Shown here: piece after piece, positions 1 to 64,000 of the stretch | Numbering within the stretch: the first letter of the stretch is position 1 | Layout of the letters: each line of letters begins with the position of its first letter | From: the human T2T-CHM13v2.0 reference genome, Homo sapiens | Length of the DNA stretch: 64,000 nt | NCBI GenBank assembly: GCA_009914755.4 | Contig: CP068257.2 | Coordinates: 25,248,001 to 25,312,000, forward strand | Direction: 5' to 3' | Notes under the pieces: generated by a model | The model's input: the letters and a program-made list of their open reading frames with translations, nothing else | Told to the model about the DNA's origin: nothing | Database searches by the model: none | Position numbers and translations under genes: made by a program

Positions 1-795
1 TCTCTCTCTGTGTGTGTGTTTTCGAAGAAGAGCTCAACCTTGAGAAAGTCCACATTTCTGTGTAGGATAAGATAGAGATGAGACATTAGACAAAACGGGT
101 GAAAAGTACTTTTTGAAAACCGAATGAGTATTTTCTGTGCACAATCTGATTCTGTTATTACAAGTATTAGACATGTTATAGGATGACTTTATAAACCTAT
201 ACGATTGATGTTTACAGCTTACCTTAGAACTTCTCAGTTTTTCTTTTCCCAAGCTAGACAGATACCCCAGAAAATAAAATAATGATTATAGTGCTTTTAC
301 TTACATTTATTATGGGAAGGGGTAATTCCTCAAATTGGAACTAAAATTGGAAATCAGATAGCATAGCTGCTTAAGGAGTAACTAAACTATTTGAATTTGT
401 CACACAGAAAAAAGATCTGACACATTCCTTTTGCTTCAAAAATGTTTTTCTGTCCTTACTGCTAGAAGAATTGATACGCTGTCAGGAATATTGAACACAT
501 TAAATATTGGCTTTTGAGTTAGGCAAGACAACTTCTTTAATTCTTTCCAAAAATGAGTTTCTATGTTATTATTGTGGCCAGGGATGTAGCCAAAGATGTG
601 AGCCAAACTGCCTGGGCTTGCATCCTAGCTCTCACCTATGGAATCAGTTGCCATTCATAAATTGCAAAAAATGCAAAAAAAACAGTGGTCTTTGCAGAGC
701 TATATCTATATATACTAGTTGATAAAGAAAAACCTGGAATTTTTATTTTATTAGTTACTCTTTCATTTGATGGTTCTGAAGAGAGTTATAAGAGT

Positions 796-918
796 GTGAG
801 TGCGTGTGTGTGTGCTTACATATCTATGTATACATATAAGTGCATGTATATATGTGTAAGTGGAAATATTTATTTACTGTATTTTATGTATGTATCTTGT
901 GTGTGTGTATGTGTGTGA
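796..918. repeat. Imperfect (TG)n/(TA)n compound microsatellite.
   Basis: It runs gtgtgagtgcgtgtgtgtgtgcttacatatctatgtatacatataagtgcatgtatatatgtgtaag...ttgtgtgtgtgtatgtgtgtg. Confidence 0.9.
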
Positions 919-1092
919 CAGACTCTCACTCTGCTGCTCAGGCTACAGTGCAGTGGTGCGATCGTGTGTCACAGCAGCCCTGAGGGCCCCAGGCTCAGGT
1001 CATCCTCCCAAGTAGCCTCTGCCTCCCAAGTAGCTGAGACTGCAGGTGTGTGCCACCAGACCTGGCTAATTTTTGTATTTTTTAAAAATAAA
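917..1092 (-). mobile_element. Alu fragment (right-monomer portion) in minus orientation, next to a (TG)n tract.
   Basis: It reads as the reverse complement of the Alu consensus, ...gtctcgctctg..caggctggagtgcagtggtgcgatc...gcctcccaagtagctg...ggctaatttttgtatttttt. Confidence 0.8.
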
Positions 1093-1841
1093 GATGACAG
1101 TTGTAATAAATTGAGTGAATAGTCATAATATTATCAAGCTATCCTGAGAGGAAAATCTCAGGTGAGTATCATAATGTTGCTACCCCAACCCATTTCACAT
1201 GGAATACAGTTATAGCAGGCTTAAACCACTTTTGTTTTAACTCCTTTGCCAAGCATTGTCACTTTTTGTAGTAGAGTTGAGATGATTAGGTAGGTAGAAC
1301 CCAACAGAACCCAAGACTGACCCTTGTTTACAATGGAGGTGAGTGTTGAGATGCTGCCCCATAACTGCCATCAAGACTAACTGCTGATATGGAATATGGA
1401 ATGGCATGTTAGTGATGAATGCTTAGTAATTCAATTTTTAGAAAGATTTGTTTTAGCATTTCCTTAGTCATCTCTACCTTCCTTCTAGCCTGTCATTTGT
1501 TCAAGGTGATGGAGGGTATGTGATAACTTGGAGAAATTGTTTGAACTGAATTAATCAGACTACTATTGGCAATAATATTGTGTGGCTCTTTGAGTGTTTT
1601 TTAGATTATTTCAGGAGATGTTTGAAATGAAACTTACTGGCCCTGAAGCCATTTTGAGTTACCTACCAAATTAAGAAATGGTATTCCCTGAGAAATGGAC
1701 ATAAAATTGCACTGCATTCCTAGTTATATTTTCTGATAAATTTTCATGGAAAGTAGGTGTCCTTGGATTTTATAACAGATGAATAAATTCCCAACTACAA
1801 AACGTCATTTCCAGCTTTATTCCAGTTTCCAATACGATGAC

Positions 1842-2396
1842 TGTGATGGTTAATATTGACTGTCAACTTGATTGGATTGAAGTGCAAAGTATTATTCCTG
1901 GGTGTGTCTGTGAGGGTGTTGCCAAAGGAGATGAACATTTGAGTCAGTGGACTTGGTGAGGCAGATCCACCCTCAATTTGGGTGGGCACCATCTAATCAG
2001 CTGCCAGTGTGGCTGAATAAAGCAGGCAAGAGAAGATGGAAGACAAGACTTGCTGAGTCTTCAGCCTTCATCTTTCTCTCAAGCTGGATGCTTCCTGCAT
2101 TCGAACCAGGGACTCCAAGTTCTTCAGCTTTTGGACTCTTGGAGTTATACCAGTGGTTTGCTAGGGGCTCTCCAGCCTTTGACCATAGACTGAAGGCTGC
2201 ACTGTTGGTTTCCCTACTTTTGAGTTTTTGGGACTCGGACTGATTCACCACTGGCTTCCTTGGTCCCCAACTTGCAGACAGCCTATCATGGGACTTTACC
2301 TTGTGATCGTGTGAGTCATTTCTCTTTAATAAACACCCTTTCATGTATACATATATTCTATTAGTTCTGTCCCTCTAGAGAACCCTGACTAATACA
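1842..2396 (+). mobile_element. ERVL-MaLR solo LTR of the MLT1 type.
   Basis: It starts tgtgatggttaatattgactgtcaacttgattgg and ends ...ctattagttctgtccctctagagaaccctgactaataca, both typical of MLT1/MaLR LTR termini. The ORFs at 1947..2243 and 1997..2344 lie inside it. Confidence 0.7.
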
Positions 2397-5300
2397 ATGA
2401 CCTTGTATGATTTTTATTCTAGGGAAAGGAGAGGGAGCAGAAAAAGGAATTGTAATAAGTAACCATGAGAAAGTTTTAAAATCATACCTTCTTTTTAGCA
2501 TTTACAGTTCCTGTGTTGCCATGTCCTGATTTGGGGAGGAAAATACCAGTGATACTACTTGGGGTCTGAGAGGTTTACAGTGGATTTTTCACTCGGATAT
2601 CTATATCTATCTATCTATATATACATATATATCTCAAAACTATTCAGGACTCTCTAAATTCTTCTCATGGATTCATCATCAATTCATGCCACAGTGAGAA
2701 CTTCATTCATATATGGCAGCACATCTGGAAACTGGGTGGCAAGGTCAGATTGAAGTCATGGAACATTCCAGGGAGGTCAAACATTCTAAATAGAAGCAGC
2801 TTAACTCAGAATGTTCTTCAGTAAGTGATGATTGTTTTGGCTTCTGCAGTAGCCTCATTGATGATCTGCCATTAAGAAGCTTTCAACAAGCAAATTTTTC
2901 AAAAACTTGACCTTCTGAAAGGAGGGTAAGAATTTCATTAACTGTAAGCATTAGACCATGAGCACATTATGCTTTAAATTCAGAATGTTTCTCAGAAAGT
3001 CTCACATCATCATTATTCTTTGGTTTTAGCATGACTTTGTCCAATATAGTAGCCATTAGCCACATGTGACTATTGAGCACTTGAAATGAATGTAACTAGT
3101 GAGACTGAGGAACTGAATTTTTAATTTTTAAAAAATTTTACTTTATTCAATTAAAAAATTGAATATAACATATATCATTCATATTTTTATATTGATCATA
3201 TGTTAAAATAGTTGTATTTTGAATATATTGAGTTAAATAATGTGCATTACTATTAATAATTTTACCTGTTCTTTACACATTTTTGTTAATGTGACCACCA
3301 CAAAATTTAAAATTACATATGTGGCTTGTATTATATTTCTATTAGGCCAGTTCTGCCTTTTACTTGTTGGAGACTCAAAGGTGTCTAATTTACTTAGATA
3401 CATAATCTGTCTTCCTTTTTTCACCTCTAGAGTGATGGTATATAATTGTTTTCATTAATTGATTTAATAGCTGGTTTCAGAAGAAATGACTCTGATTCTT
3501 CCATCCAATCATCTAATTACTTGAGAATATCTTGCTTTTTCTGAGAACAAATTCACTATTATCAGATAGTCGAGGTCACTATTATAATGCTCTGTTATTT
3601 CTTTTTCCCTTAGCCCCCTTTAATTCTCAAGGCTAACCCATGCAACAGTCATAGGCATGTCATTAAAAAATATTTTTGTTCATAGTTTTGATTCAATAAT
3701 ACCTCCAGGATGTCTTAATTATATCTGCTTTAGTCCAGCTAGTACATTGCTTCCTCCGGATTTCTGATATTCTTGACCTTAAACTTCTTGTCTCATTTCA
3801 CATGCTCTTGTTGATCTTGATCTAAATTACTTCCCATGTCTTTTCTCAGAATTCTGCTTTCTAAGTAATATCCTCTCAATTCCACACCTTGATTGTTGGA
3901 ACCCAGAATGGTGCAAAGCTGGATGCAAAGGCTATTGTAGGTGCTGGATACAGCTCCATAGGAAGACATGGCTTCTGACCTTATGTGACCCACAGTCTAG
4001 TGGGGGAAACACAAAGTAAACATGTGTGTTTCTTTTCCAGGATGCTAGAACCTGCCTTTCCTGTAAGCTCAGAGAGGAGAAGTAGCTGGGCATTTATTTC
4101 TCCCTGGGAACAGCCCTTGGCTAATAACTGATACATTAAGGAATAGAAATACTCCATCCCCTAATCAGGACACCTCTAAGCTGAGAACAACACGGAATGC
4201 AAACTGCCTCTGGATTATTGAGCCTAAGATACATTCTGCTGGGCTATGCTTGCTATCACAGCCTTCCTTGGTCTCCTTCCTCTTCTGGTCCCAACTCCTT
4301 CCTCCTTTACTTCTGTCCTGGGAATACTTCAAATAAGCCACTTTACCCCTAAATCCTCATTTCAGTATGATGCTTCTGGGGAATCCAACCCTGTATCAGT
4401 AATTTTAGGTACTGAAATTGGTTCTAGGAAGCCAACTTTTAGGATGAGACTTAGAATTAAATCACTCAATGCCCAGATGGCAACAGAGAAGCTGTTGTTT
4501 GTGGTGAGTGAAGGGATGATATCCTCTGGCCTGCTGTAGCATTAAATTGTTGATATTTTTACCTGTGGTGAGTTGGGATGGAATACAAGTGAAAAGGGAT
4601 GCACTGGACCACACAGCAGCTATGAAATTTAATACTTTTGTAATTTGATAGTAATTATAAGAAGGATGGGGTTGTTTAGTGGCTGCTAATTGATGTACTG
4701 CAGAAAGAAAACACTGTGCTTTGGTTAGTCAATTGCCAGTTCATGGGGAAGAAGGAGATCAAGAATTCTGTTTCACAGATATTTAGTTTGTATCTGAGGG
4801 CGATTTTAAGGAGAGTTCATATATCTGCAGATTGGGTCAAAAGCAGAAAAATAAATTTTCAAATCATCCCTCTTTACATGGTATTTAAGACAATTTGTAT
4901 TAATAAGAGTTAATACTAGCAAACAACACTAAAAGGGATCATCTCAAGAAGAAAAGAATATTGAATGGATGTTGGGTCATTCAAAGAATTGCCAGGATAT
5001 CTCAGGGAATTGTCAGGAACAAAGAGGGCTGGCAAGAGCCAGAATTGCAAGACCACGATAATGGCACAGATTCTCTCCAAAGAGGACACTGCTACTGCCA
5101 TGATGCAACTGAGTATCTCAGCTTATACAATCTCTACTTCTAGCTCTGATTCCTGGATGCCACCATAGATAGGCATCTCAGCTACTGGTGCCCTGGATAA
5201 TGAGTGTAGCTGCAGCTGACATTAGAAAGAATTCCCTATGGACTCTGTTTGTTCTATCTCACAAGCTCCAAATTTGAAGATTGGTGGATTTTTGTGATTA

Positions 5301-6692
5301 GACAAGCCAAGGCCATGCTGCCTTGTGTCCCACATAAGACACCAGTGCAGCGTGTCCTCTTTGAAACTCAGGATAACGTTTTTGAGATTCAGCCAAACTG
5401 TTGCATGTATCATGCAAATTCATTATTTTCTATTTCTGAGTAGTATTCCATTGTGTAGGGACACAACAGTTTGTTTATATCCTAGTATATCCTTGCCTTC
5501 ATTGAGTTCTCAAAGTTTTTTTTTTTTATAGTTCTCTTTTAGAAGCTGAATAGCTTTAGCTTTAACATTTAGGTTTATGATCCAGTCTGAGAAAATTTTC
5601 TGTATATTTAATAGTATGAAATATTGAAGTTTTTTTCCACATAGATATCCATTTGCTTCACTACTATTTTTGAAAAAACGATCCTTTTCCCATTGTATTT
5701 CTGTAGCACATTTATTGAAACATAACACTGTGCCCCGCAAATACATACAATTATTATGTGTCAGTTAAGAATAAAATTAAAATACAAAAATAAAAGAAAA
5801 CGACCATATATATGTGTATATACTTCTAAAGTTTCTATTCTGTTCCATTGAGTGATATGTTGATACAATTGACATTATCACCTTTGTGATCACTACAGCT
5901 TTGTGGTGAGTCTTAAATTGCATTAGTACACTACCTCCAACTTTTTTCTTTAAAAAAATTTTTCTTGCCTATTCTAATCATTTGAATTTCAAAATAAATA
6001 TTTGAATCAGCTTATTAGTTAGAAGGAAAAAGCTCTGCTGAAATTATGATTAGAATGATCAATACATCAACTTGGGAAAATTGACTTTTTAATATTGTGT
6101 TCTAATGAACATAATATATCTCTTCATTTAATTTTTCATAATTCCTCTCAGCAATGTTTTGTAATTTTTACAATAGAAGTCATGCATTATTTATATCCAT
6201 AGCTAAATATTTTATGCTATTGAAATTATTTTTAAACATTTCAATATGCCATTATTAGTTGCTAATATATAGAATTATAATTAATTTTTAAAATATTGAT
6301 CTTCTATCCTATATTCTTACATTATTTTAAATTTATAGGATATTCTGAGTAGATATTTTGTAGCTTCTTTAATTTTTTTTATGCTTATTATCATACTGTC
6401 TTCCAGTAAAGAAAGTTTTGTTTTATTCCCAATTTGCTAGGAGCATTTATCATGATTAGTTATTGAATGTTGTCAAATAGTTTTTTCTCCATTTAGTGAG
6501 ATAGCATATTATTTCTTTCTCTCCTCTGTTAATATCACAAATTACCTTGATTTGCTATTCAACTATTAACCAAACTTGAAATATTGTGATAAGCCCAAAT
6601 TGGTCATGTGGCACTAAATTTTTGTTTTGCTGGATTTTACTTGCTAATCTTTGGTAAAGACTTTTGTGTTTATGTTTATAAGGTATATTGGT

Positions 6693-8855
<2,163 letters not shown>

Positions 8856-9083
8856 TAAAATGAATTGGAAATTATTCCCCCCTCTAATTCTAATTAACGA
8901 GTTCATGTAAAACTATTGTTTTCTTTCTTCAATGTTTAATAGAATTCAGCAGTGAAAGACATTCTGCCTACCCAATGCTTCTTTTTTTTACTAGTATTCA
9001 ATAATATGATTAAAATATGGCTTCTGTGGTTTTCTTTGTCTTTATCCTCTTTGTTGAGTTTCTCAGAACTGCAGATTTATAGT

Positions 9084-9454
9084 TGTATTAGTCCATTTTC
9101 ACATTGCTAAAAGGAAATACATGAGACCGGGTAATTTACAAAGGAAAGAGGTTTAATTGACTCACAGTCGGGCCTGAGCAGGCCCAAGGAAACTTACAAT
9201 CATGGTGGAAGGCTAAGGGGAGGCAGGCACTTTCTTCACAAGATGGCTGGAGAAAGAAGCGCTGAATTGAAGGGGGAAGAATCCCTTATAAAACCATCAG
9301 ACCTCGTGAGAACTCACTGTCACAAGAACAGCATGGGGGAAACTACCCCCATGATTCAATTACCTCCATGTGGTCTCTCACTTGACACATGGGGATTATG
9401 GGGATTACAATTCAAGATGAAATTTGGGTGGGGACAGAAAGTCTAACCATATCA
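9084..9454 (-). mobile_element. Solo LTR of the THE1/MST (ERVL-MaLR) type in minus orientation, flanked by a 5-bp target-site duplication ATAGT.
   Basis: On the plus strand it starts tgtattagtccattttcac...gggtaatttac and ends ...gggattacaattcaagatgaaatttgggtggggacagaaagtctaaccatatca, the reverse complement of a THE1 LTR. ATAGT sits at 9079-9083 and again at 9455-9459. ORF 9243..9446 lies inside it. Confidence 0.85.
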
Positions 9455-11765
9455 ATAGTTTTCATCAAAGTTGGAGAAAATTTGACTATTATTGCTTTAA
9501 TCTGACCTTTCCTCCTCTTTTTCTGGAAGTCCAGTTGTCCCACAGGTAAGTGAGACTGTATTTATTTTTCAAGATTTTTTCCTTTCAGTATTTTTGTTTG
9601 CATACTTTCGTTGCTATGTCTTCAAGTTCATTGGTCTTTTATTATATGGTCTGTTATCTACTACAAAGTCCATCCATTTAATTTTTTCTCCCAGATATTA
9701 TGCTTGTCAACTCTATGAAGTACATTTGTTTTCCCAAGTCTTCCACTGCTCTAGTACCTTGTTTTCTTTTAAATCCTTAAGACTATGTATAATGTTTTAA
9801 TGTACTTGTCTGCTACTTCCATCATCTCTAATTTGTTTGGTTCTATCACGTTTCTCATGATTATGAGTCATAAATTCCTGCTTCATGTTCAGTAGTTTTT
9901 ATATGATATTGGACATTGTGAAATTATGGTGATAAGTGTGTGGATCTTGCTGTCTTCATGTAAAGAGTGTTGAAGTATATTTTGGCAGAAAATTTAATCA
10001 TTTGTGCATTATTTTGAACTTTATCTCTCATCTTTTTAAGGGTGGCATATAGTAGCCCTACTATGAAGTACCCTCTGCATTTTCTTTTAAATGCCTCAGA
10101 CATTCAACAAAGTATCCCCTTTTGGCTTGATCAGTGTGAAGTTGTCTCCCATTCCTGTATGATCTTCGGGAATCATTCAGCTTACAGCTGCGCAGTAGCT
10201 TTTCATTTTTGTACAGGCTCATGGAGTTTTACCCTATTCATTACTTAGTTTTACCTCATGCATATATTGCTTAGTGTTCAACCAAGCTATCAAGGGGATC
10301 CATGCAGATTTCTAGAGCTATTTACTCTTTCTTGCAAGTTCAGCTGCTTCAGCCTTTCTGAACTCTAATTGCTGTTCCATCAACTAGGTGAGACTGTCAT
10401 GCTTGGTTTGGGCTCCCCTTATCTGCTCTGAAATTAAGAAAGGTGTTTCCAGGAAGAAAGTGCAGTGATTATATAGTTCACCTCTTTTGTTTCCCTTTTT
10501 TAAAGCAATGCAGTCCTGTACTTCCAGCTGTCCAATGCCTGAAAATAGCTGTTTTACATATTTTGTCAGTTTTCTAGTTGTTTTTAGTGGGAAAGCAAGT
10601 TCAATTTCTGTGATTGTGTCATAAGCTGAAATAGCTGTTCTTTCTTAACTTTTAAACCTCTATCTTGAAATTTAAAACTGTGTCAAAATAATAATTGGTA
10701 ATATACTTTCAAAATCCAAATGGTCATCAAATATGCTGGTCTTAAGTGAAATTAGCAATCTAGCATTTTATTTTGGGAATGCCTAGATACCTCTGACTGT
10801 CAAAATAATAATATGGCTTCAATTTTTGATAGTGACATCAAAAAATAAAACCTTTTACCAAATAAATCCCCCAAATCAGAATAGCAAAGTCTTTTGTATT
10901 CCTCAAATCAGTCAAAGGTGTTTTGTTTTAATTTTTCATTTATAGTTTCAGAGAAAAATTTATATTCTTTAGAATATATTTGTAGTAGTTGGTGTTCTCA
11001 TTTCTTTTTCTTATTTTACATACTAGAATCATACTCTTGCATCAAATTCAAAAGCAAATATACAAAAAGACAGGATAAAAATCGACCATCAGCCAAAAAA
11101 AAAACCCAGTATTTAATCTAAACTCCTTTGCTCTTTTTTCTTGAATTATTTTGCCATACAAGTAAATGAACACAAAAGAGACAATCAAGTATTCCCTGGC
11201 TGATAATGTATAAAGATGAATTTCAACACTTCTCTTTGGAAGCTTTAAGTAATGTTCAGTCCTGAAACAGGACTTTAAAGGGATCCATTTTCATTCACAG
11301 TCACATAGATAGAGTCAATGCTTTAACTTTGGTCACAATCTCATTTTGGTCCCTTTGTCTGATCTCTCATTCCTTAAGTTGTGTCTGCTCCTGCTCTAAA
11401 TCAGACCACATATCACAAAGGCAGCACAGGGATTTGTGGGTGGAACAATCCCAAGTTTCCTACTGAAGACTAGCAGTACTGTGTGCTCACTGAGTCTCTG
11501 AAGCTCAGAGAGGTATTAGTTTTAGTGTTTGCGGTGGGAAGGGCAGGGACAGGAGAGGTTGGGCATGGTACCATGCTCACTATGGTAAGGCATAGAGAAG
11601 TGTCACATGGAAATGTGAAGTGTTGTGAGGACATCAATGTGAACTTGGTCTTTTTGAACCAATAGATGAACAGGTGCTGTTGACAGCGTTGGCAAGTAAT
11701 TTGACTTCTGGTCATGAATTATTGATCTCATCCCATAAAAATGCAATGGGGCAGGTGACCACACA

Positions 11766-11883
11766 TTTTTAAATTACTTTTGGCATCATCAGCTTCTGGT
11801 CATCTCTTTATGTAAGTGTTTTCATTTTTAAATTAGATTTGGCATCATCAGCTTCTGGCCATCTCTTTGTGTAAGCGTTTTAT
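11766..11883. repeat. Local tandem duplication: two copies of a 59-bp unit.
   Basis: Copy 1 is tttttaaattacttttggcatcatcagcttctggtcatctctttatgtaagtgttttca. Copy 2 is tttttaaattagatttggcatcatcagcttctggccatctctttgtgtaagcgtttta. They are about 90 percent identical. Confidence 0.9.
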
Positions 11884-12533
11884 CCTACAGGTAAATAAAC
11901 TGACTCCAGCTGTCTTGCGTGTCAACTCTTCCAACAAGCCTGACACTTAGCTATGATTTGGCTGCATACAAACCAAGCACTGTCTCCAACCAACACTTAT
12001 TTTGGCTTCTATTTCCTAGGTCCATGGTATACATGAAAATTTCTCACGTGATTTTAATATAGTTTTATCCGATAGAGCAAACATTGAATCAGCATCTATG
12101 TTGAGTTAGTCAGACAAAGTATGATGCCGTATTTGAATGCATTTATAAAAATAACACTACTATCTTAGGTATAAGAAAGGATTATCATTTTTCTGGGGAT
12201 TTGAGGTTTTAAAAGTGTGTATCTTGAGTGACTGATAACATTTTGTTAGCATTATCTGAGGTCGGGGCATACACTGTGATCATCTTCTCAAGTCTCCTAA
12301 GATTCTTGAGACTAAATTTAGTGAAGTGAACAATAAATGGTTATAGGCTAAGCTATGATGTGAAACTGATTTAGTGGATGAAGATATGACCAGTTTTCAA
12401 GGTGTTTATGCTTTAAACACATTTTTTCTGTTTGGTTGATGTTTTCCCCCTCATTTTCCTATTGCTAGTCAGTTATTCATCTTAGTTCAAAGCTAGCACT
12501 TTAGTACTTTTGGAAAAGGACATAGAGAATAAA

Positions 12534-12880
12534 GGAATGGTTACCAGAGGCTGGGAAGGGTACTAGGGGGTTGAGGGGGAGGTGGGGATGGATCATGCGT
12601 ACAAAAAAAAAGGGAGAAAAGATGAATAAGACCTACTCTTTGATAGCATAATAGGGTGACTATAGCCAATAATAATTTAATTGTATATTTTTAAATAAAT
12701 AATGTAATTGGATTGTTTGGAACTCAAAGGATAAACGCTTGAGGGGATGGATACCCCATTCTCCATGATGTGCTTATTTCACATTGCATGCTTGTATCAA
12801 GACATCTCATGTACCCCATAAATATATACACCTACTGTGTGCCCACAAGAATTTTTTTAAAAATACAAACAATTAAAAAA
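12534..12880 (+). mobile_element. LINE-1 3'-terminal fragment (3' UTR end) in plus orientation.
   Basis: ggttaccagaggctgggaagggtactagggggttgagggggaggtggggatgg...gggtgactatagccaataataatttaattgtatattttt...ggataccccattctccatgatgtg...tgtaccccataaatatatacacctactgtgtgcccacaa matches the L1 3' end consensus. Confidence 0.85.
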
Positions 12881-14951
12881 ATACACAGAAATTCAGAAAA
12901 TTAAAATGAAAGGATATACTGTGGGGCCAAAAACTAAAGCAGTGACTATAAGTGAGGCCGAAGGGCTTCTCAGAAGCAAGAAAGTCTAGATCCCATTTGC
13001 TTTGATGTTTTGGGTAAGGCTTTGTCATTGTTTGCTTCTTGACTCAGCTAGATAGGTCTAGTTAGTATTTAAATTCCAACTTCCAAATCACAAAGTGATC
13101 TCACATTCACTTTGTGACTTTTAACGCTTACATTAGTAATAGGCTTATCAACATTTTGATGCCAGTAGAGGGGACCAATAATTATTGAGATCTAACGGAA
13201 ATAAAATAAAGGTTTAACTTATTTAGTTGATTCTCTCAGATGTTCATATTTAGCCTAGGGAAAATATATTTGCTAAGTTTTTGTTATAGGAGCCACAGGA
13301 ATAAACATTTATTCTCTCTCCCAAAGTTTTCTTCTCACATTCTTTCTGTTTTACTCAGTGACTCTCTGTCTCCCTCTATTTTTATTCATGACTTGATTTT
13401 GTTGGTATATTCAGTTCGTCATTCATTCATTAAATGTGAGTGGAAGTGAAGTTCCATTAGAAGTTTAGCACAAACATGACTGGTTTATTTCAGGGTAAGC
13501 CCATCAACCAAAGGTGGAAAAAATTCCAAAAAAATTCTATTTGCTGGAAAATTTGCTAACAAACTTGGATACGCAAAAGACTTGCTCACAATGTGGGATT
13601 TGAGGGTGGGGGCCCGGGTGGAGAAAATGCAAAATATAATAAACACAACAGACATTCACTGGCATAAAACTGATTGGAGTGCTTTAGGAAAACAAGTTAC
13701 GAGAGAACTATGAAAACAGCTTTGTACTTTGTGAAGTGGAACATTTTAGAGATGCAGATTATAAAGATTGGAACTAATAGCAAAGCCCCAAAATGAGGTT
13801 TTTGTTTTGGGTCTGCACATGCACAATTTATTCTTCATTCAAAAAGAAATTTTAGTTTGCAAACAGGATGTATACCAGACCCCTTAACAATCTAAGTATT
13901 TCATCTACACAGAGGATTAGTATAAACACTTGCCCTTTTATAGTGAAAAAAGGTTAAGCTAAAATGAAACAAATTGCATTTAGCTTATCTTTTTAAAATT
14001 AGAAGAAAAAATATAAATGAAGCATTAGGTTTTTTATTAAAAACATATTTTAGAATGTTTCTTTTTCAGGTATATTTATTTTCTTCTTTCATTTGTTGAC
14101 TTCACCGTGAACTTAAATAAGTTCTTGGCATGTTCTTGGTTTATTTGACTTTTGACTTAACAAGGCAAGGTATGAATTTGAGTCTCTAAATTTGGAAGAA
14201 GTTCTTTGAAGTGAGGCCCTCTTAGCTTCCTGGAGGAAGCGACAATTAAATTTGCCCTTAGGGAAAGGACACAATTTCAGTAACAAAAGGATGGGGTAGA
14301 GTACTCATACAGAGGGGATGGGCCCCTAGAATGCAAGGATGTGGGGGACAGCCAAGTCATGTCAGGTGGTTGAGAGTAACCTCAGGGTGCAGGACATAGG
14401 CAAAGTGGAAGGTAAAGCAGGAAAGTTAGGCTTGCCCACACCCTATCATGTCAGGATTCAGAGGTTTATTTTAATAATTGGCACCTGGTAGCCTTTAACA
14501 GCTTTAAGTAGAGTTCCATGAAAAAGAGTGGATAAGAAAGAAAGAATCACTGAAAAAAAGAGACCAAATATTTATGGAGCTATTCCTCTGTGCTACATAT
14601 TATATAGTTATGCTATATCCCCTATCATGCAGATGGGGAAACTAAAGCTCAGACGTGTTTAAAAACTTGCTAAGATTTATAGATTGATAATTTTGATTCA
14701 CATTTATTGATTGAACAAAACTTAAGCTTCAAGAGGATTCAGGATTCAAGAGAGGATTCAACAGAGGCTTCAAGATGGGAGATCTGGCCTTAGGCATAAG
14801 AGACTGGGAGTGGGGATACTAGATAGATGTGAGCCACTAGCCTGCATCCAGATGAAACTCATAAACTGTATCTAATGTTCCAGAACATAGGGCAAACACC
14901 AGAATTTTTAGTTTTATTATTTTTTTTTTCTGGTTATAAAAGTATATAGGA

Positions 14952-15367
<416 letters not shown>

Positions 15368-15510
15368 TTAAATACAAGAGGCGAACAAGGGCAGAATTTT
15401 CTCTAATTTCATCTCTGGTGTGACAGATTTGAAAAGCATATTCTTGGGTTCCACATTCTAGGTTCCAATCTCTGAGCTTGGACAAGAAAGAAGCCACCAA
15501 GCTGGGGCCT

Positions 15511-15672
15511 GGGGGTGGAGCGAGGTGGCTCACGCCTGTAATCCCAGCTCTTTGGGAGGCCGAGGTTGATGGATGGCCTGAGCTCAGCGGTTTGAGACCA
15601 GCCTGGGCAATATGTTGAAATCCTCTCTCCACCAAAAACACAAAAAATTAGCCAGGCAAGGTGATGCACCTC
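15511..15672 (+). mobile_element. Truncated Alu: the left monomer plus part of the linker.
   Basis: It runs gggtggagcgaggtggctcacgcctgtaatcccagctctttgggaggccgagg...accaaaaacacaaaaaattagccaggcaaggtg. Confidence 0.8.
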
Positions 15673-16009
15673 CTTTTGGCTTTTAGATCAAGACTAGAAA
15701 ACTCCCCTAAATGAAATGAAACTTGATGGAGGCTAGCTCCTCTCTTTATTGCAAAAATCATCGTCTGGATTGACAATTTTTTTCCTCTCAAAGATGAGCA
15801 ACTAAACACCAAACCAAAGCATATAGTCTATGAAAAAAATTCTAGAACAAGGAATGAGAACATTGTCATAAAGATGTACAGAAATAATTTGTTTCACTGC
15901 TTCACTTTGGAAATCTCCTGAGGAGAAAAAGAAAATAAAACAAAACAAAATGCCTGTGTCTCAACCCAGAGCTTCTGATTTAGTTGGTCTGGAGTGAGGC
16001 CTGGATGTT

Positions 16010-17215
16010 GTTTTTTGTTTGTTTGTTTGTTTTTAATAGATTTGTTTTTTAGAGCATTTACAGCTTCATAGCAAAATTGAAAGGAAGGTAGAGAGACTTC
16101 CCATATACACCCTTCTCCCACATATGCACAGCCTCCCTTGTTCCCAGCATCTCCCACCAGAATGGTACATTTGTTACAATTGATGAACCTACATTGACAC
16201 ATTATTATCACCCTAAGTCCATGCGTTAGGGCTCACTCTTGGTGTTGTACATTCTATGAGTTTGGACAAATGTATAATGACATGTATCCACCATTATAGT
16301 ATCATACAGAGCAGTTTCACTGCCTAATATGGTTTGGTTCTCTGTCCCCACCCAAATTTCATCTTGTAGCTCCCATAATTCCCATGTGTTGTGCGAGGGA
16401 CCTGGTAGGAGATGATGGAATTCTGAGGGTGGGTCTTACCATTGCTGTTCTTGTGATGGTGAATGGGTCTCACAAGATTTGATGGTTTTAAAAATGGGAG
16501 TTGCCCTGCACATGCTCTCTTTGCCTCCCGCCATCCACGTAAGATGTGACTTGCCCCTCCTTGCCTACCACCATGATTGTGAGGTCTCCCCAGCCATGTG
16601 GAACTGTGAGTCCAATTAAACCTGTTTTTTTTTTGTAAATTGCCGAGTCTCAGGTATGTTTTTATGAGCAGCATGACAACAGACTAATACACTGCCCTGA
16701 AAATCTCCTTTGCTCTGCATATTTATCCCTCCCTATGCCCAAACCCTGGCAACTACTAATCTTTTTACTGTCTCCATAGTTTTGCCCTTTTCAGAATGTC
16801 AAACATTTGGAATCACAAAGTATGCAGGCTTTCCATATTGGCTTCTTTCACTTAGTATCATGCATTTCAGTTTTTGCTATGCCTTTTCATGGTTTTATAG
16901 CTCATAGCTCATTTATTTTAGCACTTGATAATATCCCAATGTCTGGATGTACCACAGCTTATTTATTCGTTCACCTGCTGAAGGACATCTTCGTTGTTTC
17001 CAGGTTTTAGCAATTATGAATAAAGCTGCTATAAACATCTTTGTGTGGACAGAAGTTTCAGTCTTTCTGGGTAAATATCAAAAAGTACAATTGCTGGATT
17101 AAATGGTAATAGTATATTTAGTTTTGTAGGAATCTGTCAAAATGTCTTCCAAAGTGCCTGTATTATTTTTCATTCTTACCAGCAATGAATGAGCGTTCCT
17201 GTTGCTCCACAGGTA
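16010..17215 (-). mobile_element. Older LINE-1 (L1M/L1PB-like) 3' portion in minus orientation. Its T-rich tail is at the left, and it is interrupted at 16325-16691 by a THE1 LTR insertion.
   Basis: The T-rich (TTTG)n tail is followed by ttttagagcatttacagcttcatagcaaaattgaaaggaaggtagagagacttcccatata...tccaccattatagtatcatacagagcagtttcactgcc. After the LTR it continues ctgaaaatctcctttgctctgc...ccctggcaactactaatctttttactgtctccatagttttgcc...ttcacctgctgaaggacatcttcgttgtttccaggttttagcaattatgaataaagctgctataaacatc...caccagcaatgaatgagcgttcctgttgctccacag. This is a very common old-L1 antisense sequence. Confidence 0.8.
16325..16691 (+). mobile_element. Solo LTR of the THE1/MST (ERVL-MaLR) type in plus orientation, nested inside the older L1, with an intact 5-bp target-site duplication CTGCC.
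   Basis: It starts taatatggtttggttctctgtccccacccaaatttcatcttgtagctcccataattcccatgtgttgtgcgagggacc and ends ...gagtctcaggtatgtttttatgagcagcatgacaacagactaataca. CTGCC sits at 16320-16324 and again at 16692-16696. ORF 16324..16674 lies inside it. Confidence 0.85.
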
Positions 17216-18420
17216 TTTTTAAAAAGTGCCACAGGTGACTTTAATGCAGCCAAGTTTCAGAAGCCACTGACTTAGGGCAAGAACATCTGTCAGCAAACAT
17301 CTTCTCTCACTTAGTATTAGTTTCCTTATCTGGTAGAAGAGAAGCCTTCCATAAGACAATAGATCATTGCTTCTTTCTGACTTTCTTGAACATGCTGTTA
17401 CTTTAATGTTTTTATTATAAAATCCTTCAAGGAAATACATGTCCATGCCAAAATATGAGACCCAATTGGCAAATGGAATAAGCCAGAATTACCAAGGATC
17501 TAAGATTACTTCTTTGTGCTTTTTAAATTTTAAAATATATTGTCATCTAAGATACATTGACTACAGAATGATAGAGAACAGTACCAACAAAGCCAAGATC
17601 TTGAACTGGTGCCAATGCATAGGAAAGCTTATTGGGCTCTGTTCATGGCCACAGACCTCTAACCTGATGAAGGCCTCACATTACCGACAAAAAAAGAAGA
17701 AAAGGTATGTTCCTAGACTACTTTCTCCTAAACTCCTGGCCCTTAGGTGCTTGCTTTATCTTTAAAAGGAAGGGAGTGGATGATACGATTTTTAAGCTTC
17801 CTTAATTCTCTAATCTATGCATTACATTATTTTTCTTCAGTAACAGAATTTCATTAGCATTGACGACAAGTTAAAAAGCATGTTCTACTAACTTTTCATC
17901 AGCTACGTTAGATGTAATAAATATTCTTATACTGGGTCTATGATAAGATAAGTGAAAGACTTGCTTCCAGCACCAAATTTGAGCAGGGCGGAGGTTTGGT
18001 AGACTTTGTTATCAAGAAAAATTATACTTTAGTGTTACAGTTTTAAAAATTTAAATTACTGCACAACAATCCACGATGGATAAATCATCAACAGTTCTAA
18101 ATAGAGACAGATTGCATTTTTAAATTAAATGTTTTGTATTATAAATTAATATCTACAATGTTCTAGCTAATATTAAAATCCATATTCATGTAATCATTCA
18201 TACAACAAACTTGTAGTGATTACAAATATAAGGATGTTTAAAACATGACTTTGCCCTCTCAAGACTTATAATGTTATGTGGGGTAGTGACGTTGTCAGGG
18301 TAAGGAAGAAACAGACTTCTGCAATTTATTTAAAGTCAAGGCAAAAATAGAAAAGTATAATAATATAGATACCCATAATATCGACATTTAGAAGCCATAG
18401 TAATTGGTTTTTACTGGAAA

Positions 18421-18468
18421 TGAGTGTGTGTGTGCGTATGTGTGTGTGTATGTGTGTAATAGAATAGT
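18421..18468. repeat. (TG)n microsatellite.
   Basis: It reads gagtgtgtgtgtgcgtatgtgtgtgtatgtgtgtaat. Confidence 0.9.
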
Positions 18469-19394
18469 AGCAGCAGAATTGGGCCATCTGCTTGACAAAT
18501 TAGACCTTTTAACTGCATAGAGCTTTGTTAGGAAAGATGATTGAAAGACAACCTGGCTGAAGAATTATATGGCAAAGACCCAGAGACATGAGCATTTAGA
18601 GGAAATCTGGCCTTTGTGTCAGAATCATCAGTGTGTTTGATCAGGTATAGCAGTTGCACATGTGGCTAGAAAAGTTGGTTGGAATTTAGATAAGTACCTG
18701 TCATCTGCTAGATTCCAGAGGAAGGCATGCACTATGGGGTCAAACACTGAGCTGCAAATATTCTTTAAAGTGTGGAATCCTCACAAGTGAGAATCCACTG
18801 TATTTCTAAATACAATAGTGTTTTGGAATTTTGTTGCTTTGACCTAGTAATGTTAGCTGAGAAGATTTAGTTAAACATCCAGGAAAACACGCTGCCTCCA
18901 AAGTTTAGCTTTGAACTGAGAAAAGGAATTATTCACTGCTTCATCTATATCATATGCACAGTGAATCAAAACCAATATAATTTGTTTTTAGTGACTACCT
19001 TTCATTTTGGTGGCTTGAGTACTTTAACATACTAGTCTCTGTGTATATCAGGCTTTGAATTGAGTCAAGATTGACAATTATGATTGAGAATCATTTCCAT
19101 GAGAGAAAAGCAAGCACATCAAAGTGCAATCATTTTTCAAATCGTACACTTGATTCTGGAGATGTAGTGTCTTTGGCCTTGACTTGAAAGCTGTGGTGTT
19201 GAGTCCTTTAGGAGGTGGAAGGTAATGGGTTTAGACAGCAGAAATAAACAAGAACTTCAGGAATCCTGGTTTGACATGATGGAATCCAGTGGCAAGTACA
19301 CTGTATATATCTAAAAATGAATAACAACCTCATGAAAATGTAAGTAGAACTTCATAGTGCTTTCTACCCTGATCTTACCTGATCTTAGCCATAG

Positions 19395-19530
19395 TGCTTG
19401 TAGCCTTCTCTTTCTTTCTCTCCTTCCCCCTTCTCTTCCACTCTTCCTCTTCCTCCCTCCCTTCTCCTCTTCCTCTTCTTATTCTTCCTCCTCCTCCTCC
19501 TTTCTCTCTATTTGTCTCTCATTTCTTGAC
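19395..19530. repeat. Polypyrimidine (CT-rich) low-complexity tract of about 135 bp.
   Basis: It reads ttctctttctttctctccttcccccttctcttccactcttcctcttcctccctcccttctcctcttcctcttcttattcttcctcctcctcctcctttctctctatttgtctctc. Confidence 0.9.
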
Positions 19531-22500
19531 CTCTAAGATATTGTTTATTGTGGTTCCTTTTTGGTATTGACCAAATTTCTGGCTATTGTGTTACTGGTGA
19601 CTTCTTTTCTAAATTAGGAAATTGTGTTTGGAAAAACAGAAAGAAAAATACTCCCCTTGCTCCCCAAATTTTTGTTTCTTTCGTCAATTAGAATAACATT
19701 AGGGCCAAGTTTAATGGCCCTAATGTTAAATAGCCAAGTTTAAGAATGTATATTTTGGCATAAATCTTCATGTACAAGCTTTTAAATAACTCTTACTCTC
19801 AAGCAAAAGTTTAAGAATTTTTAAACAAAAAGATTATTAAACAAAAAACCAATATCTATGCTAAGAAATGCACATTGGAAACTGAATTAGGATTGTCTGT
19901 TGTAGTATCATGTTTTTGTACTTCCTAGAATTCCCTAAAAACTAGAACATGGTCATTTACAGAGTTTATTATTTAAAAATACACGCTATTTGCACCTAAA
20001 ATAAGATATTATTTAAAAATGCCATTGAGGAAACAAAACTTTCATTCTTCTCAACTCTTTTCATTTGGCTATATGGAAAACATTCCATTTAACTCATTCA
20101 GAAAATGTGCAAAACTGGCTTTACGTACAACACTAATTTTCTAAAATGCATGGGCCAGGGCCGTTTTCCATAGATTTCTTGCAATCAGTTGCATATGGCT
20201 GGAAGTAGAACTAACGGTGATTTACAGTAATTGCCTGTCATCAGTCTATGCCATGTTCACCTGCATAATCCATCAATTGTCCCAACAGTGCCCACAGCTC
20301 ATAACCTACCTGAGGTTATTTGGGTCTCAGGAAACACACAGCACGTGCCAATGTTCCAAGAATGAAGCTCTGGTTCCCAGCTTCTGCTGCTCCAACTTCT
20401 ATAGCAGCAAGGAGAAAAGAGTAACAGACATACTGATCACATCTAATTAGAAGGTAAGAAGTATTCCCTTGAGCATGTTTATGACATAGGCACAATAGGA
20501 CAGGAGTAGTCTATTCAAGCGGGTTCCTCAATCTCAGGACTACTGACATTCTGGAGAGAAACATTCTTTGTGTCGGGGGATGGGGGCTGTTCTGTGCATT
20601 TCAAAAGCTTCTTTGGATTCTTTCCACTAGATGTCAATAGCATCCCTCCCACCACTGTGGCAATCCACAACATCTCCAAACATCACAAATATCCCACGGG
20701 GAGAAAATTTTTCCGGATTTAGAACCACTGTACTAAGGGAAAATTAAAACTAGAAATTTGTAACTGGTCAGCATTATATACTGAATGTATGAAGTATAAG
20801 TAGTCTACATAGTGAAAAAATAATAGGACAAATATTCGTAAAACTAACTTAAAGTGATGTGTATAAACACAAAGCATACATTGACCTTTTGGAAAACTTT
20901 TCATGGGTGAAAGGGAGTGGTAAAAATAAACCTCTACCGTTATGACCCTTCTGAAGCAACTGTGTTTGGAAGAAAAAATGAAATGTGAGAATGGTAGAAA
21001 CTTTTTTCTACACTGGTTCTTACTTTGACCAACTCATTGGTTTTCATTGTACCCTTCGGCTTATGTAAAATAATTATAACTTTTCTTTTCCATGATAGCC
21101 TTTCAACTATTTGAAAGCACATGCTGTTTTGTTCTGAAGTCCATTTTCCAAACTTTATTTTGTTATACAAAATAGGACATAGTTTTAGATCCTCCATCTT
21201 TCTAACCTTTCTCTAAGCAGAGCTTCAATCTGTTTATATTATTATTAAGATTCCCAAGGTTGAGAATCCTAATTCCCATGAGAAACTGAATCAGTTAGAA
21301 ATGCTTTTGTCTCCAAAATTCAGAATATCCTGCAGTGATTTAATCCTTTAACAAAAAAAGTTCTTACATAACAAAAATTCCAGGGATGGTTAATTGTTGA
21401 TATTTGTTCAACTGCTCAAAGACCTAGTCTCTAGCTGAGCAGATGTTATTATGGAGCAAAAAAAGCAGGTGGAATGGAAGTTAGCAGTGTCAGAATCTGC
21501 AACATACCTTATCAATGCAGACTAGGAAGAGCATCACCATTTATAACTGTATTAATGCACTTTAAGAGCTTGTTGCTTCTCTGGGTATTGTATTACATGA
21601 CTGATACTGTATCTACCTGTATCATAGAAGCAATTCCACTGCAATGTAATTTCCTATATATGCACCCCGTTGGCTTTTGCTTGTTGAATATTGAAACCGA
21701 GTCTTATTTGTGATCACATCCCTGTATTATTCTGGGTCATATTACATATGTGCTCAAGAATTGTTTAAAGGATCAATGAATACTAAATATGTTCTAATTT
21801 TAGGAGCAAAATTTTCACTTGTGAGAAATTACTTCTTAGAAAATTTCCATTTGCAGCACATTTGTTTTTGTTTATGTTACATTGGATTTTCTTATTTAGC
21901 TTCTGGAGGTATATAAATTATCTCAAAGTTGTACATAATATTTTGTGTGCATGCTCATTTATTAAGTAAACTACAGCTTTAATAAGTTTCTTAAAGAAGC
22001 ATTTGGTTCCCTGCATCAGATGTTAAGTTCCTATACAATACAGATTTTTTGGAAGAGGATAAATGAAAGATCAAAGTTAAAGGACTTCGAGAGAACATTT
22101 ATTTTCAAGAAAATGTGACAGCCAGCTGGGGCCTATTTTAGAGAGATTTCTGTGTCCTCCTATGACCCCAAAGTAAAAAAAAAAAAAAAATCTACAACGA
22201 CAATTCCGGATTTTATGTCTAATTCTGTCACTGAGCTCACATAATGGGGACCAGTCAATGCAAAAATTTTGGAAATGGCTTAGGAGTCTGATTCTAATGG
22301 ATTGGAAAAATAACAATAATGTGCTCCAGAAACACTCAATCAATATTAAAATAGTTTCATTCTTTCAGTATGAGGAGGGTGCAACATACAATCTGTCCTT
22401 TCTGTAGTTTCCTGACCCATTTTTAGCGGTAGGTGCCTTTTAAAGTCTGTGTTGATGAATTTATATAATTGATCCATAATCTCTGATCAGCCCCATAGGA

Positions 22501-24179
22501 GCAATGGCAGAGGAACACGCAGGACTTAGGAGTGAGCTGTATCACTTGAATGGAGCTGGAACTTAATTGTAGCTTCATTAAATAGATCCAAACTAAGGCT
22601 AGCTACATTTTCTAAGTATCACATTTCCCAAGTCTTCATTTTCCTCATTAGAGGGGTTTCAGTTGCTCACAAAAGACCCAGCAGATGCCTGAACAATTCA
22701 TTATACTCTTGTACACATCTGGCTTAATCAATTTTGTAAAATGAAGATGTCTTGTCCAACTTTACATGTAGAACAGATAAAAACTTTCTTTCCTACTGGA
22801 AAATATATTTGGGGCCTGCTTACATCCTGATTCACAGAATGGTCCCCTTACTTCCTGTCTACCTTATATCTGAATACCTCTGGTTCACAGAGTAACAACA
22901 CCTTTCAGAAATGTTGAAATTTTTTTTTCAGGGTAAGGCATTTAGATTGGGAGACAAACAAACAAACAAGCAAAAGAATCAATTCATCCTCCCCACCCTC
23001 ACCAAGGAAGCTTCCCCAGTCAGAGCACTAAGTTAATTACAATACTGCGACTTCTTATCTGCAGTTTGCTTATCTTATACTTGATCGCTTTTCAGCCTTT
23101 TGGCTAAGAGCAAGTGTAGTATTTTATACTTGAATGGATACAAAGGGTAGTAATCTCCTCCTCACTGATAACTATTATGCCTTTGTAATTCTAAATATTG
23201 TTTCTGAAATAAGAGCCTCATTTTTTCTGCATGTAGGAAAGACATGTTAACAATGAAAAATTTACTTTAAAAGGTTGGTAACCAAAGTATAAAGTGGCAT
23301 ATTTTATAATTTTTCCATTTCTCGAAGAATCAAGGTAGTATCTTTGAGTGTTGTTGATTCACGCGTTGTGAAATTTTTAATTAGTTGTGTTACAAAGGAA
23401 TATTCTGGCACTTCCAAGGCTTGAGCATAAAACATCTTAGAGATTCTACTTGGTTTTCTGCAAAAACCTATTCTTAGAACCCTTAGCCACTTTGTAAGAA
23501 GAGTGAATACCCTGTTGAAGAGGCCACACAGAAAGGCCTTGCGAATACCTGGAGAGGGAGGGGAACCCAGCTGAGACTGATTATCTAGCTGTCCCATCCA
23601 AGACATGAGGCATGTGATTAAACCTGTCTTGGACCTTCCAGTTAAGTCCAGTTGGTGTGTGGAGCAGAAGTATCACCCAGCTGAGAGCCCTGACTCACAA
23701 AATCATAATATTCAATAAAGTGTTGCTTTAAACCACTCCATTTTGGGAAATTAAGTAATAACAGCAATATATAACCAAAACACGTTTGTCAAATCTTTGA
23801 CCCATTTGATTAAAACCGTTACACATGTATTGATTGCCAACAAAGAATTTTTAGCTGCATTTGGAAAACATTTTTCCAGGCAATAAATCTCCATATCCAT
23901 CAATTTCCTGCCCCTGTTTTCTGCCTTGTGTTTGCTTGTTTTTATCACTGTGACTACAGATTGCTACTCTACATCACATTTTTAACCAATCCTGTCCTGG
24001 AGTCAGTGTGTATATATGCAGCCCTTGTTAACAGCTCAAGTGACTTGATAGCAAAATTAGATTAGCGATGGTCTTGTTCCAAGATTTTGTGCCTGATCTG
24101 GTAACTCTGAGTTTGAGTTTTTCTTGTTTCCACCTTGTCCTGTAACCGTGATAGTGACAGGAGGCTACCAAATGCCTAG

Positions 24180-24650
24180 GCTGATGGGGCAGGTCCCATC
24201 CAAAGACAGTTTAAAGCCTGAAAGCCAAGCTACAATTTAAATTTTCACACCGGATTAAGAACTTGTCTTCCTGCTTGGCATGCTTTCCTCTGACTGATCA
24301 CCACCCTTAGCCTATTTTACATATACCTACCCTTTCCTAATTGTTTTTCTACACTGTCGTGCCCACCTTTGAGTGGTGTTTTTGCTTCAAACTTTTTTGC
24401 ATACTCACAAACCAATCAGCATGCACTCCCCATTTTGAGTCCATAAAAGCTCCAGGCTCAGCCATATTGGGGGACTTTCCTGCTTTTAGGTAGGGGAAGC
24501 ACCCCCCGCCCTTCTTTCTCTTTGCTGAGAGCTTTCCTTTCATTTAATACATTCTACTCCACTCACTCTCTGGTGTGCCTAATTCTTCCTGGTCATGAGA
24601 CAAGAACCTGTACCTAGCTGAGCTAAGGAGCAGAAAAAAATCCTGCATCA
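24180..24650 (+). mobile_element. Probable ERV-derived solo LTR with a U3-R-U5-like layout.
   Basis: ccaatcagcatgcactccccattttgagtccataaaagctccaggctcagccatattgggggactttcctgcttttaggtagggg...ctttgctgagagctttcctttcatttaatacattctactccactcactctctggtgtgcctaattcttcctggtcatgagacaagaacctgtacctagctgagctaaggag resembles class I HERV LTRs, with a TATA-like box and a poly(A)-signal-like region. I did not identify the family. Confidence 0.4.
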
Positions 24651-27600
24651 ACCCCAATAACTGGATTGTAATCTTGTTCATTCTGCTTATAGGCCTAACA
24701 TGGTAGCCTTTCTAATAATCCACTCTAGATTGAGATTATTCCTTGTTTTCGTGTGTACATTCATTTTCTATTACTACCATAACAAATGCCAATCATTCAG
24801 CATCTTTACCAAACCTATTTATAATATCACAGTTCATAGATATCTAAGCTCAGCAGAGCTCAGCTGGGCCTCTGCTCTGGGTTTACAAGGCTGGAACCAA
24901 GGTATCAGCAGTGCTGCATTCCTTTCTAGAAGATCTAAGGATGAATCCGATTCCAACAAACTCCTTCATGTTTTAGCTAGAATTCATTTGTTTTGAAGTT
25001 GTAGAACTGAGGTTCTCATTTCCCTGCTGGCTGTCCCATTGGCCAGGTGTCATTCTCAGCTTTCTAGACACTGCCTGAATCCTTTTGATCCCTTTCTTCA
25101 TCTTCCTAGCCAGCAGTGGAGCATGGACTCCTTCTCATGCTTGGAGTTCCTCTAACTTCCCCTTCTGCCTTTCTCTTCTGCTTTTAAGAGTTCATGTGAT
25201 TAAACTGGGCTCTCAAATTAATCCAGACTAATCTTCCTATTTTAAGGTTTGTTGGTTATAAACATTAATTCCATATCCACAGTATTTTCACAGCAGTACC
25301 TCAATTTGTGTTTGATTGAATGACCAAGAGACAGGAACTATGGGGGCACATCTTTAGAATCCTGTCTTCCACTTTGGTGTCATACCAGGAACTGAAGATC
25401 TGTCTTTGAATCAAGTAACCAGGTTCTTGCTACTACCCATCTACCATGGCTCCTCTACTTCTTGGGCCTAAACTTGGCTTGATTTTTTTCTAAAATTTTT
25501 TTTTTAAACAGCATTACTTGTTAAAAATATTTATATACCCACATTTTGCCATTTTGCAGAGACATCATCAACTATTTCCTGAACCCTTTAATAATTATTA
25601 TTTGACTGGGTTGCCATCAATTTATTGATTCAGTCATTTATTCAACAAGTACTTATTGAATGCCAGGTACCTTCTTAGGAGCTGGTAATACAGCAATGAT
25701 ACAAAATAAAGAGTATGGTCTCAAAGTATGTACATTTCTACATCTGGTTATATGATAGGGATAACAGACTTATACAAACGAGGATATGGTGAAATTTCAG
25801 GAATTTACAAGTGACATGAACAAAAATGAAGGAGAAATGTGTCTATTTAATTTAGGGTGGTCAGGAATGGACTCTCTGAGGGATAACATTTAAGTACAGA
25901 CTTGAAGGAAGCCAGGAAGCCAGTGTATATCTGGAGAAGAGCGTTTTAGGCAAAAGATTCTGGAAAAGGTTTAAACTTGATGCCGTAAAGAGTAGCAGAG
26001 AGGCAAAGTAGCTGGGGAGTGAACCAAGGGGTAAGAAAAGGAGGGAAAATCAGACAGGTCGGTGGTATCAGATCCTGTGGGGCCTTGAAGCCTGTGGAAA
26101 GAAGATTGTTTCCTACTTTCAGTGAGTTAGTAAGGTGTTGGAGAATATTTGGCAGAGGATTTAAATGATCTCACTTAAAGCTTTTCATTATTAGTCTAGC
26201 TGCTGAAGGCAGCAAGAAGTCCCATAAAGAGGCATTTGCTGTTGTTCAGGATAGAAAAGATTAAAGGATTCTACTCAAGTGGTAGCAGTGTAGGAGCTAT
26301 GAACTGGCTGGTCTTAACATAATCTTAAAAAAAGAGACATCTATTGCTTGTTCTCATATACTAATATTCTGTCTGACACTCTTATAGCTGGTCATAGTCA
26401 GGCACTTCCTTTGAGTGTTCAAAGCAACATCTTTGAACAGAGGGATGGTAAAGGAGCTTGACAGTAAAGAAACAATCTAGGTGGAATCTTTACAATGTCT
26501 AGTAGGTAGCAGACATATTTGGAAGATGAAGAGGTTAATGCTTCTCAAAGTTTTGTAGATAAAATACTCTTTTTAAAATCTAAAACTGGCTCAGCCACTA
26601 TTTTTGGAAGCAGTCTACTTATAAGTGATTAAGAAATATTTTCCCATGCTTTCCAAGATTTAGATGCTTCTTATAGTAAATAACAACAATAAAAAGCCCA
26701 TAATTCCAATTGAAAGCAAATCCCAAAGGAGGCTTAGTAGGGAGACAAAGCATTGGAGGTAGCTAGAAGTAGAAGGAGAAATCTATATTACAGAAAATCT
26801 TATGAATGTACATTGGAGTGAGGTCTTGGGCTAGGTACTGCCCCAGATGGTTAATCATTCTGGCATCGTGTCTCCTTATGTGACAGACATGGATAGGAAC
26901 TAGAAAAAGCAGGGCTATTCTACTATACTCCCTCACCTGTATCTACATAATGACATATAATCATTTATTTTGTGGGAATTTAATTTAACAGAATTTAATT
27001 GAACAGATAAAACACTCAATAATATATCAGAAAAGACCCAACAGAATCTGAGAAATAGAGATGATTTGGACTTCACAAACATCTAGAGTTCCATTTCTAA
27101 GCATCCCCTTTGTTCATTCTACTCCTAATCCAAAAGCTATCCCCATTACCACTTTTATGCCTTTGACCTTGTCTGACCCAACTCATTTCCAGCTGTGAAG
27201 GAGTTTGTAAGGTAAAATACCAAACTCTTTTTTGAAAAACTCTTACCAGCAATTTCTTAGTTTTCTACATCAAATTATCTCTCCTCTTTCCTTAAACAAC
27301 AATCTTCTGTGCTACCTTCAGCTCCTGGCTCTATCCTTACTGCTTGCCTAATTCTTCATAGTTTCCTTAACATTTTCATTGGAATTTTAGGAATGTTCTT
27401 GCTTTTACTCAGGGGGCCTACACATTAGGCGTAAACACTTCCCTCCATTTCTCTAATCTCCCAGTCAATCCTTCAACCACCCTGCAATCTCTCGCTCAGA
27501 TTCACTTTTGCACCAACCTAATAGCTAATAATTAATGGCTATCATATTGTGACTGTTATCTGTAACATGGAATCTTAATACCAGTATCACAAGAGCCAAA

Positions 27601-30600
27601 GGGCATGGAGAGAAATTTGTGGTAGAAAGTTTGTGGGGTGATTACCACAGGGCCTAACTCAATGAGATGTTGAACAAATCTTAGCTATATTTTGATAGCT
27701 AGTGTGTATGTATATATTATACCATCTTTTTAAAAATATAGATGTTTTAAATCATTTCTTTAAAAGCATACATCCTCCTAAGGAGAAAATTTAAAGTACC
27801 GCCATTCTACAATACTGTTTGATAGGGAAATTCAGCATTTGAAATGTACGCTAAAAAGTAATGATTCCAGGTTTAAAAAGAATTAATGCTCCTAGGAAGC
27901 TTAATGTTATAAATGTTATAAAATAGACTTTTGCTAGTCAATTTCAGGTTGTTTTTTTTTTTTAAATTTCTATGCTTGCATTATTATCTCAACTCTTTAA
28001 CTTTGTATCTGGACTAAGTTTAGACATAAAAATTAAAAATGAAGCAGTAGATTATGTTGCTTGCTGTTTCTAATTTAACACCAGAATTTTAATAGTATGC
28101 AATCTTCAAGGGTTGGTAGTCTGGTAAAAACTTGAAGCAATAGTTTCATAGAACTTTAACTAAGATAAAGTATTAATTGTCTATGCCAAAGAGGGTGAGC
28201 AATGATAGAGATTATAAAGAGCCTAGGGCTTCCCTGAGACCCAGCTTGGTGCTACCACTGTTAAGAGAAAATTAAAAATAAATGAACAATAGTTTCCAAC
28301 TCTAAAACATATTATATGCAGTACATACTTTAACCTAGTTTACAATTTATATTTATTATGCCCACTGAACCCACAAAAGCAGTGTTTAATTTTACAGTTT
28401 AAAGTCACACATAGGGAAATGCTTTACAAAATAGGATATTGTTCCTCAATGAAAATATTACAGTATAGGTCCCAAACGGCTCAGTTCAAGTCTTTTACCT
28501 GAATAACAGAGCTGTTGTGGAATGCAGGCTACAAGACACAGTAATGCTTTAAATAGTTGATTAAGATTTGAAGGTTGCCAAAGCTGAGAGACATTTTAAA
28601 CAAGACCCGTCTTAGTTTTCCAAGATTTTTGGTTTTTCAACTGCATTATATACCATTGCTTCTGGAAAATTGAGGGTAATAAGCAGCGTACATTTTACAT
28701 CTTATATACAGTATGTAAATCTTCAATGATTTTCTCTACCATCAAAGCAAGTTTCAAGGTTTAAAAATCTGTTATACGTACTTAGGTTTATTACTTGACT
28801 TTACTCACAGACTCTAATATAGAAACCAAATATTTATGCAATTGCTTCTATCAAATGCAACATATTTCTTCAGTCTATTTAGTTATCTGCAAAGTCTATT
28901 TACAAAGCATATGTATGATTTCCTCTGACTAATAGGTCATACAAATACGTAAGTAGTGTTTTTCAACTCGTAATTGTAGCAAGATGAGCCATCAAGGTTT
29001 ACGTTGTGCCTGAGTGTATAATGCAAAAATACCATCCAGAGATTATATATTTCTTAATCAAAAGTCTAGCTTTACAAAGTCACATACAGTGTGTTCTTCT
29101 ATTGTAAATATACTCTCAGTATAGGTAGACGTGTTTCTAATATATTGTGAGTTGTTAAAGAAAAGGCTGAGATATAGTCACCAAGTGTTTACCAATAACA
29201 TAAATTATTGCAAAGCTTGAAAAAAAATCAGGCCAAATATACACGACAGTTTGAATGGAATGCTGAGGACTTAGTGAATGCTGAAATATGACTCATCTAA
29301 AAGTCTGCTACTCCGGCCTGATGCTCCTCAAATTTTAATGACCCCTTAAATGTCCTCAGATGCACATGCAGTTTACGTCACTGACCACTGTTGGTCAAAA
29401 CAATCATTGGATGTGCTTATTTTTCAAATTTTGAGTATCAAGTTGTGCCCTACCGTGACACAAAGCTTAGAGGTCTTTCTTGCAAACTGTAAAATCATGT
29501 AGAAAAATAGTAACTCAAAAATACCACATTTGACAGTCGGTCACGAAAGATGTTAGCACCTCAATAAAAATTAGAATTGTTCATTGGGTGTGCCAAAGGA
29601 AAGTGGAAAAAAATTAAAAAGCATGCCCTGTTTTTTATTTGTTTTTTTTTTTTTTCCTACAAATCACAGTTTTCCTCACAGTGTTAGACTTTTAGGTCAC
29701 TCTGATGTAGCAGTACCTTACAGGATGAGGGGCCACTGCTCGTTTTTTCCATTTGACCTTTACAGTCCACATGGTCCAGTTAGTTGAAGCCACAAAATAA
29801 AGACCAGAGACAGCAAAATTATTGCTAATGTGCAACTATATTAGTAGAATGCAATTAACTGGGCTAACTAATGTGTATGTTAATGTCTTTTTTTTTTTCA
29901 AAACCAACATCATCTAACAACATATTCTTTTAGTTTTTCCATAAAACCTGCATTGAGAATGATATCATAGCCCCAGGCAGGCATTTACCAGACTGAATGT
30001 TTTGCTGATCTGAACACTACCTGTATTCCAATTTTTTGGCTAATGCATGGTTTTGTATTTCAATATGTTCTCATACATTAAATAAATGAAACACAATTAT
30101 ACATTATAGAGTTTATATGCATCATGATGATATAATTTGAGAAATTATCTCTATAGATTATGCTAACAAAGGATTCTTAGGAAGATTTTTCAATGTACTA
30201 GCCAGTTAAGTTGATCTATCTGTTTGATAACCTAAAACTATAGATTGTTGGCAAATGAGAAAAATAATAGGGAAAACATACAAGTTCCTTTTCTGTGTGT
30301 CTAAATGATACATTGTCTTGAATTTGGTTCTATTAAAGCTTTAAATGACCATTTCTGTACACATGGCTATTTCATTTATTTAGTAGTTTTGAAATGTTAG
30401 CAAATATAAGGTATTTGTAAAGCATCTTTCATTATAAAGAGATTAGTAATATTCACCAATCATGCCAATGAGATTATACACTCTGCCAAAGACTACTAGA
30501 AAAATTTGATCATTATTAAATTCAATGTTATTTGACAGTGTGAACTCTATGTAACAGCACAAATTCTGGACTTTGAATCTGGCTGCTGTCCTCACCTGAA

Positions 30601-33600
30601 CCATTAAAATGACCTTGTTAACAAGGAAGGAATCAATGGGGAAATATCACAACCAGAGATTGGCTGTGTGTCCAAGGGTGCTTTGTCTTGTTGCCAGGAT
30701 CAGACTGTGAAATCACAGAGGCAAGCTGATGTCATCAGAGGTGACTCTGCCTATTTCAAGTCCTATAATCACCCCATGGGATTCAACAGCAGTAGGAAAA
30801 CATCACATTCTCTTAATGGACACCCCATATTTGTAGAAACAGTTATGACTATTAGCATTTGTTATACAAACCCAATCTATTTGTGCTCATCTGTAGAATC
30901 CTACAGACACTAGAGACTAAATGATATTAATTTTAGGAGGTGTTTCTAAAGGAGAAACAGACAACATTTGGTTTTATTATCGTTTGTATCCCTCAGAAGT
31001 TGTGTGTAGACAACTTTCATCTAATACATCAATATCGACTTGTCCAAGTTTCTCGATGAAGTGAAAGGATCTGATTATTGGCTGTGTCTTAGCGTCTGTA
31101 GGAAGCTTCTAGGCTATTTGTGTACCCAAATTTAAAACTTGCACCTTGTTTCATTGAATAAGTGTTTTTCTTATTTGTGACTTGGAAAAATTAGTGTTAA
31201 TGTGATGTAAAAGACCTATTATCATAGGCACAAGTAATGAACACTATTGGTCATGACAGATTAAAATTTCCTTGGAAAGAAAAATGATAGTATCAGAATA
31301 AGAATACATGAGGAATATATACATATACACCTGCTTCACACAGAAAGCTTTCTGTAAAAAAATACAAAAGCAACCAGTGCTGTATATTATGTAAACTCAC
31401 AAAGTGTAAAAGTGTACTTTATACACAAACATGAAGCATAAATTAAAAAGTAGGACAACAGCAAAACATTTTAAATATAGAAAAATTTGAACATATTTTT
31501 GTTAAATAAGAATAAATAATTTTATCACACAAATTCACATACCAGTTGCAAAAACAATAAATTACTTTTTTTCAGTGCTGCAACTTTTTTTTTGTTTGTG
31601 ATTTATCCCCTAATTCCTAGTTTAGTGGGATAAAACTGTTTCCACAGGAAGGCAAAGGAACATAAATTTATTGAATAAATTATAACAATGCCCACATATT
31701 TCTAAACAGCAAGGCAGGGCTTAATTTAAATTTTTCTGATCTAGAAGAAATAAATGTCATTTTTTCTGGCTCCCTTTGTACTTAATAAAACTTATTATGG
31801 AGTGCTTAGTTATGTAAGTGAGATTAGATTCTTACAAACCTGAGCATTTTCAGACGAATTCTTTTTTTTTTTTTTTTTTTAAAGAAGTAGCCCCTAGCAT
31901 CCTGAATTCTAGACATTTTAAAAAATTCAAGATGCAACAATGGAAAGGTGAAAGACAGTACGAAGTCAAAGTGGACTGACTTAGATTGAGTTGTATAGAA
32001 TTTTCCCTTTGTTCACAATTCGTGGTATCTATTGAACACTCCATTTCTCTGAATTTCAGTTTCCAATCCATATCATCTTCTCCAGGAATTTAGACATACA
32101 TTCCTCAGTCAATCTAGTGAGACTCATAAGAAAAAGGTGGAGAAAACTACTTAAAAGCATGGAATAGTGGTTTAATTGCTCTGAGCTCTCTAGGATTGTT
32201 TCCATGACAGGTGTAAACCATCACTATTTGAGGGAAACATGAATCATTGATAAACCATATTAAAAATGTATGAGTATAGTAAGAGAAGCAGAGTAGGAGA
32301 CAACTACATTTATGCCTCGAGTATTTTTTAATGTTGTTGGGAATATAACCACAAAAAATAAAAATAAATTTTGTCACATTTGAGTTACTTGATTAAAATT
32401 ATTTCCAAAATGGAAAAAAGTAACATTAACCTCTCTCCTAATTCTCTTTGCACAGACAAATGGCACTGGGATTATTATTTTTTTTCTCACCTATTTAACT
32501 AGGTTTGCTTTCTGCCCTTGGCATTGGGTGATCTCCATCACATATAGGTTATCAGCCTTGTACAGGCCTCATTTCTCAAAGTGATAATTTATTAAGAAAA
32601 AAAATTTCTACGTCGAAAGCAAAGTCAGTCTATGAAAATTCAAAGGATAATTATTGGTTTTGTAAAACAATTATTTGTTTTAAAAGCAATTTCTTAAGAA
32701 AATACTGAAAACAGCAAGACATCTATTTTCCTGGCCCACTGAAATGATGTAATATAGTGATCAGTTACATAATTCTTTTATATTAAAAACATCTTATAAT
32801 AAAAATAAACTCTCATGAGCTTGTAGAACTCAAACAGTGGTTCCCTAAGATCTTCACATGCAAATCTTTAACAATAGGCACATTTGGCAGGATTACTATG
32901 AATTTTTATAAAGAAAAATTGGCTTTGCAGTGTTTCACAACAAAAGAAATCCCAATGAAATCAAACAACTTAGATTTTCTAAGTTGTGAGGTTGGTGATG
33001 GGGGGGTGTACATTTTATCATCTAAAAAGATATCTTTAGGTGTGTGCTTATAAAATAATTTCCATGTCTAACTATTCAAACTTACAACCTACTTAAACAG
33101 GCTATGGAAACAAAAACAACAACTTTCTGAAAATCATCACATGTCATCACTCAAACACTTACGGGTACAATCAAGTGCTTTCCAGTTGGGAAAAATATTT
33201 AGTACAATAGGAATATACTTAGATTTTTTAAATTAAGAAATTATTGCCTATGGTGTGGAAACAGTCTTATTAATATTAACCACTTTTTGGCATTAACCAC
33301 ATTAACAATGATAACCACTTCTCAATGTGGCTAACTACCAAGTGATCTTTAATGTTTCTAATAAAATAAGTCAAGAAATACAAAACATTGTAGGTCTTAC
33401 TGAACCCTTGAACAAAACAAATAAGCAAACACAAACGCATTTTAAAGGCTTGCTGGTAGGAGGTATACCAGTGTTGAATGTGTTGGACATGATAGAAAAC
33501 TTGCTGTGTGTTTTGTACGTATATCATACATTGTGAGATATCAGATGAAAGCTCTGGAGAGAGAAAGTAGTTGTGAAAATATAAATTGAAAACACAGTGA

Positions 33601-34472
33601 AATACGATTTTTTTCCTTTTAAATTTCCAACACAAGGAAACTAGTTTTTAGACTCTTGAGTATGATCACACACACACACGCAAACCCTACTTCTACATCT
33701 GAAATTATGCATTAATTTGGCTAGCTACCTGAAAAAAATACAGGCAGTCAAAGGTTTTAAGTAAATGAACCCGTGTATGTATTTAAGTGACTAGATACAC
33801 TGAGATCTATTTACTTTTCAAAATTTCTCAGAAGATACTTGCTGTCAAAATGGTTTTTTGACTGAAATTTTATCTCCTGTAGTCAGAAAATATACTACAT
33901 CTTATTAAAACAGCAGCAAGTTCTTAATTTCCAGTAAAATATCCACAGCTCTTTCTGGAAACGGAAGGAAGTTGAAATAGCTGCAGACCTACTTTGGTCA
34001 AACACTTTTTTTATAGAAATATATATGGATATTTTAATAGAACCAGGGGATATAAAGTGACATACCAAGGGAGAATGTATTTACAAACAGTAAGAAGAAG
34101 CTACTGTGTATTATGGGTGAAAATGATTATGATACCATTAAAGACATTCTATCAGAGGTAGGTGACAAGGGGGAGACAGTTCTGCCATCTTCAAATGTCC
34201 CCTGATTTTACATTCATCAGTGTTTCTTGTAATCCCAGGGGATGTTCAATAACTCCCAAGTTTTTCTATATTGCAAGGTCACCACTGTCACGTGAAGCAG
34301 TGCACATCCTCTTTTGGTCACAGAGAGCAGATTCTGCCCATAATTGGACTCCTGTTGACAATGTCACTGAAGCATGACTTTCTGTGCGTTAGGTAGACCT
34401 CCTGTTCACCACGACTGCATCGGTGCTGAATCCTCCAGTTATCTTTGTGCATAAGATCATAACCACAGGCTA

Positions 34473-35037
34473 ACATTTCTTCAACAAGCATTGCTTAAAC
34501 GCAGAAGGCCTTTGGGAGAGAGGACATCCTTTTGCTAACTTCCGGTTTCCATCCTGGCACTGCACCGTTCTGGTGTGCCAACCTGTGTCACAGGTCCTAG
34601 AGCAGGCGAGCCATGGGCCCGTGACCCACTGCGGCTGCGAAGTGTGTGATCCCACTTTATTGCTGCCATGACTAGTGACAGAGTTTACTTTTGGAGTGGA
34701 CTTCTTGGGAACAAAAAAGCTATAACGGACATCTAATGGTTTAGTGGGGTCTGTTGCAAGAATCTGCACTATTAGAATTTCCTTCGTGGCAGAGTAGCCC
34801 ATGCCATGCAGGAAGTCATCCCTGTGGCTCCAACCGCTATAGTTCATGACTGTTCCATTGATGTCAATGATAGTCTCTGAAGTGGAGATCATGTACTTTC
34901 CATTGATAAGGTACTCACCGTTTTTCTTTTTCAGGGCTAAATAGGCAGTGAATCTAGTCTGGTCTTTGGCTTTGAACTGTCGAACTTTTATGTGGGTTGC
35001 CCCTTCAGGAATCCTCACCACGTCAGTGTAACCCTTA
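34473..35037 (-). CDS. ADAMTS exon (565 nt) for the spacer domain plus a complete second TSP1 repeat: (S)KGYTDVVRIPEGATHIKVRQFKAKDQTRFTAYLALKKKNGEYLINGKYMISTSETIIDINGTVMNYSGWSHRDDFLHGMGYSATKEILIVQILATDPTKPLDVRYSFFVPKKSTPKVNSVTSHGSNKVGSHTSQPQWVTGPWLACSRTCDTGWHTRTVQCQDGNRKLAKGCPLSQRPSAFKQCLLKKC. An in-frame TAG follows at 34472-34470.
   Basis: The acceptor is cttcctgtgaacattcctacttccag|T, with AG at 35039-35038. The first nucleotide completes AG+T, which is Ser, from the previous exon. The sequence is collinear with the ADAMTS1 spacer GYHDIITIPTGATNIEVKQ...YSGS...KYTYFV, followed by a W..W..CS.TC..G TSR. The 5' boundary is secure. The 3' boundary is uncertain: it is either the stop at 34472-34470 or a weak donor AAAT|GTTAGC at 34474. 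Confidence 0.75.
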
Positions 35038-36467
35038 CTGGAAGTAGGAATGTTCACAGGAAGTGGGGGAAGGTGGTTAAAAAAAGGGAGAAAAAAATGA
35101 GTAAACACTTAACAAATAAATACACAAACAGAAGTTCTCTAAAAAGTCTTCTCTTAACACACAGTTTTAATGGATTAGTTTAAAATTGGGTTTAAAAATT
35201 ATTTTTTATGAGAAAATTGCAATTATACTACAGTATTGTATACACTTTAATTGAGGTGTTCAAAATTAGGATGATGCTAGCAACCTGCCTTCATTTAAAA
35301 CATTTATACTAACTTTCAAGATTTATACAACCATTTTCATCCTTATCAGATCCTATCATCTTTACAAATCTACTTTCCATTCTTTCTGGCACAAAATGGG
35401 ATCTGTTTAAACACAAACTGACAAAAATATGCCTTCACTTAATCTCACATAATTCTTTAATATTTCTCAGATTGCTTCCACATTAGAATCACGTGGGGAT
35501 CTTTTAAATCTTTCAGAGCCTACCCACACCTCAGACCAATTAAATCCCCATCTTCCAGGGTCGGGCACAGTCAAGAGCACTTTTGAAACTTCTCACATTG
35601 TTCCAATGTGCAGACTAACTTGGGAACACAGAATTAATTAGTTTTTGGACTAGAGGTGAGTAGAGTCTCTGCATTCCTTTCTACTAGAATTCTGGATTTG
35701 GTGGGACAGGCCATAAATGAAGCATGCAATTCTGAAATTGGGTAATGATATTACTAATACCATCATAAAAGGGGAATTTTTTTAAATGACTTAGAGAATT
35801 TTTCTGAATTCTTAGTGCCCATAAGATACGATAGATTGAGAAAGGCTTTATGGTGAGTGACATATAAGTCTTCAAAGAGCCATCATCTGGACAAAAAAAT
35901 GGGGAAAGACACAAATATCTTTAATACCCATAAACCTGTGAGGAATGCTAGGATGGAAATGCTAATTAAGCACCAAGGGTGAAATGACGAGTCAACTTTT
36001 GTCCACATTTTTGCCTTTTTAAGTAATTTCATAATAGGGTCCCTTCACTTTCCTAGTTATTTAAACAGGAATACTATTGGCTTGAGCAGTTTGACTGACG
36101 TGTGGAGCTGAACTGTCTCATTTCCAGTTCTCATTCACATGCTAAAGATCCAAGTGTGTTTCCCTTACTCCAGAGTTTCCTCTGAATTGGAAAGGAAGCT
36201 TATCGCCAAGGAAGTCCCCTGTCTGCAGGGCAATCTGTTCTACAGTGACAGCCACACAGGTGGTAAAGCTTCCTACAGTGTTGAAGAGAGATGATGCAAT
36301 GCTCAGGGCGTTCCTTATTCTGTCTAACTCGATTCATTATTTTTATTTTTGTAATACATTACAGATCAGATTTTGTTACAGATGTGTTTTGTAGTACCTA
36401 ATATTAATAAATAATCCATGAAACTATAGTGGCTTCAAAGAAAGTCAAAAGGGATGTTGGAGAATTC

Positions 36468-36680
36468 CTCGAGGTCAGGAGTTTAAGAGCAGCCTGGGAA
36501 ATACAGGGGAGGCCTTGTCTCTACAAAAAGTAAAAGAGTTAGCCAGGGATGGTGGCGCATGCCTATGGTCCTAGCTACTGGCAAGGCTGAAGTGGGAGGA
36601 TCGCTTTAGCCCAGGTCTTGGCTGCAGTGAGTGCACCACTGCACTCCAGCCCGAGTAACAGAATGAGATCCTGTCTAAAC
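36468..36680 (+). mobile_element. 5'-truncated Alu.
   Basis: It runs gaggtcaggagtttaagagcagcctgggaaatacagg...agccagggatggtggcgcatgcctatggtcctagctactggcaaggctgaagtgggaggatcgc...ccactgcactccagcccgagtaacagaatgagatcctgtct. Confidence 0.85.
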
Positions 36681-36802
36681 AGAAGGTAGTTGGAGATAAA
36701 TATAACATCTTACACAAAAAGAGTATGAAATGGGGATATATGACAGTATTTGAACAAGTTCACTTTAGAGCTGATTAGTGGCAGTGTTAGGCTTAAAAGC
36801 CA

Positions 36803-37103
36803 GGCTTGGCTGGATGCCGTGGCTCACACCTGTAATCCCAGCACTTTGGGAGACTGAGGCAAGGGGATCACCTGAGGACAGGAGTTCCTGACCAGCCTGG
36901 CAAACATAGGGAAACCCTGTCTGTACTAAAAATACAAAAAGTAGCTGGGCATGGTGGCCCGTGCCTCTAATCCCAGCTATGCTGGAGGCTGAGGCAGGAG
37001 AATCGCTTGAACCTGGGAGGCAGAGGTTGCAGTGAGCCAAGATGGTGTTATTCCAGCCTGGGCAACAGAGTGAGACCCTGTCTTAAAAAAAAAAAAAAAA
37101 AAA
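36803..37103 (+). mobile_element. Full-length Alu with a poly-A tail.
   Basis: It runs ggctggatgccgtggctcacacctgtaatcccagcactttgggagactgaggc...gcaacagagtgagaccctgtcttaaaaaaaaaaaaaaaaaaa. Confidence 0.95.
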
Positions 37104-38997
37104 GCCAGGCTCTTGACTCCCAATTAGCGCTCTTTTTCACTATGTCCCCAGGCATAAAATCCTGACCCCTGCCAGCCATATGTTATAGCAGTTAAATGAA
37201 ATTAAATTCTGGTTATGTGCAGAGTTTAAATGATGCCCAGTAAGGAGTAAGTAAAATAAAGAATAAAGGGTAAGGGAAGCTTTTTTGGGTGTTTACCCTT
37301 GTTCCTTAGAGCTTATCTCATCTTGATGAGAATTAGTATGATGGTCAGTATTGCTGCAGGTCTTCAAACTGAGTTTCACAAGCACTAGTAAACCTGAGTA
37401 TTAGTGCCCTGATTTTTTAGTGCCTTAGTAAGAGATGATTCTCTTGATATTCCTGATTCCTTTTCTTTACATCCTGCTTGGTATCATTTAAACTCCAGAC
37501 ACTAACCAGCTTTCCCGACTACCATAAGTGAATGCAATTTTCATACAACTCTTACAAAGTATGGCTGGCAGGGCAAAGGAATCTTGTTTTGTTCAGGGCT
37601 ATCTGCACAGTGCCAAGGACAATGTCTGTCATGAAAAAATATATTCATTTATATTCAAGCATGCTCTCAGGGAAGGGATGTTTTAGTCCGCTCCCAGCAA
37701 ACAAAATATGTGGTGATATCAATTGATAAGAGCTGTGAAGAAACGGAGTAAGGTAAGAAGTTGCACAGTAGTGGTGGGAGTGGAGGAGATGTCCTCTTGT
37801 ACATTTACGGTAGCCTCCATCTGGGGAGGTGATATTTGACAGAGACCTAAAGAGATTCTGGAAAGTGTACTGCTCATTAATAGCAGAAAGTGTTCCAGGC
37901 AGAGGAAACAGCATTCTCATACCTGGTGTCATGTTTTTGAAGTGCAAGAAAGTGCATTCTGGTCAGAGCAGAGCATGAGAAAGGGACAGTGTAGAAAAGA
38001 CATAGAGGAGGGAAGGGGCCAGATCTTTTAGCACCTTAGAGATTACAAAACAGTCTTGGGTATTGAGTCTAAGTAAGATGGAAGCCACTGGAGGCTACTG
38101 ATCAAAGGAATGCAATGATCTGGTTTAGGTAATAGCCATGGCTTCCCTTGCTTGGTAAGATGAGATTGAGGAGCAAAGGATCCAGAGGTCAGCGAGAAGA
38201 CTGCAGTGTTAGTCCAGGCAAGATCTGATGAACACTTGGATTGCGGTGGGAGCGGTCACGGTGGTGAGGGGCACCCAGATTCTGGAGATGTGGTGGAAAT
38301 AGAACTGACAGGATCTGCTGATGGATGGATGTGGGGTGTGAGAGAAAATGAGACGTGAACCATGCCTCCAAAGTTTTGGCCTCAATAGTAGAAAGACTGA
38401 GTTGCCATTTACTGAGATGAGGAAAACTGAGGGAGGAGCGAGTTAAGATTAGGGTCATATTGTGAATGGGCTTAAAATTGATGAAATATTTTAATATGTA
38501 TTACCTCATTTCACCTTCACAACAGTTTTATTAACCATATGATAATAATTACCAGTATTTCCACTTTACTTTTGAGAAATCTCCTGGTAAAGAAATTAGG
38601 TGACAATTCAAAGATCACATGTCTAAGGAATCATTGAGCCAAAGCTTGATTACAAATATTGCAGTATGAGATCAATGTTCTTTTTCATAAATCATATAAA
38701 TTACTATGGCCTCCCTAGGTAATTAATTTGAACTACTCAAACATGTCATTTGTACCATAGTAGAATCTTGGTCAAACCAATTTTCAGGTGGTTACATTGC
38801 ATACCACTTGTTGCTATAATGAATTTCTTCTTTTTCATGTGAAAAAATGTGCAGATATTAGTTGTCAGCACAAAAATACTTAAAATGCTAAATTTAGCAA
38901 TTTTAAAACTGGTTTATAACTTTATATAGAAGAGAATATGTACCATAAAGTGTATAAGGTATTACTTTTTAAAAGTAGTTTTGTTTCTAATTTGATT

Positions 38998-39167
38998 CCT
39001 GAATTCCCTCTCTCCCTCCTTTCCTTTTTCTTTCCTTCCTTCCTCTTTCTTTCTTTCTCTTTCCTTTGTCTTTCTTTCTCTTTCTTTCTTTCTTTTTCTT
39101 TCTTTCTCTCTCTCTCTTTCTTTCTTTCTCTCTTTCTTCTATCTCTCTTTCTTCTTTTTTTTTTCAA
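38998..39167. repeat. Long (CTTT)n/(CT)n polypyrimidine microsatellite of about 170 bp.
   Basis: It reads ccctctctccctcctttcctttttctttccttccttcctctttctttctttctctttcctttgtctttctttctctttctttctttctttttctttctttctctctctctctttctttctttctctctttcttc...tttttttttt. The Lys/Arg/Glu-rich ORFs at 38922..39167 and 38938..39186 are translation artefacts of this tract. Confidence 0.95.
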
Positions 39168-40298
39168 AGTGACCTGTGTATTCTAGGATTTCAGTTATGG
39201 TGTCTGCTCTTCTCTGGCATTCATCAGCCATGGATAATTGGCTAACTCCTATATTTTCAGAGTCCAACTCATTTTTAAAACAGAAGGTTGGACTGATCAT
39301 CTCCAAGGTGTTTTATACCTTTGAAACATATAAAAATGCAGGATATAATTGGGCATGCAGGGTTTTTGACATAGATGGTCTAACACAATTAGGTGAATAA
39401 TTATTTCATTAGCAAATAGAATTAGTAACGCATATTTTAACTCAGAATAAATTTTTCAGCCATATATTTTCAAATCACATCAGAGAAAATTTATAGTTTT
39501 TTACATTAACATGTTTAATTATTTTAATAAATCCTATTGTTAATTTCGTTTGCATATTACTCTCAAGTTACAGACAACACAGCACGTACATCAAGAATAC
39601 AGATACATTTGACTAATAACACTCAGCCTAAGAGTGGTTTGGGAAGAAAAGCAAGCCTGTATTTTACCAGACTCTAGTCAACTCAGTCATCCTACCTGAT
39701 AGCATATTTTATGCCGGAAATTGGTACTTCATAAACTTGAATATTTAAAGCAAAAATCTAGGACCATAAGAGGAAGCAGGAGAGAGACACTGCTGTATAT
39801 ATTTCTTTAGAGAGTAGATATAAACCAGGATACTTCACTGTTGCCCACACCATTGCAATGAACTTACATTTTGCAAGGGGAAATATTTTCTTAAGGAAAA
39901 CACAGTGTAAGGATAATTTGTTTTTAAAAATATAGTTAAGATCAAAACCAACCAACCTTCCCTAAATTATGTTTTAGGAATAACACTAGATCTGCAAGAT
40001 ATCACTAAAGTGGAATGTCCCCCACTTTTTCTTTTCAGTTTTCTGACTCTACAAGCTATTGATTCCCATGGCTACTGCAGTTTATCTGCTTCCAGAGGCG
40101 GCATGAGTTTTCCCTGAGCAACCAGAGTTTTATTCATCTCCTGTCTCTTCCTTCTCATATTTAAAATGTGTTTCTAGAGCCACGTTAGACCTCCTCATAC
40201 AGATAGCTTATGATGTAATATGAATCCTCCTTTATCAATTTTGCAAGAGTCTAAAGCTTTGTTCAATTCACATAAAGACAAAGGTTCTATCATATTAC

Positions 40299-40474
40299 CT
40301 TTTCTTATTAAAGGTTCCAACAATCTTTGTACAGCTGGAGTTGTCTCCTCCACATACTCCGCACTTGTCATACTGCAGCTTTGAGCCAATGATGCCGTCA
40401 CAGCCAGTTCTCACACACTTCCCCCGGACGCAGACGGAATTACTGTACGGCCTACATTCAGTGCCATCGGTCAC
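40299..40474 (-). CDS. ADAMTS exon (176 nt) for the second part of the cysteine-rich domain: [58 protein letters not shown](S).
   Basis: The acceptor is atgattcag|GTG, with AG at 40476-40475. The donor is AAA AG|GTAATA, with GT at 40298-40297. It carries the hallmark ADAMTS motif [13 protein letters not shown], and ADAMTS1 has [14 protein letters not shown] at the same place. Confidence 0.9.
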
Positions 40475-41449
40475 CTGAATCATGGCAAATGCATTAGGAG
40501 TGGGAAATGTTTGCATCAGTATTTGCTCCTTTGGTCAACTAGTAAGTTCTCATTTGTGATTTTTTGAGTTTGATTGGTATGGACAGTCCATTGAAAAAAA
40601 AAAAAAGCCAAAAAAACATAGTTTCCAGAAGTAGCTAACTGAAAAATCCTTGGCATATTGCCAGAAAGCAGATTTTGGATAAGCCTAGGTTACACATTTT
40701 CTCTCTTAACCTTACCTCTGAATGTGTTAAGAGACACAAGGTACTCATCTTCGTTTTTGTATGCATAATACATTCTCACTAGAAGTAATCTTTTCACTTA
40801 GTGTTTCAGACTATCATTTGTGTGCAGAACTGAATATGAGCAGGCTTGAGAATGCAAAGATCCTTCTTTGTTGCATAGTTGTTATTATAATGACAAATTT
40901 GAAAATCTAAACTTGACATTCAAAACTGTGTCATGGTTGGAGAGCATTCCCTATTGTGTGTTGAACTGTCAGACACTGAAATCGACACAACCAAATTAGT
41001 ACAGAAAAAGGAGTCTGGGGAAGTTAGATGAACGGACTTACTGGAAGAGACTGAATATATTTTGAATAAACGGATTAGTGTATAGTTTAAAAGCTAGTTA
41101 TAAAACAGTGTGTATATAGATTGTGGCTTGTGCATGTGAGTATATGTAATATATATACACTCATATATATAAATAAGCCTGTAAATTTTATATTTATGTA
41201 TATAGAAAACTCTTTTTATGCATGTGTATGAGTATGTTGTGAATGCGTGTGTGTGTGAGTTGAAGTAGAATATACTTTATCAGGTTAATAGCTCTGTAGA
41301 TGGTGGTATTTTCAGGTGATTTTTATGTTTTTACTTCTGTGTAATATTTTTGAATGAAAATGCATTATTTTCTAATAAAAACATGAGCTTTAAAAAATTT
41401 CATAAATTGACATTAGCTTGTTTTTCAATAACATATTATAAATATCTGA

Positions 41450-41758
<309 letters not shown>

Positions 41759-42157
41759 ATAGGTGATTTTAAATGTAGCAACTGTTTACAAATTTGTAAA
41801 TTGCTGTATAACACTGACCATAAGAATAAAACTCTGCTATAGATTTAGAAAATGCTCACTTGTGAAAAATAAGGCATGTTCCATACACAAATATTATACA
41901 CATACACAAGGATTATAACATATATAACTAGAGGGACATTGATTCATATTAAGGGTTCTTGACTTATTCAAAAGCCTGAGTCAGAGGTATATGATCTTGA
42001 AACCCATCTCCACGGCTCATCAAAGGAATTCTTAAGTAAATCATAGAAAAATAGAAAAAGTTTTCTTGCTTTATGGTCTCCTTTACAATGCTGCTTAGGA
42101 AATACTAGTTGTTTTCATGGTTACTTTAAAGTTAAGGTCACACTTTGCCTTCCTTGA

Positions 42158-42195
42158 CAGTGAGTTACACCTTTTACAGTGAGTTACACCTTTTA
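42158..42195. repeat. Perfect 19-bp tandem duplication (cagtgagttacacctttta x2) in the intron, about 220 bp downstream of the first cysteine-rich exon.
   Basis: The unit occupies 42158-42176 and is repeated exactly at 42177-42195. Confidence 0.95.
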
Positions 42196-42417
42196 AATAT
42201 AGCTTTTAAAACATTTACTTGTTCTGTTTATAAAATAATTTTTATTCATTGTGTAAAGTTTGAAAATATAGAAGTTATAGAGATGAAAATAAAAACCTTC
42301 CAAAATCTAACTGACCCCAAACTAATAACTGTTTACGTCTGGCGTCCGCAGGCTTCATTCTACCAAATAATTTCCACCAGTACGCCTACTGCTTCTGGAC
42401 AGTTGGTGTGTAGTTAC

Positions 42418-42593
42418 CTTTGGAGAAAATACCACATAGTAGCCAGTGCCCTTGGCTCTGCAGGTCAGCTTGCACACATCCGCTGGCAGGACACCTGCAT
42501 ATTTGGGAACCCATTCCACAAAAGTTTTGACTCCTTTTGCATCAGACTGATAGCCATTTTTGGCCTCACACTGTTCATGACGAAATGATTTAC
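42418..42593 (-). CDS. ADAMTS exon (176 nt) for the first part of the cysteine-rich domain: (G)KSFRHEQCEAKNGYQSDAKGVKTFVEWVPKYAGVLPADVCKLTCRAKGTGYYVVFSPK.
   Basis: The acceptor is tttctag|GT, with AG at 42595-42594. The donor is AAG|GTAACT, with GT at 42417-42416. The sequence is collinear with ADAMTS1 GKTFREEQCEAHNEF...[35 protein letters not shown]. The 147-aa plus-strand ORF at 42145..42588 is the antisense shadow of this exon. Confidence 0.9.
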
Positions 42594-42825
42594 CTAGAAA
42601 ACAAACATGTTTCAGTATTACCTTATCAGTTCTGAAACTTAGATATATTCTTGTGGGTTTAAATAGTTAATTTTAAGGGGAAGATGCAAACGTGTTTTTT
42701 TTATCCCACAGTCTCTTTACTCACCAATGCTGATGGATTTTATCTATACATAGAGTTCAAAATGGTGATTATTTATTCCAATTCTCTGAATATTGCTTAT
42801 AATAAAACTTAAAAATCACATATGT

Positions 42826-43135
42826 GGCTGGGCGTGGTGCCTCATGCCTGTAATCCCAGCACTTTAGGGGGCCGAGGAGGGTGGATCACAAGGTCAGGAG
42901 TGTGAGACCAGTCTGGCCAACATAGTGAAACCGCGTCTCTACTAAAAATAAAAAATAAAGAAAAAATAACCAAGTGTGGTGGTGTGCACCTGTAATCCCG
43001 GCTACTCAGGAAGCTGAGGCAGGAGAATCATGTGAACCCAGGAGGTGGAGATTGCAGTGAGCCAAGATTGTGCCATTGCACTCCAGCCTGGACAACAGTG
43101 TGAGACTCCATCTCAAAAAAAAAAACAAACAAACA
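42826..43135 (+). mobile_element. Full-length Alu in plus orientation. It fills most of the 687-bp intron between the TSR1 exon and the first cysteine-rich exon.
   Basis: It runs ggctgggcgtggtgcctcatgcctgtaatcccagcactttagggggccgaggagggtggatcac...cattgcactccagcctggacaacagtgtgagactccatctcaaaaaaaaaaacaaacaaaca. Confidence 0.95.
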
Positions 43136-43280
43136 CATAGGTGTTTGTTATTGATCTGCATATTGGTGGAACTGTGCAGTATAAGATTAATATTATTTCC
43201 CCAGCTTCCCTTATTCATTATTGCTAGAATACAAATGACATGTAGCATATGATGGTTGCTGACACTTGGGAGCAGCGTAC

Positions 43281-43464
43281 CATTGGGTGGGCAGGGCATG
43301 AGACTGCAGGAGCGGTAGATGGCCCTCTTCCCTGTGCAGTAGCGTCCGTTGTTTCTGGGAGCAGGGTTATTACAGTGACGATAGGCAAACTGCACTCCTC
43401 CTCCACATGAGCGAGAACACTGGCCCCAGGATCCCCAAGATCCCCAGTTGCCATGGCTTGACGT
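43281..43464 (-). CDS. ADAMTS exon (184 nt) for the central thrombospondin type-1 repeat: [61 protein letters not shown](G).
   Basis: The acceptor is tttcag|ACG, with AG at 43466-43465. The donor is AAT G|GTACGC, with GT at 43280-43279. The WxxWxxWxxCSRxCGGG motif is present. The entry phase is 0 and the exit phase is 1, consistent with the neighbouring exons. Confidence 0.9.
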
Positions 43465-44885
43465 CTGAAATAGAGAATAGAATATATTTTAACTCCAATG
43501 AGAGAAAAACATTGAAAGTGTGCATTTGGAAATCACCTGCATTTAATGACAAAGTGGAAACTTTGTCACAGATACAGTTATATTTTCACTGAATTTAACA
43601 TGATCATGCTTTGGAAATGCAACACATTTCCAGTGCTAAGCAATTCATCTTTTCCACCCTCCCAACTCCAGCACTAGAAGATCTGAAAGCATCATCCTAA
43701 GTACTGAGCACACCACAAAGATTATCACCTTTTGGTTTCTACGGACCGTTGTAAATTATGTCTTCTAATATGGTCCATCTCTGTTAATATCACTGAACCA
43801 TGGTAACTTTTTGTCCACTCTGATGTTGGATCTTTATTGAAACGTATAATGCTGAAGGATCTGCATGGCACTGGGCATTATTTAATTGTGTTTGCATCTC
43901 TTCAGCAGTAAAACTCTGCAGTCCCTTTGTTGACATCCCACATCCTGTCTGTGACTGACTCCATGACGTTCATAAATGTACCGGACCCAACTTGGCTTAA
44001 TTCCTAATTAGATGTGACAGATACTGAAATGCACTCACGCCATACATGCAGACACACCCCTTAGGGAAGGAAGAGCCCTTTTATGGCAACCTAAGTCTGT
44101 TTCTCTGGAAACATTCCTGGAGGGAGCTTAGAGATTCTGAAAGGAAGAATATGATCAGCTGCTTTGCTGAGGGAATCTGTGAATTGCCTCTGGCTGACTG
44201 TGTCAGGTTATCTGATGATGAATGGTTGGGTGATGCCCTGGAAAGATACAGGCAATGGGCACAGGATAATTCTCTTCTAGGGACTTTGCAAATCTTGTGG
44301 GTTGAGAGCGAGCACTTATTTTACTTAGGCCTCGAAAATTAATAGGGCAGTTGCTGACCTGAAGCTGGACTGTGTATATAGTGGCAGACGTGTTTCCCCG
44401 GAGCAGTCATAAGTTACTTTAGCTCCTAAATTTAGATTAACTTATTGTCAAGGGGAAAAAAGTGACCATTTGGAGCTCACCAAATATGTACAAGCACCAC
44501 ATGTATCGGCTCTGCTATTACCTCCTTACTGAATTTAAATACTTATATTCTGATAACTTTAGCAAGAGAAGCTTGAAAGTAAACTTCCCAAAAGCAATTA
44601 ATAGGGTCCTACCTGAGGTCTCAATTAGACAGAATCTGAGTTACATAAGTATTTGTTAAAAGATGTAAACTGCAAGTAAATTCCCAGTATCTGCATTTTC
44701 CCCAGTAAATCTCGGATCACTGAGAATGGCTACTGCGGGTAAAAGAAGAAGCTCTAAATAAACCTCAAAATGAAAAGTTTTTAAATTAGAAAATAAAGCC
44801 TTCTGAGAACAGTGCCCATACCCATCACAAGAATGCACTTCACTTCTTGGGCCTCCAGGCATTGACTGATGAGAAAATCACTTAC

Positions 44886-45169
44886 TGAATAATATTTTTT
44901 CTTGGTTTTGTCCACACATTTGCCCTGCAGGCAGATTCTCCCCTTTCCACAAGGCGTCCCTTCCACCGCAGGCAGCTTCTTGGTCAGACAGACCATCTGG
45001 CCCTGGCGTACCACAGCACACCACAGGCGAGCACAGACATCCATGCCGGGACACACGGAGTACTCAGGCCCGAATGTCAGGTTGCACTGCTGGGTGGCAT
45101 CGTAGGTCTGTCCTGGGAGTTCTTCGGGGCCCAGGATCTGCTTTCGTGGTAGGTCCAGCAAACAGTTAC
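44886..45169 (-). CDS. ADAMTS exon (284 nt) for the start of the disintegrin-like domain: (G)NCLLDLPRKQILGPEELPGQTYDATQQCNLTFGPEYSVCPGMDVCARLWCAVVRQGQMVCLTKKLPAVEGTPCGKGRICLQGKCVDKTKKKYYS.
   Basis: The acceptor is tcagttattcttgtag|GT, with AG at 45171-45170. The first two nucleotides complete the Gly codon begun by the last G of the previous exon, giving DDGHG-NCLLD. The donor is TCA|GTAAGT, with GT at 44885-44884, and is a perfect consensus. The sequence is collinear with ADAMTS1 [40 protein letters not shown]...CINGKCVNKTDRKHFD. Confidence 0.9.
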
Positions 45170-45519
45170 CTACAAGAATAACTGAGATTGACCACGGCTC
45201 TGTGTTTAGGTTTCAAACCGCTAAAATCATGGATCTAAAAATGAAATGCCCCGGCTGGTGTTGGAGCACGAGGTACCCATGAATCTGTAGTGTAATGCTC
45301 TGGAGAGGGACTCCATGGGGACAAGGCTGGGAGCCCCCTTGGACGCACCAGACCCTCCAGGGTTCTCAGGAGTGATGCGCTCCGGAGTGTCTGTAACAAC
45401 AGAGGTGAGGTTGGCAGGGGTGTGATGGAATAAAATGATTCTGTAATGATTAGTTGTGAAAATAGCCCTTGTGCTAAGGCACTAAACAAAATTGGGATGG
45501 ACCTAGAGAAAATCAGATG

Positions 45520-45556
45520 GTGAATTTTAATAATAATAATAATAATGATAATGAAG
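45520..45556. repeat. (TAA)n microsatellite.
   Basis: It reads ttaataataataataataatgataatga. Confidence 0.85.
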
Positions 45557-48381
45557 CATTTACTCTACCACTTTGAGAAACAGAGTTTGTCCTTGGCACT
45601 CTATCTGTATAACCCATTACCCATTTCTAACTCACCCCTTCCCCATGTGCCTATCACATGTCTCCTTTCCACTAATTCCATAAATAATAGCCAAGCTGGC
45701 TCCTCATTCATTCTTACAGTCACTCGACAAGCATTTGTTCAGCACCTACAATGTTCTAGAAAACACACTAGGTATCTGAAATACAGAAAAATGACCCAGA
45801 TCTACCTTTGAAGGCCTTCCAATAAAGTCACAGAGATAAAGTATTTCTCTCAGACTGATATAATTTTAATAAAAAGTTTTCAAGATTCACAGAACAAAGG
45901 AGCAGTGAAAAAAGAAAAAATAGTCTTTGATAATTTAGGATTAAGTTAGTCTTTATACTCTTTGCTTTATGTCTATTTAATGGAATTGGTGTTTGTTGAG
46001 TATTTGGATCTATCTGCCGAAACAAGGTAGGCATCTCATTGCATCATATATGAGGGTGTACAGGCAGAGGGGTGAGATGGGGAATCCACAAAAGCTGGAA
46101 CATGGACGATGAGAATCCAAAACCTTAAATTTGCTTCCTCTTCCTCTCCTTCCCCTCCCCGCAAAAGCTTCCCTAAGAATCCCTGTCCGGTGAGTTAACA
46201 TCATTAATTTTCTTTTGTCACCCACATATGCATGCATATTGCCCATCTGTTTCTGTATTTTTCTGTTTACTTTATTTTAGGATTTACACAATTATTATAA
46301 TAGCAATAAAATAACAAATATTTGTTACACACACTATTCTCCATTCTTTACATATATGAGCTCATTTAATCCTCACCACAACCCCATCAGGCAGATTCTA
46401 GTGCATATTTTATTTATCCTACAGATAAGGAAACTGAGGCCCATAGGAGGCAGACCAGTTACCCAAGGTCACACAGCTGTTATGGTTTCATGCTCAGAGC
46501 CTGCCCTTTTCTTCTGATGCCATATGGCTTCTGTTAGCATGTGAGTAGCTGCCTGATTGTATTGCTGAAGGGCAGCCATGTGTAAGGATCCTTTAAGTGG
46601 TAGATATTGAGCTTAATGGAAGAAACACCCAGTCTGAAGTCTTACTCTGGTGAAATACTAAATGGTTGAGTGCTCCTGGCTAAGTTAGCTAACCTCTCCC
46701 TAATTTATTTTCAAGATCTGCATAATGCTTCTCTTCTCACTGTGATACTGTAAATGTGAAATTAGCTAACAAAGATCTTAAGGGTGACCAGAAAAATACA
46801 AAGCAATGGTAGTTGTATCCCAGTATATTTAACAGCCTTTTAGATGTACTACAGTTATTCTTTTTATTCAACAAAAAAGTCATATTCAAATCCTTATGTG
46901 CCACTGAGAAATAGAATATTCAGCATATTTTAAGTATACTGTAAATTTTTAAGGACTACATTCAAATTTCTTCAAAGTGAATACCTTAGAATTTGTCAAT
47001 CTGTGTTGGGGGCATTATATAAAAATGAATAAAGAGCAAAGTTCCTATTTAACTTCTGAGCCAGAACGTTTGAAGAGGTAAAGCTTCTTAAGGCAAGCCA
47101 GAAAAAGCATTAAAAATAAGAATCCAGCCAAAGAGAACTTTGGGAGAAAAACACCAAGTTAAAAGAAAAACACGAACATCAAGCCGATAGGAAAGAATGA
47201 TAGTAAAAGCTCACTAAGCTTTGTTTATAAGACAGAGTGCGATTAGGGCTTCAGAACTCCACGAAAAACATTATCTTCATTGCAGAATCAAAAAAGAAGT
47301 ACTGTGTAAACTAGGGGATGCTTGGCAGATTGCTGATGTTAGAAGACTGTCAACAAATCTCTGAGTCTGCAATAATGTTTTCCAGTTCTTCAAAAGTGCT
47401 GTTTTAAGAAAGTTTTTAAAAAAAATTTTACTAAAAAGCACAGACCATAAGACTGGGTAACTAAATATTAGCTAGGAAGTCTTTACCATGTGTGCATGCA
47501 CATGGCATGGATCTATCTCATTTTTCTGGAGTCAAAATAACTCACCACCTGACTATGCATACACAGTCACTGACACCTGTTCTACCTCACTAGTAGATGA
47601 CAAGTGAAAAAGAAACGTGTAATGCAAACAATTTGAAATCGGCTTCCAACAAGGAGACTTCAAGATGTGGCATCTCTTTAAAAAGCTTAACTTAGAACTG
47701 TAAGTTTTAAAAATAAATAACACATTAGCTTTCTATTCAAAATAAGATATATCAGCTCTATAATTTTCCCTTAGAGGTCATACATGTGGAGATGATCTTC
47801 TCTTGCTTAAAATAAAATAATTTATTTCAGAATTGCAATTAATGTGTTATGCCAATGTTCTCAGTACTAGGATTTGTAGCTGCATCAATTTCTGTTTATG
47901 CCAAAGCATATATAATTTAATTTTTACATTGAATTATGTCCTTTTGCAACAAAATAGGTACAAGCATCTCTACCAAATGGCAGAATGGTGCCAAGAAACA
48001 GTAACAAAAATCAATACAGAGCCTAAGTCTGAAACTCACAGTATAAAATGTTTAAAATCTAAGTAATAACAGATTGGATATACATTTTATATGTTTAAGA
48101 AATGTATACAGTTTGGGGAAGGAGTAAAAGGGGAAACTGATCAACCTTTCAGTATCATTTCTAGTGAGCTCTAGAGGCATCCAACCTAGTGCTGATTTTT
48201 TTCTTAATCTGTTTTAATTTTATTCTCAACCACTTCTTCACATCTACTTCACATATTTTCTAATTCATCGTAGTCTGAAATTTGATCTGGATCTTCCTGG
48301 GAACACTTTGACCCTTCCCTCCTTCTTCCTTTTGTTTTAACATTGTATATTTATAAATGGATAGACTATAAAATAAAGTCA

Positions 48382-48735
<354 letters not shown>

Positions 48736-48936
48736 TCATGTTAAACTAAATGCTTAAAATAAGGCAAAAAAATAAAAAGTAAAATGTTGTGATTTGAGGC
48801 GAACCAGTAAGAAAATGTGTTGGCAGAATTCCACTAAAGGTGTTTGAAGGAATGCCACGCCTCCAGGAAATGGAACAGAAAAATCTCTAGTTTCATATGT
48901 CTGACTTATAGCACTATTTGTCTCTCATATTAATGA

Positions 48937-49252
<316 letters not shown>

Positions 49253-52200
49253 TCTCAAAGTTGTTGTTCTTTATTGTTTTCAAATTTTTCTTCCCTATTT
49301 CTAGCACTAACATTATTTCCATCTTCTCTTCCTTTTCAATATGCAGGTATGAAATTAAGCATGACCCAAATATTCATGATGCAGGAGAAATCAATTAATG
49401 TTCCTAATCAAACTCATCCGAAGAAGCCTAACACCACTGCTTACAATCTCCCTTTGCTTCCACTCTTCATCTCACTGCCCTTGCCCCTCAGCTTTTAGGT
49501 CTTTACTTGAATGTCTAATGTTAAAAGAAAAATGGGTGCATTTGCCTGCTCTTTGATCACTCATTCTGGGCCCAGTGATATAAGAATGAACAAGAGCACT
49601 TCAAAAAACCAGACAATTGTTGTCAAAAAGCAATTCAAGGGGTCTGGGTATGAAGCTGTTAGATGCATTAGGTATACTGTTGAGCAGATGTAATGGCAAG
49701 GAAATTAAATTAAAGATTCCCTGTGATAGAGGATAAAGGAAAGTTTTTAAAAATATAAGTCACCGTGGCCTTAAACTATATGTCTTATTTTCACACTCTA
49801 TTAAAGAGCATATTTAGTATGAAAATCAAGATACAACCATAGTGTTGGCTTTGAATTTTATTAATGCCACCTTAAAAACTGATGTTAAGCTCTCCTGGCT
49901 AGCTTTAGTCTATATACTTAACAAAAGATTCAGAGAACTGGTTTTCCAATATCATTTTATGTGCAAAGTTCTGTGTTCAGTAAGTGGCTGTAAACTTAGC
50001 TCTTTACACTACATGACGAATTTTCAAAACCATCCATAGATTTTCCTTAGCAACCTGTGTTGTGAGTGTTCTTGAGCTGTATCTACATAAGTCATGGCCT
50101 TTCTCATCATCTGGCACTGTGGACTCAGGGATACAGCAGACACAGCTATCTTTTCTGGACTCAAGGTTAGTAAACATTTGAGAAAGGAAATTCAATAACC
50201 TGCTTTCACTGCACAATTTCTTTGCCAGTGCTTACCTTTATTTTTGAGGATCATACTCCTAGCCAGCTTGCCTAGAGCTAGCTTGTATAAACACTGCAGA
50301 ATGTCTACAAGTATCTTGGCCAAGGTTGGGAGGAGGGGGGTCCCATGAGACATGGCTTCTCCTTTTCTGAATCACAAATCTGCAGACACAGTGACTTTAG
50401 AGTGAGCACGCTGGTTTTTCAACCATAACCTAATTGCTGCATATTTCTTGTTGGAACTAAATCAGGAAACACTCAGTACTAATGAATTTACATTTGGCAG
50501 TGGACGAGTGCTACAAATGTCCAGCTACTTATGGCTAATAATTTTAAAAATAAATCAAATGCTTTGAATTTAACTTTACTCTCCGACCTCATTTCTCCAG
50601 TATTGCTGAAGGTGAGAGGGGGTGGGGTAAGATATTAGACATAAATGGAATTCCCATTTATAATGTACTCTTTAGGTACCATTGAAAAATTGTATATGTG
50701 TTGTCAGATTACCTGCTTAAAAATAGCAAATTGCTTTTCTGCCTTTATACTAGTCACAGTTTAACTTTCCTAGATAACTGAAAGTCATTTTTTTCTGTGT
50801 GTCAATTATTGTATCATGCTGAAATATAGCACTAACTTGAGGGACCATGTTGGTGAGATAGGGCTTTTGACCTTTAGAAAATGGTACCAGACCACTGTGC
50901 CTTTCATGTTTTCAGGCTATTTATAGCCTTTCTCTTATTGTTAAATAATATCATTTCTTGTTCTCAGATTACCTGTCTAAAGTCTCCCCACCCTCATCCA
51001 TCATGACTATTTTATTGCTTAAAAAAATTGAGTGGCCTAGAAAATTAGAACAGAAAAATGGTAGAACTGTAAAATACTAATAAATGGGCTCTGAGTGGAA
51101 GCCTGTGTAGCTTTCTATGAGTAAAGTTAAAAGGTTTTATAATATAGTTTTGTGACATCGTTTAGTCTTCTAACAAAGATGCATCTTTGTTATTCTATCA
51201 TCTTGGACTGTGACTGTCTTCTTAGTTCTCTCCCATGCTCTGTAGTTGAAATGTTAGCACCTCAATCATCTCTAAAGTGGGTTTGGTAGTTTCTATGGCC
51301 ACACTTTCACTTACATTGACTTAAGTGAGCTTTTTGGTTACATTTTAAAAGTTATTAAGTTATTTCAATTCATCTTTAAATAATAGCACTACAGGGAGTA
51401 CCACTGTTTCAATTCTGAATCTGAGTATGCTCTTTTGAAACAAAGTAAGACAGACATAACTGAGCTTTGTCATTGTGCCACACTGCTTTTCTTTGGTTTT
51501 TGTTATTCTGAAATCACTTTATTCATGTTATAAGCTACTGATAAAATAGGATTATTTTTATTGAAACAAAAGGCTGCCTAACCAAACCAAGATATTCAAA
51601 AGTGAGAAAGTCTAGATTGGATGAAAAAAATCAAATAAGTAAACTATAAGCATTTTCTGCTCAAGGAATTTTGATAATTGAATTTATTTAATATATATAC
51701 ATGAGAAATTTAGATACTTTTTTATTAGTGCAAATGAACAAGATCTATTTCTATTAAAATTATGTTCTTAGTTGTTCTCTATCATGAGCCCTTTGGAACA
51801 GAAACAGAGATATAAAAATATGTAAATTTGTTATAAAATCTTTAAAAAATCAGAGCATAGACTCTTTTAAATATAGAATTAATGTTAAAAATGAAGACAA
51901 TGCTGAAAGCATATTTACTGCATAGAAATTAAGATCACAAATTCCATAAACATGAAATAAATGAATCATTCCAAAATTAGGAACAAAATTCTCCACAGCA
52001 TTGTAATTAGCTGACCTAATATTTGCACAGGGAAAAAAATTTGGTCTCATTTTAGCCATAAGTATTTGCTGCCTTAGCAACTAAATCCATTCATTTAGTG
52101 ATTCAAGGTTTAGCTCAACTTCTTGGAATGTGTAACGTGTGATTTTGAAATAAAATATTAATGTTATTTTATTTTCAGAAAACCTGAAAAGAAGTAAAAC

Positions 52201-53805
52201 AGAAAAGCAATATTATACGTGGAGACTTAAGATTCCACCCAAGAAGGACTTTATGAGATACCGACCTGATCAATGTAGATAGGATGATAGTAAGGTAACA
52301 TTCATTTTAGGACTTTATCTGCATTTAATCCACAATGTAAACTGAGCTAAACATAAAATTACCATTGTATTACTGGTCTAAGGAAAAAGCTTCATACGTT
52401 AATTCTTATTGTTGTTTCCAAGTCTTTAAATTATTGACATATTTTTTCAACTAAAAAGGAACTTTTTTTTTGTATTGAGATATATTTTAAACCAAGCTGG
52501 ACTCAGATTGCTTTTCAAAATGAGACAAGCAAATATATAGTAACAGGCAGCTAAAGCCTTACCTGTTCACCACGAATGGAGCAAGAATGGGTTAATGAAC
52601 ATATTTTGACTCCATGGTATCAGAGAACTGTGCAGCTGAATTTCTTTATGTCTGAAATAATTTGAGTTTGTCCATTGTTCTGGTATTATGTAGCCACAGT
52701 TCAAAACAGTCAACATACTAAAAAATTATGGGACATTGAGTCATAAACTTTGTGGAACTGGGAAAAAGACGGTTGTCATAGATTATTCAACTTTGAACCG
52801 TATATCATGAGGTAATTTTATAGAAAATTATTATGATCAATAATTTCTGTCACATTCAATTTAACTACTAGTTTTAGAAACACAAATTTTAAGAGAACAT
52901 AAAATAAATGAGAATATGTCCATTTCTGTAACATAGGAAATTTCAGCTACATAATGTCTGATGATTCTTTAGAGTGCTAATGCATCTATCCTCCTGTGTT
53001 TTTATTACTTTAAAGTACTGAAGAATGCTTGGAAATTTGCAACAGCTTGTTTCAAAGATTACTTAGGGGTCAGAATTTATTATTTCTAAAAATTGTAACT
53101 TCCTCAGTATTTCAATGTAATTTACAGCACTGATCCTAGTCTTACAGAATTTAATAAAGTATGTTGTGCTCTTGAACTATATTTGAAGGATAAAGCCAAA
53201 GATTTTCTTTTGAAGTTCTTAAAGTGTTTTCCCATCATTCAGATTGCTTTTCTATTTCTGTTATGCAGTTTTTACTCTACTTTCAGGAGAATCTCCTATC
53301 AGAATAAAACCAAATTCTTCTAGTCAGTGCAAATCTAGAAAGCTTCCTCTTCTGGGCTTATGTTGCCATAAAGAGAATCCAGTAGAATTGTCACCTACAC
53401 CTTAACTGCACCCCTATAATAGGCATGTAACAAATAATTCTGAGAGTCATATTAATAGCAGGGAAACCAAGATGTCTGCCAAAGTTCTCACAGGAAGCTA
53501 GTGGTAAAAGAAGGAATAAAAGCCAGACTTTCAGGGCACTAGCTAGGCATTCTGTGTGGTCTTCCACACTGCTTCTCCTTTGAAATTTTTCAATTCAAAA
53601 GCCAAAATACCATAGCTAAAATGCCACCAAGGACGTTGGCAGTACATACCCACATATGATCAATTTTCTTGGTCTTTCTTCTGACACTATCCACACAACT
53701 ATTGTCTTAGAGGGCAAGATGAATATTATGAGGATATAATGAAGTCAAACTCCTAAGAATCCCAAATTTTGTTTCTCAGTCTGTGTTCTCCTAAATGATA
53801 CATAC

Positions 53806-53973
53806 CATGGCCATCATCCAGGAATTCTGTGATGGTGGCTGAAGTGCATTTGGACCAGGGCTTAGATGCATCAATGCTGGTAAGGATGGAAGACATTAAG
53901 CGCTTATCTTCTGTGGAACCAAAGGTCTCTTCACAGAATTTGGAATCGTCATGGGAGAGGCCAAGTAAATGTC
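53806..53973 (-). CDS. Coding exon (168 nt) of an ADAMTS-family zinc metalloprotease. It covers the C-terminal part of the catalytic domain: (HELG)HLLGLSHDDSKFCEETFGSTEDKRLMSSILTSIDASKPWSKCTSATITEFLDDGHG. This completes the metzincin motif HExxHxxGxxHD and includes the Met-turn region (RLMSS).
   Basis: Stop-free minus-strand frame. The acceptor is ctgttgtctcccttag|GA, with AG at 53975-53974, and the exon enters in phase 1, so an upstream exon must end ...CAT GAR YTN G to give HELG. The donor is GGC CAT G|GTATGT, with GT at 53805-53804. The translation aligns with ADAMTS1 HVFNMPHDDAKQC...[20 protein letters not shown]. Confidence 0.85.
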
Positions 53974-56900
53974 CTAAGGGAGACAACAGAGGAAGTACAA
54001 ATAATCCGTGATTGTGTATTTCTATCTTTCCATGACAATTATGCTAGGGCTTGATTTTTTTCCCCTAATTGTAGATGAGTTCACTTTAACTGCTTTCTCA
54101 CCCAGAGACTGGACCTCCAGGGAAATAAAAGTTGCATGGAGTTAGTGTAGCAGTTGCTTTTGGTGAACATTTCGATGGAAACTGAAAAACTAAAGAGTAG
54201 ATGTTCCCATAATTCATCTGGATCACATATGCTTAATGTCATGTGGAAACAAAGCCTTATTTAGAATCTAGAGTTTGCGAGACAATTGTGGGATTATGTC
54301 ATAGCCCTCACCACATATCATTTTGATTGTCTAATTTTCTGCCTTCTCTGATCAAGCCCCATGAGATCAAAGTGAATTTGCTCCCATATACTGTTGAAAC
54401 CTCTGTATTGAACTTAGTGCTGTGCAAGTTGCAAACACTTAGTAGATGGTTTTTGAATGTCAGTGACTTATTTTCTTAGTCAAGTAAATAGGTGGCTAAT
54501 AAAAGGGAGGACTAGGGGAGACAAAGAAAGAGAAGTGAAATGAGGAAGTTTCCGGTTTCTTGCAAAACTAAGCTTGCTTCATCCGTTCATTTCTTTTGGT
54601 GATTTAGTGAGTTATGAATGTTTACTATTGTCACAAACATATAGCTCATTTTGAAAACATACCCATTTACATTTTAAAATGTCAAAATACCAATAATATG
54701 GAGTTTGAGAGCTTGAAGAAAGGACAGCTTGGTTTCCCAAGTGATAGTTGTGAGTGTTCAAAACCACTCAGCCAGGTGATATTTGTGCTTAAGCCTCTCA
54801 ACCAACAATGTTCTCTGAAGTTCCAGTCAAGCTAGATATTATTTCACAGAGCCCATAATTGCATTCTTATAATCCAAGTAAATTGCTTTTTATTACATAA
54901 GATCAATTTTCATGCAGTCTAAGGATAAAATGATATTCCACAACAAATTTACAATGCTATTTAAAACATCTAGGACAGTAGTTTGAGCAATTACAAACTC
55001 TAAAAAGTAGACAGCAAATCATCCTAGTGGTGTTTTTAACAAAGCTTTCTAGAATCATACACAAACCACTAAAACAAATTTAGGAAACACTGTAGCAAAC
55101 TGATGACTACATTCTCCTTGGGATCTTGAATGCCAAACGCAGAAAACTTTGGCCATTCTAGCAAAAGAGTCCAGTGTGCACCAATAAAACCCAACAGAGA
55201 TGAAATCTTTCACTTTATATTCCGACTACTTTGGGCCAACTTGTTAAATCACCAACACCTCATAACAAAATTGTCCACTGAGCAACTGACTGCTGTTATG
55301 GCTGAAAATAAGTGGCTAGGGCTCGGTGACCTTCCAAGCCTCCACATTTTTATGTTATTTATACAGATATTTACTTCGACAGCATTTACTAGGCTTACAA
55401 GTTTTCTCTGGGAAGTTCTCCCACCACCACTTAACATTTTGTTTGGTCAGTAGCATAAGTGTGCATTATAGTCTATATATAAAGTATGTCCCAAATAACT
55501 TGCAAAGGAAATTAGCAGGGGCTCATCTAATTTTTGAGTGGTTTGTTGAGTTTTTCAAGAAACTCACAGCTCACAGAAAAAAAAAAAAAACAATCTTTCA
55601 TTCATGTACTATTAGAAATGACTTAAAGTTACTTAGTACATGAAATACTTGCTGATATCGCACTCTACACTTCCCAAAATTTTCCAAGATAGAAGATTTA
55701 TCAGTTAACACTGAGGGATATGGTGGAAATTTCACTCTTGAGTTTTTTCCTCTGGCATAGAAGAAAAGTGTCCCCAAGTGACCTCTGCAACATAATATTT
55801 ATTTGAATCCAGGTTTTTACTTAAAAAATGTGACGTATACATTCTACTTCATAGGATATTTATATTTATTTAATGAAGTAATGGCCTTTTCCTCCAAATC
55901 TATATAAATACATAGCACTTTCCATATGCCTTTTTATTATTGTATCAAGAGATTTTCACTTCATTTGGAGGGTAGATTTTAGAATTCTGATTTAAAATAT
56001 AGGACACATGGCAGACACGAAATTCACTTTGAGGGACCTGAGAAAGTACCTTCATTCTCTCTTTCAGAGAGGTGAAGCATGTAATTTTAAAGGTTTCAAT
56101 TATGTAAGCAAGTCAATTTAATTTTGAAATATTTCAGCATCATTTATGAATCTTTTGGAATACTAGTTAATATAACATTATGACTTCTATGCTCCCCAAA
56201 TTTGCTCATTTTCCACTGAAACTTAATTGCCACTGAAGATGCATAGAGGAAATTGCACTGCGAAAGACTGCCTTTCAAGCATGAACAAATCTTTGCTTCA
56301 CCTCAGCAAGGGGATGTGACTTTTGTAAGATCTCCAAAAGTCAGGCAGAAACAGACTGCTTAGAGTCAACTGAAAGAGATCGACTCTTTTGAGGGCGAAT
56401 GAACACTCTGTGCTCCATGAAGAAAGCCTGTCAGCTCTCTGGGAGAGGCATGCTCTCTCAAGGGCAGCGAGAGTCCTGGGCAATGTGAAGAACACTTAAG
56501 CACCCAAAGTAACAGGCAGCCAGTTCCAGAGTAGCTGGAACCAGGGCATGGCGAGAGAACCGCGTGACTTCCCTTCAGGAGCTGGACAGGATATGAAAGG
56601 GAAGATCAATGTGAGGGATGTTTGGATGCTCTTCAGGAAAGACGTGACACACATTCTAAAGGCTGCAAACAGCAAAAGGAGTGGTATTTTGTAATTCGAG
56701 CCCCCAGTCAATTATGCTAAGACATTTACTCTTAGTTGAAATCGGCCTTGAAATAGCAAAAGTATACAAAAGTATAAGCAATTTTAAAGGAGTGCTCACG
56801 GTAAAGACGGCACGCTATGATACCAAAAGCTAACTACCAGAGAAAATCCAGAATCCGGGGAATTTAAAATACAGTGTCACAGCTGACAACTGTCTTTTAA

Positions 56901-57837
56901 GTAGGGATTGTGAAGGGGAATTGGAAAAGCTAATAGCTTTGAAGACATCTGCCTTTTCAGGGAGAGTTTGTTCATAAATCATTCACAGAGATGTTTAAAA
57001 TGAATGGTGTGGTTTGGAGATTAAGCATTTCTTGGACAAGCAGACCCCAGGAGCATTAGCAGCAGATAGGATTAGATATCCCTGTCTCAGAGAGTAAAAC
57101 AGCACATGAAGAATATAAAAGAGTGTGGAGAAAATGTGTACAATGCCAAAAGTAATTTGTTGTTTACATCAAATTGTATTACATGATGAGTTTTTAGAGC
57201 AATACAGAGCAACAGAGTTAGTTGAGGGTGAGGTTTTAGAGGAGGCAGGGGGATGGAATCGAGAAATCCACATAGAATGGCAATCCTTACCCTTGGAAAA
57301 AGAGAAAGAGTTCTTTTTTGGAGAGTCAGAGTGTTGCAAGAGAAGGGTGGGGAGGACTGAAAGCCATTTTGACAGAGATCTGAGGAAGCTCCCTCACTAA
57401 AATAGGACGTGAAACTCCTAGTGAGAGAAAAGGCAGAGGTGGGTTTCGAGGTAACTATCTGCTGTCAGGATTTAAAGCAGAGGTAGTGAAGTCTTGCTTT
57501 AGGGAAGAATTAGTGTTTGTGTTTAGGACCATTTATAATCAGCAGACATGCAAAAGATCGAAAAGCAGTTTGCTTGAGCAATTTTGTTTACAATACTCTT
57601 TCTCAGCTATCTTTAATTCTTGATGATGTAATTGGAAGCTTTTCACCTAAAACCCTGAGGCAACTAAGGACCAAACACACTTGTGTAATAGATGCACTTG
57701 TTAATGACCTCTGTATTTATATGCTAAATAGGGTTTTAACTGGGGAGGGGAGATAGAAGCCAGAGTGAAATTCAGAGAATAATGCAACTGTCTAATCCAC
57801 GAGTATTTTCCAAGCGGTGCCTACCTCAGAACTATAT

Positions 57838-58158
<321 letters not shown>

Positions 58159-59565
58159 TCAGAACTGTATTTCGCTGTTTGAAATAATTAGTAAAAGCTA
58201 AGGTGTAAATTGTGTTAGATGATGTTGACCTATTCTTAATTGATGTTAAATCATACAACAGTCATGCTGAGTGTCTGTCAGCAAGTAACATCAGAAAGGA
58301 GTTTATTTGAATTAATCTAAGAAATTAAATGTAATGATAAATTATGTCAGAGTAAAGTCTATAGGACTGAGAGTTTGAGTTACATTGTTAGCTCATAAAT
58401 AGCAAACAAATCGTCACCTGATAACTTTTCTGGTATGAAAATTCTCTTTTTCAATTGGCAAAGGGGTGACATTTTATAAAATAAATGTTATCTTTGATAT
58501 TCCCAATACAGATTTTAAGAACACCTTGCTTCATTAAATTCACAAGAGAATCTGGTGTTAGAAAATCTGTGATAATGTGTAGCCAGATGAAGACACATCA
58601 CTTTAAAGGAAACTGTTGGTTCAGCTTCTTATTCAACCCAGGCATTACTGTACAACCAGGGCTGACTTATAACATTAACCTCAGGAAGGAAATTGGTTGT
58701 TTTTCTAAACTTTGGTCTGCAAATTAAACAGAATTTCAAGCTCTTGTCTCCTGATCCCAAACTGACCAATGGTCAAGGGGACACAGTACCACATCCTAAA
58801 AAAATGTCACAAGAAGCTCTGTAATGTGTTTACTCGGGAAAGCACTGCTCAGATGAAGCATCTGTTTCTTAATGAGGTCATGTTTTTATTTTACCTAATT
58901 TTCCAGCTGGGATTATGGAGGTGCACGGTCTTGCCAGGGGTTGAAAAGTGAGTCAACTGCTCACATGGAATCAGAATCTAGAATCCTTGAAGAAGGGAAC
59001 CATGAGCTCCAGTCATTGGATCATGCATGCTTATTCAAACACGAATCTTTACATAGATGTGATAAAACTCTTATAACTCCCATTTGAAAGCATTAAACAT
59101 GAATGGTAAATGTGGTATCAATTATGTAATTTGGAAGGAAGAAACTCTAACTTTTTCACCTTATAACTAGCTGTGTCAATATCCTTTTGAATCCATTTCA
59201 GAATTATAGCCTTTAAAGTAAAAACTGTCTAAAAAAACATTCTAGAAGCATATAAACATCTTGAGCTCTGGAGCCAGATGGATTGGGTTTTAATCTCACT
59301 TTAGCAGTATATTAGTTGTTGACCTTAGACGGGTTTAGAAAGTACCCTGTGTGTTAGCTTCATTCTCTCTCTTGGGTGACCCACTAATGGTACTTACCTC
59401 ATGGCATTTTGTAAGAATTAAATGATATAAAACATGCAAAGTGATTAGAATATGTGCTTGACATATATCAAAGGACCAGTGATTGTTAGCTAACTTTATT
59501 GTCCTCATTGATATTCTGGGATTGTTATATACTTTTACTTATAAGTATTCTAGTAATCAGTGATA

Positions 59566-59648
59566 TATATATATATATATCACACATATATCCATATATA
59601 TATATCACACATATATATATATATGGAGAGAGAGAGAGAGAGAGAGAG
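59566..59648. repeat. Compound (TA)n...(GA)n microsatellite.
   Basis: It runs atatatatatatatatcacacatatatccatatatatatatcacacatatatatatatatggagagagagagagagagagagagag. Confidence 0.95.
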
Positions 59649-59902
59649 AGTCTTGCTGTATCACCCAGGCTGGTGTGCAGTCATGCTATCAAAGCCCACT
59701 GAAGCCTCCATCTCTTGGGTTCAAATGATCCTCATACCTTCTGACTAGCTGGGACTACAGGTGCACACCACCACCCTTGGCTAATTTATTTATTTATTAC
59801 TTATTTATTTATTTTTTTACTTTTTGTAGAGACAGGGTCTCACTATGATGCCAGGGCTTGTCTCAAACTGTTGGGATTACAAGCATGAGCCACCACACCA
59901 GC
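59649..59902 (-). mobile_element. Older, diverged Alu (AluJ/S-like) in minus orientation. Its former tail has decayed into a (TA)n(GA)n microsatellite.
   Basis: It runs agtcttgctgtatcacccaggctggtgtgcagtcatgctatcaaagcccactgaagcctccatctcttgggttcaaatgatcctc...tagagacagggtctcactatgatgccagggcttgtctcaaactgttgggattacaagcatgagccaccacaccagcc. Confidence 0.85.
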
Positions 59903-61288
59903 CAACAAGCTTTGATATTACTAGACACTCTTTATGTGGGAGGGAAGAGGAAACTTCCTAAACATAAAAGAAAAAAAATCACTCAGCAAGTGTGTGTTAG
60001 AGTTACTTTTTATGCCACCTTCAATTTGCTGGTTTCCACACATGTGCTAGATAATCTATAGGTTTCTCCCTAGAGAAACATGAATTGGGATTAAGTTTTT
60101 AAAAACTGACAATAGACACAAAATCTCTCAATATTCCTCAACATATAGCAAAAACTTATTCCCACATTTTATTTGGGGGCCAAGAAAGACATAGTGTGGC
60201 TTTCCTCCAAACTGCTTGTTGATTAAAGCAATGGGTTTGCGGGAAAATATCAAGTTTAATCCTAGTTTCCTTCGAACTTTACATCTTACAACAAGCCTGG
60301 ACATCTGATTCTGTGTATTTGGATTTGGTCTGTGGTGTTTCAAGAACCTCTGCAGCTTTTCAAAATATGGCCGTGTTTAATCTAATCATCTACAGAAGCA
60401 GAGTCACACACAGATCAGCACAACCAGGGAACACCTTTTAACCACACCAAAACACAGGCGGCTTTGCTGTTGTGTCTCAACCACTTCCTAAGTCTCAGCT
60501 GAATATTTGGTCTTGACTTGTTAAGTTGCCTGAGTTTAGCTTAGGAAGCACACTGGAGTCTTTCACAGTAGAGAGATTCACTTAGTGCATTTTATAATTA
60601 ACCACTATAAAGCAAAGCTTCGGCATGTTTGCAAATTATGGATTTCATTTGTCTAAATAAAATCAGATTGTTCCTCCTAGTGTATTAGAAGCTGGCCCAA
60701 CATCAATAAAATTATTGTTTTTAAGGACCATATGTGCAGCAGGTGAAATCTTTATTATTACAAGTCAATAATAAAAGTTTGACAAGTTAAAATATAAACT
60801 CAAAATGTAAACTTACACTAACTTGAAAACTTTCTGCAGTTCACATTTGGATTGTAAAGTGGCTGTAAACACATTCCTGTCTCCACTCAAGGAACATGGA
60901 TGGGGACTGTGTTTTTGATAGTTTGAAGTGACTTTCTGAAATGTCTTAACAATTTAGCCAACATTTACATGCATATAACACAAGAAGGAAAGCACTTTTT
61001 GACTGCCTATCCAGAATCAATGTCAATCAATATCCATCTTCCAGAAGTCTGTATTGGCATCAGTTGATTAGTTACCTTCAAAATCTAGCAGCTTTTTTGA
61101 AAGAATTAGCAGAAAAAAAGAAGTGTTCTAGTTTCAAATGGTATATGAAAAGAGTAAGTTTTCATAATTGTTCATTTTTAACCTGTGTCATTTTGACTTC
61201 AAATAATTTAATGCCGTGGGTAGAAATGGTGTCAGATAGAGACTACAGCTCTGCCTCTATTTACCTGATGAGTTAATTATCAAGGTAA

Positions 61289-61502
<214 letters not shown>

Positions 61503-61849
61503 TTAATGAACTAAAAAGAAAATTTTGATTCAGTTTATTCATGCACAAAATAGATATGACTTTCTATTTTAAACCACTGTGAAGAGAAAGAGGAAACAGT
61601 TGTGCGTTTCCACGAGAACCTGTAAGTAGGTTAATGGAAGAGTTATTCTTGCTCAAATATATCCTTTTACTGCTTATAGAAGAAATAAAGTAGAAAAATT
61701 ATGGGAACAGCCTGGGAATCTCTCCTAGCTTGTGTTTTGAGCACAGTAACACATTCACACTGTTTGCATAAAGGAAATTACACATTTTGGAATGAGGCTA
61801 GAGTAAATTTAAAACACTGGAAAACTGAGCATTCAAAACGTCATTTTCA

Positions 61850-62168
<319 letters not shown>

Positions 62169-64000
62169 TTAGAATCGAGAGCATGGTTAGCTCAGACTGA
62201 GAGCTTCACACAGCAATCCAAAAAATAGAGCACGGGAAACAAACCAGCAAGCTGCATTATCCAAGATCACACTGGCTGGAGGGGCAAGACTCTGTAATAA
62301 TACACAGATGATCAGGAAATCTTTTGTCAGGCTATCTTTCCTAAACGTTGAAGGCTTATTTTTTATAACACATGTTCATAATATTTAGGCAAAAAGTGAA
62401 ATTAAAGAATAATAAAGAGATTAGAAAATAAACTGAATGAGAACCAGATTCTTTTATGAAAGCAGAATTGAATCCATATTCCCCCACTTCCAGACCTTAA
62501 ATAGCTCAGATTAGTTCATATGTAATACAAAAGGGAAGTTAAATAGAGAGTGTTTGATTGGGCAATGAATTACAGGGACTTCTAAAGAAATAAACAAAGA
62601 TGATCCAACCAAAAATTTAAGTGCACAGAAGGGCATAATCATATATCAAAGATTTAGGTTTGAGTTTTCATACAGAAGCCCACCTTTCTCCTACGTTGTT
62701 TCCTTGTATAACTATGTCTAATATTCTTGTACTATTGAGAAAAGTTCTTACTGTGTGTGTACACACACATGTATATATTTAGTTTTAATATAACGTTTGT
62801 GCTTATCAGCATCTGGCTTCCTGCCTCTCAGACTGCTGCATCAGCCTTGTAACCCAAGATTGCCTTAGGAATTCAGGAGAGCTGGGAAAGGTGACCCTGC
62901 AGGGCTCTTCAATCCTCCCTAGTTAACTTGAGGTCAAAGCATCCCTGAAGAAGCTGCACTTATTGCCACAGTGTTTGTCTTACAGGGAAATCTCCCAGAT
63001 GCAGTCAATGTGTGAAAACCAATCACTAGAAAGGAAAGAAACTGCCCTTCCTTTAAGGAATGTGGAATCTTTCCTTTTGAAGATCAAGATTTGGAGCCCA
63101 TAATCCTGTGGATGGATGACGCCAACATTCAGCTCTGCTGCTTATTCCCCATAATTTCTCCGCTTGACCTGTGACGAATCAGCTTCTGCCTTTCCAGGGA
63201 CTTAGAACCTTTCTTATGGGACTCCTCTCACTCTGAATGATGGTGATTAATTACCAGTGTACTTTAAAAGTCTCCTCTATTTAATTACATCCTCCTGAGT
63301 ATTTGGACTAATTCCTCTTAGTTTCCGGTGCAGATCGGAATGTTGCCTTGAGCAAGTCTCATGTTTCTTTCTCCCGCTTACGCAGTCAAGCACATACATA
63401 GATATGTAATAAATATTGATTAAGGTTCTGTATTAGGCTGTGTTTTTATCAGTAAGGATTAATAGGCATAAATGAGAGACATGATCCCTACCCTGGAGCC
63501 TAAATGGCATGTGTTATAAAGACGCTTTCAGGCTGACCAGTTCTTCTAGTGCAGCTGAGAAGACAGCCATGCCTCCTCATTAGCCCACTTTATAGGGAAG
63601 AAATGGAGACTCAAAGTATCTAAATCACTTGTCTGAGATAAAACAGAGAACCCAGAGACAGAGCTGGGACTCCACTCAGATCTTTGACTACTGAAGCCAA
63701 AGATGCCTAATCAATAAAACACTGAATTATTCTCAGTGATGCTATTGGATAATTATTTACGTTTAGGTTTTATATTTGTGTTTTTCTGCTTAGGAGGTAA
63801 GAAACGTGTCAGGAACATTAATGCCATACTTAAGAACTGACATTTAACTACTGAATTCTGTTTTACTGGGGCAATATTGTGAATTATGCAATTACACTGT
63901 ACCTTGGATTAGAAGTTATTTAACTCCCCAAAGAAAACATAGCAGTTAGAAATGGATGCTTTGTGAAAATATTCTCTGCCTATTAGGAATGTAAAAAAGT

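What the first reader, a model, noticed from the sequence alone, without database searches (positions are those of the whole stretch)
34440..34480. In-frame TAG directly after the last Cys of the second TSP1 repeat
The spacer/TSR2 exon reads ...GCPLSQRPSAFKQCLLKKC and is then followed immediately by TAG at 34472-34470. A full-length ADAMTS protein would continue with a Pro and further TSRs. There are two explanations. The first is that the exon ends at a weak, non-consensus donor AAAT|GTTAGC at 34474, which would split the Cys codon as T|GY. The second is that this is the terminal coding exon of a truncated isoform that reads into the intron. I see no AATAAA in the 300 nt downstream on the minus strand. 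I also recognise no further exons in the 34 kb downstream, so the next exon is either far away or absent.
Basis: partly seen in the sequence, partly recalled or inferred. Interest (0 to 1): 0.5.

Follow-up and report, generated by a model that had tools for sequence, protein, structure and literature searches.

The report
Normal stop codon of ADAMTS5
The TAG right after the last cysteine of the second thrombospondin repeat is the ordinary stop codon of the aggrecanase gene ADAMTS5, whose full-length protein ends there, so nothing is truncated or mis-spliced.

Summary
On the minus strand the open frame ends ...FKQCLLKKC and is followed by TAG at 34472-34470. The interpretation starts from a wrong premise. 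The gene is ADAMTS5: six spliced exons in the window match the solved human ADAMTS-5 chains 2rjq and 9rwm, residue for residue in the two alignments printed. Published reviews state that ADAMTS5 ends with a single C-terminal thrombospondin repeat after the spacer.

A stop directly after this Cys is present in every vertebrate orthologue recovered. The codon itself varies: TAG in mammals, TAA in two 82-84%-identical tetrapods, TGA in sturgeon and teleosts. After the stop, indels break the reading frame.

The proposed GT donor scores below all five real donors in the window. It is also lost in four loci from three lineages where the Cys codon is TGC. No further TSR is encoded anywhere in the 64 kb.

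The downstream DNA behaves as one long 3'UTR. It has collinear conserved blocks and ends at a conserved AATAAA (28357-28352), about 6.1 kb after the stop.

Verdict: this is the known terminal coding exon (exon 8) of ADAMTS5.

One side observation may be worth a look. An 8-mer, CCTGTGGT, abuts the stop, is conserved from sturgeon to human, and is complementary to both miR-140-3p seeds.

The parts
34473..35037 (-). Coding part of the terminal exon (exon 8) of ADAMTS5: the spacer C-terminal part plus the single C-terminal TSR. It is preceded by an AG acceptor at 35039-35038.
   Evidence: Translation. Pfam ADAMTS_spacer1 and TSP1_ADAMTS; the TSP1_ADAMTS match covers profile positions 1-55 of 55 and ends at the last residue. 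Matches PDB 9rwm (ADAMTS5): 134 of 136 aligned residues identical, the two differences at the ends of the alignment; a second match spans the exon 7/8 junction.
34470..34472 (-). TAG, the canonical stop codon of ADAMTS5.
   Evidence: A stop sits at the same codon in 14 orthologous loci while its identity varies between TAG, TAA and TGA. Of 61 homologous ORF products that contain the final motif, 53 end exactly here.
34473..34474 (-). It is not a splice site.
   Evidence: Approximate PWM score -0.37, against 1.6 to 4.6 for the five real donors. About 15% of all GTs on this strand score as well or better. The GT is replaced by GC (Cys codon TGC) in L007/L008, L010 and L013.
28330..34469 (-). Inferred 3'UTR of about 6.1 kb; the 3' end is approximate.
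   Evidence: Collinear conserved non-coding blocks. L002 (another mammal) is 81% identical over the first 441 nt. L011 matches UTR positions 1-610, 949-1061, 2785-3157 and 5920-6168. Sturgeon and one teleost match near UTR position 2.9-3.1 kb. The reading frame is not kept after the stop. Pfam and Rfam found nothing. No Alu landmark between 34470 and 15527.
28352..28357 (-). AATAAA, the candidate poly(A) signal of the mRNA.
   Evidence: It lies in the last conserved block (window 28553-28305). TAATAAATA is identical in human and L011, and conservation fades about 50 nt downstream. Two UGUA motifs lie upstream. Its use as the poly(A) site is inferred; no transcript data were available.
34462..34469 (-). 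CCTGTGGT, a conserved 8-mer directly after the stop codon.
   Evidence: Identical in human, the primate L001, the mammals L003-L005, L007/L008, L011/L012 and sturgeon L006. In sturgeon it is shifted by 2 nt relative to the stop. L002 reads CCTGTGAT, one mismatch. The four teleost loci lack it. It is complementary to the miR-140-3p.1 and miR-140-3p.2 seeds given in PMC7566571.
31316..31688 (-). Deeply conserved block inside the 3'UTR.
   Evidence: 69% identical to L011 over 373 nt. Two sub-blocks (31580-31505 and 31426-31335) align to sturgeon at a similar distance from its stop. The first sub-block also aligns to teleost L009.
40299..40474 (-). ADAMTS5 exon 7 (Cys-rich domain, second part).
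   Evidence: AG/GT boundaries and a continuous frame in the spliced model. PDB 9rwm spans the exon 7/8 junction.
42418..42593 (-). ADAMTS5 exon 6 (Cys-rich domain, first part).
43281..43464 (-). ADAMTS5 exon 5 (central TSR).
   Evidence: PDB 2rjq covers it.
44886..45169 (-). ADAMTS5 exon 4 (disintegrin-like domain).
   Evidence: 151 of 152 aligned residues identical to PDB 2rjq; the single difference is the query's first residue, which is intron-encoded. Also.
53806..53973 (-). ADAMTS5 exon 3 (second half of the metalloprotease active site, GHLLGLSHDD...).
   Evidence: Exon 2, which carries the other half of the active site (PMC2364661), is not in the window.

Best explanation
The TAG at 34472-34470 on the minus strand is the canonical translation stop of ADAMTS5 (aggrecanase-2). 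The window holds exons 3-8 of the gene. Exon 8 encodes the end of the spacer and the single C-terminal thrombospondin type-1 repeat. The mature protein ends on the last cysteine of that repeat. The same exon then continues unspliced as a 3'UTR of about 6.1 kb, down to a conserved AATAAA at 28357-28352. Shown here: gene identity, exon structure, the domain ending at the last residue, conservation of the stop position, loss of frame after it, and conserved non-coding blocks that end at the AATAAA. Inferred: that cleavage and polyadenylation occur at about 28335.
For: (1) Identity. The spliced exons match PDB 2rjq (ADAMTS-5) at E=3e-153 and 9rwm (ADAMTS5 spacer) at E=2e-122, and the matches cross the exon junctions. 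The two printed alignments are identical except at their terminal positions. All five introns have GT-AG boundaries and the frame is continuous.
(2) Architecture. Pfam gives Reprolysin, ADAMTS_CR_2, TSP_1, ADAMTS_CR_3, spacer, TSP1_ADAMTS. The last domain covers its full profile (1-55 of 55) and ends at the last residue. Reviews describe ADAMTS5 as ending with one additional TSR after the spacer.
(3) The stop position is conserved while the codon varies: TAG in mammals L001-L005, TAA in L007/8 and L011/12, TGA in sturgeon L006 and teleosts L009, L010, L013, L014. Of 61 homologues with the final motif, 53 end on this Cys. The other 8 continue with W, which for P0013/L009 is a TGA in the DNA.
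(4) After the stop, alignments show 2-nt, 22-nt and other indels that are not multiples of three.
(5) Downstream conserved blocks are collinear with L011 and end at a shared TAATAAATA about 6.1 kb (human) and 6.4 kb (L011) after the stop.
(6) Only two TSRs exist in the whole window.
Against: No transcript, splice-junction or 3'-end data could be consulted, so the poly(A) site and the absence of rare alternative isoforms are inferred. Conserved downstream blocks could in principle be DNA-level enhancers rather than UTR elements. The species of most comparison contigs is unknown.
Confidence: 0.97

Rival explanations
1. The exon ends at a weak donor, AAT|GTTAGC at 34474, which splits the Cys codon. 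The protein would then continue into further TSR exons downstream.
For: A GT is present at 34474-34473, with A at +4 and G at +5.
Against: The approximate PWM score is -0.37, below all five real donors of the gene (1.6 to 4.6). About 15% of all 3172 GTs on this strand score at least as well. The GT is absent where the Cys codon is TGC (L007/8, L010, L013), yet the stop is kept there. No TSR-like ORF exists downstream on either strand. ADAMTS5 is described as having a single C-terminal TSR.
Confidence: 0.01
2. The TAG closes a truncated isoform that reads through a donor into intron sequence. The full-length isoform would be spliced elsewhere.
For: None beyond the lack of a poly(A) signal within 300 nt of the stop.
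Against: The product that ends here already has the complete published ADAMTS5 domain set. The stop is at the same codon from teleosts to human. The downstream sequence shows 3'UTR-like conserved blocks that end at a conserved AATAAA. A long UTR explains why there is no signal nearby.
Confidence: 0.01
3. Programmed readthrough of the TAG adds a 26-residue C-terminal extension (PVVMILCTKITGGFSTDAVVVNRRST).
For: The first 8 nt after the stop are strongly conserved.
Against: The conserved 8-mer is out of frame in sturgeon (TGA AG CCTGTGGT). Indels of 2 nt and 22 nt between mammals destroy the frame within the first 60 nt. From my own knowledge, the context TAG-CCT is not one of the known mammalian readthrough contexts.
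Confidence: 0.01

Closest known systems
Human ADAMTS5 (aggrecanase-2), exon 8 with its stop codon and 3'UTR
   Same: Everything tested. The sequence matches the solved human ADAMTS-5 chains, including across exon junctions. The domain order is the same. There is one C-terminal TSR and the protein ends on its last Cys.
   Different: Nothing was found to differ. The window may come from human or from a very close relative; the contig L001 is 98.6% identical.
ADAMTS1, the neighbouring paralogue
   Same: Same clade and the same MP-Dis-TSR-CysR-spacer core. 2jih and 3q2g match the MP/Dis part at E about 6e-42.
   Different: ADAMTS1 has two C-terminal TSRs after the spacer (PMC10033314). The gene here has one.
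ADAMTS4 (aggrecanase-1)
   Same: An aggrecanase with the same core architecture.
   Different: ADAMTS4 ends after the spacer with no C-terminal TSR (PMC4448532). This shows that short ancillary regions are normal in this clade.

Membership tests
ADAMTS5 orthologue | Sequence identity to experimentally characterised human ADAMTS-5 | tested here: met
   The printed alignments to 2rjq (152 residues) and 9rwm (136 residues) are identical except at their terminal positions. The spliced 518-aa product matches 2rjq at E=3e-153 and 9rwm at E=2e-122, and ADAMTS1, ADAMTS4 and ADAMTS13 far more weakly.
ADAMTS5 orthologue | Ancillary region made of central TSR, Cys-rich domain, spacer and exactly one C-terminal TSR | tested here: met
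   Pfam domain order. Only two TSRs in 64 kb. Literature description.
ADAMTS5 orthologue | Signal peptide, prodomain and first half of the catalytic site (exons 1-2) | not testable with these tools
   These lie outside the window, upstream of 64000. tblastn with a recalled catalytic-domain sequence hit only exon 3.
Canonical stop codon and terminal exon | Stop position conserved among orthologues while the stop triplet is free to vary | tested here: met
   TAG, TAA or TGA at the same codon in L001-L014.
Canonical stop codon and terminal exon | Coding constraint ends at the stop (frame not preserved downstream) | tested here: met
   Indels that are not multiples of three directly downstream (alignment A2).
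Canonical stop codon and terminal exon | Poly(A) signal downstream with no intervening intron, confirmed by transcripts | tested here: inconclusive
   A conserved AATAAA at 28357 closes the last conserved block. No transcript or 3'-end data were available.
   The Cys codon is TGC in L007/8, L010 and L013.
   Approximate PWM score -0.37, against 1.6 to 4.6. The PWM frequencies were recalled from memory, and MaxEnt was not available.
   No TSR or other Pfam domain downstream.
miRNA response element (miR-140-3p), for the 8-mer after the stop | Complementarity to the seed | tested here: met
   CCTGTGG pairs with seed CCACAGG and CTGTGGT with seed ACCACAG.
miRNA response element (miR-140-3p), for the 8-mer after the stop | Position at least about 15 nt from the stop codon, and measured repression | tested here: not met
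   The site occupies UTR nt 1-8. From my own knowledge (Grimson et al. 2007), such sites are usually ineffective. Repression cannot be tested with these tools.

The most novel reading that the evidence does not exclude
The 8-mer CCTGTGGT that abuts the ADAMTS5 stop codon is conserved from sturgeon to human but is not held in frame. It may be a functional post-transcriptional element. The most specific candidate is a response element for both seed isomiRs of the cartilage microRNA miR-140-3p. Target predictors that skip the first ~15 nt of a UTR would overlook it.
Probability: 0.12. Interest if true: 0.4.

Novelty: already known. Interest (0 to 1): 0.05.

Why it matters
It matters little. The finding rediscovers the annotated end of a well-studied gene. 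Its use is as a calibration point: a stop right after the last Cys of a TSR is not evidence of truncation in ADAMTS genes, because the number of C-terminal TSRs varies from 0 to 14 across the family. The conserved motif next to the stop and the deeply conserved UTR blocks could interest people who study post-transcriptional control of ADAMTS5 in osteoarthritis.

Tried and rejected
I replaced it with tblastn of a recalled catalytic-domain sequence.
- Literature searches found nothing usable on ADAMTS5 protein length (930 aa, from my memory), 3'UTR length, alternative polyadenylation or TargetScan positions. The 930-aa figure and the RefSeq transcript length therefore stay unverified recollections and are not used as evidence.
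- Rfam at gathering threshold found nothing in the window.
- Pfam on ORFs of the proximal 5 kb of the UTR found nothing.
- MaxEntScan was not available, so I used an approximate PWM with recalled frequencies. It should be read only as a ranking.
- The eight homologues that appear to extend past the Cys (KKCW...) were considered as evidence for a longer C-terminus and rejected. For P0013 the DNA (L009) has TGA and the locus does not translate to the query under the standard code. The other seven are inferred to be the same artefact.
- Stop-codon readthrough was considered and rejected on frame grounds.

Full report
**Observation.** Read on the minus strand, the sequence is ...AAG AAA TGT TAG CCT GTG G.... 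The Cys codon TGT lies at 34475-34473 and TAG at 34472-34470. The mechanical ORF 35108..34470 ends ...GCPLSQRPSAFKQCLLKKC. No AATAAA lies within 300 nt downstream: the first ATTAAA is 431 nt and the first AATAAA 1876 nt after the stop. The description is accurate.

**What the gene is.** Six minus-strand exons in the window, all with AG/GT boundaries, splice into one continuous 518-codon frame that ends at this TAG. The exons are 53973-53806, 45169-44886, 43464-43281, 42593-42418, 40474-40299 and 35037-34470. The product matches the solved human ADAMTS-5 catalytic/disintegrin/TSR chain 2rjq at E=3e-153 over residues 1-217. It matches the ADAMTS5 spacer chain 9rwm at E=2e-122 over residues 282-465. 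Both matches run across exon junctions. ADAMTS1, ADAMTS4 and ADAMTS13 match far more weakly. The residue-by-residue alignments printed are identical except at their terminal positions. Pfam gives the order Reprolysin (C-terminal part), ADAMTS_CR_2, TSP_1, ADAMTS_CR_3, ADAMTS_spacer1, TSP1_ADAMTS. The last model is matched over its whole length (1-55 of 55) and ends at the final residue. A published study places half of the active site in exon 2 (PMC2364661). The exon starting GHLLGLSHDD is therefore exon 3 and the terminal one is exon 8. Exons 1-2 lie beyond position 64000.

**Why the TAG is the normal stop.** Reviews and biochemical papers describe ADAMTS5 as signal peptide, prodomain, metalloproteinase, disintegrin-like domain, central TSR, Cys-rich domain, spacer and one additional TSR (PMC8381022). 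They refer to "the single C-terminal TSR" of ADAMTS5, against two in ADAMTS1 (PMC10033314). Across the family the spacer is followed by 0 (ADAMTS4) to 14 TSRs (PMC4448532).

Comparative data agree. Of 61 homologous ORF products that contain the final CxxKKC motif, 53 end exactly on that Cys. At DNA level, 14 orthologous loci have a stop at the same codon, but the triplet differs:
- TAG in the primate contig L001 and the mammalian contigs L002-L005;
- TAA in L007/L008 and L011/L012 (82-84% protein identity);
- TGA in sturgeon L006 and in teleost loci L009, L010, L013 and L014.

A conserved position with a freely varying triplet is the signature of a true stop. The eight products that seem to run on (KKCW...) are a gene-caller artefact. 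For P0013 the DNA shows TGA and the locus "does not translate to the query". The rest are inferred to be alike. Directly after the stop the alignment of human, another mammal, L007 and sturgeon has indels of 2, 22 and other non-triplet lengths. Before the stop, substitutions are of the synonymous third-position type.

**The donor hypothesis.** I used an approximate position-weight matrix whose frequencies were recalled from memory, so it should be read only as a ranking. The site scores -0.37. The five real donors of the gene in this window score 1.6 to 4.6, and about 15% of all 3172 GT dinucleotides on the strand do at least as well. The GT is not conserved: the Cys codon is TGC in L007/8, L010 and L013. 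An HMM built from 60 orthologous TSR2 sequences plus TSR1 finds only the two known TSRs among all six-frame ORFs of 20 aa or more in the 64 kb (E=3e-30 and 1e-19; next best E=0.6). Pfam finds nothing in the ORFs of the first 5.3 kb downstream.

**The truncated-isoform hypothesis.** The sequence after the stop behaves as a long 3'UTR, not as an intron.
- It is 81% identical to another mammal over the 441 nt available.
- In L011, a 50-kb metagenome contig from an unidentified vertebrate, four collinear conserved blocks are found, at human UTR positions 1-610, 949-1061, 2785-3157 and 5920-6168.
- Part of the third block is also recognisable in sturgeon, at 2979-3286 nt after its stop, and in one teleost, at 2705-2752 nt.
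- The last block (window 28553-28305) contains TAATAAATA, identical in both species, with UGUA motifs upstream. Similarity decays about 50 nt further on, and nothing is conserved beyond it in the remaining 1.5 kb of L011.

I infer that AATAAA at 28357-28352 is the poly(A) signal. Exon 8 would then run from 35037 to about 28335, and the 3'UTR would be about 6.1 kb. It remains an inference, because no transcript data could be consulted.

**Things noticed.**
- The 8-mer CCTGTGGT directly after the stop (34469-34462) is identical in human, L001, L003-5, L007/8, L011/12 and sturgeon, although sturgeon has it 2 nt out of register. L002 has one mismatch, and the four teleost loci lack it. It contains the complements of both seeds of miR-140-3p (CCACAGG and ACCACAG, as given in PMC7566571). 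miR-140-3p is the most abundant product in cartilage of a microRNA locus tied to osteoarthritis. Sites this close to a stop codon are generally held to be ineffective (my own knowledge), so this is a lead only.
- The stretch from the stop down to 15527 has no hit for the two Alu landmark sequences I searched. The introns upstream have many.
- A 200-nt polypurine tract on the sense strand lies in intron 7.
- In cod (L010) another ADAMTS gene begins about 7 kb downstream on the same strand. This recalls the published ADAMTS5-ADAMTS1 neighbourhood.

**Comparison and verdict.** This is ADAMTS5 exon 8 with its ordinary stop codon and long 3'UTR. Every membership feature that could be tested was met, and the features that would define a splice donor were tested and not met. 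Nothing here is new. Interest is very low, apart from the small chance that the conserved motif beside the stop has a regulatory role.

Noticed in passing
window 34462-34469 (minus strand): CCTGTGGT directly after the stop codon is conserved from sturgeon to human without the frame being kept. It is complementary to both miR-140-3p seed isomiRs. One mammal contig (L002) has a single mismatch, and the four teleost loci examined lack it.
   Followed up: partly
window 31316-31688 (minus strand); L006 15292-15600; L009 about 8400-8720; L011 about 11820-12240: A deeply conserved non-coding block about 2.8-3.2 kb after the stop. It lies at a similar distance from the stop in human, L011, sturgeon and one teleost. 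It includes GCAGCACTGAAA and TGAGTTTACATAATATACAGCACTGGTTGC. Its function is unknown.
   Followed up: partly
window 28305-28553 (minus strand): The last conserved block downstream of the gene. It contains ATTAAA (28390, not conserved) and AATAAA (28357, conserved with L011), with UGUA motifs upstream. It is probably the mRNA 3' end, about 6.1 kb after the stop.
   Followed up: partly
window 15527-34470: About 19 kb downstream of the stop has no hit for the two Alu landmark sequences searched. The introns upstream (36-62 kb) contain many.
   Followed up: no
proteins P0009, P0013, P0028, P0032, P0047, P0049, P0053, P0057; locus L009: Database homologues that seem to extend past the final Cys with W... 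come from gene calls that read TGA as Trp. L009 DNA has TGA at the conserved stop position. They are an annotation artefact, not a longer C-terminus. This was checked for one of the eight.
   Followed up: partly
window 38975-39186: A tract of about 200 nt in ADAMTS5 intron 7 that is polypyrimidine on the plus strand and therefore polypurine on the gene's sense strand.
   Followed up: no
L010 17868-20768: In Gadus macrocephalus, a second ADAMTS gene starts about 7 kb downstream of the ADAMTS5-like stop on the same strand. Its 959-aa product has a prodomain, Reprolysin, TSP_1 and spacer. This recalls the ADAMTS5-ADAMTS1 tandem arrangement described for mammals.
   Followed up: no

What the first reader, a model, noticed from the sequence alone, without database searches (positions are those of the whole stretch)
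34473..53973. Six consecutive coding exons of an ADAMTS metalloprotease on the minus strand, paralog unresolved
The six exons have canonical splice sites and consistent phases. Together they reconstruct about 517 aa that are collinear with ADAMTS1 from the zinc-binding site, through the disintegrin-like domain, TSR1 and the cysteine-rich domain, to the spacer and TSR2. The Zn-site sequence HELG|HLLGLSHDDSKFCEE does not match the aggrecanase-type HELGHVFNMPHDD, nor the HEIGHNFGMNHD types I associate with ADAMTS6/10. The region spans more than 19 kb with introns up to 8.6 kb and is followed by at least 34 kb without exons. That fits a large-intron paralog such as ADAMTS17 or ADAMTS19 better than the compact ADAMTS9/20 genes. 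This part is inference only. The HELG exon is not in the window: I searched the minus strand of 54000-64000 for CAY GAR YTN G followed by a donor and found nothing in the right phase.
Basis: partly seen in the sequence, partly recalled or inferred. Interest (0 to 1): 0.55.

Follow-up and report, generated by a model that had tools for sequence, protein, structure and literature searches.

The report
Human ADAMTS5 gene, exons 3-8
The six exons are real, but they are simply the last six coding exons (3 to 8) of the well-known human cartilage-degrading protease gene ADAMTS5 (aggrecanase-2) on chromosome 21, not ADAMTS17 or ADAMTS19, so the finding is ordinary.

Summary
Six minus-strand exons (53973-53806, 45169-44886, 43464-43281, 42593-42418, 40474-40299, 35037-34470), all with AG/GT borders and matching phases, join into one 518-aa frame.

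The paralog is ADAMTS5. The translation is 100% identical to two solved ADAMTS-5 chains: 2rjq_A over 216 residues and 9rwm_A over 183. Its roughly 96 best database relatives are nearly all named ADAMTS5. Other paralogs (ADAMTS15, 8, 1, 4, 13) reach only 42-47% identity or much lower scores.

Thirteen published human ADAMTS5 SNP assays map exactly and collinearly, which places the window at about chr21:26.89-26.95 Mb. Their missense, 3'UTR and intron labels all agree with my exon map.

The last exon ends in an in-frame TAG, directly after the second thrombospondin repeat. The "34 kb without exons" is therefore the 3'UTR (about 6.1 kb) plus intergenic DNA, not a giant intron. The guess of ADAMTS17/19 and the remark that the zinc site is "not aggrecanase-type" are both wrong. 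The unseen motif half is HEIG in orthologs, not HELG. Exons 1 and 2 lie beyond the window.

This is a known gene, and nothing here is new.

The parts
53806..53973 (-). ADAMTS5 exon 3 (168 nt, phase 1 at both ends). It encodes residues 413-469: the end of the catalytic domain with zinc ligands His414 and His420, Asp421, and KRLMSS, the probable Met-turn region.
   Evidence: Acceptor ...tctcccttag and donor gtatgt. 100% identical to 2rjq_A ADAMTS-5. The Pfam Reprolysin C-terminus matches aa 1-64. Predicted isoforms of three other mammals skip exactly this block (HEIG|NCLLD), which independently confirms both borders. Residue numbers assume the 930-aa human protein (own knowledge) and are consistent with Arg614 and Pro692 falling at the two published missense SNPs.
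44886..45169 (-). ADAMTS5 exon 4 (284 nt). Residues 469-563: the disintegrin-like domain.
   Evidence: Borders ttcttgtag / gtaagt. Pfam ADAMTS_CR_2 E = 2e-22 at aa 75-142. 100% identical to 2rjq_A across both junctions.
43281..43464 (-). ADAMTS5 exon 5 (184 nt). Residues 564-625: the central thrombospondin type 1 repeat (TSR1). It contains the missense SNP rs2830585 at window 43313 (Arg614 codon).
   Evidence: Borders ctatttcag / gtacgc. Pfam TSP_1 at aa 160-209. 100% identical to 2rjq_A. The rs2830585 primers map exactly. PMC6265622 places this SNP in the first thrombospondin domain.
42418..42593 (-). ADAMTS5 exon 6 (176 nt). Residues 625-683: the first part of the cysteine-rich domain.
   Evidence: Borders ttttctag / gtaact. 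Pfam ADAMTS_CR_3 at aa 216-319. Gap-free 96-97% alignment to mammalian ADAMTS5 proteins across the exon 6|7 junction.
40299..40474 (-). ADAMTS5 exon 7 (176 nt). Residues 684-742: the end of the cysteine-rich domain and the start of the spacer. It contains the missense SNP rs226794 at window 40449 (Pro692 codon here).
   Evidence: Borders gattcag / gtaata. 100% identical to 9rwm_A ADAMTS5 from aa 282. The rs226794 primers map exactly. PMC6265622 places rs226794 in exon 7, which fixes the exon numbering as 3-8.
34470..35037 (-). Coding part of ADAMTS5 exon 8 (last exon). Residues 742-930: the spacer, a Ser/Thr-rich linker and the C-terminal TSR2, then the TAG stop at 34472-34470.
   Evidence: Acceptor cttccag. 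Pfam ADAMTS_spacer1 E = 1e-25 and TSP1_ADAMTS E = 1e-13, the latter reaching the last residue. 100% identical to 9rwm_A. All full-length orthologs end at the same ...CLLKKC.
28335..34469 (-). ADAMTS5 3' untranslated region, about 6.1 kb. The start is shown; the 3' end is inferred.
   Evidence: rs151065, annotated 3'UTR, maps to 34422, 48 nt after the stop. Published 3'UTR variants reach c.*5689 (PMC8306068). The window base fits at c.*2229 and c.*5689 but not at c.*1033. The end is inferred from AATAAA at 28357-28352 and from my recollection of the annotated gene end.
28352..28357 (-). Candidate polyadenylation signal AATAAA (c.*6113), with an ATTAAA 33 nt upstream.
   Evidence: This is inference only; no transcript data are available in these tools.
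53974..64000 (-). 3' part of ADAMTS5 intron 2. It runs off the window; exons 1-2 lie beyond 64000.
   Evidence: Four SNPs annotated as ADAMTS5 intronic map to 54923, 60613, 62662 and 63869. Two further intronic SNPs would fall at about 64,370 and 68,930, and their primers are absent from the window. There is no tblastn signal for the N-terminal part of the protein.

Best explanation
The region is the 3' two-thirds of the human ADAMTS5 gene (chromosome 21q21.3, minus strand): coding exons 3 to 8 of 8, followed by its long 3'UTR. ADAMTS5 (aggrecanase-2) is a secreted zinc metalloprotease of the reprolysin/M12B type. It cleaves the proteoglycans aggrecan and versican, among other substrates. The exons here encode residues 413-930. 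That stretch covers the last part of the catalytic domain, including two of the three zinc-binding histidines (HEIG|H414LLGLSH420D) and the probable Met-turn region. It continues with the disintegrin-like domain, the central thrombospondin repeat, the cysteine-rich domain and the spacer (ancillary domains that, as far as I know, contribute to substrate and matrix binding), and the single C-terminal thrombospondin repeat. The protein then ends. Shown here: exon structure, identity, domain content, genomic placement and the stop codon. Taken from the literature: the enzymatic function. Inferred: the 3' end of the UTR.
For: Six exons with canonical borders join into one 518-aa frame. phmmer against PDB sequences gives 100% identity to ADAMTS-5 2rjq_A (query 1-216, E = 3e-153) and to ADAMTS5 9rwm_A (query 282-464, E = 2e-122). 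ADAMTS13, ADAMTS1 and ADAMTS4 score only 173, 147 and 126 bits. The domain order by Pfam is as expected for the family. The ~96 best proteins in a 5.8-billion-sequence database are nearly all named ADAMTS5, the rest being unnamed or hypothetical; full-length mammalian hits are 95-97% identical and sharks 77-78%. The next paralogs (ADAMTS15/8/1) are at 42-47%. Full-length orthologs hit exactly these six blocks and nothing else in the window, with contiguous residue coverage. All 39 oligonucleotides of 13 published human ADAMTS5 SNP assays match exactly and uniquely (682 distinct bases, no mismatch), in the right order, at a near-constant offset to chr21 of 26,889,574-587. The 2 missense, 1 3'UTR and 10 intronic labels each fall in the matching part of my exon map. 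rs226794 is reported in exon 7, which is the fifth of the six exons here. ADAMTS5 at 21q21 and its identity as aggrecanase-2 are from PMC4448532.
Against: Nothing substantive. The tools hold no human genome or transcript set, so the NM_007038 exon table could not be compared directly. The exon numbering rests on one literature statement plus the stop codon. The chr21 offset drifts by up to 13 bp and several SNPs carry the minor allele, so the window is probably not the GRCh38 haplotype itself. One of three 3'UTR HGVS positions (c.*1033) does not show either published allele at the exact base.
Confidence: 0.98

Rival explanations
1. One reading: the exons belong to a large-intron paralog such as ADAMTS17 or ADAMTS19, and the 34 kb downstream is a long intron before further TSR/PLAC exons.
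For: Only the intron sizes and the long stretch without exons. No sequence evidence supports it.
Against: The reading frame stops at TAG directly after TSR2. 100% identity to ADAMTS-5 chains. No ADAMTS17 or ADAMTS19 among the 120 listed relatives, and non-ADAMTS5 paralogs are at 47% identity or less. A SNP annotated as ADAMTS5 3'UTR lies 48 nt after the stop.
Confidence: 0
2. The window is the ADAMTS5 ortholog of a non-human great ape rather than of human.
For: The protein segments could be identical in apes. The window differs from GRCh38 by small indels and carries minor alleles at several SNPs.
Against: 682 distinct bases covered by human-designed primers, mostly intronic, match without a single mismatch. 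At about 1.2% human-chimpanzee divergence (own knowledge) roughly 8 mismatches are expected, giving P(0) of about 3e-4. The indels fall between anchors that flank length-polymorphic repeats such as (CTTT)n, (AT)n and A30.
Confidence: 0.02
3. A duplicated or pseudogenised copy of ADAMTS5 rather than the functional locus.
For: None.
Against: The frame is intact, all splice sites are intact, introns are present (so it is not a processed copy), and there are no substitutions relative to the expressed protein used for crystallography. The SNP assays map uniquely and collinearly.
Confidence: 0.005

Closest known systems
Human ADAMTS5 (aggrecanase-2, formerly ADAMTS11), chromosome 21q21.3
   Same: Everything tested matches. 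The protein sequence is 100% identical over the 399 residues covered by solved structures. The domain order, the termination directly after TSR2, the positions of the known missense, 3'UTR and intronic SNPs, and exon 7 containing rs226794 all agree.
   Different: Only haplotype-level differences from the GRCh38 coordinates: an offset drift of up to 13 bp and minor alleles at rs162497, rs162496 and rs162499.
ADAMTS1, ADAMTS4, ADAMTS8, ADAMTS15 (same aggrecanase/proteoglycanase clade)
   Same: The same domain order from the zinc site to the spacer. ADAMTS1 is the head-to-head neighbour of ADAMTS5 on 21q21 (PMC4448532).
   Different: Only 42-47% identity or 126-147 bits against 515 bits for ADAMTS5.
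ADAMTS17 / ADAMTS19
   Same: ADAMTS family members with large genes.
   Different: As far as I know they carry several additional C-terminal TSRs and a PLAC domain. Here the protein stops after one C-terminal TSR. They are not among the listed relatives.

Membership tests
ADAMTS family (M12B reprolysin-type metalloproteases with thrombospondin repeats) | Zinc-binding consensus HExxHxxGxxHD followed by a Met-turn | tested here: inconclusive
   The window holds only the second half: (G)HLLGLSHDD with His414, His420 and Asp421, plus KRLMSS, and the Pfam Reprolysin C-terminus (E = 2.5e-4, above its cut-off). The HE half lies in exon 2, outside the window. Orthologs and the identical PDB chain carry the full motif HEIGHLLGLSHDD.
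ADAMTS family | Disintegrin-like domain, central TSR, cysteine-rich domain and spacer, in that order | tested here: met
   Pfam ADAMTS_CR_2 (2e-22), TSP_1 (2.8e-8), ADAMTS_CR_3 (3.1e-11) and ADAMTS_spacer1 (1e-25), collinear.
ADAMTS5 (orthology) | Sequence identity to human ADAMTS5 protein | tested here: met
   100% over query 1-216 with 2rjq_A and 282-464 with 9rwm_A. The ~96 best hits are nearly all named ADAMTS5.
ADAMTS5 (orthology) | Exactly one C-terminal TSR after the spacer, then the stop | tested here: met
   TSP1_ADAMTS covers aa 467-518, the last residue. TAG lies at 34472-34470. Orthologs end at the same residue.
ADAMTS5 (locus) | Location on human chr21q21.3 with the known ADAMTS5 SNPs in the expected gene parts | tested here: met
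   13 of 15 assays from PMC11348706 map exactly and collinearly. The other two fall just beyond the window end. The labels (missense, 3'UTR, intron) all agree.
ADAMTS5 (function) | Aggrecanase activity (cleavage of aggrecan at Glu373-Ala374) | not testable with these tools
   Taken from the literature (PMC4448532, PMC11348706). It applies because the sequence is identical to the studied protein.
ADAMTS17 / ADAMTS19 | Several C-terminal TSRs and a PLAC domain; highest identity to those paralogs | tested here: not met
   The stop comes directly after the first C-terminal TSR. No PLAC domain was found by Pfam. Neither paralog is among the 120 listed relatives.

The most novel reading that the evidence does not exclude
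Exon 3 is 168 nt long with phase 1 at both ends, so skipping it keeps the reading frame. Skipping would remove zinc ligands His414 and His420 and the probable Met-turn region. Predicted ADAMTS5 'isoform X2' models of hippopotamus, Myotis and degu read HEIG|NCLLD, which is exactly that skip. A 2021 review lists alternative splicing for ADAMTS2, 4, 6, 7, 9, 13 and 17 but not for ADAMTS5. The most novel reading my evidence does not exclude is that human ADAMTS5 also makes a regulated, catalytically dead exon-3-skipped isoform that retains all substrate-binding ancillary domains. Such a protein could act as a natural competitor of the active aggrecanase.
Probability: 0.07. Interest if true: 0.3.

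Novelty: already known. Interest (0 to 1): 0.04.

Why it matters
It matters only as a correct annotation. ADAMTS5 is a major aggrecanase and an osteoarthritis drug target, and the window holds its exons 3-8, its 3'UTR and two frequently genotyped missense SNPs (R614H, L692P). For the scan the lesson concerns method. That stop explains the stretch without exons.

Tried and rejected
I searched for the upstream exon in 54000-64000 and in the whole window, using HE[LIV]G in all minus-strand frames and tblastn with the N-terminal 386-414 residues of guinea pig, marmoset and skink ADAMTS5 at E up to 50. Only chance-level hits appeared (best E = 0.37).

An Rfam scan of the whole window at gathering thresholds gave no RNA family.

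Pfam on five other long ORFs of the window gave no family above its cut-off. Two of them proved to be LINE-1 ORF2 fragments when compared with PDB sequences.

I tried to check the extent of the 3'UTR with three published HGVS positions. Two fit the window base and one (c.*1033) does not at the exact position. That is weak evidence either way, probably reflecting a small indel or imprecise numbering in the source.

The human ADAMTS5 entry itself did not appear as a named cluster representative; the best named mammals were at 95-97%. Species assignment therefore rests on the PDB chains and the primer mapping.

My first literature query failed on a syntax restriction.

I did not use structure prediction, fold search or the metagenome and genome collection scans. 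Identical solved structures exist, and those collections are prokaryotic or viral.
Full report

The minus strand of 34,000-54,500 shows six open stretches whose translations look like an ADAMTS protease (three-frame translations). I located the borders from the flanking bases and joined the exons.

| Exon (numbering derived below) | Window coordinates | Length |
|---|---|---|
| 3 | 53973-53806 | 168 nt |
| 4 | 45169-44886 | 284 nt |
| 5 | 43464-43281 | 184 nt |
| 6 | 42593-42418 | 176 nt |
| 7 | 40474-40299 | 176 nt |
| 8 (coding part) | 35037-34470 | 568 nt |

- Each exon is preceded by a pyrimidine-rich tract and AG. Each of the first five is followed by GT.
- With the one base of the split Gly codon supplied from the missing upstream exon, the 1,556 nt give a single frame of 518 aa.
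- That frame ends in TAG at 34472-34470.
- The introns measure 8,636, 1,421, 687, 1,943 and 5,261 bp.

It did not mention that a stop codon directly follows its start coordinate.

**2. What is it?**

*Domains.* Pfam finds, in order:
- the C-terminal end of the reprolysin catalytic domain;
- the ADAMTS disintegrin-like module;
- a thrombospondin type 1 repeat;
- the ADAMTS cysteine-rich domain;
- the ADAMTS spacer;
- a second thrombospondin repeat that reaches the last residue.

*Paralog.* Comparison with all PDB chain sequences settles it.

| PDB chain | Molecule | Result |
|---|---|---|
| 2rjq_A | ADAMTS-5 | 100% identity over residues 1-216, E = 3e-153 |
| 9rwm_A | ADAMTS5 | 100% identity over residues 282-464, E = 2e-122 |
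| best ADAMTS13 chain | ADAMTS13 | 173 bits |
| best ADAMTS1 chain | ADAMTS1 | 147 bits |
| best ADAMTS4 chain | ADAMTS4 | 126 bits |

These identical, gap-free alignments run across the exon 3|4, 4|5, 5|6 and 7|8 junctions. The remaining 6|7 junction is covered by gap-free 96-97% alignments to mammalian ADAMTS5 proteins.

In the large protein database the ~96 best hits are nearly all named ADAMTS5, the rest being unnamed or hypothetical. Full-length mammalian hits are 95-97% identical, reptiles and birds 84-89%, and sharks 77-78%. Only after them come ADAMTS15, 8 and 1, at 42-47%. ADAMTS17 and ADAMTS19 are not among the 120 listed.

Full-length orthologs searched against the window by tblastn hit exactly these six blocks and nothing else, with contiguous residue coverage.

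**3. Where is it?**

A paper on ADAMTS5 polymorphisms (PMC11348706) lists 15 SNPs with chr21 positions, gene-part labels and three genotyping oligonucleotides each. I mapped the oligonucleotides to the window.

- For 13 SNPs all three oligonucleotides match exactly and uniquely. That is 39 oligonucleotides covering 682 distinct bases without a mismatch.
- They lie in the right order, and chr21 position minus window position stays at 26,889,574-26,889,587.
- The two SNPs that do not map (26,953,957 and 26,958,519) would fall at about 64,370 and 68,930, just beyond the window.

The labels agree with my exon map in every case:
- missense rs2830585 falls at 43313, in exon 5 (Arg614 codon);
- missense rs226794 falls at 40449, in exon 7 (Pro692 codon);
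- the 3'UTR SNP rs151065 falls at 34422, 48 nt after the stop;
- the ten intronic SNPs fall in introns, four of them (54923, 60613, 62662, 63869) upstream of exon 3.

A meta-analysis states that rs226794 lies in exon 7 and that rs2830585 lies in the first thrombospondin domain (PMC6265622). Because the exon carrying rs226794 is the fifth of six here and the sixth carries the stop, the six exons are exons 3-8 of an 8-exon gene.

With the 930-aa numbering I recall for the human protein, the translation is residues 413-930. That puts Arg at 614 and Pro at 692, as the SNP names require.

The exact primer matches argue for human rather than another ape. About 8 mismatches would be expected at 1.2% divergence. 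Six Alu matches confirm a primate genome. ADAMTS5 at 21q21, next to ADAMTS1, is described in PMC4448532.

**4. The stretch without exons and the missing upstream exon**

The 34 kb below 34470 are not an intron. The protein ends there, as do all orthologs (...CLLKKC).

Published 3'UTR variants reach c.*5689 (PMC8306068). The window bases at c.*2229 and c.*5689 fit the published alleles; c.*1033 does not at the exact base.

An AATAAA lies on the minus strand at 28357-28352, 6.1 kb after the stop. That agrees with my recollection of the annotated gene end. I infer a 3'UTR from 34469 to about 28335 and intergenic DNA below that.

Upstream, no HE[LIV]G occurs in any minus-strand frame of the window, and the N-terminal parts of three orthologs give only chance-level tblastn hits (best E = 0.37). 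Exons 1 and 2 therefore lie beyond 64000, and intron 2 is longer than 10 kb.

Its DNA pattern could not have matched in any case.

**5. How it works**

By identity with the studied protein, these exons encode the following:
- The end of the catalytic domain of a secreted reprolysin-type zinc endopeptidase. This includes two of the three zinc-ligating histidines and the adjacent Asp (H414LLGLSH420D421) and the probable Met-turn region.
- The ancillary domains: disintegrin-like, TSR1, Cys-rich, spacer and TSR2. As far as I know these contribute to binding of proteoglycan substrates and matrix.

ADAMTS5 is aggrecanase-2. It cleaves aggrecan at Glu373-Ala374, as well as versican and other substrates. 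Adamts5-null mice are protected from experimental cartilage destruction (PMC4448532; PMC11348706).

These functional statements come from the literature and were not tested here. What is shown here is the gene structure and the identity.

**6. Comparison and novelty**

This is the known gene itself, not a new member or variant.

Its paralog inference was wrong for two reasons:
- It recalled the ADAMTS4-type motif as 'the' aggrecanase type.
- It read the gene end as a giant intron.

Interest is accordingly very low.

The only slightly unusual point concerns exon 3, which is 168 nt with symmetric phase. Predicted isoforms in three other mammals skip exactly this exon, which would give a protein without two zinc ligands. 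A 2021 review does not list alternative splicing for ADAMTS5 (PMC8275829). Whether humans make such an isoform cannot be tested with these tools.

**7. Other things seen**

- Two LINE-1 ORF2 fragments lie next to each other in opposite orientation at 6922-7524 (-) and 7845-8858 (+).
- There are several Alu elements.
- A (CTTT)n microsatellite lies in intron 7, and an (AT)n run and an A30 run lie in intron 2.
- Small length differences from GRCh38, together with minor alleles at three linked intronic SNPs, suggest that the window comes from a human haplotype other than the GRCh38 reference.
- No Rfam family reaches threshold anywhere in the window.

Noticed in passing
window 6922-7524 (-) and 7845-8858 (+): Two LINE-1 ORF2 fragments lie side by side in opposite orientations. 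The minus-strand piece matches ORF2p residues 1076-1275 (E = 5e-131) and the plus-strand piece matches residues 158-476 (E = 2e-193). The layout fits a 5'-inverted (twin-priming) L1 insertion, or two separate insertions, in the intergenic DNA downstream of ADAMTS5.
   Followed up: partly
window 53806-53973 (exon 3), compared with P0018, P0019, P0021: Exon 3 is 168 nt with phase 1 at both ends. Predicted ADAMTS5 isoform X2 proteins of degu, hippopotamus and Myotis read HEIG|NCLLD, an exact in-frame skip of this exon that removes two zinc ligands. Marmoset isoform X2 (P0022) instead lacks 57 residues inside exon 4 (GPEYS|TSSHG), which suggests an internal alternative donor.
   Followed up: partly
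window 34422-63869 (13 SNP anchor points): The offset between published GRCh38 chr21 positions and window positions drifts between 26,889,574 and 26,889,587. The window carries the alleles listed as variant or minor at rs162497 (A), rs162496 (G) and rs162499 (G). The window is therefore human but probably not the GRCh38 haplotype. The length differences lie between anchors that flank simple repeats.
   Followed up: partly
window 39017-39165; 59563-59624; 62107-62136; 19423-19527; 11764-11881: Simple and tandem repeats: a (CTTT)n-rich array of about 150 bp in intron 7, an (AT)n run and a 30-nt poly(A) run in intron 2, a CT-rich array, and a 59-bp unit repeated twice in the downstream intergenic DNA.
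   Followed up: no
window 14965, 15527, 36821, 41712, 48395, 58114: Six matches (3 mismatches or fewer) to a 34-nt Alu left-monomer consensus, where none is expected by chance. Three lie in ADAMTS5 introns 3-8 and one in intron 2. Another Alu-like stretch sits within 100-300 nt downstream of exon 5 (translated Alu motifs in the ORF at 43006-43395).
   Followed up: partly
window 33437 (c.*1033): The published 3'UTR variant rs229077 (c.*1033A>G) does not show A or G on the coding strand at the base computed from the stop codon; the base is C, flanked by G on both sides. The variants at c.*2229 and c.*5689 do fit. The cause is probably a 1-nt indel or numbering difference, and it remains unresolved.
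   Followed up: no
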